From the IMG/VR virus record IMGVR_UViG_3300005607_000407: a stretch of DNA of 35,625 nt. The stretch is one strand, 5' to 3'. The notes under the pieces are model-generated. The model saw nothing but the letters and a program-made list of their open reading frames with translations, was not told the DNA's origin and searched no databases. Of the stretch, positions 1 to 35,625 are shown in pieces. How positions within the stretch are numbered: position 1 is the first letter of the stretch; each line of letters starts with the position of its first letter. The position numbers were made by a program, and so were the translations under genes. The stretch comes from a virus.

Positions 1-369
1 ATGGCACAGGAACAAGTTACCACACAGGCTCGAGTGTCATCAGATAGCCATCAATCTCCAGCTAAAGACAAGCTTGATGATCATATAAACAAGTTGTCGT
101 TTGACCTGGTATATCATGCTGAACAACATACCCTCAAAGGCTATTTCAATACATTTTGCGCAGAGTGTATTTACTGGGCCGCCAAGGTGGCTCAACACCC
201 AGAGGTCTGGCAAGAAGAATATGCAAAAAGTCAGGCCCGCTACCTGCGAGCTATCCAGCCTGAAATCATAAACTATTGCATTGCAAAAATCAACGAAAAC
301 TACAATCTGCCTCTGAAGGCGCGTGAAATGACAGTGCAGGAATACCTGCAGGTGGCCGGTCAGCAATGA
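1..369 (+). CDS. Hypothetical protein (first early gene)
   Basis: 122-aa ORF coupled to the next gene by an ATGA overlap. No recognisable motif. Confidence 0.65.
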   Translation: MAQEQVTTQARVSSDSHQSPAKDKLDDHINKLSFDLVYHAEQHTLKGYFNTFCAECIYWAAKVAQHPEVWQEEYAKSQARYLRAIQPEIINYCIAKINENYNLPLKAREMTVQEYLQVAGQQ

Positions 370-1220
370 CTGACAAGAAGCTGATCGCCTTCCACGGCAA
401 GCAGGCCGTCAAGGACCTATACATCGCTCGTATGAAAGCCCACATGGTCGCAGACGAGCTAATACAGGGAACAGGATGGGCAAAGCGGGGAGCGGGAAAA
501 TATCAAGGTTGTGCAGTCGGATGCACTGTTAACAAATACGACCACTTCGCATACGAGACAGAATTGGGTATGCCCGCTGCAATAGCGCAGATCGAGGATA
601 GCATATTTGAGCATCTAAAATGGGAGCAAGCCAAGCAATGGCCGCTGCGCTTTCTTGAAGTAATTCCAGTCGGTGCAGACCTATCAAGAGTATCAGCGCA
701 ATTTCAATACTGGTTGATGTTAGAGAATCTGAAACATGAAAAGTTTTGGCGAGAACATGACAAGAAAAAAGAATATACAGACAAAGTTGTGGGTGCGATA
801 AAGCAAGTTGCTGAATTGCTGAAGAAATGGGCTGAGACAGGATTGATAGACGAGTCTGCTGCTAGGTCTGCTGAGTCTGCTGCTAGGTCTGCTGCTAGGT
901 CTGCTGCTAGGTCTGCTGCTAGGTCTGCTGCTAGGTCTGCTGCTAGGTCTGCTGAGTCTGCTGCTTGGTCTGCTGCTTGGTCTGCTGCTGAGTCTGCTGC
1001 TAGGTCTGCTGAGTCTGCTGCTAGGTCTGCTGCTTGGTCTGCTGCTGAGTCTGCTGCTAGGTCTGCTGAGTCTGCTGCTTGGTCTGCTGCTTGGTCTGCT
1101 GCTTGGTCTGCTGCTAGGTCTGCTGCTTGGTCTGCTGAAAATGAATTTTACATCAAAATCTCTAACAAACTTTTGGAGCTTTTGTCGCAAGCTCCGGTCA
1201 TGGAGGCGAAGTCTAATTGA
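366..1220 (+). CDS. Phage-type protein with SAA(R/W/E) tandem repeat
   Basis: N-terminus (GCAVGC..YETELG..LEDSIFE..WPLRFL..IPVGADLS) resembles a widespread uncharacterised phage family that carries Ala/Ser/Trp repeats. 95-aa repeat block. Confidence 0.85.
   Translation: MTDKKLIAFHGKQAVKDLYIARMKAHMVADELIQGTGWAKRGAGKYQGCAVGCTVNKYDHFAYETELGMPAAIAQIEDSIFEHLKWEQAKQWPLRFLEVIPVGADLSRVSAQFQYWLMLENLKHEKFWREHDKKKEYTDKVVGAIKQVAELLKKWAETGLIDESAARSAESAARSAARSAARSAARSAARSAARSAESAAWSAAWSAAESAARSAESAARSAAWSAAESAARSAESAAWSAAWSAAWSAARSAAWSAENEFYIKISNKLLELLSQAPVMEAKSN
855..1139 (+). repeat. Coding tandem repeat: 25 units of TCTGCTGCT(AGG/TGG/GAG) or TCTGCTGAR
   Basis: 20 twelve-nt units and 5 nine-nt units with identical codon choice throughout. 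Confidence 0.97.
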
Positions 1221-1708
1221 GTCAGCAATCACGGCCACTCTGCCCACCATTTCAGAAGACTAACGAGAATGGTCGATACTGGGCAAAGACAGACGACCTT
1301 GGAAAACTTCCTGCCGAACTTGTATCTAAACTGGCCGTTTCACTCAATTCGCCAGGCGGTGAGTGGATAGAATTTCAAGGATACTTTTACAGAGCTGAGG
1401 CCAGCAAGGACGGCAAGAGCAAGTTTTTCGTCCAAAAATCGAAAGAAGAGCTAGAGGCAGACAAGAACAGGCAGCAGGGAAGAGGATTTAAGAAATTTGG
1501 TGGAGGTCCCAGACATCCCACGATAGAAGCTTTCGATGTGGCCACCACGGTGCAGGAAGTGAACGCTCTCATCCTGTCAGGCTTCCAGCCAGTCTGGGGT
1601 GAAAATGGCCTGCAGGTAGGAACATTTGCGAAGAAAGTGGCCGCTGATGCACCCGAAGCTGACGTGATAAACGGCCTGTTCATGGTAAAGCCTAAAAAAT
1701 CAGATTAG
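1217..1708 (+). CDS. Hypothetical protein (TTG start)
   Basis: 163-aa ORF, TTGA overlap with the upstream stop. Confidence 0.7.
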   Translation: MSQQSRPLCPPFQKTNENGRYWAKTDDLGKLPAELVSKLAVSLNSPGGEWIEFQGYFYRAEASKDGKSKFFVQKSKEELEADKNRQQGRGFKKFGGGPRHPTIEAFDVATTVQEVNALILSGFQPVWGENGLQVGTFAKKVAADAPEADVINGLFMVKPKKSD

Positions 1709-2032
1709 GTGATTTTCATGCAATCGAAATCAGAGGAAGAAGTATTCTCCGAGTCTAACATAGTGAAAAAACTGGCTGAAATCGATCTGAGATTGAATAC
1801 GATAAGAGCGGTGGCCGCTGAATCGCAGAACAGGCAGGAGCTGGCCGTTCTGGATGCGGCCACTTTTGCAATCGATATCGCTAGGGCGCATTTCTACAAG
1901 CTGGAAAGGGAGCAGCTAAAAAAAGACCTACTCTGGCTTCACGATTTTCTAACCGACCCTAATCAGCTAGAAAACCTGGGTGGTCTAATAGCCGCTAAAA
2001 GATTGTTTCATGACATTGTAAAGGTGTTATGA
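1709..2032 (+). CDS. Hypothetical helical protein
   Basis: 107-aa ORF abutting both neighbours. GTG start at 1709 or ATG at 1718. Confidence 0.7.
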   Translation: MIFMQSKSEEEVFSESNIVKKLAEIDLRLNTIRAVAAESQNRQELAVLDAATFAIDIARAHFYKLEREQLKKDLLWLHDFLTDPNQLENLGGLIAAKRLFHDIVKVL

Positions 2033-2965
2033 ATGGTTGAAAAGAAGAAATTCGATTCGCTGGAGATACTGCTCGACAAGGCGGCTCTTGTCATCAAAAA
2101 GGCTCCCACTCCGCAGGCTGCAATTGATGTGTTGCAGGAGCTAGCGGCAGATCTGGAAACAGAGAAGCTGGTGGCGACAGAGGATATCTGTTCATTCCTC
2201 ATCTCCAAACTCGCTGAAAAAACCGGCAAGAACGAGAGGTGGTTTAGGAAATATCTCGATGCAAAGTACAAACACTCTCAACAGCAAGAGAAGAAGAAGA
2301 AAGAGAAAGATTCTGAACTGAAAAAGCGGGCAGAAGTGGCCGAAAATGAAATCTGCAAAAGAGAGGTCTGCGGCCACAACCGAGCTAGTCATGGTGATGG
2401 CGGCCGCTGTCATGAGAAGAAATGTCGCTGTACGCTATTTCTCTCCGAGCTGGATAGGACCATAGTAATTGATGATGGCCGGCCACTTTTGCAACAACTC
2501 CTGTATGGCAAGGAACTGCCAGAGGACGATCCGCATCGTCCAGTTCAGCTGGCGCTAAAACAGTATAGAAAAGATGCAGAACATTACGACAAGCTGGCAA
2601 ACGACTGGAAGCTTGCAAGAGACAATGCTCTCGACAGGATAGAAGAGCAGAAAAAAGAAATTGCTAGGCTAGAAGAGGAGCTAGCGACAAGGGCATCAAA
2701 AGAGGATTCTGAGAAAATCGACCTCTTGAAGTGCCAGATTGAAGAGTACAAAGCAGAAGTGGCCGATCTGAAGGACCAGCTGGCAAAAGCTCAGTTCACC
2801 ACAGCGGATAAAATCCTCGACTTTTGGATCTTTGTCCCTCGCAAAAAAGTAGGTGAAATAGCGGCCACTATCGACAAGATGAACTGGGACAAGAAGCAAT
2901 CAGGCTTTTCGATTAGAACAGATGGCAAGTTTGCAACAGGATTCAAGGTTGGAGAGCCAACATGA
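2033..2965 (+). CDS. Coiled-coil protein with Cys/His metal-binding cluster and possible N-terminal HTH
   Basis: CKREVCGHNRASHGDGGRCHEKKCRC motif and long charged heptad regions. Confidence 0.75.
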   Translation: MVEKKKFDSLEILLDKAALVIKKAPTPQAAIDVLQELAADLETEKLVATEDICSFLISKLAEKTGKNERWFRKYLDAKYKHSQQQEKKKKEKDSELKKRAEVAENEICKREVCGHNRASHGDGGRCHEKKCRCTLFLSELDRTIVIDDGRPLLQQLLYGKELPEDDPHRPVQLALKQYRKDAEHYDKLANDWKLARDNALDRIEEQKKEIARLEEELATRASKEDSEKIDLLKCQIEEYKAEVADLKDQLAKAQFTTADKILDFWIFVPRKKVGEIAATIDKMNWDKKQSGFSIRTDGKFATGFKVGEPT

Positions 2966-3459
2966 CCGTTTTTTACGGCGAAAAAATCGAAGTGGTGGCC
3001 GTCAATCTCGAAACACAAACGGCCACTTGCAAAATATCGATGGTGGAGATAGACGGCAGGGATATGGATACTCAAGCTGCTATGAGCATGTTAGGTCCAG
3101 AAGAGCAGAAGAAATTGCAGAAAGAGCTTGCCAGGCGCAAGGCCAAAATCGAGAAATACAATCCCTCCATGTCTCCGAGCAAAAACAATAGCAAATTCGG
3201 CGGATACGGCGGTTCGAGAGAACGGGAATTACCGCTCTCGAAGCTGCTGAGTGGCCGTGAAAAGGCCGAGCTGCGCAACATCATGCGCAGGGTCAGGAAA
3301 GGACACACAGCCGAACTCATGCGCTACTACGGCACAACAAGCCTGAATGAAATACTCGAAAAATTCTACTCAAGTCTAAAGAAAAATCCTCGCATCAGGA
3401 GAGTGGTGGGGATTGATAGCACGGGATGCCTGTGCATGGAGCTACGGACGATAAAATGA
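2962..3459 (+). CDS. Hypothetical basic protein
   Basis: 165-aa ORF with ATGA coupling at both ends. Confidence 0.7.
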   Translation: MTVFYGEKIEVVAVNLETQTATCKISMVEIDGRDMDTQAAMSMLGPEEQKKLQKELARRKAKIEKYNPSMSPSKNNSKFGGYGGSRERELPLSKLLSGREKAELRNIMRRVRKGHTAELMRYYGTTSLNEILEKFYSSLKKNPRIRRVVGIDSTGCLCMELRTIK

Positions 3460-3668
3460 GTGGAGTGGCTGAACCAGCAGAGATGGTCAAGTTCAAACCG
3501 ATTTCGGAGATAGAAGAGCAACGCAAGCAGCTCGAATCAATCAGAACTGATGTGGAGAAAAAATTGATGGAGCTTGACCATATTGCCAAGCAAATGAGAG
3601 AGCAAGAACAGAACATCAAGTATGCTTCAGACATCATTAATGAAAAGCTGGGCGACATTCTGGAATGA
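3456..3668 (+). CDS. Small coiled-coil protein
   Basis: ATGA overlap at 3456 preferred over the track start at 3426. Heptad-rich. Confidence 0.7.
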   Translation: MSGVAEPAEMVKFKPISEIEEQRKQLESIRTDVEKKLMELDHIAKQMREQEQNIKYASDIINEKLGDILE

Positions 3669-4078
3669 CTGAAGGCGAACGACACTCCAAAGCTGTTGCA
3701 AGAGTCAAAACAATGTTGATACTCGAAAACTACCACATCTACGAAAATGACTATTCGAGAGGCTGGGGTGGCTACAAATTTCCGACAATAATGACAGACA
3801 AAGGTCCAAAAGGATGGACGGCCGACATTTTCGTTCAATCGAAAAGTGGCCGTTGCTTTGTTGTAGAGATAGACGGCCACCTGGCAGGCCAGGGCCACTT
3901 TAGCAAACACAACCAGATTGACGACGATTTCAGAGACGAAACATTGCAAAAATTCGGCGTAGCGACAGTCAGGCTCGACGTGGATTGGCTAGTGGGCAAA
4001 GAGGCGCAAAGTGACGAGCAAATCATGCGAGAGATAAGGCATTGGCTCGACAAGAAATTCCAAATTTGTCTAAACTAG
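3665..4078 (+). CDS. DUF559 / Vsr-like (very-short-patch-repair fold) endonuclease
   Basis: WTADIF..FVVEIDG..H..D..RDETLQKFGVATVRL matches the DUF559 pattern (ADF..VIEVDG..H..D..RD..L...G..V.R). Confidence 0.85.
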   Translation: MTEGERHSKAVARVKTMLILENYHIYENDYSRGWGGYKFPTIMTDKGPKGWTADIFVQSKSGRCFVVEIDGHLAGQGHFSKHNQIDDDFRDETLQKFGVATVRLDVDWLVGKEAQSDEQIMREIRHWLDKKFQICLN

Positions 4079-4083
4079 TATCC

Positions 4084-4284
4084 ATGGCAAAGGCGGTTGG
4101 ATGCAATGGCATCTGTCTGCAATACAAAACCAGTTACAAGTGGATTGAAGATGATCACTGCTATTGCGGACACTGCGCAGTACATATGGTTATACCACGT
4201 TTACAACTTCGCTGCCACTGCTGTAATCGCAAATTGCACAGACGGTCGCACAGATCCTCGCACAGACAAATCAAAAGGATTTAG
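4084..4284 (+). CDS. Small Cys-rich Zn-binding protein
   Basis: CNGIC..CYCGHC..CHCC followed by a basic tail. Start uncertain (TTG 4066 or ATG 4084). Confidence 0.7.
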   Translation: MAKAVGCNGICLQYKTSYKWIEDDHCYCGHCAVHMVIPRLQLRCHCCNRKLHRRSHRSSHRQIKRI

Positions 4285-4293
4285 CTAGCTAGT

Positions 4294-5094
4294 TTGAGCC
4301 TCGAAGGTTACTCTGAAGAATTTCTCAAGCAGATGCAGGCCGACTACCAGCTCTACACGAGGGAAGAGCCTGCAGAGTTCAGATCGGCCACCACTTTGGG
4401 TAAACAACTCTACAAGGCAGAAGATGTCAAGAAGGTGGCCGATGAAGTGATTCAAAAACTCGGCCACTTTGTCTACCAGTGGGAGCTATGCGGCGGTGTC
4501 AGAAGAGGCAATCCGATGGTGCATGACGGCGACTTAGTAGTCTGGCTGAGGTATGATCCAGAACCGGATACGATGATGTCATTCAAGCACAAGCTGGTGG
4601 AGATATTGAAGGACCAGGTGCAGGAGGGCAGCATTCGCTTCATGGATGAAGAGTTGAAAAAGTCAGAAGAGGAGACAGAAGATGATGGCGGTAAAAAGAA
4701 AAAGAGAAAAGCTCGCAAGAGTAAGAATGTGGCCAAGCCTAAAGAGCGGAAAATCTACAAGTTCTGGTACAATTCGATACCGCTTGAAATCAACATTGCC
4801 AAGACGGAGCAGCAGTTTGAAGTCTTGAAATTCATCAGGACGGGAACTGCCGACTTTCACCGCAATCTTCTGATTGAATCACAAAATCAAGGAATGACAA
4901 TTCGCTTCTCACATGACGATGAACTTGACATGGACCTCTATGGTCTCTACGGAGCTGTCCGCTCTTTTGCAGCTGACAAGAAAGGCAGGAGGAAATCAGT
5001 GTGGATTGTCAACCCTGCAAGGTTGGAGGCGTGGCGAGAGCGAGACATCATCGAAAAAGTGTTAGGCGAATATGTCGAGCCTGCCGACAGGTAG
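4294..5094 (+). CDS. polX: Minimal family X DNA polymerase (palm + thumb only)
   Basis: CGGVRRG..HDGDLVV corresponds to GS.RRG..GD.D, IRTGTADFHR to YFTGS..FNR, and ERDIIEKVLGEYVEPADR to E.DIF..LG..YI.PE.R. Confidence 0.88.
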   Translation: MSLEGYSEEFLKQMQADYQLYTREEPAEFRSATTLGKQLYKAEDVKKVADEVIQKLGHFVYQWELCGGVRRGNPMVHDGDLVVWLRYDPEPDTMMSFKHKLVEILKDQVQEGSIRFMDEELKKSEEETEDDGGKKKKRKARKSKNVAKPKERKIYKFWYNSIPLEINIAKTEQQFEVLKFIRTGTADFHRNLLIESQNQGMTIRFSHDDELDMDLYGLYGAVRSFAADKKGRRKSVWIVNPARLEAWRERDIIEKVLGEYVEPADR

Positions 5095-5102
5095 ACTTAT
5101 TT

Positions 5103-5321
5103 TTGAACAACAAAACTAAATGTAAATACTGCCGTCTATGCGGCGGCGAATTTGAGGGAGAAAAGAGAATGGAACATCTGATAGAAAAGCATGGCATGCC
5201 TGCACCGGCGAGTAGGATGATGAAACAATACAGGATATCAAGGTTGTTTTCAAAAAATCCGGTAGACTGGAGCAACCAAATTGAATTCTACATCGGTGGC
5301 AAAAAGTGGGTCGAGAGGTAA
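5103..5321 (+). CDS. C2H2-type zinc-finger protein
   Basis: CRLC..MEHLIEKHG. TTG start at 5103 chosen because the track start at 5001 overlaps PolX. Confidence 0.7.
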   Translation: MNNKTKCKYCRLCGGEFEGEKRMEHLIEKHGMPAPASRMMKQYRISRLFSKNPVDWSNQIEFYIGGKKWVER

Positions 5322-5352
5322 AGATGATGTCTATACCTAGCACTATACCAAG

Positions 5353-5580
5353 TTGACTCTGTATCCGGAGAGGTGTTACAAATGCGGTGCAACAGTATAT
5401 GTCACTCACATCTATCCAGATGAGGACGAGCGCAAGCAAACTGGGATCCAGGTTGATGTGGTCTCTGAAGATTCCACAAAATTTCTTGGCTATGTTTGCT
5501 TTGTATGTGCAGATAAGATACCAAACAGCAGCCTTGGCTATCCACCATGGACTTTGCAAATCTATCCGGAGAAAAAATAA
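5353..5580 (+). CDS. Zn-ribbon protein
   Basis: CYKC...CFVC, TTG start. Confidence 0.7.
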   Translation: MTLYPERCYKCGATVYVTHIYPDEDERKQTGIQVDVVSEDSTKFLGYVCFVCADKIPNSSLGYPPWTLQIYPEKK

Positions 5581-5586
5581 TACAGT

Positions 5587-5742
5587 TTGAATAGCGAGTC
5601 TTGGACTAGAGACAAAGGTTACTCTCAATACAACGTTCTAAGAAGCAAGAGAAGGTGTGTTGTGTGTGGCAAAGAGTTTGCTTCACTGCCAGCTATATTT
5701 CAACATAGGAAGAAATTTGACCATTATGGCAAGAGATACTAG
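5587..5742 (+). CDS. Small C2H2 zinc-finger protein (51 aa, below the ORF-track cutoff)
   Basis: Own translation: MNSESWTRDKGYSQYNVLRSKRRCVVCGKEFASLPAIFQHRKKFDHYGKRY. It fills the gap exactly. Confidence 0.7.
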   Translation: MNSESWTRDKGYSQYNVLRSKRRCVVCGKEFASLPAIFQHRKKFDHYGKRY

Positions 5743-5748
5743 ATAGAT

Positions 5749-6168
5749 TTGGCAAAGCCAGCTAAAGACACAACAAGCATAACCGCCAGGATAGACACGG
5801 CCACTCTGAAAGAGCTGGACGGAGTGGTGGCCGCCCGCACAAAGGAAAGACCAGGCCAAACCTACACGCGCACAGATGCACTGGCTGAAATCCTGCCTCT
5901 TGGCCTCAAGGCTCTGCAAAATCCCAAGGCTCTTGAAGTGGGAATCATAGTTATAAAACATATCGACAAGATAGAGGATCCATTGCTGGTGGCCGAGCTG
6001 AAAGAGCAGTTGAGAGAAAGGCAGATAGTCGATTATGTCGCAAGTCTGACACATGATCAGCTTGACGCTTTAGCCACTATCGTGTTTGACGAGATGCGGC
6101 TGAGAGCAGACAAGCCGCCTCTATCGATGCTGCCGCCTTCTGAGAAACGAGCGCTCATTTTAAAGTAA
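5749..6168 (+). CDS. Ribbon-helix-helix DNA-binding protein
   Basis: TSITARIDTATLKELDGVVA..TRTDALAEIL has the RHH strand-helix-helix pattern. Confidence 0.7.
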   Translation: MAKPAKDTTSITARIDTATLKELDGVVAARTKERPGQTYTRTDALAEILPLGLKALQNPKALEVGIIVIKHIDKIEDPLLVAELKEQLRERQIVDYVASLTHDQLDALATIVFDEMRLRADKPPLSMLPPSEKRALILK

Positions 6169-6190
6169 ACCGCCAAAATCAAGAGCAGAG

Positions 6191-8221
6191 ATGTCAAAAC
6201 AGGAGGCCACTATCGCTGGATGGAAAGACGAATGCGAATACTGGATTGACAACTTTATCGAAGGTGGCCGTCTTGTGTATTTTGAGCAGATGACACAGCT
6301 ACAAACCCTGCAACATCCCGTTTTCAAGGTCAAGCACTATCATCTATCGCCACAGCTGACCACTCTTCTACTGAATGAAGCGGCCACTTTCTTTGAAGCG
6401 ATGAAAGCGGCCATCATCGGCCACTTTGAAACAAAAGGAGAGGTCGAGTTTGTCAATCTTCTGAAGCGCCAGCTAGAGATAGAAGTCTATGAGCTGCCGC
6501 CAGTCAAGCGCCTTGACCGCACAATGCTTGACAAGTTCGTAGCGCTAGGCCCCTGCCAGGTCCACGCTATCGAGTCTCTTCAGCATATCAAGACCAGGCT
6601 AGTTTATCGCTGCTGGCATTGTGGCGAGCTGTCAAGGACAAAATCAAAGTGCGAGCATTGCGAGGAAAAAGACCTTGAAGAAGAAGTGGCCGCCGACAAC
6701 CTGCAAGACCAGCGCTACATCGAGGTCATAGTTTTAGATCAGAATGGAATGGCCACCGACAAATCACTGAAATACTGGCTGGATATTAGGGGCCAGAAGG
6801 CGTTCGAAACGCCGGATTTTGGCGAGACATGGATAGTGTCAGGATTTGTCAGATTATCAAAGAATGAAGATAAGCAGCCAGTCGGCTCTGTGCAGACATT
6901 CTTTCTCTATCTCGAAATTAACAGCATCCAGAAGGTGGCCACGGCCACCAAGGAGAAAGTGGCCGTTACGCCCGAGCTGGTGGCCGTCCGCAAAAAATGG
7001 GTGGCCGACTTGCAGAGGCAGGGAAAAGACGTAGAAGCCGAGCTGGTGTCAAAGCTGGCTCCCTCTATCGTGGGAGAAGACTTGTTGAAACTATCACTAC
7101 TCAGGCAGGCAGTAAGTGGCGCTGTCGAAAACGTGGGAGAGCGGACAGATATCCACATCCTTGTGCTGCGCAACCCTGGCCGAGCTAAAACGGATCTGGC
7201 TATGTACATGTCAGGCCTCACAAGTGGTGGCTATGTCGATTCAGCTGGAGCCTCTGCAGTGGGGTTGGTGGTGGGGCTAGAACCAGACGAGCGAACAAAA
7301 AAGAAAGTGGCCAAAGCTGGGGCCGCCGTATTGTTCAACGGCCACCCAATCTATCTTGATGAGGTGGACAAAATCAAGCGTGAATACCTATCGCAACTCA
7401 ATACACCTCTCGATAAGGGATTCTACCAGGAGACCAAGATATTGAACAAAAGATTTGAAACGGCCAGCCCGTGGGCGGTATTTGGTAATTTCAAGGCTAA
7501 AAAATATGATTCGAAACAGAGTTTAGCCTGGAACATCAATCTGCCGGAGGATTTTCTTGACAGGATAGATCTGTACCATATAGATCCAAGCTCAGCATAT
7601 AATGAAGAGCTGGAAAATGCCATAATGGATGCACAGAGCGACCGCTTTGAAAAAGGGACGGAAAAAATAGTTATCGATCCAGAGCTGAGAGAGCATATCG
7701 CTTGCGCTCGCTCCATCAAGGAAATCAAGTTCGAGTCAGGAGTGAGGGAAGTTTTCAAGTCATTTCAGAAAGATATGAAAAAGCTGGAGCAGGCGTTGGA
7801 TTCCGGCATCAAATTTTCAAACAGGCAATTCAACGGCTTGTGGCGTCAAGCTATCGCTCGTGCAGTATTGCATCTGAGAGATACAGTAACAAAGGATGAT
7901 GCAGAGCAGGCTATCAAGCATGTCACTACAATCATCGCAAAAGTTGGCATAGATCCGAGGACTGGTGAAATTGATTTAGGCGTGCTGACAGGGACGCAGA
8001 AAAGCAAGATGGAGCTACTAAAGGCGTTCAAGCAAATCTTTCTCTTTCTCTGTGCAGGCGACAGATTTGCAGACATTTCACGAGAAAAACTGATAGACCA
8101 GCTGCAAAAGCAGGGTTGGATAAAAAATGTCTACGAAGCTTCAGAGCTGATAGATGATGCAAAAAAACAAAGGATGATAATGGAAACCAGCAAGGATAAT
8201 TTCCGATGGATTAAAGGCTGA
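6191..8221 (+). CDS. mcm: MCM replicative helicase
   Basis: Zn finger CWHC..CEHC, LAPSIVG, Walker A variant RNPGRAKT, Walker B IYLDEVDK, Arg finger FLDRID, sensor-2 SNRQ..LWR, C-terminal winged helix. Confidence 0.96.
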   Translation: MSKQEATIAGWKDECEYWIDNFIEGGRLVYFEQMTQLQTLQHPVFKVKHYHLSPQLTTLLLNEAATFFEAMKAAIIGHFETKGEVEFVNLLKRQLEIEVYELPPVKRLDRTMLDKFVALGPCQVHAIESLQHIKTRLVYRCWHCGELSRTKSKCEHCEEKDLEEEVAADNLQDQRYIEVIVLDQNGMATDKSLKYWLDIRGQKAFETPDFGETWIVSGFVRLSKNEDKQPVGSVQTFFLYLEINSIQKVATATKEKVAVTPELVAVRKKWVADLQRQGKDVEAELVSKLAPSIVGEDLLKLSLLRQAVSGAVENVGERTDIHILVLRNPGRAKTDLAMYMSGLTSGGYVDSAGASAVGLVVGLEPDERTKKKVAKAGAAVLFNGHPIYLDEVDKIKREYLSQLNTPLDKGFYQETKILNKRFETASPWAVFGNFKAKKYDSKQSLAWNINLPEDFLDRIDLYHIDPSSAYNEELENAIMDAQSDRFEKGTEKIVIDPELREHIACARSIKEIKFESGVREVFKSFQKDMKKLEQALDSGIKFSNRQFNGLWRQAIARAVLHLRDTVTKDDAEQAIKHVTTIIAKVGIDPRTGEIDLGVLTGTQKSKMELLKAFKQIFLFLCAGDRFADISREKLIDQLQKQGWIKNVYEASELIDDAKKQRMIMETSKDNFRWIKG

Positions 8222-8606
8222 GTGGCCACCGAACAAGTCCAGCAAGAAAAGCAGAAGGGGCCACGATCCTACTACGGCCGCTGGATAGCCAATCAGCGAG
8301 CTTCTGAAATTCAGAAATGGGGGGGGGCGCTGCCAGGTATGTGGCAACTCAACCTATGACGAGCTAGAATTTGCCCACGTCAAGAAAACTGACCTTTCAG
8401 GAAGAAGCAGCCGTGGCTCTTTCGCTAGGCTCAAGGATGTCAGGAACAATCCAGACTGCTACAGATTGATGTGTGAAACCTGCCATAATGGATTTGACAA
8501 CGAAACAAACCCCGAGATTCAAAAAATCTACAAGGAAATCTTGAAGGTGGCCGAAATTCCCAATCCTCCTACTCCTACACCTGCACCAACGGCCACTTCC
8601 GCCTAG
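8222..8606 (+). pseudogene. HNH endonuclease interrupted by a +1 frameshift in a G9 run (8319-8327)
   Basis: With G8 the frame is open for 127 aa: WGGRCQVCG..LEFAH..N..LMCETCHNGFD (HNH/Zn-finger pattern). It fills the gap between the MCM stop and the next start exactly. Confidence 0.85.
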
Positions 8607-8810
8607 GTGGCCGAGAAAATCTGCATGTGTTGTCAGAGGATTATAAAAAATGGTGAGAATGTCGGCATTTGTAACGACTGTCTTGCTCAGCTGAGAGATG
8701 TGTTTGGAGTCAAGATAAAGCGAAAAGAAGTTTGGTATCGATTATCAGAAAATCCGATTAGATGGATCAAATGCGAATGGAATTTTCAGGGCAGAAAGAA
8801 AGGTTGCTAA
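8607..8810 (+). CDS. Small Zn-finger protein
   Basis: CMCC...CNDC, GTG start directly after the previous stop. Confidence 0.65.
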   Translation: MAEKICMCCQRIIKNGENVGICNDCLAQLRDVFGVKIKRKEVWYRLSENPIRWIKCEWNFQGRKKGC

Positions 8811-8822
8811 CAGAAGACTGAA

Positions 8823-8984
8823 TTGGTAACCAACACAGACAAATTCTACAAAAAGTTCAGGAAGATGCCCTGCCCTGTCTGCGAGAAGCCGATATCGAGA
8901 CATAGTAGAGATGAGGCTATAAAATGCGCTTTCAAGATGGTAGCTGCGCAGATGAAAGCGATGGAGCAGGACAATAACAGTTAG
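8823..8984 (+). CDS. Small Cys/His protein (53 aa, not in the track)
   Basis: Own translation: MVTNTDKFYKKFRKMPCPVCEKPISRHSRDEAIKCAFKMVAAQMKAMEQDNNS. Confidence 0.6.
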   Translation: MVTNTDKFYKKFRKMPCPVCEKPISRHSRDEAIKCAFKMVAAQMKAMEQDNNS

Positions 8985-9176
8985 TTGACCAGGCCAGACC
9001 AAATCCTGTACTCTGTTTGTTGCGTTTTCTGTCACAACAACTACAAGACTACCACTCAGAGAATGAAACGACATTTGCGAGAATGCCCGGGCGTCACCGG
9101 CCATAGAAGCTATCTTTTCAGATGTGTCAGACCAGCTTCCATTCTAGCTTTGCAAAAGCGGAAAGTGGAATATTGA
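8985..9176 (+). CDS. Small C2HC zinc-finger protein
   Basis: CVFC..MKRHLREC motif. Confidence 0.65.
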   Translation: MTRPDQILYSVCCVFCHNNYKTTTQRMKRHLRECPGVTGHRSYLFRCVRPASILALQKRKVEY

Positions 9177-9192
9177 TACACACAGAAACACC

Positions 9193-9222
9193 TAAATATA
9201 ACACTATACATAATGTATAGTG
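9193..9222 (+). promoter_or_regulatory. TATA-like box (TAAATA) plus perfect 21-bp palindrome CACTATACAT-A-ATGTATAGTG (operator O1)
   Basis: 10-bp arms at 9202-9222, 8 nt before the ATG at 9231. A near-identical copy lies at 10151. Confidence 0.8.
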
Positions 9223-9230
9223 ACTATAAC

Positions 9231-9410
9231 ATGCCAAATACCACACAGGCAAACGAAAACAAGTCAAAAGAAGAATTGGAACACAATGCTTTTTGTCCCT
9301 TCTGCAATTCTGAGCGGCTGGGTGTTGATGTTTCAATTCTCGAACCGTCTGCCACTGAGCAGTGGATGTGGTGGGCCAGACATGAAAAGTTCATGGGGGC
9401 AAGACAGTAA
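9231..9410 (+). CDS. Small hypothetical protein (CPFC motif)
   Basis: ATG 9231 preferred because the track start at 9213 lies inside the palindrome. Confidence 0.6.
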   Translation: MPNTTQANENKSKEELEHNAFCPFCNSERLGVDVSILEPSATEQWMWWARHEKFMGARQ

Positions 9411-9646
9411 TGGGTACGAATTGGGATAGATACCGAAACAGCGAACAAGCCGAAATCCCTCCAGCTTTTAGCCACTCTGTCAAGATTGAGCAGACGGGTA
9501 AGGGCGCAAGAATCACTGTACATGTCTTCGCCAGCAGCTCAGAATCTGCAATACAACAGGCGCTGGAGATGTACGGAGCGACGAAAAAGTACCTTGAGCT
9601 GAAAGGTGAGGTAGTGGCCCCTATCGAAGTGGGTAAGAAGGAGTAG
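9410..9646 (+). CDS. Hypothetical protein
   Basis: 78-aa ORF, TAATG coupling. Confidence 0.7.
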   Translation: MGTNWDRYRNSEQAEIPPAFSHSVKIEQTGKGARITVHVFASSSESAIQQALEMYGATKKYLELKGEVVAPIEVGKKE

Positions 9647-9653
9647 ATCACAA

Positions 9654-9875
9654 GTGGCCGAGCATGAATATCACCACGAGGGAGACGGATCGGCCACTAT
9701 CTCCATCAAGGCTCTATCTTTCATCACAGCTCCAAACGGCCAGCGGTCTGTCATCCTTGATATTAATGGCGAAACTATTGTTATGCACGAATGGAGCAAG
9801 AAGGCAAAAACTATAACTGTGGACGCTCAGGTGAAAGCTTCCGGATACATCGAAGTGCTTCCAAGATATGCCTGA
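9654..9875 (+). CDS. Hypothetical beta-rich protein
   Basis: 73-aa ORF with GTG start, in operon context. Confidence 0.65.
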   Translation: MAEHEYHHEGDGSATISIKALSFITAPNGQRSVILDINGETIVMHEWSKKAKTITVDAQVKASGYIEVLPRYA

Positions 9876-10149
9876 GACGAAAAAAGAAAAACAAAAGCAG
9901 AAACAAACCCCAAGCTACCGCTCAATAGCAATAATGACCGTAGTGAAAAAGTGGCCGACTGGCGGATGCTATGCCAGGGTGCCGAAAGATTGGATCGGCC
10001 ACCGAGCGGCCTTCTACCTACCTGATAAAGTGGCCGTTGAAATCGTTCACGGCCTGGGCAAAGACAAGAGCCACGCCTATGTGGCCAGGATCCCCTGCGA
10101 GCTGGCAGGCAAAGAAATCAAAATCGAACTAAAAGATACAATTAAATAG
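9868..10149 (+). CDS. DUF2080/AbrB-like swapped-hairpin DNA-binding protein, internally duplicated
   Basis: VVKKWPTGGCYARVPKDWIGHRAAFY and IVHGLGKDKSHAYVARIPCELAGKEIKIE are two copies of the V...G....VPK.WIG..V pattern. Confidence 0.6.
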   Translation: MPETKKEKQKQKQTPSYRSIAIMTVVKKWPTGGCYARVPKDWIGHRAAFYLPDKVAVEIVHGLGKDKSHAYVARIPCELAGKEIKIELKDTIK

Positions 10150-10171
10150 CCACTATACGTAACGTATAGTG
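10143..10171 (+). promoter_or_regulatory. TATA-like box (TAAATA) plus perfect 21-bp palindrome CACTATACGT-A-ACGTATAGTG (operator O2) upstream of the tRNA
   Basis: Arms at 10151-10171. Differs from O1 by one compensatory base pair. Confidence 0.8.
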
Positions 10172-10195
10172 TCGGGTGCAAGCCCGACAAAAAGC

Positions 10196-10279
10196 GCCGG
10201 CGTCGCCTAATGGTATGGCGAGCGCCCCCTAAGCGCTTGGGTGTTCAACCCCTTAAGGGTTCGAATCCCTTCGCCGGCG
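10196..10279 (+). tRNA. Type II (long variable arm) tRNA with a Ser-like body and anticodon CCT (Arg)
   Basis: Acceptor GCCGGCG/CGCCGGC with G73, D-arm GCC-TAATGGTAT-GGC, anticodon stem AGCGC/GCGCT with loop CCCCTAA, V-arm GGGT/ACCC, T-arm AAGGG-TTCGAAT-CCCTT. CCA not encoded. Confidence 0.92.
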
Positions 10280-10285
10280 CTTAAA

Positions 10286-10307
10286 TCTTTCCTTTCCTTT
10301 CCCTTTC
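10286..10307 (+). terminator. Pyrimidine (U-rich) terminator after the tRNA
   Basis: TCTTTCCTTTCCTTTCCCTTTC directly downstream of the tRNA, typical of archaeal U-tract termination. Confidence 0.65.
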
Positions 10308-10332
10308 AAAAAAGAGAACGGCCACCACTGTG

Positions 10333-10338
10333 TTTAAA
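10333..10338 (+). promoter_or_regulatory. TATA box TTTAAA for the 10367 gene
   Basis: Canonical archaeal TATA about 30 nt upstream of the ATG. Confidence 0.55.
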
Positions 10339-10366
10339 TTTACGATGTTTTAGAATTTGACTGGGG

Positions 10367-11332
10367 ATGGCAGAGGCTTATGTTTCTGGAGCTAATTCAC
10401 GACAACCTAATGACATTGAGGCTGAAATCTTTTACCATCTTCAAGAAGCTGGCAACATAGCAAGTCGTGAGCTTGAGTCTGACATCAATCTGAACAACAT
10501 CCAGACAAAAAGCTATCACATCCGTAAGGCGGCCGAAGCTGCAGAGCAGGCAGGGTGGCCGAAAAAAGAAATATCTAAACGACTACTTGAACTGATATTC
10601 AAACACGATTATAACATCAGTCGTAGTCTTGTTTATCGTATTTGCTCACCACTAGGTTATTCCGAATCCGATTCTGAACTAGATCAGTCAAGTCCAATGA
10701 TTGGACAAGAAAATAGTTCTATATATACTGCTTTTGAACAGGAAAACGAGCAACTGATAACACAGATAGAAAAAGAGATCGACATCAAGAAAGCGATCAT
10801 TTCGAAGCTCAGAACATCTGCATTTCTTACAAAGATACCCCGTGAAGAGCGCAAAGAATTACTGTACTGCTACGCAGTTCATAACAAAAATATTGGCATG
10901 GAGTGGGATGGCCGAAAAGACGTTTCTGAAAGACAGTATTTCATTCTATACGAAGCATCAACAGCTGCAATAAATGACAAGGTCACAGAGCTGTACATCA
11001 AGATGGTCAAGGATTGGAAGCCGCTGACAGGCAAGCAATATCACAAACTGAAAGTCGGAATAACAAGAATGATCCACCCGCTTTTTGAGCCGAAGAACCA
11101 ACAGGAGGCGATCGACAGGGGCTTCTACGGAATACAATGCCGGTGTGGCTCCTGGCGTGTCCTGATTGAAAAAGAACCTACGAAGGAATTCAAAGTGCAG
11201 TGTTGCAAATGCCAGCTTATCTTCGAACCGAAGACAGAAACGTTTAGCGCGAAGAACTCTATCATACTGGACGAAAAGATAAACACAGTTCTGACAAACT
11301 ACGATGATTTCAAGAAGAACAACGGCTATTAA
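10367..11332 (+). CDS. Hypothetical protein with possible N-terminal HTH and C-terminal Zn ribbon (candidate late activator)
   Basis: CRCGS...CCKC near the C-terminus. Located between the early and packaging modules. Confidence 0.7.
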   Translation: MAEAYVSGANSRQPNDIEAEIFYHLQEAGNIASRELESDINLNNIQTKSYHIRKAAEAAEQAGWPKKEISKRLLELIFKHDYNISRSLVYRICSPLGYSESDSELDQSSPMIGQENSSIYTAFEQENEQLITQIEKEIDIKKAIISKLRTSAFLTKIPREERKELLYCYAVHNKNIGMEWDGRKDVSERQYFILYEASTAAINDKVTELYIKMVKDWKPLTGKQYHKLKVGITRMIHPLFEPKNQQEAIDRGFYGIQCRCGSWRVLIEKEPTKEFKVQCCKCQLIFEPKTETFSAKNSIILDEKINTVLTNYDDFKKNNGY

Positions 11333-11551
11333 TTTATTGACTGGGTAAGAAATTAGGACTGGTATTTTCACGCTTATCAAGGCCTCGGATAGGATGGTGG
11401 TGGTGGTGGAATGAGCGGTGTTTGAATCGAACTATGATAGGATTGAAAGGTTAACTAACTGGCCTAACATTCCTTTTTTGTTTTAATTATTAGTCAATGC
11501 TCCTTAATTCCCTATAGGGTTCACGCTCAATTCCTCACAGAATATTCAAAA

Positions 11552-11797
11552 ATGCCTGCTTACGACTGGACGACAAATAATCATGAAGGTAGGGGCCTCC
11601 GAAGAGCATTCAAACGGCTAGAAGAAAAGATGGAGTCTGCGCGAGATCCAAAAACGATTGCAGAATTATCAAAAGCAATGGCGTATGTCGCACAAGCAAA
11701 ATCCAACATAGCAAAGAATCATGACCTTGAAAAAAGAGTGCAAGAGCTTGAAAGATTGGCAGGGATGGCGCAGAAGGCAGCGCCAATTCAAAAATAA
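11552..11797 (+). CDS. terS: Terminase small subunit (putative)
   Basis: Small helical ORF directly before TerL, with a DLEKRVQELE coiled-coil motif typical of TerS C-termini. Confidence 0.65.
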   Translation: MPAYDWTTNNHEGRGLRRAFKRLEEKMESARDPKTIAELSKAMAYVAQAKSNIAKNHDLEKRVQELERLAGMAQKAAPIQK

Positions 11798-11830
11798 AAT
11801 AATGAAGTTGTTATTGTTGAGTGAATCAGA

Positions 11831-13342
11831 TTGCTCAGTGAATCACGTGTCAAAAGGCTGGAGGACTATTATTACAGCAACAACAATAAGGTAAGCTGGA
11901 ACGACAAAATCCCTGTTGATTTTGAAAAGTTCTATCGTCTGTTCGGTTTGTTCATCCACCCCGCCACGGGCCTGCCTGTCGTAAGACTTGCAGACTACCA
12001 GTACGAAACCGCAAGGCTGTTCTTTGAGCATAAAAGGCTGCTGGAAGTCAAATCAAACAAGGTAGGTGAGACTTCCAAATGGTCTGTAATTGACTTCCAG
12101 CTTGCCCTTTTTCCAACATCAAATCCGCTGTCGACTAGAGGTTATGATACCCTTGTGATAGCGCAGACAAAGGACCATGCCAAGCAGCACCTGCACGATC
12201 TCAGAAAGGCAATTATCGATTCTCCTGCCTACTCCAAGTATCTGATAAACAAACCAGACGAAATCGCTATCGAGGGCAAAGACCTGAACAAGGTGCTGAG
12301 GGATGAGCAGAGCAAAACCTCAGTGATCTATATTCAAAACCCAGAGAAGCCGACAAGGCCTTCACGCATCATAGCACTGGGAATTGAAAATTATGGTGCA
12401 ATCCTTAGCTGGAAGAGAGTCAAGCACATCCACATGTCAGATATCACAGCATCAGATTCCGATTTCACCAGGGGGATAGATGCTGCAATGACCAGACTGG
12501 CAAATACAAACGGCACCTGCATCATTGAAACCGTGCCAGGAATGCCGGAAGGGTTCGTATACCAAACAGCGCAACACTTCAACCCCGAGACACACAAGCC
12601 CGGGGATTTCTGGGTTGTCAAGGTAACGGCAGAGCAGGCAGTAAAGGCAGGAGTAATCAATCAAGAGTTTTTGGAATCCGAGCGTAGGAACAAGGGAACG
12701 GCATTCGGCCAATTCTATGAATGCATTTTTGGATTCCAACAGGGCAATGTCTTCAAGCTGGAGGATATTGAGGCCTGCATTGCAGCGTATGATCTGGAAG
12801 GTTACAAGACACTAGATTGCAAGCTATTTGTAGATCCCGCTTTTGGTCTTTTAGAACAGAATAGCAAATTCGCCTGGCTTGTTTTGGCATTGTTGGATGG
12901 CAAGGTGCGAGTCTACCACGCTAAGCAATTTACAGGGATGTCATACAATGAATCGATGCAAGAACTTGATTTCTTGCTTTCAAAATTCAATTTTGTCAGA
13001 ATTGGAATAGACGCTGCCAACCCCGTTTTTATCAGGGGCGCAAAAGAGAGAATAGGCGAGAATCCCAACTACGACCAGCTAGAAGAAAAAGAGAGCGAAG
13101 GATGGTGGAAAGTCAAGCCTATGAGTTTTGGGCAGAAGGAAGGACAGGAGTATTTGCAAGCCATCCAATCCCTGGTGTCAGGGCATTACCTCGAGATACA
13201 TCCCGCTTTCGAAGAGCTGATTTTGCAGATGAAGATGGCTGTAACAGATGATAAGGGCAAGCTGGATAAAACAATGAATTCGATGGATCTGTTTGATTGT
13301 TTAAGAATGGGTGCTGCCACTTACAGGGTGGAGAATCAATAA
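11831..13342 (+). CDS. terL: Terminase large subunit
   Basis: DYQ adenine motif, Walker A-like KSNKVGET, Walker B-like IHMSD, FGQFYECIF linker, RNase H nuclease acidic residues (FVDPA, GIDAAN, DLFDCL). Confidence 0.92.
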   Translation: MLSESRVKRLEDYYYSNNNKVSWNDKIPVDFEKFYRLFGLFIHPATGLPVVRLADYQYETARLFFEHKRLLEVKSNKVGETSKWSVIDFQLALFPTSNPLSTRGYDTLVIAQTKDHAKQHLHDLRKAIIDSPAYSKYLINKPDEIAIEGKDLNKVLRDEQSKTSVIYIQNPEKPTRPSRIIALGIENYGAILSWKRVKHIHMSDITASDSDFTRGIDAAMTRLANTNGTCIIETVPGMPEGFVYQTAQHFNPETHKPGDFWVVKVTAEQAVKAGVINQEFLESERRNKGTAFGQFYECIFGFQQGNVFKLEDIEACIAAYDLEGYKTLDCKLFVDPAFGLLEQNSKFAWLVLALLDGKVRVYHAKQFTGMSYNESMQELDFLLSKFNFVRIGIDAANPVFIRGAKERIGENPNYDQLEEKESEGWWKVKPMSFGQKEGQEYLQAIQSLVSGHYLEIHPAFEELILQMKMAVTDDKGKLDKTMNSMDLFDCLRMGAATYRVENQ

Positions 13343-13344
13343 TA

Positions 13345-13674
13345 ATGCCTCCCAGGACCAAAAAACTGCCTGATGATTATTTCAAGATCATCACGGACAA
13401 GTACGATATAGAAAAATTCTGCGATTCTTGCAAACCTATAGAGGTGGTCAAGATGATCTTGAACCCAAAGCGTCAAGGATTCTTAATCTGTCCCCGATGC
13501 GGTGCAGAGGCCTCCATCTTGGATATGAAAGGTCTGACCAAGCTTGTAGACCAAGACGCAGGAGAGCCGCTAGTTTCATTTACTTCTGCGAAGAAAAAAA
13601 ACAGCATTGAACAGCAGATGGAAGACGAGCTCAAAGCGTTGGGATACACGAATATCAGGTTATCGAGGCTCTAG
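13345..13674 (+). CDS. Zn-ribbon protein
   Basis: CDSC...CPRC. ATG 13345 follows the TerL stop. Confidence 0.7.
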   Translation: MPPRTKKLPDDYFKIITDKYDIEKFCDSCKPIEVVKMILNPKRQGFLICPRCGAEASILDMKGLTKLVDQDAGEPLVSFTSAKKKNSIEQQMEDELKALGYTNIRLSRL

Positions 13675-13730
13675 ATAGCTAGCTGACACAAGTTCTCTTT
13701 TCCGCTCTGAAAGTAGTTCCTCCGTTTAGA

Positions 13731-15383
13731 ATGTCTAAAGTTACTGATGATCATGGCGAATCAACAGCACGATTAATCCCCAAATCTGCAAATCAGGAAA
13801 GGCCACTCTTTGCCTGGCTAAAAACTGACTGGAAATCTAACTTTATCCGCCAGACAGAAGCCTTGATGGAGTCGCATTATGATGCCATGATGAAGGCTGC
13901 AAAGAAACTGGAGGACAGGGGCAAAGTCCAAGAGGCCAAAAACTTGAGAGAAGCTGCCAAATCAGTTGCCCTGCCACAGCATTCAACATTCTTTCCACAG
14001 GTGACAACAGATCCTTACACTTCTGCCGTCAAGTACATGATGCTTGACTCGATACTGAATGACGGCAACTGCATCCGCCCCGTAAAGACGCTGATCACCT
14101 TTACTCTGGGCCAGAAAACCACTCCAAAGCTGATAAGCAGGCTGGCTCCAGATGGTCAGATACACCCTAACGGTTCTACAACTTTCAACGGTGTCACTAT
14201 CAACAATCAGGACATCCTGAAAATCTGCCAGCTTATTGAAAACAAGCGGGAAGTCAACTTTAGAGAAAGATTGCAAGGATTGATGAAGCAGGCCTATGCG
14301 TACGGCCGTGGTGCGCTTGGGATTGTATACGGAGATTTTGAGTACAACGGGCAAAAGTTTGAAAACATGCCCATTGCCCTTCGCCCGTTAACTTCTATCT
14401 TTCTCGGATATGTGACAATCAACGCAAACACCTGGATGCCTGAAAACGTGATTTACGCCACATTGACGGCATCGATGTCAAATCCTGTTCCCATGACTGA
14501 GCTTGTGTATCTGGTACATGAAGACGACAATACCCAACCCCGTTCAGTAGGTTATGGATGCTCTCTGTTGCTATCAGCAATCCACCTATCTGAGTCTGTC
14601 AGGTATGCTCAGGAAGTGTCAATCAAGGAAATCTTTCATTCGCTCTGGGCTGGCATGCTAGAAATCAAAGCAAATACCCGCGTACAGGCCAGGCTCGATG
14701 CTCTTTCAGCGGCATTCCAGCAGGGCGCAGGGACCAGCTATGTCCACAATCAGGATATCACCGTCAACGAACACAAGATAGAGCATGACCTTGACAAGCT
14801 GATGGCCGCTATGGACATGATTGCAGACATGATAGCCCGCAGTGTAGGTGTCCCCTCACCGCTCATAAACCACGAGGCCGTCACAAACAGAGCAACACTT
14901 GATCTGGTAGTACAGGCCTGGGAGGCCTCAAGACTCAGAAATGAGCGCAACTGGGTAAATGACTGCATATCTTTTCAGTGGTACGATCCTATCCTGATGT
15001 CCATCTTTAACGTCCCGCCAGACCAGAGGGAGATGATGGCCAGCTGTCCGGTCAAAGTGATTATGGATTTCACATCAATAACTTTCGCCACCATCGAAGA
15101 TAAGGTGCCGCTTATCGCTCCTCTGAAACAATCAGGATTGTTCACAGACGAGCGCATAATCAAGATGCTGGACCTGCCGCAGGAGGCGCTAGCAGAACTG
15201 GAAGAAGCAAGGCAGCAGAACTTGCAGAAGCAGCAGCAACAGATGTCAATGAATCCAGCAGTGCAAAGTGCAATTAATCAATCAAAGACTACGGATAGGC
15301 TCAACGCCTTTTTAGACGAACAGGAGAAAAATAAACCCAAAGTAAACAGGCCTCAAGACGGTGGCGACAAAGGTTCGTTGTGA
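13731..15383 (+). CDS. Portal protein
   Basis: 550 aa, follows TerL, contains YGRGAL and NRATL segments typical of HK97-type portals, Gln-rich C-terminal tail. Confidence 0.85.
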   Translation: MSKVTDDHGESTARLIPKSANQERPLFAWLKTDWKSNFIRQTEALMESHYDAMMKAAKKLEDRGKVQEAKNLREAAKSVALPQHSTFFPQVTTDPYTSAVKYMMLDSILNDGNCIRPVKTLITFTLGQKTTPKLISRLAPDGQIHPNGSTTFNGVTINNQDILKICQLIENKREVNFRERLQGLMKQAYAYGRGALGIVYGDFEYNGQKFENMPIALRPLTSIFLGYVTINANTWMPENVIYATLTASMSNPVPMTELVYLVHEDDNTQPRSVGYGCSLLLSAIHLSESVRYAQEVSIKEIFHSLWAGMLEIKANTRVQARLDALSAAFQQGAGTSYVHNQDITVNEHKIEHDLDKLMAAMDMIADMIARSVGVPSPLINHEAVTNRATLDLVVQAWEASRLRNERNWVNDCISFQWYDPILMSIFNVPPDQREMMASCPVKVIMDFTSITFATIEDKVPLIAPLKQSGLFTDERIIKMLDLPQEALAELEEARQQNLQKQQQQMSMNPAVQSAINQSKTTDRLNAFLDEQEKNKPKVNRPQDGGDKGSL

Positions 15384-15401
15384 TGAGAGAAGAGAAGAGA
15401 A

Positions 15402-16334
15402 ATGAAATTAATTCACTGGATAAACCCGACTGCGGCCACTTCGGGGATGTATTCTTACATTGCTCAGTGTATTCGTGTCGCTAACCAGCTCGGCCACCAT
15501 GCTACCTATGCTTATTGCAACAGGCCTGAGCCTGAACCTGCCGTATTGATGCATTACGGCGCTGTTCTGGAGACAGTGTCCCACAAAACAGCTGAAGAAA
15601 AAGATTGTATCAACATCATTCACTCCGGCATTCCTGCCAACTTTAACAGGTTGCCAAACAAAGTATTCGAAACCCACGGCACACCACGGTGGATCATGAA
15701 AGACTGGGATGCCCTGAGCTATACGTCATTCATGGCAAAGAACTGCTCGCTAGTAGTTACAAGATGGCCGTCACAGGTTCCCTACTGGCAGGCCTTGACT
15801 GACAAGCCGGTGAAGACGATACCACCCGGTGTTGACCTCGAACTATGGAAGCCAGACGGGCCAAAAAAAGAATTCACAAATCACCCGCTGATTCTGTGGG
15901 CAGATACATGGCGTGAGGGACTGAAGGAGCCATGGGAGCTTCTATATGCGTTGAAGATGATAATGCGGGAGATACCATCGATCACTCTCAAGCTGGTCAA
16001 TATCCCTTCTGAAAAAATGGATTTGCTGCACTATTTCATTGGTGTGCTTGGCATCGGATCGGCGATTGAATGGCCTGTCGAAGCTAGAGTGCAGAACATC
16101 GCAGAATACTACAGGACCGCCGATTGGGTATTTTCTGCGCATGGTGAAGGGAGCAATGTAACGTGGGAGGCGCAAGCCTGCGGGGCAAAGATAGGATTTG
16201 GAGATGTGTCATCTGAAGCAATCGCCAGGCAAATACTGAGAGACGAATATGACCCAGCGGAAGAAGAAAAACCTGATCTTCGAAAAACCATTGAATCACA
16301 AGTGAATATTTTTGAAAATCTTGCATGTATATGA
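15402..16334 (+). CDS. GT-B fold glycosyltransferase (GT4-like) 1
   Basis: TIPPGVDLELWKP and YYRTADWVFS..EG..WEAQACGA match GT4 signature motifs. Confidence 0.85.
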   Translation: MKLIHWINPTAATSGMYSYIAQCIRVANQLGHHATYAYCNRPEPEPAVLMHYGAVLETVSHKTAEEKDCINIIHSGIPANFNRLPNKVFETHGTPRWIMKDWDALSYTSFMAKNCSLVVTRWPSQVPYWQALTDKPVKTIPPGVDLELWKPDGPKKEFTNHPLILWADTWREGLKEPWELLYALKMIMREIPSITLKLVNIPSEKMDLLHYFIGVLGIGSAIEWPVEARVQNIAEYYRTADWVFSAHGEGSNVTWEAQACGAKIGFGDVSSEAIARQILRDEYDPAEEEKPDLRKTIESQVNIFENLACI

Positions 16335-17103
16335 CATAGCAGGTGTCGCCTGCATCCTCGCCAGATGGACCAGAAAGGCAGGCCATGAATCGCAGGTCAT
16401 AAATATGTACGATCCTTTTGGATTTTGTGATTTTTATTGTGAAGAAAGAATTGCAGACGAGAAAGCATTTGTTGACCGAGTTTTGCAGGCAGGCAAAGAT
16501 TATGATATCTTACACGTCCATACAGTCTACCGCATTTTACCAAGGCTGGCCGAACTGCGCAAGCCTGTAATAATGCACTACCATGGCTCCGAACTGGCAC
16601 AATCGCAGGGGGATCCGTTCAGGGAGTGGTGCGAGCAGTTTGCAAACAAAATTCTGGTAGCTAATGAATATCTGATGAAATACCACGATAGAGCGCAATG
16701 GCTGCCAAATCCAGTTGATACAAAACATTTCAAGCCAACGCAGGGTGATAAGAAAAATGCGTCACTCATGTTTGATATTCCCTACATAGATTATGAAAAA
16801 ACACTGAGTGAGTTGCCACACGATATCCGTGGTAATGTAGTTGTAGCGAACAGGCTAAAGCGACCTGTACGCTATGGAGATATGCCACTATTGCTGAACG
16901 AATACAGCAATTACATCGATATCAAATATCACAGATATCAAGGCCTCCTGCCCGCCCTCTCCAAAACGGGATTAGAAGCGCTGTCCTGCGGTCTGTCGGT
17001 GTTGAACTGGAAGAAAGAATGGGTTAAAGGACTACCAGGACATCATAAACCAGAATCGGTAGTTAGTTCCCTTCTGGATGTTTATGAAAATCTTCTCGTC
17101 TAA
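16312..17103 (+). CDS. GT-B fold glycosyltransferase (GT4-like) 2
   Basis: MKILHV, DILHVH, HYHGSE, LPNPVDTKHFKP and LEALSCG motifs. Confidence 0.85.
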   Translation: MKILHVYDIAGVACILARWTRKAGHESQVINMYDPFGFCDFYCEERIADEKAFVDRVLQAGKDYDILHVHTVYRILPRLAELRKPVIMHYHGSELAQSQGDPFREWCEQFANKILVANEYLMKYHDRAQWLPNPVDTKHFKPTQGDKKNASLMFDIPYIDYEKTLSELPHDIRGNVVVANRLKRPVRYGDMPLLLNEYSNYIDIKYHRYQGLLPALSKTGLEALSCGLSVLNWKKEWVKGLPGHHKPESVVSSLLDVYENLLV

Positions 17104-17110
17104 CCAACCA

Positions 17111-18478
17111 ATGCCAAATCCTATTGCATCGGAAGTATCAACAGACCAGCAAGGCAGACTGTTCATCAAAACATTCCTCATTGACAGTTCTGTCAACCAG
17201 AATGATTGGGGCGTCACACAGGCTTCAATCCGGCAAAACATCGGATCATTCATTGGCAAGCCTATCGTCTTTACAGATACTTTTGATCATCCCAGTCTAG
17301 ACGATTCAAACCTTGACCACGTTCTGAAGTCGCAGGAACCCTATCGAGTTGGCACTATCAGAGATGTTCAGGAAAAAGATGGTAGATGGTTTGCAATTGC
17401 AGAGATAACCGACCCTGCTTACCGTGCAGGAGTTCAGGCTGCCAACATTCCACCTTTCGTCTCGCCTGCTATCTATCCAACCGCGCCGGTGAAAAATGAA
17501 GCTGCTATAGAGAGGTGGACAGGCGTTCACCTGGCCACAGTGGACCAACCTGCATACGGCGCAGTAAAGGCGCATATCACATCGCAATGCACGGGAAGCG
17601 AGCGGGATTGTCTGCTACAATTGAGAAACGCCAAGCTCAAGAAAGCAAAACAACAACAGAAAGATATACAAGATTGCGGATTCTGCAAGGCAGCTGCAAT
17701 CAAAAACTATTATGCCAAACTTCGATTAATAATTAATTCTAGTCAGAAAAAACTACCAAAGGATAATTCTCTTTTTCGCAAAAGCAGAACTGCACGTACA
17801 TCCAAGATGGATTCTTCTTCAAGTCAAACAGATAATGGCCGCCCCACTGCAAACGGGTTGGCCGAGAAATATGCGAGTGAACACAATCCACATCCTTCAA
17901 CAGAACCGGATAGTGGACCTTCACATCCTGACAACACTTCCTTAGATCAGGCCGATGCCACCGATGGCGATACTGGCACAGGGCCAGAGGCATGGCAGCA
18001 ACAGAAAAAGAAAAAGACTGCTGATGCAGAGGCTGACGCTGATGCCGAAGGCGAAGGCGGCGACTCTGATGTTGTTCCAAAGAAGCAAAAGATTGCTCAG
18101 CTAGAAGTTGAAAATGCCCGCCTCAAGCAGGAGGTCGCCAAGCTCAGGTCAGAAGCCAAGGTGGCAAAGGACTTGCAGAGCAGGGTAGCCAAGCTAGAAA
18201 GCGAGAACAGACGTCACAGGATCGCAGGCATAATCACCAAAGACGTTATCCGTGATGACAAATCACGCACTGCACTCATTGACAAGCTGACAGCCATGAA
18301 CCTGTCAGAGCCGGATTTCCAGACCATCGTGGCGCCTTATGTAGCTTCTGCAAAAGACAGGAAGACATACGAGGCCAAGGTCAGGACCGCTAGCACATTC
18401 CCATATGACAGTATGAATTTTGAATCCGAATCTAACGGCGACAAGCAATTGGCATTCATGCCAGGAGTTGACGTCTGA
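17111..18478 (+). CDS. Prohead protease fused to scaffolding domain (Mu gpI-like)
   Basis: FIGKP..DH..VGTI..AEIT..FVSPA..HLATVDQPAY resembles Mu-type protease motifs, followed by an acidic linker and coiled coil. ATG 17111 preferred over 17078. Confidence 0.8.
   Translation: MPNPIASEVSTDQQGRLFIKTFLIDSSVNQNDWGVTQASIRQNIGSFIGKPIVFTDTFDHPSLDDSNLDHVLKSQEPYRVGTIRDVQEKDGRWFAIAEITDPAYRAGVQAANIPPFVSPAIYPTAPVKNEAAIERWTGVHLATVDQPAYGAVKAHITSQCTGSERDCLLQLRNAKLKKAKQQQKDIQDCGFCKAAAIKNYYAKLRLIINSSQKKLPKDNSLFRKSRTARTSKMDSSSSQTDNGRPTANGLAEKYASEHNPHPSTEPDSGPSHPDNTSLDQADATDGDTGTGPEAWQQQKKKKTADAEADADAEGEGGDSDVVPKKQKIAQLEVENARLKQEVAKLRSEAKVAKDLQSRVAKLESENRRHRIAGIITKDVIRDDKSRTALIDKLTAMNLSEPDFQTIVAPYVASAKDRKTYEAKVRTASTFPYDSMNFESESNGDKQLAFMPGVDV
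17807..18478 (+). CDS. Nested scaffolding protein (internal in-frame start)
   Basis: In-frame ATG (MDSSSSQ) at the domain boundary, 42 nt downstream of a copy of the late element. Confidence 0.6.
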   Translation: MDSSSSQTDNGRPTANGLAEKYASEHNPHPSTEPDSGPSHPDNTSLDQADATDGDTGTGPEAWQQQKKKKTADAEADADAEGEGGDSDVVPKKQKIAQLEVENARLKQEVAKLRSEAKVAKDLQSRVAKLESENRRHRIAGIITKDVIRDDKSRTALIDKLTAMNLSEPDFQTIVAPYVASAKDRKTYEAKVRTASTFPYDSMNFESESNGDKQLAFMPGVDV

Positions 18479-18984
18479 TGGTCGCAACAACAGGCGACAT
18501 ATTCGGCCAGACATGCGTAGTTGAATACCTGCCAAAAACTTCAGCAGCAATCAATGCTGGCGACCTCCTGCAGTATACATCAACCGGCTTCCAGACATGT
18601 CCACTAACGGCAAAACAGATAGGCCCTTGGGCTGTTGCGCTTGAGACCAAGGCCTCATCGACTACAGTAATCAAGGCTGTGCGCAACAAAGGTGCAATGG
18701 TGTATGTAACTGCAGATGGTGCAATCAATCCAGGGTCATACATAGTCAACAGCGCCGTAGCAACAGCGGGCTATGTGGTTGCGTATTCTGCCAACACTGT
18801 GACAAACGATACGGTTGGCATCAAAACTGCACGAGACGAAGCAAAACTGATAGTCGGAGAATATCTGGCTCACGAGCTTGAAGGCAACGGTGATTCAGAT
18901 GCAGCAGGCGCTTCAGGAGTTGCAGTAGCACCGACTGCGGCTGCGCAGGGTGATGTAATCAGGATTATGATAGGAGGTCTCTAA
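18478..18984 (+). CDS. Capsid cement/decoration protein (DUF2190-like)
   Basis: AINAGDLL...ADGAINPGSYI pattern, Ala/Gly-rich, between scaffold and MCP. Confidence 0.7.
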   Translation: MVATTGDIFGQTCVVEYLPKTSAAINAGDLLQYTSTGFQTCPLTAKQIGPWAVALETKASSTTVIKAVRNKGAMVYVTADGAINPGSYIVNSAVATAGYVVAYSANTVTNDTVGIKTARDEAKLIVGEYLAHELEGNGDSDAAGASGVAVAPTAAAQGDVIRIMIGGL

Positions 18985-18990
18985 GTCAAG

Positions 18991-20181
18991 ATGTCGCAAA
19001 CAGCAGCATCAGCATCAACATTCCAGTATGAAGAAGAAAAAAGCGGCCCGCTCTTTGATAGGGCCGAGCAGAAACAGGTAGAACGTGGCAACACAATTCT
19101 GTGGCACAACCCTGTGACAGATATGATCTACCGTGGCACTGGGTATATGTCGTATGGCCCAGAGCCAACATGGGAAGAACCTGTCTTTGATGTCAAGGTA
19201 GCACGTCAACAGATTGGGTTGTACAAGGCAGGCAAGATAAAGCGGGAAGACATGGAAAACCCGTGGCAGGGACGATGGCTGCGGGTTGCGCAGGAGTTTG
19301 GCGCTATCAGAAAAAGAGCTATAAGGGAAGGCAAGCTCAGACTAGCAGCTACAGGAACAAACAGCGATTTTTCTACCATCAATATAGTCAACGTCTTTAC
19401 CAAGGTGCTGGGCCTTGAGTTCCCTATGAGGGTGCTGATTGAATCGGTGCTGAGTGTGGACACCCCCTCGACTTTGCTGTCAGTTGATGTAGGAACCCCC
19501 TATCAGGGCCATGCACAGGCAACAGAAACGTACTTTGCGGAACCGGAAAGGCAGAAATATGTGAGAAGCACATTCAACCTGCCAAAAGACATCGCAATAT
19601 TTGGGCTGACAGACGAGGCACAGTTGAAAGCATCGCACAACCTGTTCCAGCTGCATGTCGAGAATGCGCCAAGGGTGCTGCGCAAGTTGGAAAACAAGGT
19701 AATGGCTGCAATAATCGAAACAGCCACAGCGGTAGCAAAAGGCGATTGGTCTGCTGTATCGTCAGGGTTGTCGTCAAGGGATCCGTTCCCAGACTTTGAG
19801 GCCACCTTTGACACTATTAGCGGAAACGGCGGTGACCTGTCAGATTTCGCTATAGGGTCGCACAACAAAGTCTTCACGAATTTTAGCGGCAACACATTCG
19901 TGCGTGGAGCTTACAATAGAAGACTAGAGGATGTCAGCGGAACCGGTAGGGTGACCATGATTGACCGGCTGATTGGCGGCACATGGTATATCGACAACGA
20001 CCTGACCAACACAAAATGCACAGTCTGGACAAGGGATGCATTTGTAAGGGCAAACGGGCCGACCTTCGTAGCACAGTGGAGAGACGAAAACAGGATGACA
20101 GAGCTTTACAGAGCGGCTCACTTCTGTCAGACAAAACTACTGCAGTCTGGCAGGGCAGTGTGCATGACAGGGGTCGACTGA
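18991..20181 (+). CDS. Major capsid protein (HK97 fold)
   Basis: 396 aa, position after protease and cement genes, DWS..DPF.DF segment, GGAGGT SD-like site upstream. Confidence 0.85.
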   Translation: MSQTAASASTFQYEEEKSGPLFDRAEQKQVERGNTILWHNPVTDMIYRGTGYMSYGPEPTWEEPVFDVKVARQQIGLYKAGKIKREDMENPWQGRWLRVAQEFGAIRKRAIREGKLRLAATGTNSDFSTINIVNVFTKVLGLEFPMRVLIESVLSVDTPSTLLSVDVGTPYQGHAQATETYFAEPERQKYVRSTFNLPKDIAIFGLTDEAQLKASHNLFQLHVENAPRVLRKLENKVMAAIIETATAVAKGDWSAVSSGLSSRDPFPDFEATFDTISGNGGDLSDFAIGSHNKVFTNFSGNTFVRGAYNRRLEDVSGTGRVTMIDRLIGGTWYIDNDLTNTKCTVWTRDAFVRANGPTFVAQWRDENRMTELYRAAHFCQTKLLQSGRAVCMTGVD

Positions 20182-20265
20182 CCTCCGGCAACGACCTTCT
20201 GTTTTCTTTCCTTGCTTTTTACTTCTCTTTTAGTTTTAATTATTAATTTTCTCCTGCATACATAA

Positions 20266-20844
20266 ATGGCCTTACACAAAGATACTCAACAGATTTTAAA
20301 AGATGCCGGACTGCCACCTTTAGATATCCCAAACTGGATCATACACCTTGAACAGTTTCAGAAAAAATGCAAGATGGCCAACCGTGGCAAAGGAGAAGAG
20401 CCGCAGACCCTTGTTGTGTCGATGTATCGCATAAAGCACCAGTCAAAAGAATACATCTACTATTACAGGGAGTTGGTTGGCAAGGATTTCCTGGGCAACA
20501 CTCACAAGGCGTTTGAGCAGGACATCGGCGTCATAGAAAAGCCCGAGGTAAATTATGCAATGAATACAGAAGGCGAGGTAAAGGGGACGCATTTTGAGAT
20601 GGTCAAAGAATACGACATCCCCTTTTCAAAGCAGAAAGCGCTAGAGATCCTAAAGCAGGGCCGCAAGCCTACTGTTAACTTTTACGTAATGGAGGAGAGC
20701 GGATTCAAGTTCAAAGTTGATGAGGATGAATTTCTGAACATGGACTTTGACACGGTAGTCAAGATAGGAAGAGGCCAGTACGTGACGGTGCAGAAGCAGC
20801 AGATAGAGAAGAGCGGTATGTCGCCCTCTGCCTCACCCAAATGA
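20266..20844 (+). CDS. Hypothetical late protein
   Basis: 192-aa ORF preceded by the late element at 20221. Confidence 0.75.
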   Translation: MALHKDTQQILKDAGLPPLDIPNWIIHLEQFQKKCKMANRGKGEEPQTLVVSMYRIKHQSKEYIYYYRELVGKDFLGNTHKAFEQDIGVIEKPEVNYAMNTEGEVKGTHFEMVKEYDIPFSKQKALEILKQGRKPTVNFYVMEESGFKFKVDEDEFLNMDFDTVVKIGRGQYVTVQKQQIEKSGMSPSASPK

Positions 20845-20865
20845 ACGAGTGATTGATGAAAAAAA

Positions 20866-21051
20866 ATGCCAGACCTTGAAATCAACCTCTCCGGGACCAG
20901 CTCCAAATCTTTTTCCATTCCGCTGGCAGTGCAGGGAAGGCTGAATGCCAGGTATCCTATTAGAGGCCAGCAATCCAAACTCGTCACGGCTCTTCTGAAA
21001 CGACATATGGGGATACAATTAACTGAAGAAGATAAGGAGGTTATTGCTTAG
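20866..21051 (+). CDS. Small protein, possible RHH fold
   Basis: SKSFSIP-LAVQGRLNARY-QSKLVTALLKRHM fits a strand-helix-helix pattern. Confidence 0.5.
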   Translation: MPDLEINLSGTSSKSFSIPLAVQGRLNARYPIRGQQSKLVTALLKRHMGIQLTEEDKEVIA

Positions 21052-21054
21052 GCG

Positions 21055-21405
21055 ATGGTTCTGATTACCAACTGCACAAACCCGCAACCCTATCTGGTAG
21101 TTTTCGATTCCAAGACTAAAATCAAGCTACCACCTGAGCTGCGCAGATATGCAGGGGACCCTGGCTATCGATACATAGAAGAGGTGTGTGGCAAAGACTG
21201 CCATTTTGGCGATGGAACGCTTATCCATGCGCCTTTCAAATGTGGCGACAACATACGAGTGGGAGACTGTTGCGTAATCATGCAGGGATGCACGATAGGC
21301 AATAACGTCGTGATCGATGACGGCTGCCAGATTCCACCAAAAACGGTTATTGAAGATGGATATCACTGGACGCTTGCTGACAGCTACAAGGCGTTCATCA
21401 AATAG
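21055..21405 (+). CDS. Hexapeptide-repeat (left-handed beta-helix) protein, acyltransferase-like
   Basis: CHFGDG-TLIHAP-KCGDNI-RVGDCC-VIMQGC-TIGNNV-VIDDGC periodicity. Confidence 0.8.
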   Translation: MVLITNCTNPQPYLVVFDSKTKIKLPPELRRYAGDPGYRYIEEVCGKDCHFGDGTLIHAPFKCGDNIRVGDCCVIMQGCTIGNNVVIDDGCQIPPKTVIEDGYHWTLADSYKAFIK

Positions 21406-21451
21406 CAGTGGTTAGAAGTTCTCTTTTCCGTCCCTCAGGGCTTCTTCATGG

Positions 21452-22387
21452 ATGAGCTATCAACAAGTTTACAACGGTTGGGCTACTTCTTCGACAAATA
21501 ACACTTTAACTGACACCACGAAGAGCTGGGAGACTGACGCATTTGTCAATGCCTATGTTGTGATCATCAACGGCACCAATAACGGTGAGCAAAAAAAGAT
21601 TATCGGCAATACAAACAACACTTTAACGGTTGATAGCAACTGGACTACCAATCCTAACACCAGTTCACAGTACGTCATCATTCAGTCGACTTCACTAAAT
21701 GTAATTCCAAATCTGATTTCAGGCATTGCAACTGGCGGCGGCAGCAACACCCTTACGGATACGACAAAATGGTTTCCAAACAACAAGCTGGCAGGATTTG
21801 TTGTATACATCCTGGCAGGAACAGGTGCAAATCAATTCAACCAGGTCCTTTCAAATACTGCAAACGTATTGACCATGACGTCAGCCTGGAATGTGCAGCC
21901 AGACAACACTTCCCAATACGTAATTTTCCCTATTCAGCAGTTTCTGCCTCCTAACCTGACAGGTGATGGGGCTGGTCTGAATCAGGGGTCCATCACGGTA
22001 GCCCCATGGCTGTACAACGGCGCCACATTCGACAGGGCCAGAAACGTTGTGTCGACCCGGCAGGTAGGCTCTGCAAACACTCAGTTGCAATTCACCATCC
22101 AGACATTCAACATCGAGGCACTTGCGATCATAGTGCAAGCTTCAGGCGGAGCAGGCGTGTTTGCATCACAGCTGATGACTGTAGAAGTGTCGCAGGACAA
22201 CACCAACTTTATCCAGGTCGAAGGTACGGGCTTGAATCTGGGAACGGGGGCATCATTTGGCAAGCAGTATGATATTACGCATTTGGCGGCAGGCCTTGCA
22301 GTCAACCCTGTTGAGTACACATACATTAGATTGACTATACCGGCTCTTGGATCAGGGATTAGCGCAATCGCAACCTGTTCTGGATAG
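21452..22387 (+). CDS. Virion fibre/adhesin-like protein with two tandem ~68-aa beta repeats
   Basis: NTLTDTTK.W...V.I..GT...Q...I.NT.N.LT....W...P..TSQYVI occurs twice. Thr/Asn-rich. Confidence 0.7.
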   Translation: MSYQQVYNGWATSSTNNTLTDTTKSWETDAFVNAYVVIINGTNNGEQKKIIGNTNNTLTVDSNWTTNPNTSSQYVIIQSTSLNVIPNLISGIATGGGSNTLTDTTKWFPNNKLAGFVVYILAGTGANQFNQVLSNTANVLTMTSAWNVQPDNTSQYVIFPIQQFLPPNLTGDGAGLNQGSITVAPWLYNGATFDRARNVVSTRQVGSANTQLQFTIQTFNIEALAIIVQASGGAGVFASQLMTVEVSQDNTNFIQVEGTGLNLGTGASFGKQYDITHLAAGLAVNPVEYTYIRLTIPALGSGISAIATCSG

Positions 22388-22438
22388 ATGCCAGAAAAGA
22401 CTAATCTGATTGACTGATAGACAGGAGATGAAAGCACA

Positions 22439-22636
22439 ATGAGTCTATTCCAGCAACAATCACAAGTGACCCCGACTCCAACTTCTGGCTGCTGCCCCCA
22501 GTGCGGACAGGCGTTTACGGTGTCAAGGACATGCGAAGGCTGCTCAAAAGAAATCTGCTATCCAAACTGCTATACAGCACATATGGATCCACACAACGGC
22601 ACTTGCTATCAGGTCTGGCTGTCGGCACACCAGTAG
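22439..22636 (+). CDS. Small Cys/His zinc-finger protein (B-box/AN1-like spacing)
   Basis: CPQC..CEGC..C..C..H..H..C. Confidence 0.65.
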   Translation: MSLFQQQSQVTPTPTSGCCPQCGQAFTVSRTCEGCSKEICYPNCYTAHMDPHNGTCYQVWLSAHQ

Positions 22637-22702
22637 CAAGCGCAGCAGGGAGGAAGTAACTAAATTCTCTTTTTACCTTTTTCTTTCATTTCAATTGCTT
22701 TC

Positions 22703-22948
22703 ATGGTCATGTATCAGAACCGCATTCCACCTGTGCAGGTCGGCATGGAATATTCAGCGAAAATTATCAATACTGGCAAAGATGGCTCTGGTGTTTGCCG
22801 TGTGTCAGGATTTGTGCTGTTTGTCAGAGAAGCAGCTCACGAGATAGGCCACCACGTTCGCATCCGTGTCACTGTGGTGCGAGATAGATACGGATTTGCT
22901 GAACTGATAGACAACAGGGGAACGGCACAGCTTGACAGAGAGCCGTGA
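22703..22948 (+). CDS. Single-TRAM-domain RNA-binding protein
   Basis: PPVQVGMEY...GKDGSGVCRVSGFVLFV....G..V.I.V..V..RYGFAE matches archaeal stand-alone TRAM proteins. Confidence 0.88.
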   Translation: MVMYQNRIPPVQVGMEYSAKIINTGKDGSGVCRVSGFVLFVREAAHEIGHHVRIRVTVVRDRYGFAELIDNRGTAQLDREP

Positions 22949-23038
22949 CCTCGCAACTGTACTGTGGTACAGTTTACTTCATGCCTGTACAGTCTACTAT
23001 ACACGGTTGCTTGAAATACAAGAGAGGGCTATGGCAAG

Positions 23039-23278
23039 ATGACAGATATCATAATTTCTGGTGATATCCTGTTTGCTATCATCGGCCTGACGGCGGCCAC
23101 TATCACCTTTTTTATCAGGCAGGAGATACGGTCGAGAGATCAGGCCTCTGATATCAAAGAGGTCAAGGGGTGCATCAAGCGCATTGAGAGTCGTTTAGGA
23201 GTCACAGACCAGAAAGTGGCCGATATCGACAAGGATGTGGCCATTATTGACGATAGATACAGGCGGGAGCATTCCTGA
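23039..23278 (+). CDS. Small membrane-anchored coiled-coil protein (holin/XhlA-like architecture)
   Basis: One N-terminal TM segment followed by a coiled coil. Confidence 0.6.
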   Translation: MTDIIISGDILFAIIGLTAATITFFIRQEIRSRDQASDIKEVKGCIKRIESRLGVTDQKVADIDKDVAIIDDRYRREHS

Positions 23279-23333
23279 CCTAACTACTGACTTAGCCTAG
23301 TTCTTTTTCTCAGATTCAATTCTCCAACTTCTG

Positions 23334-23852
23334 ATGATAAAATCAGCTTTCATATTAGCGGTCTTGACAGGATTGCTAATATTTGGAACAGAAACGTTGA
23401 TTCAAGCATATGCGCAGGTACAGCAGCAACAAACATTCACTTCTCTAGCAGATGAAGTCAACAGCTCGCTACAACTTGTCTATTCAGTGATAGTCATAGC
23501 ATCGACAGCAACGGGCATTATAGCAGTAGTAGTATCGAAATTCTACCATTCACCAAAAATTCAGCAAGTCAAAAACGATGTAAACCAGCTAAAAGATTGG
23601 TTCAGGAATCACGAAGGCCAGATAGGTCAAGGCGTTGAAGCGGCGGCTGCAATGGTGCCACAACTGCAACAGCAGATAGAAACGCACAAGGCAACAATAG
23701 ATTCGCTGACTCAAGAGCTACAGCAGAAAAATGACTTGCTGACAACAATGAAGACACAGATTGATGCTATGCTCATTACCTCTTCAGCGGGAACGGCCAC
23801 AGCCACCAACACAGCAACGACCAATTCAACAACATTGGCCAACCCAGGATAG
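23334..23852 (+). CDS. Membrane protein, two hydrophobic segments plus coiled coil
   Basis: Signal-like N-terminus, second TM (LVYSVIVIAS..IIAVVV), Gln-rich coiled coil. Confidence 0.7.
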   Translation: MIKSAFILAVLTGLLIFGTETLIQAYAQVQQQQTFTSLADEVNSSLQLVYSVIVIASTATGIIAVVVSKFYHSPKIQQVKNDVNQLKDWFRNHEGQIGQGVEAAAAMVPQLQQQIETHKATIDSLTQELQQKNDLLTTMKTQIDAMLITSSAGTATATNTATTNSTTLANPG

Positions 23853-23895
23853 CAAGCAGTTCTCTTTTTTCCTTCTCTTTTCTTTCTCTTCATCC

Positions 23896-24315
23896 ATGGT
23901 CTACGGCGATTCCACTATCGTTACCGCTCTGCTTGGCAATGTGCCAACATCGATCATATCTTCTGCAATAATTACAGAGGCTATCACCTTTGGCGACTCT
24001 TTTGTCAACATGATGACCCAGCATACCTGGAGCTCGTCTGATTTAGCATACAACCTGATTCAGCAGGCATCAAGCGAGTGGGCTGCCGCCCACTGTCTTC
24101 GAATGTTTGAGGGTGACAAGTGGCAGAAAAAGGCTGATGCTCTCGAGGCCCATGCCCGCAAGATAATAGAAGAACAGGTATTGCCATACGACCAGAACAC
24201 CTCGCCTGACTCTCAATCGCAGTACAACACGTGGCCGGGCAACCCCACTGCTACGCCATACCGGTCCCCTGGATTTGCTGGCTCTTCATCAGCGGATCCG
24301 AACACAAGTCCATAG
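23896..24315 (+). CDS. Head-tail adaptor/connector protein
   Basis: MVYGD.....L..I.EAI...D..VN..AS.WAA helical pattern and position. ATG 23896 lies 38 nt after the late element. Confidence 0.7.
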   Translation: MVYGDSTIVTALLGNVPTSIISSAIITEAITFGDSFVNMMTQHTWSSSDLAYNLIQQASSEWAAAHCLRMFEGDKWQKKADALEAHARKIIEEQVLPYDQNTSPDSQSQYNTWPGNPTATPYRSPGFAGSSSADPNTSP

Positions 24316-24336
24316 TCGAATGGTGAGAAATAAATA

Positions 24337-24828
24337 ATGAGTACATGGGGCTTAGAAGGCACAACACCGCTGGCAGATTTCACAAAGACGGTGGCAGAGA
24401 TTGTGCTTGACCTTTTCAACAACCAGGCAAACTGGACTGAAAGCACAGTAGGCTGGGCAAACATCCTGTTCACCTCTTCCACTTACGACGGAACCAAATT
24501 CTACACAGTGGCCGTCAAGTCGCTATCGCAGACCAATCAGGCAGACGTCCTGGGGTCGACAAGCTACGAGTATACAGAATACGTCAACGTGCATATCTGG
24601 GTCAAAAGCCTGCAGCATGGCTCGATACCCGGTGTTGAGATACAGGCTATGAAAAGTATGATTGAACAAATATGCGCACAAAAAAGGACCAACGTCGGGC
24701 AAGGCATAAGGTACATCGGAATACCAGAGTGGTCATATTCTGATACTCAGGATGACCAGGATGGATCTTCGCTCTATCATGTGGTTGGAAGAGTTCTGGT
24801 GGAGTACAGAAAGGTTAGCACAATCTAG
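24337..24828 (+). CDS. Tail terminator/completion protein (putative)
   Basis: Size, beta-rich pattern (VNVHIWVK) and position before the tail tube gene. Confidence 0.6.
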   Translation: MSTWGLEGTTPLADFTKTVAEIVLDLFNNQANWTESTVGWANILFTSSTYDGTKFYTVAVKSLSQTNQADVLGSTSYEYTEYVNVHIWVKSLQHGSIPGVEIQAMKSMIEQICAQKRTNVGQGIRYIGIPEWSYSDTQDDQDGSSLYHVVGRVLVEYRKVSTI

Positions 24829-24883
24829 TTAATTAATCCAAGCTAGGTTAGTTCTTTTGCCAATATTTCCGAAAATCGAAGAT

Positions 24884-25177
24884 GTGTCGACCAACAGTAC
24901 TACTGCTACTGATTCTGTTGTTATGACTACTCCTACTCCTAAACCATTGCACTGTCTCAAATGCGAGCATCCTGATGGCTTGAAATTGGCTTACAATCTA
25001 TACCAGGAAAATACTAAAACTCTGGTCCACGTCTATGAAAAGCCCGGAGCCTGGGTCCGGGTGGTCCACGACCCCAAGAACGGCCAGGGAATTTTGCATC
25101 CTGGCGTTGGCATGATCTGCTCGGTTGAGAAGGGCGATGGTTCTCTGAAACTGGAAAATTCCGAAGGAGGGTCATAG
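24884..25177 (+). CDS. Hypothetical protein (CLKC motif)
   Basis: In-frame GTG at 24884 preferred (34 nt after the late element) over TTG 24857. Confidence 0.55.
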   Translation: MSTNSTTATDSVVMTTPTPKPLHCLKCEHPDGLKLAYNLYQENTKTLVHVYEKPGAWVRVVHDPKNGQGILHPGVGMICSVEKGDGSLKLENSEGGS

Positions 25178-25183
25178 TAGCAA

Positions 25184-26077
25184 ATGTCGGCCAAGGTTAC
25201 ATCAGCACAGCTAGTCATCAAACAGTTGCAATACATAGAGGAAGTCACAGAAGGCACAACACCTAGCAGCTCACCCACTTTTAACGAATGTGGCAAGATA
25301 CAATCACTGTCCTTTACAAGAGATAATTCAGAAATTGAAGTAGGCCAGATTGGCCCGGAGGACCTTTACAACCTGCTGCAGGGCAAGACAGTATCAGGCT
25401 TCAAGGTCAAGATGGCGATATTTAGCAGCACATTCCTGAAATACTGTATCAACGCCGCAAATTATGGCACTCCTGCAGGTACCATTTCTACGCCGTTGTC
25501 TTTCGTTTTCTCATACTATCTCAACGGCGTGGAAAATTTTGTTTTCTTTCGTGGCGCTCGCTGCATCAACTGGACGCTGGAAGGCGACATATCCTCTGTA
25601 ATCACATTCTCTGCAGAATTCCACTGCATCGCCGTAACTGAACCTAACTCATCATCTGGCCTGACAACTCCGACATACATCACGCCATCAAGCTCTGCAG
25701 TATGGAGCTGGCTGTCTGGTGGTTCTGCGCCGGTGCAGTGGAATTCATCGGGAGTCAACGCAATCAAGATTTCTGTTACCGGCAACCGCAACACTGCTGA
25801 GGACTATACTCTGGGAAATGCTGCGCCCTATACCATCCAGCCTCACGGCAGGAGAATAGCCTTTACCCTGACCATTCTGCGGACAGGGGTGACGCTGTCA
25901 GGCGACCAGAACACGGCCACATTAAGGACTCTTGCCTGGACACTGATGACGGCCACTTCAACGATTACGCTGACAAATTCAGTGCTGGACAAGCTGTCAG
26001 AAGAGCGCAACTATGACGACACCAAATCAGTTGCAGAAACCTACAACGGCAAATGCACGGCGGTGAGCATCACGTAA
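25184..26077 (+). CDS. Major tail tube protein
   Basis: YIEEVTEGTTP N-terminal motif and beta-sandwich pattern of siphoviral tube proteins, followed by chaperone and tape measure genes. Confidence 0.85.
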   Translation: MSAKVTSAQLVIKQLQYIEEVTEGTTPSSSPTFNECGKIQSLSFTRDNSEIEVGQIGPEDLYNLLQGKTVSGFKVKMAIFSSTFLKYCINAANYGTPAGTISTPLSFVFSYYLNGVENFVFFRGARCINWTLEGDISSVITFSAEFHCIAVTEPNSSSGLTTPTYITPSSSAVWSWLSGGSAPVQWNSSGVNAIKISVTGNRNTAEDYTLGNAAPYTIQPHGRRIAFTLTILRTGVTLSGDQNTATLRTLAWTLMTATSTITLTNSVLDKLSEERNYDDTKSVAETYNGKCTAVSIT

Positions 26078-26421
26078 TGACGCTGACAACAACAATCGAA
26101 TTTAACGGCAAGACCTATCCTCTTGTGAGAAGGCTGTCGTACAAAGAAGGGTTGCAGATAGAAGATCATCTTGCAGAGTTTCTGGACATTAACGAGCGAT
26201 TAAAGACAGGGGACCAGAAGCAGGTTGAGGAAATTGTCAGCAAGCTAAAGACCATCAAGGAGCCTCAACGCAAATTGGTGATGGATGTGCTTACAAAGTC
26301 GCTGGGCAAAACAGAGGATGAAATACTGGATATGGACTACGCTGAAGTGTTTGTGCTGTTCTCAAAGGTATGGGAAGCGAATTCGAGGGTATCTGATTTT
26401 TTAGGGAAAAACTTGCAATAG
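26077..26421 (+). CDS. Tail assembly chaperone (gpG-like)
   Basis: Position between tube and tape measure genes. Ends just after a slippery heptamer. Confidence 0.8.
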   Translation: MTLTTTIEFNGKTYPLVRRLSYKEGLQIEDHLAEFLDINERLKTGDQKQVEEIVSKLKTIKEPQRKLVMDVLTKSLGKTEDEILDMDYAEVFVLFSKVWEANSRVSDFLGKNLQ

Positions 26422-26651
26422 CATATATCGTGAATAACCTTTCCGTTATTGCGACCATTCCGGAGGCCAAAAAGGCAGCAACCATGCATGCGCTCTGCCC
26501 GCAAATCTCAAGTTACAAAGAACTTTTGGAGATGGACTATTACGACGTGCAGTTGAAGCTGGTGTGCATTTCGGCAGAGAATGAAGCTATGCAACACAGG
26601 CAGAAGGAAATCTCCTTTTACGCAAGAGAAGGGATGCATCAAGTTAGATGA
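26397..26651 (+). CDS. -1 frameshift extension of the tail chaperone (gpGT-like)
   Basis: T TTT TTA at 26397-26403. The -1 frame is open (REKLAIAYIVNNLS..) into the 26430-26651 ORF. Confidence 0.8.
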   Translation, partial: FFREKLAIAYIVNNLSVIATIPEAKKAATMHALCPQISSYKELLEMDYYDVQLKLVCISAENEAMQHRQKEISFYAREGMHQVR

Positions 26652-27106
26652 GCATCAATATCACCCTTGACCAATCCTCGCTTGATGAAGTAGACAAGCT
26701 GACACAGCAGGTAATCGACAATGCAGGCAAGGCGATTGCAGAACAGTTAGTAAATCTGGTAGAAAACATCCTGGCAGAAGCTCGCTCGAACCTGCAGAAC
26801 AACTCTTCTGTGGTGACGGGGGAGCTTGTCGGATCGCTCAAGATTTTTGACGTAACTGAAAACTCGGTCGAGTTTGGATCTGACCTTCCCTACGCCGCCT
26901 ACGTCGAGTTTGGCAGAGGCCCTGTCAATCCGGTGAACAAAAAGTTTCTGCATTTCTTTACAAAAGACGGCAAAGAGGTGTTCACAAAACATGTAGGGCC
27001 TGCAGAGCCAAGGCCCTTTTTAGAACCGGCAATACTACGATACCTGCCCAGGTTCGGGGACCAGCTGGCGGCAGATGAGAGGATATCGCCAGCAGATGCA
27101 AAATGA
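26648..27106 (+). CDS. HK97 gp10-like tail/neck morphogenesis protein
   Basis: VVTGELVGSL..GSDLPYAAYVEFG..G..PRPFLEPA signature. Confidence 0.85.
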   Translation: MSINITLDQSSLDEVDKLTQQVIDNAGKAIAEQLVNLVENILAEARSNLQNNSSVVTGELVGSLKIFDVTENSVEFGSDLPYAAYVEFGRGPVNPVNKKFLHFFTKDGKEVFTKHVGPAEPRPFLEPAILRYLPRFGDQLAADERISPADAK

Positions 27107-27124
27107 AAAAAGCTCACTTTATAA
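27106..27124 (+). promoter_or_regulatory. Canonical archaeal BRE/TATA (AAAAAAG..TTTATAA) for the 27149 gene
   Basis: TTTATAA at 27118-27124, 31 nt before the GTG at 27149. Confidence 0.7.
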
Positions 27125-27148
27125 GGAGCGAACAGCCTTAACTATTGT

Positions 27149-27412
27149 GTGAAATCTCCAACTCTGAGAAAAGAGAATGTCCCTCTCGCCGCATTTTTAG
27201 GAGCTCTAATCTGCGGACTGGGTCATATCATACTTGGTTATACCAAAAGAGGTATAATGATTCTGGTTGGCGCTGCAATTGTTGGCACTGTATCAGCTTT
27301 CATAATCCCGTGGCCCTACACTTTGATTATGATATCACCCTATTGGGGTTGGGCGCTGTATGACCTCGCTAAAATAGTTGGACGCAATACCAATACCTCA
27401 GATAACTACTAG
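27149..27412 (+). CDS. Small multi-pass membrane protein (TM2-like), moron-type insertion
   Basis: AAFLGALICGLGHIILGYTKRGIMIL resembles the TM2-like A..LS..PGLGH.Y.G...RG motif. Confidence 0.75.
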   Translation: MKSPTLRKENVPLAAFLGALICGLGHIILGYTKRGIMILVGAAIVGTVSAFIIPWPYTLIMISPYWGWALYDLAKIVGRNTNTSDNY

Positions 27413-27454
27413 TTCTTCTTTTCTTCCAAACCGCTTTCTTTTTCAGTTAGTTAA

Positions 27455-29023
27455 TTGGCTTCAGGGACAACCTTTCGTTATAATATCACTGTAGATGGTG
27501 CAGATGATGTAAAGCGTGCATTTGAGGAGATCCAGGACAAATACAAACAGGGGATCATAACACAAAGAGAGGCTGCCGAGTCAACTCGTGACCTTGCAAG
27601 AGATACCAGGTTGTTGACGAATGAACACAGGGCGCAGGCCCAGATCTTTCTGGCTTCTCACCCGGCTCTTATGCAACTAAACAACACTATGCAGGTATTT
27701 GCCGGCACTGCCAGGACGGCACTATCAGTTATCAATGCGCTCAACCTTGCACAGCTTGCGTTTGCAGGCCAGTCAGACAAGGTATCCCAGCTGAAAGAGG
27801 AGATTGTAGAGCTGCAGAGACAGCTTTTGCATATCCATACGCCTGAGGAGGGACAGTTGGTCAAGCAGGAAATCATCGACAAGCAGAAAGAGCTGAATCA
27901 GGCAATAGCCGACCAGAATTATCAACATCTGCAATCCGGCATTATTGCCACATCTGCAGGTGTTATGATGGTAAGTGACGCTATCAACATTGCAAAGCAT
28001 TTCAACACTCTAAAAACAAGTGTTTCGAATGTTGCCGATGCAGTAAAATCAATTGGCACTAATGCAGTTAATGCAGTTCCCAACGTTAATTCACTTATCA
28101 CTGCCCTAAAAGCGCTCGCAACTACACTAAACACTCCTGTGGTTGGCTCCGGGACACTGGGGGCTATTCTGTTAGGTACGAGCGCAGGTCTGGCAATCAC
28201 AAACGCTTTTGACCCAAACCAAAAAACTCTCACGGGCTCGCAGAATGATTGGAACAAGGCCATATCGCAGTTTTTCAGCGGATTAGCCAATTCAATACAA
28301 CAAGCTTCTGCACCAATCGCCGCTCAGATAACCGGTTTGGCGGGAAGAGTCATGCAGTCATTTACCCAGGATTGGCCGAAATTTCTTGCATACACTTCCA
28401 ACTACCTGTTGACAAAATTCATGCCTGACATGAATCATGCATGGTCCACGTTTAATGACACTTTCTTCTCTGCCACCACAACATCTCTTGCAACCATTGA
28501 AGGTGCAATCTTTCAAACCTGGGATACGATAGGCAAGAACCTGAAAACTATGTGGGGTTCAATAAAGGGCGAATTTATCTCATTTCTTAATGGATTGATT
28601 TCGGTACTCAACAGTGCTATCTCCGGCATTGCTAGCGGGCTGCAGGGTTTTGCAAACTCATTTATCTCAGCCATCAACGCAGTCATCAGCGCATATGACC
28701 GCCTTCCTGGGCCGGCAAAAATATTTGGCGATATAGGCCAGATTGGGCAGGTATCCATAACTGCGCCAAGCATTCCATTTGTAGCAGCTGCAAAGGGTTT
28801 TGAAGGTACAGTCAATAGCCCAACTCTTTTCATGGTCGGTGAGCGAGGAGCGGAAAGTGTAAGCATCAGACCAAGTGTGAGTCAGAGTAGTTCGGGTGGG
28901 GGGAATATTGTGATAATCAACGTGCAGGGAAGCATAAGAAGCGACAAAGAATTTCTGTCGATGGTGGATAGGTACTTCAGGACTCAGGCTAGGCGCTACG
29001 GCTTTAACGGATTGTTGAGCTAA
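27455..29023 (+). CDS. Tape measure protein
   Basis: Ala/Leu-rich helical 522 aa, C-terminal AAKG....PTLFMVGERGAE motif, position after the chaperones. Confidence 0.9.
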   Translation: MASGTTFRYNITVDGADDVKRAFEEIQDKYKQGIITQREAAESTRDLARDTRLLTNEHRAQAQIFLASHPALMQLNNTMQVFAGTARTALSVINALNLAQLAFAGQSDKVSQLKEEIVELQRQLLHIHTPEEGQLVKQEIIDKQKELNQAIADQNYQHLQSGIIATSAGVMMVSDAINIAKHFNTLKTSVSNVADAVKSIGTNAVNAVPNVNSLITALKALATTLNTPVVGSGTLGAILLGTSAGLAITNAFDPNQKTLTGSQNDWNKAISQFFSGLANSIQQASAPIAAQITGLAGRVMQSFTQDWPKFLAYTSNYLLTKFMPDMNHAWSTFNDTFFSATTTSLATIEGAIFQTWDTIGKNLKTMWGSIKGEFISFLNGLISVLNSAISGIASGLQGFANSFISAINAVISAYDRLPGPAKIFGDIGQIGQVSITAPSIPFVAAAKGFEGTVNSPTLFMVGERGAESVSIRPSVSQSSSGGGNIVIINVQGSIRSDKEFLSMVDRYFRTQARRYGFNGLLS

Positions 29024-29025
29024 TT

Positions 29026-30801
29026 ATGGTTACAGGCCAGCTTGCAGGACTGACTAATCAGCCACTTCTATGCAAAATCACAATACAGAATTCAGCAGGC
29101 GGAGTGTATACATACGATCCAACAGCAGGCGCTAACCCACCCTCTACTGGAACTTATGATTTTCGCTTAAAATCACTCAATTTCACACCACCATCTGATT
29201 TTGGCGTGGCAGGCACGTTTGATATGGTAATTCACAGCCCGACTGATTCTGCATTTTTGCAAAATGTACAACAATATAGCGAGGTCACGATCTGGGTTGG
29301 CAAAACGGCCACCCTGCTTACAAAATTATTTCTCGGCTCAATCGAGCATATCATAATCGAAGAACCGACACAGAACGAGATGTATATCCATATCACCGGC
29401 CCCGACTGGGGTTCATGTGTTCTCAAAAACAGGTTGATAAACAGGGGTTGGTACCAGCTCAAGTTGGCGGGATCTAACGACCCCGATCCGACTGACACAA
29501 GCACGGATATTGTCAACCTTGTAAACGATATCCTGACAAATGCATACGTGTATCCTGTACAGCCTGCGGCCGTAGTCGGCGGAAACAGCGTCACTACAGT
29601 GCAGGACCAGGGAGTAATTGTCAGCTCTGCAAACATTCTGGGCGGAATTACAAAAACCCTCTCAATTCCGTATTTTGAGGCCAATTACGAATATGTAGAT
29701 GACAAGCTATCAGAACTGGACAGCTATCTCAACGCCTGCCACTACATAGACGCCAACAAAAATTTTATCATGAAATTTCTGCCGGTCGACCAGTCGCAGG
29801 CCCCAGACTCTGGCGTCCTGCTAACAGATGATTTTACCGACGCAGTAGCTGTTAGCTGGTCATCTGGTCTCAAGGGGTTAATTGCGCCAAACACCTCTTA
29901 CGATCTTTCAGCAGAGATGCACAAAACAATGGTTCTCGGATTGGGCGGCAATAACATACTGCTTGACCAATCACAGCAAGATAGATCTGGCGGTTCTGAC
30001 AATGTAGATTCCCAGTATCTGGCTGTACAGTTTACACCACAATACAACCAGATCCAGAACATCTCTCTGTATATCAAAAAGACACCGGGTTCTATTGTCA
30101 ACAATCCGCTCGATTGCCAGGTGGACCTGGTATATGACCTGAATGGCAAGCCAAATGGCTCTACAATTACCAGCGTCACAATATCAAAAGATGCCATAAC
30201 GACAAGTGGCGGCTGGCACACCGCATTAATCGCATCAGCAGTCGTGGTAGGCTCACCATTCTGGATAATCGTGAGAAAGCAGGGTGATTCAACTCATACA
30301 TATTCCTGGTACAAGGGCGGATCTGGCCAGACTGTTGCAACGTCAAGCGATGGCGTGAACTGGACAGTGACGACAAACACAGCAGGATATTGTTTTGAAG
30401 TGTTTGCTTCCACACCACTGCTGAAAGTAGCGCAGAACGGATATGATACTAATGTCAACTTCGGCAAAAACGATCTGCAAGAATCTGTCGTAAGAAAGCC
30501 GTTTGTGATTGACCAGCGTTCGATGACTTTTCTGCTCCAGTTCGAGACATACAACCTCTTCCGCTACAAGGAGATTTTCAAATGCAAAGTATACGCTCCC
30601 GACACTCTGCTTAGCATAGGTCAGCGTGTCAGGATCAGAAAACAACTGAGCAAATACAAGTTTGATGCAAATTACATCATCTCTGGCATCGAATATACAT
30701 TTGAGGGCGATGAGCAAGGTGGAATAGGCTCATTCTACTATGATCTGACTGCAGTGTTATACTCGCAGAAATCAGCAGGGCAGACTACAGGCGCTAGTTA
30801 G
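29026..30801 (+). CDS. Distal tail/hub protein with inserted beta-sandwich domain
   Basis: Large beta-rich protein directly after the tape measure gene. hhYID..K.F motif typical of hub proteins. Confidence 0.65.
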   Translation: MVTGQLAGLTNQPLLCKITIQNSAGGVYTYDPTAGANPPSTGTYDFRLKSLNFTPPSDFGVAGTFDMVIHSPTDSAFLQNVQQYSEVTIWVGKTATLLTKLFLGSIEHIIIEEPTQNEMYIHITGPDWGSCVLKNRLINRGWYQLKLAGSNDPDPTDTSTDIVNLVNDILTNAYVYPVQPAAVVGGNSVTTVQDQGVIVSSANILGGITKTLSIPYFEANYEYVDDKLSELDSYLNACHYIDANKNFIMKFLPVDQSQAPDSGVLLTDDFTDAVAVSWSSGLKGLIAPNTSYDLSAEMHKTMVLGLGGNNILLDQSQQDRSGGSDNVDSQYLAVQFTPQYNQIQNISLYIKKTPGSIVNNPLDCQVDLVYDLNGKPNGSTITSVTISKDAITTSGGWHTALIASAVVVGSPFWIIVRKQGDSTHTYSWYKGGSGQTVATSSDGVNWTVTTNTAGYCFEVFASTPLLKVAQNGYDTNVNFGKNDLQESVVRKPFVIDQRSMTFLLQFETYNLFRYKEIFKCKVYAPDTLLSIGQRVRIRKQLSKYKFDANYIISGIEYTFEGDEQGGIGSFYYDLTAVLYSQKSAGQTTGAS

Positions 30802-30848
30802 TTAGTTCTTCTTTATTCTCCGTTTTCTTTTGTTTTCAGATTATTTAG

Positions 30849-31370
30849 TTGACAGTTAGACAAGGACGAGGTCTCTTGCAAAAATCCGCTCTGTCACTGA
30901 GAGGTGATGTCCTTGTCCGTGGTTTCAACGCTCAATATGTTCGCACCTTTCAAGATTCCTTGTCGGCTCGCAAAGCTCGTCAAGGCCTCATCTATGAGGA
31001 TAAAGGTCGAAATCTAATAGTCAACAACGGCTCTAATCTTATCGCTCAGCTTTGCACCGGTTCTTCAACAGCATATTTCACTTACTGTGCAGTCGGCTCC
31101 GGCACAAATGCTGTGACGGCTGGCGACTCGACATTACAGACAGAACTTGGACGGGTTGCAGTCATTGCGGCCTATGCTGTTTCCAACATGGCACATTTTG
31201 ATACTTTCTTTTCAATAGGGCAGGGTAACGGCACGTGGAACGAGACTGGAATATTCAACGCATCATCGAATGGCACGATGGGTTCACGAAAGCTATTATC
31301 TTCATCATTTAGCAAATCTGGTGCAAACACTGCAACTGTAAGCTGGTCTTGGACCTTTACGCCTCAGTGA
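30849..31370 (+). CDS. Tail fibre attachment/collar-like protein
   Basis: NLIVNNG...AVGSGT.......L.TE.GR......NGTWNETGIFNA pattern of tail-collar fibre N-terminal domains. Confidence 0.75.
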   Translation: MTVRQGRGLLQKSALSLRGDVLVRGFNAQYVRTFQDSLSARKARQGLIYEDKGRNLIVNNGSNLIAQLCTGSSTAYFTYCAVGSGTNAVTAGDSTLQTELGRVAVIAAYAVSNMAHFDTFFSIGQGNGTWNETGIFNASSNGTMGSRKLLSSSFSKSGANTATVSWSWTFTPQ

Positions 31371-31376
31371 TGAGAG

Positions 31377-32315
31377 ATGAGCAGCCCAACCAATAGCTAC
31401 AACGACCTTTCGTTAATGTCATACATCTCAGAGCTGAAGATATCGCTGGCCAGGCAGAAGGGACAGGGAACTCCTACAAACATCACATCAGACTATAATT
31501 TTCCAATCTATCCTGACCTCTGCCAGATCACCGACTCTGCTGTAACAAACCAAAACCAACAGTCCGAATCTGATTCTGTTAACTGCCCAGACCTTGTATT
31601 GCAAAATGGTGTGAGCAACAATCAATACTATGTTTGCAATCAACTTGGATATGTCCCCCGCGATTCGGCTCATGTGTTGTGGTTGCCGTTTGAGAAGCAT
31701 ACATGTGATGCAACACTGACTCAGTCGACCGGCAAAGCTTTCAACTCACCAGTTTTTGTAGCTGGTGTTACAAGATATGGCCTGCAGTTTAACGGCACTA
31801 CACAATATCTGCAGGTCCCAGATTCCACATCTTTGCAGCTGACCACATGGACAATCTGTCTGTGGGTTTATGTTAATTCTATCGGCGCATTGCAGGCGCT
31901 GATAATCAAAAGCGTCTATAGCAATGCTCGCAACTACAGTCTCTCCATCCTGGCATCTGGCAAGATAGAGTGTGGCATAGGAAACGGAACCAGCTTTTTC
32001 CAGCTGACGAGTGCAATTACGCTGTCTGCAAATAAGTGGTATCACATCGCATTTACGTTTGATGGAGTCAGTGCCTGGAAAGTATACATCAACGGACAGC
32101 TGGACAATTCTCAGACGGTAGCAGTTACACCAAACCTGCAGGCAGGAGTCCTCAATATCGCAGCAAACAATGGCGGCGGCAACTTTTTTGGCGGTGTAAT
32201 GGACGATATCAACATCTTTAACACAGTTCTGTCACAGGCAGACATTCAGACAGTGATGGCAATAGGACAGCGATATGCTCCTGATGCAGTTGATTTTGAG
32301 ACGGTGGGCTTCTGA
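31377..32315 (+). CDS. LamG (concanavalin A-like) domain tail protein
   Basis: LQFNGTTQYL..WTICLWV..KWYHIAFTFDG..YINGQL..FFGGVMDDINIFN. Confidence 0.9.
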   Translation: MSSPTNSYNDLSLMSYISELKISLARQKGQGTPTNITSDYNFPIYPDLCQITDSAVTNQNQQSESDSVNCPDLVLQNGVSNNQYYVCNQLGYVPRDSAHVLWLPFEKHTCDATLTQSTGKAFNSPVFVAGVTRYGLQFNGTTQYLQVPDSTSLQLTTWTICLWVYVNSIGALQALIIKSVYSNARNYSLSILASGKIECGIGNGTSFFQLTSAITLSANKWYHIAFTFDGVSAWKVYINGQLDNSQTVAVTPNLQAGVLNIAANNGGGNFFGGVMDDINIFNTVLSQADIQTVMAIGQRYAPDAVDFETVGF

Positions 32316-32317
32316 AG

Positions 32318-33688
32318 ATGGGCAATTCATACGGTCAAAAATGGTTAGATGGTGATCAAGGGACCAGGCAGCGCCGGAACTGGAAAACAATTGTAGTCGA
32401 TACAGGCGCCAACATTTCAGCACTGGATTATACAACTGGACTTGTATCGAGGTATAGCTTTGCATCAGATGGTTCTGATTCACAAGGCGCTAACACGCTA
32501 ACCCTGACAGGTTCTCCCACTTTTGTCGCTGCTATCTATGGCAATGGCATGCAGCTGGATGGCGCTACACAGTTTGCACAGGCTGCATCAAGTTCAGTGT
32601 TTGACCAGACCACAACCGCTTTTGGTTTCTCTGTATGGTTGCAAGTTATTGCGCTGCCAGCCTCAAAGGGATATATTGTTTCAAAGCGGAACGATGCGGC
32701 CTCAACAAATGTCGGATACGATGTATATGTCAACTCTTCAGGCCAGATAGTTGTCGAGCTGTCTGATGGTACAACACTCTTCACCTATACCAGCAGTCAA
32801 ACTCTGTCGACAGCGACATGGTATCACATCACGGTATATTTCAACAGGGGAACAAACATCCAGCTGTACATCAATGCCATCTCTGACGGCACGGTGGCGC
32901 AGGGAACAACTACAACAATCACAAATACTCAGGTATTTACTGTAGGAAGGCATTCTAATACATCATCTTCATTTCTCAATGCTGTATTTGACCAGCTGCA
33001 AATATTCAATAGTTCTGGCGCGCTCAACACACTGGCAAACGTGCAGCAGATCTATTCTGACTGTCATTCTGGGATGGTAGCATTTTGTGAATACACAGGT
33101 TCAGGATTTACAGGCGGCCAGCTCTATCAGCGCAACGCAGAGAATACAGCGTGGTTGGCTATCCCAGAGGTGCAGAGCAAAACGATTTCGACAGGAGATA
33201 TCCTTCGTGGTCTCTCTTCAGGAGTATACGACAGGCTGGCCATGGGTTCTGCAAATCAGGTTCTGAGCGTCAATGCAGGAGGCACTGATCTGGCCTGGGC
33301 AACAGTACATTATCAGTGGGAAATTCACATAATCGGCACTCCCTATGTCACAGGAAATAATTTCCTTCAATACTTTGGTTTGGCAGGCGGCAACTCTGCT
33401 ACAGCCTCAAACGTTGAGGGTGCAGTGACTAGGGCAAGCACATTATCATACATCAACATTCGTTTGACTGCTAATACACTGAATGCACCACTAATAGTTT
33501 ATTACGGATTGAATGGAACATATCTTGGCACATTGAGTGTGAGTTCAGGCAGTACGGGGATTTTCACATCGTCTTTCATCGGCCAGACATATGCGACAGG
33601 GGATAGGATTAGCGTTGCGCTGGGATGTTCCGGTAGTGCAGGTGCATCAACAGTAGCAGATCTGGGGTTGGGGTTCACAAGTCCATGA
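32318..33688 (+). CDS. LamG-domain receptor-binding/tail fibre protein
   Basis: MQLDGATQF..FSVWL..WYHITV..LYINA..FDQLQIFN followed by a Gly/Ser/Thr-rich C-terminal domain. Confidence 0.88.
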   Translation: MGNSYGQKWLDGDQGTRQRRNWKTIVVDTGANISALDYTTGLVSRYSFASDGSDSQGANTLTLTGSPTFVAAIYGNGMQLDGATQFAQAASSSVFDQTTTAFGFSVWLQVIALPASKGYIVSKRNDAASTNVGYDVYVNSSGQIVVELSDGTTLFTYTSSQTLSTATWYHITVYFNRGTNIQLYINAISDGTVAQGTTTTITNTQVFTVGRHSNTSSSFLNAVFDQLQIFNSSGALNTLANVQQIYSDCHSGMVAFCEYTGSGFTGGQLYQRNAENTAWLAIPEVQSKTISTGDILRGLSSGVYDRLAMGSANQVLSVNAGGTDLAWATVHYQWEIHIIGTPYVTGNNFLQYFGLAGGNSATASNVEGAVTRASTLSYINIRLTANTLNAPLIVYYGLNGTYLGTLSVSSGSTGIFTSSFIGQTYATGDRISVALGCSGSAGASTVADLGLGFTSP

Positions 33689-33942
33689 CAAATTTAGTAC
33701 AGGTCGATTGGCATCCTGATACATGCTCTTGTATTCTGAGATATCAGGGACCAGTCGGCCAGGTCAGCAATGACCCCGCCTATTTCGTGCAGAGCTTGCA
33801 GCGATGTGTATTGCATCAGTCTGTAGCTGAAACTGATATCGCGCAGACGGTGCTTATGTATAATCAGAGCTTCAATAACGATACTGCAACTATCACGAAG
33901 ACCCAAGCAATGCAGCAGAACACTCCTGCTCCAGCTCAATAG
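33685..33942 (+). CDS. Small tail-associated protein (fibre chaperone-like)
   Basis: ATGA-coupled to the fibre gene, WHPDTCSC..C..H motif. Confidence 0.6.
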   Translation: MTNLVQVDWHPDTCSCILRYQGPVGQVSNDPAYFVQSLQRCVLHQSVAETDIAQTVLMYNQSFNNDTATITKTQAMQQNTPAPAQ

Positions 33943-33988
33943 ATTAGTTAGTTCTTTCTTTTTCTTTTCTCCTACCTTTTTCTGTCAG

Positions 33989-34588
33989 ATGTCAGATTTC
34001 GACCGCTTTCTGCAACGAATCATCGTTTTCGATCCTGCTCTGTCAGCGACAGTCAAGGACCAGGAGCGTTTCTTGTTCTGCATTAAAACTATAATGCAGC
34101 GCTACATACAGCAGCTAAACAACTCGCAGTTATTTAGCAAGTTGCAAAAACTGACTGTCACATCAGGTAGCAATCCAGCTCTGCATCAAAACAACGCTAT
34201 AGGCATAGATGAGTTTCAGTCGCATCAAATCTATGTTGCCTTTTTCGATGATCCGAACTTTGACAGTTCTATAGACGGCCATGAACTGGCTCATGAAGCG
34301 CTGAATTACCTGCTAGGAGCTGGAGATGTTGATGCGAACAACCTTGTGCATTATGCTTACAACTTGCACGAGGCGGATCCTTCTTCGCCTTATGTCATTT
34401 TCGAGGACGTCAAATATCACAACTGGCGTCAATTCTTTGCTTTCGACAAAAAGACGTATCAGTACAGGCTATCTTATGCAAACCTCGCTTTACTACTAAA
34501 AGATAGAGACAAAATCAGAGCTGAAATCAAGGTGGGAACAGCGCCGCTTGTGCCGAATCACTATTGGCCGTATCCGCCAGGGCCTTGA
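33989..34588 (+). CDS. Zincin-like metallopeptidase
   Basis: GHELAHE contains an HExxH motif. Preceded by the late element. Confidence 0.65.
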   Translation: MSDFDRFLQRIIVFDPALSATVKDQERFLFCIKTIMQRYIQQLNNSQLFSKLQKLTVTSGSNPALHQNNAIGIDEFQSHQIYVAFFDDPNFDSSIDGHELAHEALNYLLGAGDVDANNLVHYAYNLHEADPSSPYVIFEDVKYHNWRQFFAFDKKTYQYRLSYANLALLLKDRDKIRAEIKVGTAPLVPNHYWPYPPGP

Positions 34589-34764
34589 CGGCCACCATAG
34601 GCCGCTGTATGTTTTGCAAGCGGCCACTAAGAAGGACATCTTTCAATCCTGTCACTCAAAAACCAAATTTTTGTAGAATAATTTGCTGGGACCACTTTCA
34701 CGACAAAAAAAAGTGGGTCAGAACGTTGGTGGCCGAAAAGGTTATTTGTCCTGTCACGCAATAA
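34585..34764 (+). CDS. Small Cys-rich protein
   Basis: CMFC..FCRIICWDH. TTGA overlap with the upstream stop. Confidence 0.55.
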   Translation: MTATIGRCMFCKRPLRRTSFNPVTQKPNFCRIICWDHFHDKKKWVRTLVAEKVICPVTQ

Positions 34765-34771
34765 AAAATTA

Positions 34772-34860
34772 GAAGGGGTCAGGCCTCCTTCCGCTGAGGC
34801 CCAGCGGCGACATCATTCCTGATGTCAGACGGGAAACGGTTCATCATCCCCCTTCCCTTT
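34772..34860 (+). ncRNA. Candidate structured RNA (multi-hairpin element)
   Basis: GAAGGGG/CCCCTTC closing stem, CCGCTG/CAGCGG and GACATCA/TGATGTC hairpins, GAAA-loop mini-stem and a downstream T-run. GC-rich island in an AT-rich spacer. Confidence 0.5.
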
Positions 34861-34909
34861 TGTCAGCCAATTTTTCAACCAGCCGACACCATTACTATGT
34901 ATTCAACCA

Positions 34910-34942
34910 TATATTAATGTATCTATAGATGTATCTATAGAT
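34910..34942 (+). promoter_or_regulatory. TATA (TATATTAA) plus tandem ATGTATCTATAG x2, each containing palindrome ATCTATAGAT
   Basis: 12-bp direct repeats at 34917 and 34929. A third core, TATCTATAGA, lies at 35214. Confidence 0.7.
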
Positions 34943-34960
34943 AGAAATAAATAGGGCGAT

Positions 34961-35206
34961 GTGAATAGTAAAGGTATGACAAAATACAACAGTTTGAATC
35001 TGGAAGTGAGGCAATACTACAGTCTCGTAACCTTGATGGATTGGTATACAAAGATGGTTGGCACAGAAGGACAGCTTGAATTCATGACTTTGCTAGCGCA
35101 AAAGGGAAATGCGTTCGCTAGATGCAAAGATGCAAGACATGTTTTCGCAGCTAAAAAACTGGCTGACAGACACTATGTAGCAGAACTACGGCGCTTCTGC
35201 TCATAG
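34961..35206 (+). CDS. Hypothetical protein
   Basis: ORF with its own TATA/operator. Start GTG 34961 or ATG 34976. Confidence 0.6.
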   Translation: MNSKGMTKYNSLNLEVRQYYSLVTLMDWYTKMVGTEGQLEFMTLLAQKGNAFARCKDARHVFAAKKLADRHYVAELRRFCS

Positions 35207-35213
35207 CATGATT

Positions 35214-35223
35214 TATCTATAGA
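35214..35223 (+). promoter_or_regulatory. TATCTATAGA operator/TATA overlap upstream of the AbrB gene
   Basis: Same core as the 34917 repeats, about 25-30 nt before the ATG at 35246. Confidence 0.6.
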
Positions 35224-35245
35224 GAAAAGTGTAGAGAGGAATGAC

Positions 35246-35413
35246 ATGGAAATCACAAAAGTAACCCAGGCTCATTCAAAATACCACGGTGTCAAGACTG
35301 CTATCCCTGCCACATATGCTAGGGAGCTTGGGATAGAAAGGGGCGATGAGCTAACTTGGGAGCTTGACAAGGACAAGAAAGGCAAGTTTTTGATTGTCAG
35401 AAAAGCAGACTGA
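35246..35413 (+). CDS. AbrB/MazE/SpoVT-family DNA-binding protein (55 aa, not in the track)
   Basis: Own translation: MEITKVTQAHSKYHGVKTAIPATYARELGIERGDELTWELDKDKKGKFLIVRKAD (IP...R.LGI..GD.L.W signature). Confidence 0.85.
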   Translation: MEITKVTQAHSKYHGVKTAIPATYARELGIERGDELTWELDKDKKGKFLIVRKAD

Positions 35414-35421
35414 GACCTGAC

Positions 35422-35625
35422 CTAGCCTAGCCTTTCTTTCTTCCTTAACTCCATTACTTTCCTTACTTCTGCAATTATAGTGTCCCCACGTGGCAGCAAA
35501 ACCCACTCCAAGACATCACCTGCCTCCAGATTCAATGCGTGTCTGACTCCTGCAGGTATGCTTGTCCTGATGACATCTGTTCTCTTTGAATGTGCCTTGA
35601 CTACCCGGGAAATAGCTCCGACCAT
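35422..35625 (-). CDS. AbrB/MazE/SpoVT-family DNA-binding protein
   Basis: RTSIPAGVRHALNLEAGDVLEWV signature. The only supported minus-strand gene. Confidence 0.85.
   Translation of the reverse strand: MVGAISRVVKAHSKRTDVIRTSIPAGVRHALNLEAGDVLEWVLLPRGDTIIAEVRKVMELRKKERLG

Follow-up and report, generated by a model that had tools for sequence, protein, structure and literature searches.

A short GTGGCC-centred word is multiplied in the replication module of a Nitrososphaeria provirus and its relatives

The stretch of DNA analysed here (the window, 35,625 nucleotides) is part of a temperate tailed virus integrated in the chromosome of an ammonia-oxidising archaeon of the class Nitrososphaeria. 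The provirus is about 39 kb in size, carries an integrase and 22-bp att repeats, and extends for about 1.9 kb beyond the right end of the window, up to the integrase and attR. Because the window belongs to an integrated provirus, a host of this class was confirmed; an earlier sequence-only reading had named Nitrososphaerales as candidate hosts. The window sequence was 99.7–100% identical to independent assemblies from other samples, in which the module junction was also present.

The left part of the window carries a replication/early module, followed by structural blocks (Table 1). A gene encoding a ribbon-helix-helix (RHH) protein (phrog_4738 ‘transcriptional repressor’ match, E = 6e-5) stops 23 nt before the gene for the MCM helicase. 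The candidate minimal Pol X protein scored 0.94 on atlas features; its top 12 PDB profile matches were all Pol beta palm domains (E = 0.02–0.15), and its top 50 Foldseek matches were all Pol beta/lambda, with E of about 5e-6 but a TM of about 0.35. The DUF559-type protein matched DUF559 clusters in atlas structure comparison (TM 0.59–0.66, 6 of 10 rows), and it gave sub-threshold Pfam matches to DUF2726 and REase_MTES_1575, with the motifs conserved in alignment.

Table 1. Features of the window and occurrence of the word in its blocks.
Feature	Coordinates	Strand	Remarks
Replication/early module	1..10600		40 GTGGCCG/CGGCCAC (3.8 per kb) and 54 GTGGCC, both strands, at least 17 genes
DUF559-type (Vsr-fold, PD-(D/E)XK) endonuclease-like protein, 137 aa	3665..4078	+	one of two candidate ‘writer’ components (nicking)
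Minimal Pol X (Pol beta-like) nucleotidyltransferase, 266 aa	4294..5094	+	invariant CGG-x-RRG...D-G-D; the other candidate ‘writer’ component (patch filling)
RHH protein, 139 aa	5749..6168	+	candidate reader; N-terminal ribbon-helix-helix, beta-strand S-I-T-A-R-I-D
MCM replicative helicase	6191..8221	+	Pfam MCM 1.6e-21, MCM_lid; 14 GTGGCC copies
Densest cluster	6935..7007		four copies and a palindromic GTGGCCAC variant, MCM inter-domain linker
tRNA-Arg(CCT)	10196..10280	+	at the junction where G001 synteny stops and motif density falls
Terminase-portal-head block	10601..23000		host-level motif, 2 copies, 0.16 per kb; homologous to L031
Neck/tail-tube block	23001..26100		motif-rich again, 7 copies, 2.3 per kb
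Tape-measure/tail-fibre block	26101..34500		host-level motif, 1 copy, 0.12 per kb
Motif-rich right end, start	34501..35625		3 copies within the window

Recounting gave 21 copies of GTGGCCG and 18 of CGGCCAC in positions 1–10,330, with 14 elsewhere, exactly as the sequence-only reading had counted them, and every coordinate that it listed for copies was correct. Its further descriptions also held: 38 of the 39 copies extend to RGTGGCCG (the sole exception lies at 2371), two genes start GTG GCC G (ORFs at 8607 and 9654), and the cluster in the MCM linker comprises copies at 6942 (minus strand), 6959, 6980 and 7001 with the variant at 6935. Copies do fall in all three reading frames, as had been claimed, but not evenly, GCC being an in-frame alanine codon in 37 of 53. 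Orientation was balanced (26 forward, 27 reverse), and the copies were single sites with near-random spacing that occur in at least 17 unrelated genes. Single-mismatch variants were at background level, except for GTGGCCA (10 copies). Flanking preferences were alike in both orientations, with A-A-R 5′ of the word and R then non-G 3′ of it, so that the full word here is about aaR-GTGGCC-G-h.

For positions 1–10,600, where 40 copies were observed, Markov models of order 1–2 predicted 0.7–1.5 and codon permutation within genes 2.5 ± 1.2. The enrichment also remained under the amino-acid-preserving null that had been set beforehand as the refuting test: shuffling synonymous codons with the proteins kept gave 8.6 ± 2.2 copies, and 40 was reached in 0 of 1000 shuffles. 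The remainder of the window held 13 copies against 3.5 ± 1.5 expected.

Codon choice and re-coding agree with the shuffle, as proposed for a pressure on DNA. In the early module, motif codons were used at 17 of 21 V-A-(Gnn) peptides (2.3 expected), 9 of 10 [SPTA]-A-T (0.4 expected) and 6 of 10 x-G-H (0.7 expected), so that motif-forming codons were chosen at eligible peptides 7–20 times above the codon-usage prediction; nearly all peptides able to encode the word synonymously do so. In the early module only, VA, AT and GH dipeptides were about twice as frequent as reversed controls. Amino-acid differences accompanied 14 of 15 copies specific to the window and 7 of 9 specific to the related virus G001, showing that additional copies arose through amino-acid changes; the re-coded proteins were altered mainly in low-constraint regions. 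Between viruses 76% identical, 12 of 29 (p = 0.003) and 13 of 16 (p = 7e-8) copies were conserved, against a background of 18% for all 7-mers. Together, these results show that the word is multiplied and maintained by pressure on the DNA itself, and they support its description as an iterated genomic signal rather than a restriction site under avoidance.

The position bias that had been noted is real, but it reflects neither a gradient nor a function of the early region. Block by block, densities in the provirus are 0, 3.8, 0.16, 2.3, 0.12 and 2.0 per kb, the last value covering the whole 3.0-kb right end as far as integrase and attR, with 6 copies, and about 21 kb lies at host-level density. 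This patchwork of modules of differing ancestry shows that motif-rich blocks alternate with recently acquired motif-free ones.

The host chromosome does not share the word. The provirus’s own host flanks held 2 copies in 23.6 kb (0.085 per kb), making the early module about 44 times denser. Among 237 genomes of the host’s family the maximum was about 0.17 per kb, no higher than the reversed-word control, and none of 200 genomes sampled from the host’s class came near the virus density. A host-wide signature, which the earlier reading had named as a check, is thus ruled out; the word is a virus trait.

Related viruses of the replication-module lineage do share it, as the suggested k-mer comparison revealed. 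RGTGGCC(A/G) was enriched in every sampled relative with an MCM 52–87% identical to that of the window: G001 had 58 copies against 4 of a control word, and L004, L006, L007, L028 and L030 had 2.3–4.9 GTGGCC per kb. The palindrome GTGGCCAC is a frequent form in the relatives, the more distant ones. The lineage-conserved unit is therefore RGTGGCC(A/G), and GTGGCCG is the variant of the window’s virus. Two viruses, L005 and L031, lacked the enrichment: one is a relative with a 43% identical MCM, and the other, L031, shares the window’s head genes and avoids GGCC. Synteny with G001 runs up to 10,296 and includes three shared copies of the MCM-linker cluster. The word also runs into structural genes of relatives, in L004 through terminase and portal. 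These comparisons show that the word tracks the replication-module lineage, and the best explanation is that it is a trait of a clade of temperate tailed Nitrososphaeria viruses with one common replication/repair module, comprising the RHH protein, MCM, minimal Pol X and DUF559 nuclease.

As to what the word does, we tentatively favour, at somewhat less than even odds, a recognition site for a sequence-specific DNA-binding protein of this module, with the RHH protein as candidate, that marks viral DNA. An RHH homologue lies directly upstream of MCM, and the S-[IV]-T-A-[RK] strand is conserved, in 7 of 7 motif-bearing viruses; in L005, which lacks the word, the RHH-like strand differs. The site is asymmetric and roughly 10 bp long, as is typical where proteins recognise DNA, and the compared viruses had no conserved methyltransferase that tracks the word, which counts for a protein reader. 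RHH repressor dimers (omega of pSM19035; CopG, Arc, ParG) read a unit of about 7 bp in either orientation, matching the viral word in length, in orientation-independence and in the conserved RHH gene beside MCM. The RHH gene is probably co-transcribed with MCM, and bound copies may mark viral DNA as ‘own’ while the virus replicates vegetatively; they might, for instance, help to recruit or load the viral MCM/replisome, or give viral DNA some other preference over that of the host. A small advantage from each added copy would account for dispersed single sites in either orientation, for the tolerance of blocks without the motif and for a slow gain of copies in new modules.

Several observations weigh against an RHH reader. 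The operators to which RHH proteins normally bind are phased repeats, either tandem or inverted, and known sites form contiguous phased promoter arrays, whereas here about 50 single sites lie near-randomly within genes. That number of helicase-loading sites is more than a 39-kb replicon should need, and with about 21 kb at host-level density any benefit per site must be slight, or else need not act in cis. The word goes together equally well with the DUF559 nuclease, Pol X and several small proteins, and the RHH–word co-occurrence is confounded because the viruses share ancestry within one clade. Confidence in the RHH monomer model was low (pLDDT 56). Strand residue 16 at first seemed to co-vary with the seventh base of the word, but this failed once two more genomes were added.

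A possible but rather unlikely alternative is that the word is written by repair. The Vsr-fold nuclease and Pol X would perform short-patch repair with a sequence preference, resolving heteroduplexes or damaged sites towards RGTGGCCR, so that copies rise by biased conversion (molecular drive) and need no function. The two candidate genes lie 215 nt apart and have homologues in G001, L004, L006 and L007, and neither was found within about 20 kb in the motif-free viruses, although this co-occurrence too is confounded by phylogeny. Heteroduplexes are plausible because two related virus types were found together in one sample. Patchiness and viable motif-free blocks fit a build-up that depends on residence time, and not a function that the virus needs; as with Haemophilus USS, the cheap sites have been saturated and re-coding falls mainly in low-constraint regions. 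The core holds GGCC, a classic C5-methylase target, and GGCC avoidance in L031 suggests GGCC-directed systems among these hosts. The arrangement recalls both Vsr/Dcm VSP repair, which biases oligomer frequencies in E. coli, and the GGCC-linked T/G repair of archaeal plasmids, in that a Vsr-fold nuclease stands beside a gap-filling polymerase. Unlike Vsr/Dcm, however, the window has no cognate methyltransferase, the variable methyltransferase slot of relatives tracks GATC, and the Vsr assignment is one of fold similarity. A Vsr-type ratchet should deplete the C→T and G→A one-step variants, yet these stood at an O/E of 0.9–1.3 (one-mismatch neighbours overall, 1055 observed against 811 expected), and the simple deamination-repair version thereby lost support. 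Shared-copy flanks were at background identity, with no co-converted patches seen. VSP repair is known to shift word frequencies far less than 10–40 fold, and the enrichment here exceeds its known effect by one to two orders of magnitude.

It is improbable that RGTGGCCR is a methylation-linked word as proposed for HIP1, namely the target of a host or viral methyltransferase with an epigenetic role in lytic-switch timing, strand discrimination or anti-restriction. Its core is a subset of YGGCCR/GGCC, relatives favour the palindromic form and have methyltransferase genes adjoining MCM, and HIP1 has close ties to two methylases (PMC4390886). However, this slot holds a Dam-type enzyme in G001, a C5 fragment in L004, MT-A70 in L007 and motif-free L005, and nothing in the window; enzyme presence is followed by GATC abundance rather than GTGGCC, and with no methyltransferase tracking the word the idea lost support. 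The unenriched host runs contrary to the expectation for a host orphan methylase, and the word is asymmetric in the window’s virus.

More doubtful still is a Chi-like role, in which the word would modulate machinery for end resection or recombination, of the virus or of the host, and so shield viral DNA or favour the exchange of modules. RecBCD and FtsK, both DNA-translocating machines, read the polar 8-mers Chi and KOPS, which are likewise dispersed and enriched against codon expectations; the genome is mosaic, and G001, L004, L006 and L007 carry a HerA-like (DUF87) or ResIII helicase gene. But Chi and KOPS are strongly strand-polar features of host chromosomes, whereas the viral word has no polarity and the host is unenriched; the HerA/helicase gene is lost from the window, where density is nonetheless highest, and synteny-block ends lie no nearer to copies than chance (p of about 0.5), so this version also lost ground. 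Virtually no probability attaches to there being no DNA signal at all, with the word arising simply from codon usage, peptide repetition, composition (including host-derived) or an assembly artefact: the frame bias and an early module rich in VA and AT dipeptides would fit, but the shuffles, codon choice, orientation-independent flanks, spread over unrelated genes, host comparison and independent assemblies rule it out.

The closest analogues are HIP1 and uptake sequences, although here the word is confined to the virus. In Haemophilus (USS) and Neisseria (DUS), uptake sequences occur at about 1 per kb in many coding frames, bend peptides, prefer weakly constrained regions and accumulate through transmission bias, not function in cis. 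The viral word leaves a similar footprint, with frame-restricted V-A, x-A-T and G-H signatures and re-coding; USS and DUS, however, belong to the host genome and are recognised by a competence receptor, whereas this host is not enriched, and an uptake process is not known for archaeal viruses. Cyanobacteria have HIP1 (Highly Iterated Palindrome 1, GCGATCGC) as well as variant HIPs; HIP1 is 15–300 fold over-represented, and its copies are conserved beyond codon conservation, pointing to selection (PMC5861425, PMC4390886). Like HIP1, the viral word is a dispersed, strongly over-represented 8-mer within and between genes, and relatives use a true 8-bp palindrome; HIP1, by contrast, is chromosome-wide in cells and linked to two orphan methylases, whereas the viral word is asymmetric in this virus and denser, at 3.8–5 per kb. 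Archaeal tailed viruses of the HF1 group avoid palindromes and restriction sites (PMC7230728). They belong to the same virus class and involve the same kind of short words, and L031 displays such classical GGCC avoidance; the lineage described here does the opposite and hoards a GGCC-containing word.

The counts of the word that had been made by eye in the sequence-only reading were exact: 21 GTGGCCG and 18 CGGCCAC in positions 1-10,330, 38 of these 39 copies extending to RGTGGCCG, and 14 copies in the remaining 25 kb. The early module (window 1-10,600) holds 40 copies, against 0.7-1.5 expected from Markov models of order 1-2 and 2.5±1.2 under within-gene codon permutation. The proposed enrichment also survived an amino-acid-preserving null, in which synonymous codons were shuffled with every protein kept (8.6±2.2 copies; 0 of 1000 shuffles reached 40). 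The remainder of the window carries 13 copies against 3.5±1.5 expected. RGTGGCCG 8-mers reached z values of 25-30 and, as in HIP-type systems, a single octamer-scale word is raised by at least an order of magnitude; one-mismatch variants were at background in the window, with the exception of GTGGCCA.

Alignment of the 53 window copies revealed that positions −3 and −2 are rich in A, that −1 is a purine and that +1 is a base other than G. These preferences were identical for sense- and antisense-strand copies, so they are a property of the DNA word and not of codon context, and the element is roughly aaR-GTGGCC-G-h. GTGGCC was followed by G in 53 of its 73 window occurrences, and only 3 palindromes were present in 1-10,600. 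In the literature, we found no paper that ties GTGGCCAC, the 8-bp palindrome of the core, or GTGGCCG to a biological signal (primer sequences only).

The word leaves a marked footprint on the encoded proteins. Copies had been described as falling in all three reading frames; the frames proved not to be used uniformly, with GCC in frame as alanine in 37 of 53 copies, so that forward-strand copies encode V-A-x and reverse-strand copies x-A-T. Even so, the codon-level test places the pressure on the DNA. Of the 21 V-A-(Gnn) tripeptides encoded in the early module, 17 take the form GTG GCC G, where codon usage predicts 2.3; for [SPTA]-A-T the count is 9 of 10 as nCG GCC ACn (0.4 predicted), and for x-G-H it is 6 of 10 as nnC GGC CAC (0.7 predicted). 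VA, AT and GH dipeptides also outnumber AV, TA and HG there by about two to one. Late genes showed a weaker synonymous effect (3/17, 7/24 and 1/8, respectively) and unshifted dipeptides. The great majority of copies specific to one lineage in the comparison with the close relative G001 involve amino-acid changes (14/15 and 7/9); MCM provides examples, where I-G-H, N-G-H and V-A-D of one virus stand opposite T-E-H, N-K-L and V-S-K of the other. A frame-restricted peptide footprint with re-coding in weakly constrained regions is also a feature of uptake sequences (USS/DUS). Together, these results demonstrate a strong directional pressure on the word at the DNA level, able to override protein coding in a virus.

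Exact-protein look-ups identified larger contigs containing the window, which place it in a provirus of ~39.0 kb between 22-bp direct repeats (table below). Integration was not into a tRNA gene but into the spacer that separates a 195-aa gene from a dehydrogenase gene. The + strand carries all window genes. Named homologues of the terminase come from Nitrososphaera, one of them a Ca. N. gargensis gene, and the host flank matches genomes of one Nitrososphaeria family at ~70% identity. These hosts, ammonia-oxidising archaea of soil, have viruses that are, to our knowledge, almost unstudied experimentally. The window's tRNA-Arg(CCT) shares 93-94% identity over its 3' half with tRNA genes from several Nitrososphaeria, and CTAG is depleted both in the late region of the window and in the host flanks.

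Features of the window and of the contigs that extend it, with blockwise density of the word
Feature	Position	Strand	Assignment or contents	GTGGCCG per kb
attL / lysogeny region				0
Replication module	1-10,600			3.8
Terminase-head block				0.16
Neck / tail-tube block				2.3
Tape-measure / fibre block				0.12
Right end with integrase				2.0
Repeat ORF	366-1220
12-nt tandem array	854-1137		inside the repeat ORF
80-aa ORF	3426-3668
Putative DUF559-type (Vsr-fold) nuclease, 137 aa	3665..4078	+	fold-level assignment; 215 nt upstream of the Pol X gene
Minimal Pol X, 266 aa	4294..5094	+	atlas features 0.94; PDB profile hits all Pol beta palm; invariant CGG-x-RRG...DGD
Ribbon-helix-helix (RHH) protein, 139 aa	5749..6168	+	directly upstream of MCM; N-terminal RHH (phrog_4738, E 6e-5)
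MCM helicase	6191..8221	+	early part; Pfam
Very small Zn-finger ORFs	8466-9410		run of ORFs
BED-type finger	8985-9176		Pfam E 2e-4
tRNA-Arg(CCT)	10,196-10,280	+	early part, at the junction of the motif-rich replication module and the foreign head module
Late genes	late part		terminase, portal-like protein, tail tube, tape measure, lectin-fold fibre proteins
22-bp exact direct repeat ATTCTATTATAATTATCTTGTG	L023:7535-7556 and L021:3274-3295		either side of the window; putative attL/attR
Integrase, 460 aa	right of window, after two more genes		phrog_1, E 7e-11
Host genes, right	right of integrase		malate/lactate dehydrogenase, PurE, ribosomal proteins L18, S5, L30, L15, SecY, adenylate kinase
Host genes, left	left		acetyl-CoA/propionyl-CoA carboxylase subunits, AhpC, LarC

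A host-wide signature, which the sequence-only reading had named as the finding that would undo its claim, was rejected. The provirus's own flanks contain 2 GTGGCCG in 23.6 kb at the same G+C (0.085 per kb, against 3.8 per kb in the early module). RGTGGCCG did not exceed its reversed-word control in any of the 237 species-representative genomes of the host's family, and at its densest reached ~0.17 per kb; it was mostly under-represented relative to that control (ratios ~0.5-0.8). Among 200 genomes sampled from the class, a few showed an excess of GTGGCCR, consistent with G+C-rich codon usage, and their RGTGGCCG was only 0.25-0.3 per kb, ~2-fold over control and mostly in the form GGTGGCCG. 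The chromosome-wide occurrence in a cellular genome that typifies HIP words is thus absent here. These counts include unpublished genomes (G132 in the class; G365, G463-G466, G490, G491, G510, G511, G545 and G546 in the family), on which the conclusion does not depend. No provirus-like match was found in 400 class genomes.

The word was found instead in related viruses. G001, a 35.3-kb IMG/VR contig whose MCM shows 86% identity, keeps synteny with window 1-10,296 (65-78% nucleotide identity) and contains 58 GTGGCCG against 4 of the reversed word, together with 59 GTGGCCA. In five further viruses (L004, L006, L007, L028 and L030; MCM 52-55% identical), GTGGCC occurs at 2.3-4.9 per kb and the next base is mostly A; the palindrome is present in 14 copies in L006, 12 in L004 and 8 in L007. 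The A form and the palindromes of the relatives indicate that the conserved unit is RGTGGCC(A/G), of which the window uses the G form. L005 (MCM 43% identical, 38% G+C) has no copies. As with HIP-type words, copies are conserved between diverged genomes above background: 12 of 29 alignable window copies and 13 of 16 G001 copies, against 18% of all 7-mers (p = 0.003 and 7e-8). The word is thus specific to a virus lineage, iterated, independent of the host, and follows the lineage of the replication module. Scanning of viral and metagenome contigs with MCM, Pol X, RHH, portal and terminase returned G001-type contigs only. Two contigs from one metagenome, L019 and L027 (JGI sample 3300005532), are of window type and G001 type (76% identical in the shared module), which makes co-infection and recombination between the two plausible.

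The described position bias was real as a fall in density, at ~10.3 kb; its cause proved to be module ancestry and not a functional gradient, as blockwise densities and the comparison with L004 and L031 show. The fall lies where synteny with G001 stops. Neither G001 nor L004 has counterparts of the window's structural genes, and L004 has the word at even density throughout its own genes for terminase and portal. In both terminase subunits, the portal and the head genes, the window is instead related to L031 (TerS 73%, TerL 51% identical), a motif-free 21.5-kb locus with a different early region and 1 GTGGCC in its whole length. An assembly chimera was rejected, the junction being present in independent assemblies from two other samples and strain variants being 99.7-100% identical. 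The uneven distribution therefore reflects a mosaic of modules with long or short residence in the motif-bearing lineage, and word density could mark a module's residence time in a viral lineage. L031 strongly avoids GGCC (23 against 70-77 expected, with zero TGGCCA, AGGCCT and GGGCCC), which suggests GGCC-directed restriction in some Nitrososphaeria hosts. Archaeal tailed viruses are usually expected to avoid such words (PMC7230728), as L031 does; the window word is over-represented instead, the opposite outcome in an under-representation test, as the sequence-only reading had anticipated in arguing that the word does not behave as a restriction site.

Candidate proteins were sought among genes that the motif-bearing viruses share, where sequence coverage sufficed, and that neither L005 nor L031 has. 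The reading we prefer, tentatively, is that the word is a selected recognition site for a DNA-binding protein of the module, with RHH as the leading candidate, perhaps linking viral DNA with the MCM of the virus. As in RHH operator arrays, an RHH protein is encoded along with the sites: its strand, S-[IV]-T-A-[RK]-[IV], is conserved, the strand-helix-helix pattern is kept in 7 viruses, and L005 has a different RHH-like gene at the position upstream of MCM. Such arrays differ in having adjacent, helically phased repeats at promoters; almost all copies here are intragenic. In our mechanism tests (DISCRIMINATING tests), paired or phased sites were rejected, since spacing pooled over five genomes was near-random, with a mild excess at 16-45 bp and orientations mixed; in the window alone, copies were clustered (16 gaps of ≤60 bp against 7.9 expected, p ~0.001). 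Near-random spacing and mixed orientation argue against operator-like arrays and against polar Chi-like words. Two further associations gained no support. Co-variation of RHH strand residue 16 (D or H) with the seventh base of the word (G or A) was suggestive in 5 genomes and did not hold with L028 and L030, and the search for an alternative iterated word in L005 that might match its different RHH gave a weak GTGGTAA-type signal (GTGATAA, ~5-fold), uninformative because it overlaps stop codons.

That the word is instead written by biased short-patch repair, with the DUF559 nuclease and Pol X as candidates, we regard as unlikely. The two genes are neighbours. The putative nuclease resembles the DUF559 fold by atlas structure (TM 0.59-0.66), with Pfam matches below threshold and no PDB sequence match; no Pol X homologue was found in the 237 family genomes. 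AlphaFold monomers of RHH and Pol X were of low confidence (pLDDT ~56) and only the Pol X model was used, cautiously: its top 50 Foldseek matches were all Pol beta/lambda, at low TM. A product of Vsr-type repair should show depletion of near-cognate words, and none was seen (1055 observed against 811 expected in total). Observed/expected ratios of the T:G-derived words were 1.27 for GTGGTC, 1.32 for GTGGCT, 1.04 for GTAGCC and 0.92 for GTGACC, on which a deamination/VSP ratchet was rejected (C→T and G→A at 0.9-1.3), although this test does not separate selection from conversion-type drive. Flanks at shared copies were at background identity, with no co-converted tracts found, and a weak test found no association of mosaic breakpoints or synteny-block ends with copies (p ~0.5).

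A methylation-linked role is improbable. The slot after MCM does hold a methyltransferase in several of the viruses, although its content varies: Dam-type in G001, a C5 fragment (201 aa) in L004, MT-A70 in L007 and in the motif-free L005, and empty in the window. No methyltransferase is conserved across the window and its relatives, and none cognate to the core of the word, of HIP-associated or Vsr-associated C5 type, was found among the viral genes, the L004 fragment being the only C5. It is GATC abundance, not GTGGCC, that goes with the slot: GATC is over-represented in relatives with a methyltransferase gene there (for example, 91 against 50 and 95 against 47 expected) and under-represented in the window (27 against 41 and 67 against 97). 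A Chi-like role is still harder to credit. Chi and KOPS have strong strand polarity, which the window word lacks, with 26 forward and 27 reverse copies intermixed along its length; pooled across relatives, 160 sense and 115 antisense copies showed no switch point. Artefact explanations of the word are excluded.

Genomic words iterated to the degree of HIP1 or uptake sequences are rare, and the function of HIP1 is still argued after 30 years. HIP1 (PMC5861425, PMC4390886) and uptake sequences are the nearest described phenomena. The window word resembles HIP1 in its large over-representation and conserved copies, but is asymmetric, absent from the host and without a viral cognate methylase. It is conceivable, if doubtful, that an archaeal virus clade writes and/or reads its own 8-10-bp identity word, a virus-encoded 'self-word' system. 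The RHH-MCM pair could use ~5 sites per kb to steer the replication machinery to viral over host DNA, or the Vsr-fold nuclease and minimal Pol X could spread the word genome-wide by biased short-patch conversion. Under either option, the process would have the strength to alter the proteins of the virus itself and, by degrees, to 'naturalise' newly gained gene modules; it would be the first viral system comparable to HIP1 or uptake sequences for which candidate proteins can be named. The case offers an element of only 39 kb in which the word is denser (up to 5 per kb) and which sits in a host clearly without it, a short list of conserved candidates (RHH, DUF559 nuclease, Pol X and MCM) that can be directly expressed and tested, and natural controls in motif-free modules of the same genome and in relatives that have the palindromic variant, lack the word or avoid GGCC.

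Several smaller observations concern the early module. Three of the small Zn-finger ORFs (8823-9410) are without a copy of the word. In L004, a 527-aa ResIII helicase gene has an N-terminus that matches the 80-aa ORF, and the corresponding region of G001, L006 and L007 encodes a HerA-like (DUF87) ATPase; a helicase/ATPase gene has apparently been lost from this part of the window. The second commonest 8-mer, GTCTGCTG, is unrelated to the word and derives from the 12-nt tandem array (GTCTGCTGCTAG, ~24 copies), which lies within an ORF without GTGGCC. The array has 69-81% DNA matches in chromosomes of many Nitrososphaeria genomes and its copy number is not constant between assemblies of this provirus, L023 being ~145 nt shorter. 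The ORF may encode a host-derived, fast-evolving repeat protein.

Follow-up and report, generated by a model that had tools for sequence, protein, structure and literature searches.

In E. coli, the small stand-alone endonuclease Vsr (PDB 1cw0 and 1vsr) works with Pol I, and the bias that Vsr repair leaves is modest. Vsr shares a branch of the PD-(D/E)xK superfamily with the DUF559 proteins (PF04480), for which, to our knowledge, no activity has been established. [quoted passage not shown] For minimal viral PolXs a role in gap-filling repair is expected (PMC5330486).

The locus described here lies in the window, that is, the whole 35,625-nt stretch of viral DNA that was analysed (IMG/VR record IMGVR_UViG_3300005607_000407). 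The first-pass annotation of this DNA had described a Vsr-like nuclease and a minimal PolX as a candidate short-patch repair module that could write the abundant word RGTGGCCG. The nuclease is, like Vsr, a small stand-alone enzyme of the same fold branch, and nicking followed by filling with a repair polymerase is conceivable here as well. However, its core is of the DUF559 type (D...E-x-D-G), it has no sequence match to Vsr, no cytosine methyltransferase adjoins it in the window, and the motif statistics carry no T:G-to-C:G signature. It has its best folds and its conserved D, E-x-D and R in common with DUF559, MTES_1575 and DUF2726, Neisseria NGO0050 and the I-Bth0305I domain, although it falls under every Pfam threshold and carries a G-Q-G-H insert after the E-x-D-G motif. 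The PolX is a viral core-only enzyme like ASFV Pol X, but it exceeds the latter by about 90 residues and has an N-terminal extension, a lysine-rich insert and a Glu as the third catalytic residue. Its gene, carried by a tailed virus of archaea, neighbours those for an MCM helicase and a PD-(D/E)xK nuclease.

The origin of hyper-abundant words such as the cyanobacterial HIP1 (GCGATCGC) has been debated for decades, with functional selection on one side and a repair ratchet on the other, and in cellular genomes the factor behind such a word could be anywhere. For HIP1, a methyl-directed repair ratchet was argued by Elhai from a pattern of one-off variants comparable to that reported here (PMC4390886). 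The viral word resembles HIP1 in being enriched 10-30 fold, mostly intragenic, present on both strands and conserved above background, in having one-off variants that are biased outward, and in having a palindromic form (GTGGCCAC) in relatives. Unlike HIP1, it is a word of a virus lineage rather than of the host. In the window it is asymmetric and no cognate methyltransferase was found, and the candidate causes lie within a single module that spans about 10 kb.

The early module of a Nitrososphaera virus

The DNA is that of a tailed virus or provirus whose hosts are soil Nitrososphaera, a group of ammonia-oxidising archaea, and the region belongs to its conserved early module for replication and repair. 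Both the host and the provirus state were indicated by locus L001, in which the same virus lies beside Nitrososphaera-type genes. The genes in the window run in the order nuclease, Zn-ribbon ORF, PolX, RHH protein and MCM, with the nuclease/PolX block upstream of the MCM-family replicative helicase (6191-8221, plus strand; PF00493, E 1.6e-21; phrog_10371, E 1e-52), which anchors the conserved early module (alignment A3). The order nuclease-PolX-RHH-MCM is kept in a relative covered by loci L007 and L089 (hereafter REL) and in L090, L091 and L096, and across these the identity to the window is 36-67% for the nuclease and 51-79% for PolX. The early module is the only part that the window and REL have in common.

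Other arrangements were also found. The more distant element P0009 encodes the nuclease, a 164-aa PolX-thumb protein, Dam, MCM and an integrase, and its nuclease and PolX-thumb genes are five ORFs apart and in reversed order. In L092 a nuclease homolog adjoins a PCNA gene. The contigs around P0012, P0013 and P0015 were too short to be informative. When IMG/VR and the JGI metagenomes were scanned using MCM, portal, nuclease and PolX as queries, no relative beyond the REL contig was returned, and blastn against phage records gave no matches. Where the literature on mobile elements and viruses of ammonia-oxidising archaea was checked, PolX, Vsr and DUF559 were not mentioned.

A nuclease of the Vsr/DUF559 branch

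The ORF at 3665-4078 (plus strand) encodes a stand-alone protein of 137 aa that is assigned to the Vsr/DUF559 branch of the PD-(D/E)xK superfamily by its fold, by profile search and by near-invariant residues. Its core consists of D54, E68-x-D70-G, R90 and R103; these residues (D54, E68, D70, R90 and R103) are kept in at least 90% of 66 homologs from the profile search, and in the 5 close homologs they are invariant together with H78, H82 and D91. The sequence has no DUF559 match of its own in Pfam, where the sole match was to DUF2726 with an E value of 0.008, below the cut-off. Among the 66 homologs, however, 21 matched DUF559 (best 1e-35), 19 matched MTES_1575 and 10 matched DUF2726. The sequence link to PF04480 is therefore transitive, since the matches come by way of homologs while those of the nuclease itself are sub-threshold. 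No match to a Vsr model was found for the nuclease in Pfam (E<=1) or NCBIfam (E<=0.1), nor for any of its 66 homologs, and a sequence-only search of the PDB with the nuclease profile gave nothing meaningful.

The AF2 model of the nuclease (pLDDT 74) is closest to the homing endonuclease I-Bth0305I (PDB 3r3p; VIA Z 9.9), followed by Vsr (1cw0_A; VIA Z 9.6 over 108 residues, rmsd 3.1) and Neisseria NGO0050 (PDB 3hrl; VIA Z 8.9). Foldseek matched the model to 1vsr and 1cw0 with a probability of 0.93-0.94, and the nearest structural relatives also include the R2 endonuclease and MunI. With fold Z scores of 8.9-9.9 and DUF559 matches in 21 of 66 homologs, the nuclease is Vsr/DUF559-like at the level of the superfamily, as had been annotated, and is a predicted endonuclease. 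The family is small, with about 104 cluster representatives, and those members whose contigs were inspected sit in virus-like elements. One member carries a NUMOD3 motif.

A minimal PolX behind a Zn-ribbon gene

The nuclease ORF and the PolX ORF (4294-5094, plus strand, 266 aa, TTG start) are separated by 215 nt, the spacing first annotated. The gap contains one real gene, which encodes a Cys-rich Zn-ribbon protein of 66 aa with a basic tail (4084-4284, plus strand), in agreement with the earlier description of a lone Zn-finger ORF between the pair. It is conserved in L007, where the syntenic ORF has 48% identity (E 1e-18). The metagenome gene caller picked another frame at this position.

The identification of the second enzyme as a family X DNA polymerase was borne out by its motifs, by its PDB sequence matches and by its fold. 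The palm residues G67, R70, R71, G72, D78 and D80 are invariant in four homologs and align to the pol beta motif, and T-G-T..F-H-R-N is likewise invariant in the alignment of these four, as are the dNTP- and metal-binding residues. The best sequence matches in the PDB are to pol beta and include the C-terminal motif. In structure searches, Foldseek gave an E value of 2e-6, and VIA gave Z 12.6 to pol lambda residues 384-547 and Z 11.5 to pol beta residues 147-332, a match that covers the thumb; these come from an AF2 model of low confidence (pLDDT 53). The structural matches begin at model residue 33-37, which corresponds to pol beta 143-147. With no more than about 35 residues ahead of the palm, this PolX is a minimal form with palm and thumb only, and neither an 8-kDa lyase domain nor an HhH DNA-binding subdomain was found in it. 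The lysine-rich insert lies at about residues 109-152.

The catalytic triad is D78/D80/E165. The third catalytic Asp (pol beta D256) is not present; an invariant Glu, E165, stands at that strand and gives D-D-E, where the equivalence of E165 and D256 was matched by hand from the motif spacing and is thus inferred. Altered triads have been described as a mark of inactive prokaryotic PolXs (PMC9226535). The Glu in place of the third Asp and the pLDDT of 53 both count against the explanation that is preferred below.

A word private to the virus lineage

The word GTGGCCG occurs 53 times in the window against 3.2 expected, and RGTGGCCG occurs 49 times against 1.25 expected, 25 times on the plus strand and 24 times on the minus strand; pooled counts of RGTGGCCR were 240 against 22 expected. 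The pair had been placed in the motif-richest arm, and indeed 40 of the 53 GTGGCCG sites lie within positions 1-10600. This arm (352-10561, both strands) holds 40 GTGGCCG, or 50 GTGGCCR, nearly all of them intragenic and many in close inverted pairs, at a density of 3.8 per kb. Over the whole window, 52 of the 53 GTGGCCG sites are in coding sequence. Plus-strand sites are read as GTG-GCC in 20 of 26 cases and minus-strand sites as xCG-GCC-ACx in 15 of 26, so that the sites sit preferentially in the frames of lowest cost. In the left arm, 18 gaps between sites measure 50 nt or less, against 9 expected (p<0.0005), and 14 of these 18 pairs are inverted. In the relatives this close-pair clustering is absent, yet each carries 9-14 GTGGCCAC palindromes, whereas the window has only 3 palindromes and an asymmetric motif. 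Among the one-off variants, those at positions 1-2 are enriched (O/E 2.0-2.5), while those in the GGCC centre stand at about 1.0-1.3. This bias toward outer positions resembles the pattern used in Elhai's argument for a HIP1 ratchet and is a further point against the explanation preferred below.

Several simpler accounts of the word were ruled out. A host origin is contradicted by Nitrososphaeraceae DNA, where the density over 410 kb is 0.085 per kb, and by the absence of the motif from 5.5 kb of host flank of the provirus. A codon or dipeptide artefact does not apply because both orientations and several frames are enriched, even though the cheapest frames are favoured, and an intergenic regulatory element is excluded by the coding position of nearly all sites. 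Conservation of the flanks is limited to R at -1 and non-G at +1, which rules out a piece of a longer repeat; CGGCCG is not enriched, which rules out a symmetric YGGCCR (EaeI-type) core; and the equal use of the strands rules out a strand-biased Chi- or KOPS-like signal. A literature search did not find the motif words named in any microbial context. When IMG/VR was scanned with a DNA pattern of three sites, the matches were mostly high-GC phages with counts 3-5 fold over the naive expectation; no homolog of any early-module protein was found in these phages, which left the scan uninformative.

Motif sites are conserved between genomes. Of 37 motif 7-mers, 19 were identical in REL, compared with 17% of background 7-mers (p 2e-6), or about three times better, and the REL genome as a whole contains 117 GTGGCCR against 5 for the reversed control. 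The late (structural) module of the window (15433-34735) contains 15 GTGGCCR against about 5-6 expected, whereas relatives of this late module have 0, 0 and 1 GTGGCCR in 20 kb. The motif is thus being gained in a late module that was taken from a motif-free lineage, and since the relatives of that module lack the motif, its cause is probably encoded within the early module. As to whether enrichment tracks the nuclease-PolX pair, each of the five DNAs in which the pair is present is motif-rich, but L092 and L097 have nuclease homologs and zero motif. In addition, the motif-rich genomes all belong to one clade, so linkage of the motif to any single gene is confounded by descent.

The nuclease-PolX pair and the origin of the word

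The explanation preferred here, which is given about an even chance of being right, is that the nuclease and the mini-PolX of the early module are a putative repair pair and that GTGGCCR is a separate, selected signal of two half-sites that is read by an early-module protein. In such a repair pathway the nuclease would break one viral strand, either at a specific site or where there is a lesion or a structure. The mini-PolX would fill the resulting short gap, and a host ligase would close it. This nick-fill-seal job would likely resemble the PolX repair system of ASFV. GTGGCCR is a real, virus-specific DNA signal that is distinct from the job of the pair and is held by a conserving force. Its placement in the least costly frames, the close inverted pairs and the GTGGCCAC palindrome of the relatives fit a two-half-site signal better than a by-product of T:G-to-C:G repair. 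This suggests that the signal is under selection and that its reader is an early-module protein.

The model of the first-pass annotation, in which the Vsr-like nuclease nicks T:G in near-cognate sites and PolX refills, so that biased repair, with any methyl mark supplied by the host, writes and maintains RGTGGCCG, is considered very improbable. It is favored by the place of Vsr among the three best fold matches, by the conservation of the pair and the motif richness of every genome that carries it, and by motif sites that are over-conserved and gained in acquired DNA. Conservation and gain are expected under selection as well as under a repair-based drive, so drive as such is compatible with the data. 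In the window alone the four central-transition neighbours of the motif number 5 against 14 expected, as conversion of near-matches would predict. However, this deficit sits in the late arm (O/E 0.44), and since motif-free relatives of that arm show a similar one (0.52), it was rejected as a conversion signature. In the motif-rich left arm and in REL, L090, L091 and L096 the central one-transition neighbours are not depleted (O/E 1.0-1.75), and pooled over four genomes the central-transition neighbours of RGTGGCCR number 54 against 47.6 expected, an outcome that the first-pass annotation had itself named as refuting its model. When lineage-specific sites were compared with their orthologs, none of 15 differed by a single central transition, and 14 of the 15 alter the protein. 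Just two differences are single transitions, and in both the motif has T where C stands in the relative, which is the wrong direction for T:G-to-C:G repair. The nuclease core is of the DUF559 E-x-D-G type and matches no Vsr model of Pfam or NCBIfam, the homologs in L092 and L097 occur without the motif, and the modest bias of E. coli Vsr is far under the 10-30 fold enrichment seen here. The methyltransferases are not consistent across relatives either, with a Dam-type enzyme in REL, a 201-aa C5 fragment in L090 and none found in the window; the last point agrees with the first annotation and comes from a non-exhaustive Pfam scan of about 50 ORFs. Mismatch patch repair by the pair does not appear to be what produces the motif.

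Two other accounts differ from the preferred one in what they make of the nuclease. It is rather unlikely, though to be taken seriously, that the adjacency has no functional meaning, with a homing-type, anti-host or recombination nuclease beside a PolX that is independent or catalytically dead, and both unrelated to the motif. The best fold match is to a homing endonuclease, one family member has NUMOD3, the two genes are dispersed and reversed in P0009, and the Glu at the third catalytic position casts doubt on polymerase activity (PMC9226535). However, the position of the nuclease in the module is fixed across 36-67% identity, unlike that of sporadic homing genes, and the dNTP and metal residues of PolX are invariant in four homologs. 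Somewhat less probable is a nuclease that is itself a site-specific GTGGCCR nickase, where nicks in both strands at inverted pairs or palindromes would prime PolX or a host polymerase or admit MCM; with the same low probability, the motif would then be a set of dispersed replication or recombination starts or a MutH-type self-mark, to which an Elhai-type ratchet could add sites. The nearest structural relatives of the nuclease are sequence-specific cutters and nickases (I-Bth0305I, Vsr, R2 endonuclease, MunI), inverted pairs and palindromes are present, the motif travels with the early module, the one-off variants fall at outer positions as in the HIP1 model (PMC4390886), and the nuclease of L092 is a neighbour of PCNA. 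Against this, the recognition of 7-8 bp would fall to a protein of 137 aa that has no further DNA-binding domain, homologs in L092 and L097 exist without any motif, and there are other candidate readers in the RHH protein and the BED and other Zn-finger ORFs. Slightly less probable again is the conjecture that the early-module system installs and maintains its own word of 7-8 bp in any DNA joined to it, with the DUF559-like nuclease as a motif-reading nickase and the mini-PolX as the resynthesis enzyme. If this were true, the virus would hold, within about 10 kb of candidate genes, a self-contained ratchet or self-marking system for its word, of a kind that has so far only been postulated for cyanobacterial HIP1.

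The word is private to a small virus lineage, has stayed with a 10-kb early module through an exchange of modules and is being gained in the newly joined late genes, so few genes are candidates for its cause. The possible readers or writers are narrowed to the DUF559-like nuclease, the mini-PolX, the RHH protein, several Zn-finger proteins and MCM. The region also gives the minimal PolXs of archaea and viruses a nuclease partner and an MCM context, and it offers a possible role for a DUF559-like protein that can be assayed. Under the preferred explanation, with a repair pair and a separately read signal, the candidate readers are the nuclease, the Zn-finger proteins and the RHH protein. The last is a putative DNA-binding protein of 139 aa (5749-6168, plus strand) that matches phrog_4738, a transcriptional repressor, with an E value of 6e-5. 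Its ORF lies just upstream of MCM in a tblastx block that aligns to REL with 88.6% identity, and ORFs of similar size occupy its position in L090 and L091.

The nuclease and PolX genes

The plus-strand ORF at 3665-4078, which the first-pass annotation had described as a DUF559/Vsr-like nuclease beside a PolX gene, gave on its own only a sub-threshold Pfam match to DUF2726, and no NCBIfam match was found for it. Among 1.8 billion representatives, a profile search recovered only 104 relatives, almost all of them stand-alone proteins of 115-170 aa, and of the 66 examined, 21 matched DUF559 (best 1e-35), 19 matched MTES_1575 and 10 matched DUF2726. Residues D54, E68, D70, R90 and R103 were near-invariant. 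The best match of the AlphaFold model (pLDDT 74) was the Vsr-like branch of the restriction-endonuclease fold (Z 9.9 to I-Bth0305I, 9.6 to Vsr and 8.9 to Neisseria NGO0050, PDB 3hrl), and Foldseek gave the same fold assignment with weaker support. The model matches, the Pfam matches of the homologs and the conserved residues therefore show that the label is correct at the superfamily level, with the protein lying outside the Vsr family proper.

The neighboring gene, a minimal PolX ORF at 4294-5094 on the same strand and 215 nt from the nuclease ORF, was confirmed as well. Because its model is poor (pLDDT 53), its identity rests mainly on sequence motifs: invariant G-G-x-R-R-G...D-G-D in the palm, T-G-T..F-H-R-N in the thumb and the PolX C-terminal motif. 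Foldseek ranked pol beta and pol lambda at the top (E 2e-6) and VIA gave Z 12.6 to pol lambda 384-547 and Z 11.5 to pol beta 147-332, a structural match that spans the palm plus thumb only. The third catalytic position is an invariant Glu (E165, equivalence by hand alignment), and a lysine-rich insert at residues ~109-152 is probably disordered. The Zn-finger-type ORF reported to separate the two genes was also borne out, since the 66-aa Cys-rich ORF at 4084-4284 (plus strand) shares 48% identity with its positional counterpart in a relative and is therefore a real Zn-ribbon gene. Public gene calls at 4097-4288 (60 aa) follow an incorrect frame, and it is the overlapping Zn-ribbon frame that the relative conserves.

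The gene order nuclease, (small ORF), PolX, (small ORF), RHH protein, MCM was found again in the closest relative, an IMG/VR contig (REL, covered by loci L007 and L089), and in the contigs L090, L091 and L096, with identities across block carriers of 36-67% for the nuclease and 51-79% for PolX. In another contig, L092, the nuclease directly follows a PCNA gene. A more distant element (ENA ERZ1761205 contig) has a nuclease (46% identity), Dam, MCM, an integrase and, five genes upstream of the nuclease, a 164-aa protein (gene 3182-3676) that matches the PolX thumb domain only, a still more reduced PolX in a module of similar type. The fixed place of the nuclease argues against a wandering homing gene and suggests that it acts in the replication or repair of viral DNA. 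We infer that the two proteins probably work together as a nick-and-fill unit for repair or processing.

Abundance and form of the motif

GTGGCCG occurs 53 times in the window against about 3 expected, with 40 of the 53 sites within 1-10600, and RGTGGCCG occurs 49 times against 1.25 expected. A longer repeat as the source was ruled out because the flanks are not conserved; a host origin was also ruled out, as Nitrososphaeraceae DNA (410 kb) carries 0.085 sites per kb and the provirus flank has none. In relatives the form is GTGGCCR, and L091 and L096 favor GTGGCCA and the palindrome GTGGCCAC. CGGCCG was not enriched, and thus the determinant is the half-site GTGGCC rather than symmetric YGGCCR. 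All but one of the 53 sites lie inside genes, in the least-cost frames (Val-Ala, x-Ala-Thr, Gly-His), and 19 of 37 motif 7-mers are identical in REL, compared to 17% of other 7-mers (p 2e-6). The left arm of the window has 18 gaps of at most 50 nt between sites (9 expected), and 14 of these 18 close pairs are inverted. No such clustering was found in the relatives, which carry 9-14 palindromes each.

Tests of Vsr-style motif writing

It had been proposed that the pair writes RGTGGCCG by Vsr-style T:G-to-C:G short-patch repair, and the refutation tests proposed with that model were run where possible. Counted in the window by itself, the four central-transition neighbors looked depleted (5 against 14 expected). 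However, only the late arm shows this deficit (O/E 0.44), and motif-free relatives of that arm share it (0.52), so it reflects the composition of the module and not a conversion footprint. Every motif-rich stretch had an O/E of 1.0-1.75 for these neighbors, and pooled RGTGGCCR neighbors came to 54 against 47.6 expected, so the anticipated depletion was not seen in motif-rich DNA. Fifteen window sites have no motif at their homologous position in REL, and 14 of them involve amino-acid changes. For 14 of the 15, set beside their REL counterparts, the mean difference is 3.3 of 7 positions, and none of the 15 is separated from REL by one central transition alone. Both single-transition cases carry T in the motif where REL has C, which a T:G-to-C:G system would oppose.

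Motif enrichment was also compared with gene content across relatives. Each of the five DNAs in which the two genes are adjacent is motif-rich, and two contigs with a nuclease homolog, L092 (6.2 kb) and L097 (2.3 kb), are not. Every motif-rich relative found carries the pair, so the comparison is confounded by descent. Methyltransferases vary: REL has a Dam-type enzyme and L090 a C5 fragment, and none turned up in Pfam scans of about 50 ORFs of the window. The L090 fragment (L090:9564-10169, directly after MCM in this motif-rich relative) is a 201-aa ORF matching the N-terminal third of C5 cytosine methyltransferases only (E 1.9e-5) and may be a truncated or split enzyme. Given the neighbor, lineage-site, relative-tracking and methyltransferase results, the specific Vsr-style model is not supported.

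Source of the motif

The window and REL share the early module only (window 55-10194), and their late (structural) modules gave no tblastx similarity when window 10600-35625 was compared with REL (L089+L095). This is a clean swap of modules among tailed viruses of Nitrososphaera. REL is motif-rich throughout (117 GTGGCCR against 5 for the reversed control). Relatives of the window's late module (L099-L101, portal proteins 57-58% identical) have 0, 0 and 1 sites in 20 kb, and the window's late arm has 15 against about 5-6 expected. Most simply, a late module that lacked the motif would have become joined to a motif-rich early module and would now be gaining sites, in which case the cause of the motif would be encoded in the early module. 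Candidates are the pair, the RHH protein, several Zn-finger ORFs and MCM. Small Cys/His-rich ORFs run at 5353-5742 and 8607-9176, with a C2H2-like finger at 5587-5742 (judged by eye) and a BED-type zinc finger at 8985-9176 (E 2e-4); such proteins may bind DNA sequence-specifically and are candidate motif readers.

The reading ranked first is that the motif would be a selected two-half-site signal whose reader is an early-module protein, because such selection predicts the inverted-pair and palindrome logic and pure mutational drive does not. Alternatively, the sites may accumulate by a ratchet: a nickase would recognize the motif on one strand and resynthesis would transfer it to the opposite strand, a scheme into which the nuclease and PolX would fit naturally. 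One-off variants show enrichment at positions 1-2 (O/E 2.0-2.5) and not in the GGCC center, resembling the cyanobacterial HIP1 pattern for which Elhai proposed a methyl-directed repair ratchet (PMC4390886). The motif phenomenon is real, as is its linkage to the early module, and both merit bench tests.

Host and genome layout

Every sizeable ORF of the window is on the plus strand. The left 10 kb encodes the MCM helicase and many small proteins, and the right two thirds encodes tailed-virus parts (tail tube, an HK97 gp10-like protein, a weak portal match and Laminin_G_3 fibre-like proteins). No similar sequence was found among phage records and no integrase gene was recognized within the window itself. 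A 104-kb metagenome contig (L001) contains the same virus, with proteins 100% identical, integrated beside the AhpC, aminotransferase, QueC/NAD-synthase and LarC genes of a Nitrososphaera-like host (L001:1-5500). The best matches of this LarC (at most 66% identity) are Nitrososphaera metagenome-assembled genomes, and with the cellular flank this identifies the window as a (pro)virus of soil ammonia-oxidizing archaea.

A GT4-like glycosyltransferase (16312-17103) and a hexapeptide-repeat transferase (21055-21405) sit within the head module, and L099, a relative of the late module, has the hexapeptide gene too. Two neighboring tail-fibre-like proteins at 31377-33688 have Laminin_G_3/concanavalin-like lectin domains that probably serve in receptor binding; a weaker Pfam match there to the clostridial neurotoxin receptor-binding fold reflects only the common lectin fold. 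The ORF at 366-1220 includes a 12-bp tandem repeat at 854-1137 (consensus GTCTGCTGCTAG, 24.7 copies, 86% matches) that would encode a four-residue protein repeat.

What the first reader, a model, noticed from the sequence alone, without database searches (positions are those of the whole stretch)
10196..10279. Chimeric tRNA: serine-type body carrying an arginine (CCU) anticodon and C33
Seen: GCCG acceptor start, G73, a long variable arm and U20 (no A20), with anticodon loop CCCCUAA. This loop is two changes from the Ser(GCU) loop CUGCUAA (U33C, G34C) and keeps U36-A37-A38. Established: SerRS reads the long variable arm and ignores the anticodon, ArgRS typically uses A20 and C35, and U33 is near-invariant for the U-turn. 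Inference: the RNA would probably be serylated. It could then (a) mis-insert Ser at AGG as a host-sabotage or phenotypic-diversification device, (b) be a ribosome-excluded Ser donor or a decoy for anticodon nucleases, or (c) be a degenerating gene. All stems remain perfect, which argues against decay. Genome-wide AGG=Ser recoding is excluded because the MCM arginine finger (7562) and sensor-2 Arg (7823) are both AGG.
Basis: partly seen in the sequence, partly recalled or inferred. Interest (0 to 1): 0.86.

Follow-up and report, generated by a model that had tools for sequence, protein, structure and literature searches.

The report
Virus tRNA: serine body, arginine anticodon
A tailed virus of soil ammonia-oxidising archaea carries a well-kept tRNA gene that looks like a serine tRNA everywhere except its anticodon, and related viruses hold the same gene with arginine, phenylalanine or histidine anticodons, so it probably puts serine in at the wrong codons.

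Summary
Window 10196-10279(+) is a real tRNA gene (ARAGORN; Rfam 52.9 bits). It has a long variable arm, G73, U20 and the anticodon loop CCCCUAA (C33, anticodon CCU). The same sequence occurs letter for letter in seven other contigs from separate samples, so it is not an assembly error.

With the loop masked, the body matches host-class tRNA-Ser best, well above tRNA-Leu and tRNA-Arg. AGG still means Arg in the virus and is not avoided.

Three new results:
- The gene is a cassette (gated promoter, leader hairpin, tRNA, trailer) at the junction of the early and late gene modules of MCM-encoding tailed viruses of Nitrososphaerales.
- Four lineages carry it with the Ser-type body kept. Seven of 21 stem pairs show compensatory changes and none is broken. 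The anticodons are CCU, CCU, GAA and GUG, and each loop is canonical for its anticodon.
- C33 is not an oddity here. Cellular tRNA-Arg(UCU) genes of the same archaeal class carry CCUCUAA.

Best reading (about 0.45): these are tRNAs charged with serine that decode non-serine codons, a virus-borne relative of natural mistranslating tRNAs. Rivals are charging by the anticodon's own synthetase, or a role outside decoding. Decay and an attachment-site role are rejected. No charging or expression data could be obtained.

The parts
10196..10279 (+). tRNA gene with a long variable arm, a Ser-type body and anticodon CCU
   Evidence: ARAGORN; Rfam 52.9 bits; cloverleaf parsed; best body match is tRNA-Ser
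10226..10232 (+). anticodon loop CCCCUAA (C32 C33 C34 C35 U36 A37 A38)
   Evidence: sequence; identical in L274; compared with host loops
10238..10254 (+). 17-nt variable region forming a 4-bp hairpin
   Evidence: the sequence differs but the hairpin is kept in all four family members
10142..10171 (+). TATA-like box (10142-10148) followed by a 21-bp palindrome (10151-10171), a likely operator-gated archaeal promoter of the tRNA
   Evidence: sequence; a second near-copy at 9202-9222 (0 expected by chance); conserved in L006, L024 and L274. Promoter function is inferred.
10171..10188 (+). GC-rich hairpin between the promoter and the tRNA 5' end (presumed leader)
   Evidence: sequence; stem conserved in L006, L274 and L283
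10280..10307 (+). conserved pyrimidine-rich trailer, a likely archaeal terminator
   Evidence: its first ~18 nt are conserved in all four lineages
7562..7564 (+). AGG codon at an invariant Arg of MCM (control showing AGG = Arg)
7823..7825 (+). AGG codon at an invariant Arg of MCM (control showing AGG = Arg)

Best explanation
The gene belongs to a small family of virus-borne tRNAs that keep every known recognition feature of tRNA-Ser: a long variable arm, G73, G30:C40, G1:C72 and a Ser-like D arm with U20. Their anticodon loop, however, is that of another amino acid: CCU (Arg) here and in L274, GAA (Phe) in L006, GUG (His) in L283. Seryl-tRNA synthetase ignores the anticodon, while each tRNA lacks the non-anticodon determinants of the synthetase its anticodon would call for. 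The RNA is therefore most likely charged with serine and read on the ribosome at AGG (UUY and CAY in the relatives), in competition with host tRNAs. That would give low-level Arg-to-Ser missense insertion. The gene has its own operator-gated promoter at the boundary between early and late genes, so the effect would be timed. Shown: the anatomy, the Ser-type body, conservation, anticodon switching between lineages, and AGG = Arg in the virus. Inferred: serylation, decoding, and the purpose (host take-over, stress induction or an addiction-type RNA toxin).
For: Real and reproducible gene. With the loop masked, all four tRNAs score best against tRNA-Ser in the tRNAs recovered from two genomes of the host class: Ser 33-40, Leu at most 26.5, Arg at most 29.5. 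G73, G30:C40 and G1:C72 are invariant in the four, and these are the Ser determinants listed for archaeal and bacterial-type SerRS in PMC9976931. All ten host-class tRNA-Arg genes parsed have A20, while the viral tRNA has U20. Host tRNA-Phe has G20 and A73, while the L006 tRNA has U20 and G73. The L283 tRNA has U at -1 and G73, so it lacks the G-1 mark of tRNA-His. Selection: 7 of 21 stem pairs are compensatory and none is disrupted. Window and L274 tRNAs are 95-100% identical outside the variable arm, against 68-75% in the flanks, and their anticodon arms are identical. Each loop is canonical for its anticodon (CUGAAGA equals the host tRNA-Phe loop; CCCCUAA is one change from host Arg loops), which argues that the anticodons are used. 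Precedents: anticodon variants of tRNA-Ser stay serylated and mistranslate (PMC9976931); natural mistranslating tRNAs often lack U33 (PMC11415595); serylated allo-tRNAs have many anticodons, including those for AGA/AGG (PMC5389517).
Against: There are no charging, expression or proteome data. AGG is the commonest Arg codon of the virus (133 codons, 29% of Arg) and is no rarer than in the sister virus or in proxy hosts. Phe codons are likewise not avoided in L006. Efficient mis-insertion would therefore damage the virus's own proteins. Arg identity rules have not been measured in archaea (PMC9976931 Table 1), so ArgRS might accept the tRNA through C35 and U36. The benefit to the virus is unknown. 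Only four lineages are known, and three of them come from short contigs.
Confidence: 0.45

Rival explanations
1. Cognate charging. Despite the Ser-like body, the anticodon dominates recognition, and the tRNAs are charged with Arg (Phe, His). They would then be ordinary supplementary tRNAs, or replacements resistant to host tRNA-cutting defences.
For: The loops are canonical for their anticodons, including the C33 seen in cellular tRNA-Arg(UCU) of the host class. AGG is the virus's most used Arg codon and is not avoided. G73 is also the discriminator of host tRNA-Arg. Phage tRNAs with altered anticodon loops that evade anticodon nucleases are known (PMC10264068, listed; I read only its title and abstract).
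Against: A20 is missing although all ten host-class tRNA-Arg genes parsed have it. A73 and G20 are missing for Phe, and G-1 is missing for His. SerRS would still be expected to charge a G73 long-arm tRNA. This reading does not explain why a Ser-type body is kept under three unrelated anticodons.
Confidence: 0.2
2. A role outside decoding: a tRNA-shaped RNA used as a decoy or sponge for host tRNA-targeting nucleases or modification enzymes, as a seryl donor outside the ribosome, or as a processing or regulatory element at the early/late boundary.
For: It is a single regulated tRNA cassette at a module junction. A body/anticodon mismatch would be harmless if the RNA never decodes. Some allo-tRNAs are thought not to be used in translation (PMC5389517).
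Against: All tertiary-fold nucleotides and a standard 7/5 cloverleaf are kept. The three loops are each canonical for decoding rather than drifting. The anticodon arm is frozen between the window and L274 while the flanks differ by 25-32%.
Confidence: 0.2
3. A degenerating tRNA-Ser pseudogene or an assembly error.
For: The anticodon does not fit the body.
Against: The sequence is identical in seven other contigs from separate samples. The odd loop is conserved in L274. There are 7 compensatory stem pairs and no broken ones. The promoter and trailer are conserved.
Confidence: 0.03
4. The tRNA is the viral attachment site (attP) for integration into a host tRNA-Ser gene.
For: Its 3' 30 nt are 93% identical to tRNA-Ser(CGA) genes of the host class. 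A related element, L274, is integrated in a host chromosome.
Against: In L274 the chimeric tRNA is intact inside the element, and the junction lies beside a host tRNA-Leu(UAA) gene about 160 nt further on. No integrase family was found in the window ORFs scanned. No copy of the tRNA-Leu end occurs in the window.
Confidence: 0.02

Closest known systems
allo-tRNAs of Acidobacteria and other bacteria (PMC5389517)
   Same: They have a long variable arm and Ser identity, and they carry many non-Ser anticodons, including ones for AGA/AGG and once for Phe. They come from soil metagenomes, some lie near regulatory or toxin-antitoxin genes, and they insert Ser in E. coli reporters.
   Different: allo-tRNAs have 8/4 or 9/3 acceptor/T branches derived from tRNA-Sec-like folds and are bacterial. 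The present tRNAs have a standard 7/5 cloverleaf, resemble archaeal tRNA-Ser, and sit in a fixed cassette of archaeal tailed viruses.
Candida tRNA-Ser(CAG) and other yeast CUG decoders (PMC11415595)
   Same: A tRNA-Ser body with the anticodon of another amino acid and a non-U33 (G33) in the loop. SerRS ignores the anticodon.
   Different: In Candida the codon is reassigned genome-wide. Here AGG stays Arg. In addition, the C33 here also occurs in cellular tRNA-Arg(UCU) of the host class, so it may not act as an attenuator.
Streptomyces tRNA-ProX family (PMC11415595)
   Same: Dedicated natural mistranslating tRNAs whose body and anticodon disagree. They form a family with several anticodons and have a non-U33 (A33).
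   Different: They have a Pro body, are bacterial and chromosomal, and are paired with a dedicated synthetase. No synthetase-like gene was found in the window ORFs scanned.
Phage tRNAs that counter tRNA-cutting defences (PMC10264068, PMC11464382, PMC11555353; titles and abstracts only)
   Same: Virus-encoded tRNAs with unusual anticodon loops.
   Different: Those keep a body matched to the anticodon, so they are charged correctly.

Membership tests
tRNA (Rfam RF00005) | Covariance-model score above the gathering cut-off, with a full cloverleaf | tested here: met
   52.9 bits against 29. Relatives score 53.7, 50.7 and 60.0 bits.
tRNA-Ser (archaeal, long-arm type) | Long variable arm forming a hairpin | tested here: met
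   A 15-18 nt variable region with a 4-7 bp stem in all four members.
tRNA-Ser (archaeal, long-arm type) | Discriminator G73 (Leu has A73) | tested here: met
   G73 in all four members. Host tRNA-Leu genes have A73.
tRNA-Ser (archaeal, long-arm type) | G30:C40 and G1:C72 (identity elements reported for M. barkeri SerRSs, PMC9976931) | tested here: met
   Invariant in all four members. Rule quoted.
tRNA-Ser (archaeal, long-arm type) | Body most similar to tRNA-Ser of the host class | tested here: met
   Loop-masked global alignment against the tRNAs recovered from two genomes: Ser comes first for all four.
tRNA-Ser (archaeal, long-arm type) | A serine anticodon (NGA or GCU) | tested here: not met
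   CCU, CCU, GAA and GUG.
tRNA-Ser (archaeal, long-arm type) | Charged by SerRS | not testable with these tools
   Needs an aminoacylation assay.
tRNA-Arg | C35 and U36 | tested here: met
   Loop CCCCUAA.
tRNA-Arg | A20 in the D loop | tested here: not met
   The viral tRNA has U20. All ten host-class tRNA-Arg genes parsed have A20. The rule itself has not been measured in archaea.
tRNA-Arg | Short (4-5 nt) variable loop | tested here: not met
   17-nt variable arm.
allo-tRNA | 8/4 or 9/3 acceptor/T-stem configuration | tested here: not met
   7/5 in all four members.
allo-tRNA | Ser-type long arm with non-Ser anticodons | tested here: met
natural mistranslating tRNAs | Body identity and anticodon disagree, and the gene is under selection | tested here: met
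natural mistranslating tRNAs | Measured mis-incorporation | not testable with these tools
   Needs a proteome or a reporter.
attP / integration-site tRNA fragment | Element junction falls inside the tRNA sequence | tested here: not met
   In L274 the junction lies beside a host tRNA-Leu gene and the chimeric tRNA is intact inside the element.

The most novel reading that the evidence does not exclude
A repressor-gated cassette in archaeal viruses encodes seryl-tRNAs whose anticodon has been switched between lineages (Arg, Phe, His). This would be a programmable, virus-delivered mistranslation device, acting as an RNA toxin or host-takeover tool that rewrites a chosen sense codon to serine for a set period of infection or lysogeny.
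Probability: 0.3. Interest if true: 0.9.

Novelty: new variant of a known kind. Interest (0 to 1): 0.72.

Why it matters
Dedicated mistranslating tRNAs are known from a few yeasts, from Streptomyces and from soil bacteria. Searches of the held paper library found none reported from a virus or from archaea. These were keyword searches, not a proof of absence.

Here the same Ser-type scaffold carries three different anticodons in related viruses, under visible selection and behind a gated promoter. That turns an old question, whether mistranslation is ever used on purpose, into a compact and testable system: four natural variants, one scaffold and a known host clade.

The work also shows that C33 occurs in cellular tRNA-Arg(UCU) genes of Nitrososphaeria. 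This bears on how universal U33 really is.

Tried and rejected
- **Host genome:** none is held for the window.
- **INPHARED phages:** no match to the region.
- **Pattern scans of IMG/VR:** these found only the L006 contig plus unrelated tRNA arrays of large phages.
- **More distant relatives:** MCM relatives L014-L017, five provirus-bearing genomes of the host class, and L287 lack the tRNA.
- **Host-family genomes:** the cassette was not found in the 237 genomes of the G183 family that were searched.
- **Anticodon arm origin:** I looked for a host tRNA-Arg(CCU) with an identical arm. None turned up in 200 genomes; only tRNA-Thr(CGU) arms came within two mismatches.
- **AGG as serine:** I tested whether AGG marks serine positions in viral genes. 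It aligns to R (0.49) and K, as AGA and CGN do, with no Ser signal.
- **Codon avoidance:** AGG is not avoided in late genes.
- **Gene downstream of the tRNA (10367-11332):** no Pfam, PHROG, PDB or Atlas lead.
- **Unpublished genomes:** G131, G230, G282, G326 and G364 were among those searched. No claim here rests on them.

Full report
**1. The observation**

ARAGORN finds one tRNA in the window, at 10196-10280(+), with anticodon cct. Rfam RF00005 matches 10196-10279 at 52.9 bits against a cut-off of 29. Parsing the sequence gives:
- a 7-bp acceptor stem, then U8 and C9;
- a D arm with three pairs plus a U13/U22 non-pair, and a loop with G18 G19 U20 A21;
- G26 and a 5-bp anticodon stem;
- the loop CCCCUAA at 10226-10232 (C33 = 10227);
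- a 17-nt variable region that folds into a hairpin;
- a 5-bp T stem with a standard T loop, and G73.

The one exception is that the D stem is not perfect.

The AGG codons at 7562 and 7823 lie in invariant Arg columns of an alignment of eight MCM proteins.

The same 84 nt occur letter for letter in contigs L266-L269 and L271-L273. These were assembled from separate JGI, ENA and Logan samples. The odd loop is therefore not an assembly slip. Raw reads could not be consulted.

**2. Setting**

The window is a tailed archaeal virus or provirus. It encodes MCM, a large terminase and a tape measure, and a tail tube protein. Nearly all genes lie on the + strand.

The host is a soil member of the Nitrososphaerales, on three grounds:
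- The only MCM relative in species-representative genomes is in a Nitrososphaeria MAG.
- Terminases 40-49% identical sit in genomes of that class.
- The relative L274 is joined to chromosomal DNA that is syntenic with several of those genomes.

No integrase family was found in the ORFs I scanned.

**3. What the body is**

BLAST of the tRNA against 400 genomes of the class gave tRNA-Ser(CGA) genes as its best full-length matches. It also gave a 30-nt, 93% match to the 3' end of intron-bearing tRNA-Ser(CGA) genes.

I then took the tRNAs recovered from two genomes of the class (G001 and G183). With the anticodon loop masked, I aligned the viral tRNA against all 73 distinct tRNAs parsed from these. 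tRNA-Ser came first at 33.0, ahead of Arg at 25.5 and with Leu lower still.

Host tRNA-Ser genes share U8-C9, the same D-stem letters, U20 or C20 followed by A21, and G73. Host tRNA-Leu genes have A73 and longer D loops.

The review PMC9976931 lists G73 and G30:C40, with G1:C72 for the methanogen enzyme, plus the long arm as serine determinants. It states that the anticodon plays no part. The viral tRNA has all of these determinants.

All ten tRNA-Arg genes parsed from the class have A20 after G18-G19. The viral tRNA has U20.

**4. Relatives: a family with three anticodons**

The gene sits in a conserved cassette with four parts:
- a TATA-like box;
- a 21-bp palindrome, with a second near-copy at 9202;
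- a GC hairpin;
- the tRNA, followed by a pyrimidine-rich trailer.

Four lineages carry the cassette at the same place, after homologues of gene 9868-10149.

| Lineage | Relatedness | Anticodon loop |
|---|---|---|
| Window | reference | CCCCUAA (CCU) |
| L274 | upstream protein 66% identical; region 79% identical | CCCCUAA; whole anticodon arm identical; different variable-arm hairpin, two extra D-loop bases, one T-loop change |
| L006 (also L024, L284-L286) | MCM 86% identical | CUGAAGA (GAA), which equals the host tRNA-Phe loop |
| L283 | upstream protein 42% identical; downstream protein 44% identical to that of L006 | CUGUGGA (GUG); U at -1; G73 |

With the loop masked, all four score best against tRNA-Ser.

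Across the four, 7 of 21 stem pairs change on both sides and none is broken. G1:C72, G30:C40 and G73 never vary. Every variable region folds into a hairpin of different sequence.

Outside the variable arm, the window and L274 tRNAs are 95-100% identical, against 68-75% in the flanking coding and trailer DNA. Between the window and L006 the anticodon arm is the most diverged stem-loop, at 47%.

So the structure is under purifying selection, the anticodon is held fixed within a lineage, and it has been switched between lineages.

More distant relatives lack the cassette. In L014 the same intergenic site is a clean gap.

**5. C33**

The host-class tRNA-Arg(CCU) genes that were found have CUCCUAA. 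But cellular tRNA-Arg(UCU) genes have CCUCUAA, with C33, in G001 and in 7 of the 19 genomes that matched the pattern among 150 of the order searched. One tRNA-Gly(CCC) has CCCCCAA.

The viral loop is thus one change from a cellular Arg loop of the same archaeal class. C33 is less exotic here than general knowledge suggests, and it fits a working AGG-reading loop. The review PMC11415595 notes that natural mistranslating tRNAs often carry G33 or A33. That parallel remains, but it is no longer needed to explain C33.

**6. Codon evidence**

AGG is the commonest Arg codon of the virus: 133 codons, 29% of Arg. The share is 28% in L006 and 28-38% in three proxy hosts of similar G+C content.

In alignments with homologues, AGG columns hold R (0.49) and K (0.13), as AGA and CGN columns do, with no Ser signal.

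So the code is standard and the virus does not spare itself. This argues against efficient, wholesale mis-insertion. It fits either low-level, timed mistranslation or charging by the cognate synthetase.

**7. Weighing the readings**

The three anticodon contexts each lack the non-anticodon marks of their cognate synthetase:
- A20 for Arg;
- A73 and G20 for Phe;
- G-1 for His.

All of them keep the full serine set. That a Ser-type scaffold is retained through three anticodon changes is the strongest argument that serylation is the selected property. The canonical loops argue that the anticodons are read.

I therefore put Ser-charged missense decoding first, at 0.45. Charging by the cognate synthetase (0.2) and a non-decoding role (0.2) remain open, because nothing here measures charging.

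Decay is contradicted by conservation and covariation. The attachment-site idea is contradicted by L274, where the element ends beside a host tRNA-Leu(UAA) gene and the chimeric tRNA lies intact inside it.

**8. Comparison with what is known**

- **allo-tRNAs (PMC5389517)** are the nearest in logic: a long arm, serylated, many anticodons. They have 8/4 or 9/3 folds and are bacterial, and the 7/5 fold here fails that defining feature.
- **Candida tRNA-Ser(CAG)** shares the Ser body with a foreign anticodon, but it goes with reassignment of the codon, which is excluded here.
- **tRNA-ProX** shares the multi-anticodon family pattern on a different body.

I found no report of such a tRNA in a virus or in archaea in the held library. 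I therefore rate it a new variant of a known kind.

Noticed in passing
L030 (G001) tRNA-Arg(UCU); L043 (G001) tRNA-Gly(CCC); seven genomes of the order: Cellular elongator tRNA genes of Nitrososphaeria carry C33. tRNA-Arg(UCU) has the loop CCUCUAA in G001 and in 7 of the 19 matching genomes (150 searched), and one tRNA-Gly(CCC) has CCCCCAA. U33 is usually taken as near-invariant, so either editing or a lineage-specific tolerance may be at work.
   Followed up: partly
window 10280-35625 versus L006 14286-21418: The window and its closest relative share the early (replication) module, with proteins 36-88% identical. Their late (structural) modules are not detectably homologous, and the whole L006 record has no match to the window terminase. 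The exchange point is right after the tRNA trailer.
   Followed up: partly
L274 930-1107: Homology to the window ends about five codons into the gene that follows the tRNA. About 55 nt further on lies an intact, intron-bearing host tRNA-Leu(UAA) gene on the other strand, followed by chromosomal genes syntenic with G183, G237 and G256. This is a provirus or remnant junction and gives a host assignment.
   Followed up: partly
L014 11950-11965 versus L006 14150-14320: A more distant relative has the same flanking genes but lacks the whole palindrome-hairpin-tRNA-trailer cassette. The boundary is clean and starts at the first bases of the palindrome, so the cassette behaves as one insertion or deletion unit.
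   Followed up: no
window 9202-9222 and 10151-10171: Two near-identical 21-bp palindromes overlap TATA-like boxes, one before the four-gene operon and one before the tRNA. They are conserved in L006 and L274 and also occur in unrelated-looking contigs L019-L023. They look like operators of one regulator. The suggested AbrB-like regulator could not be confirmed with Pfam.
   Followed up: partly
L167, L168, L178 and about 16 more IMG/VR loci: A recurrent tRNA-like element of about 115-125 nt, with a tRNA-type acceptor and T arm but a long irregular interior, occurs in many viral contigs. ARAGORN in intron mode calls it Val(cac), which is probably spurious. It is unrelated to the present family.
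   Followed up: no
protein of window 9868-10149 (P0009): The protein collection records this exact protein on a 129,015-nt contig that was not delivered. It may be the window's own source. If so, the 35.6-kb window is part of a much longer record, possibly a host contig.
   Followed up: partly
L267 and L268 versus the window: Two independent contigs of the window virus both end at window coordinate 19609, inside the capsid-region gene 18991-20181. This hints at strain variation or a repeat that breaks assemblies there.
   Followed up: no
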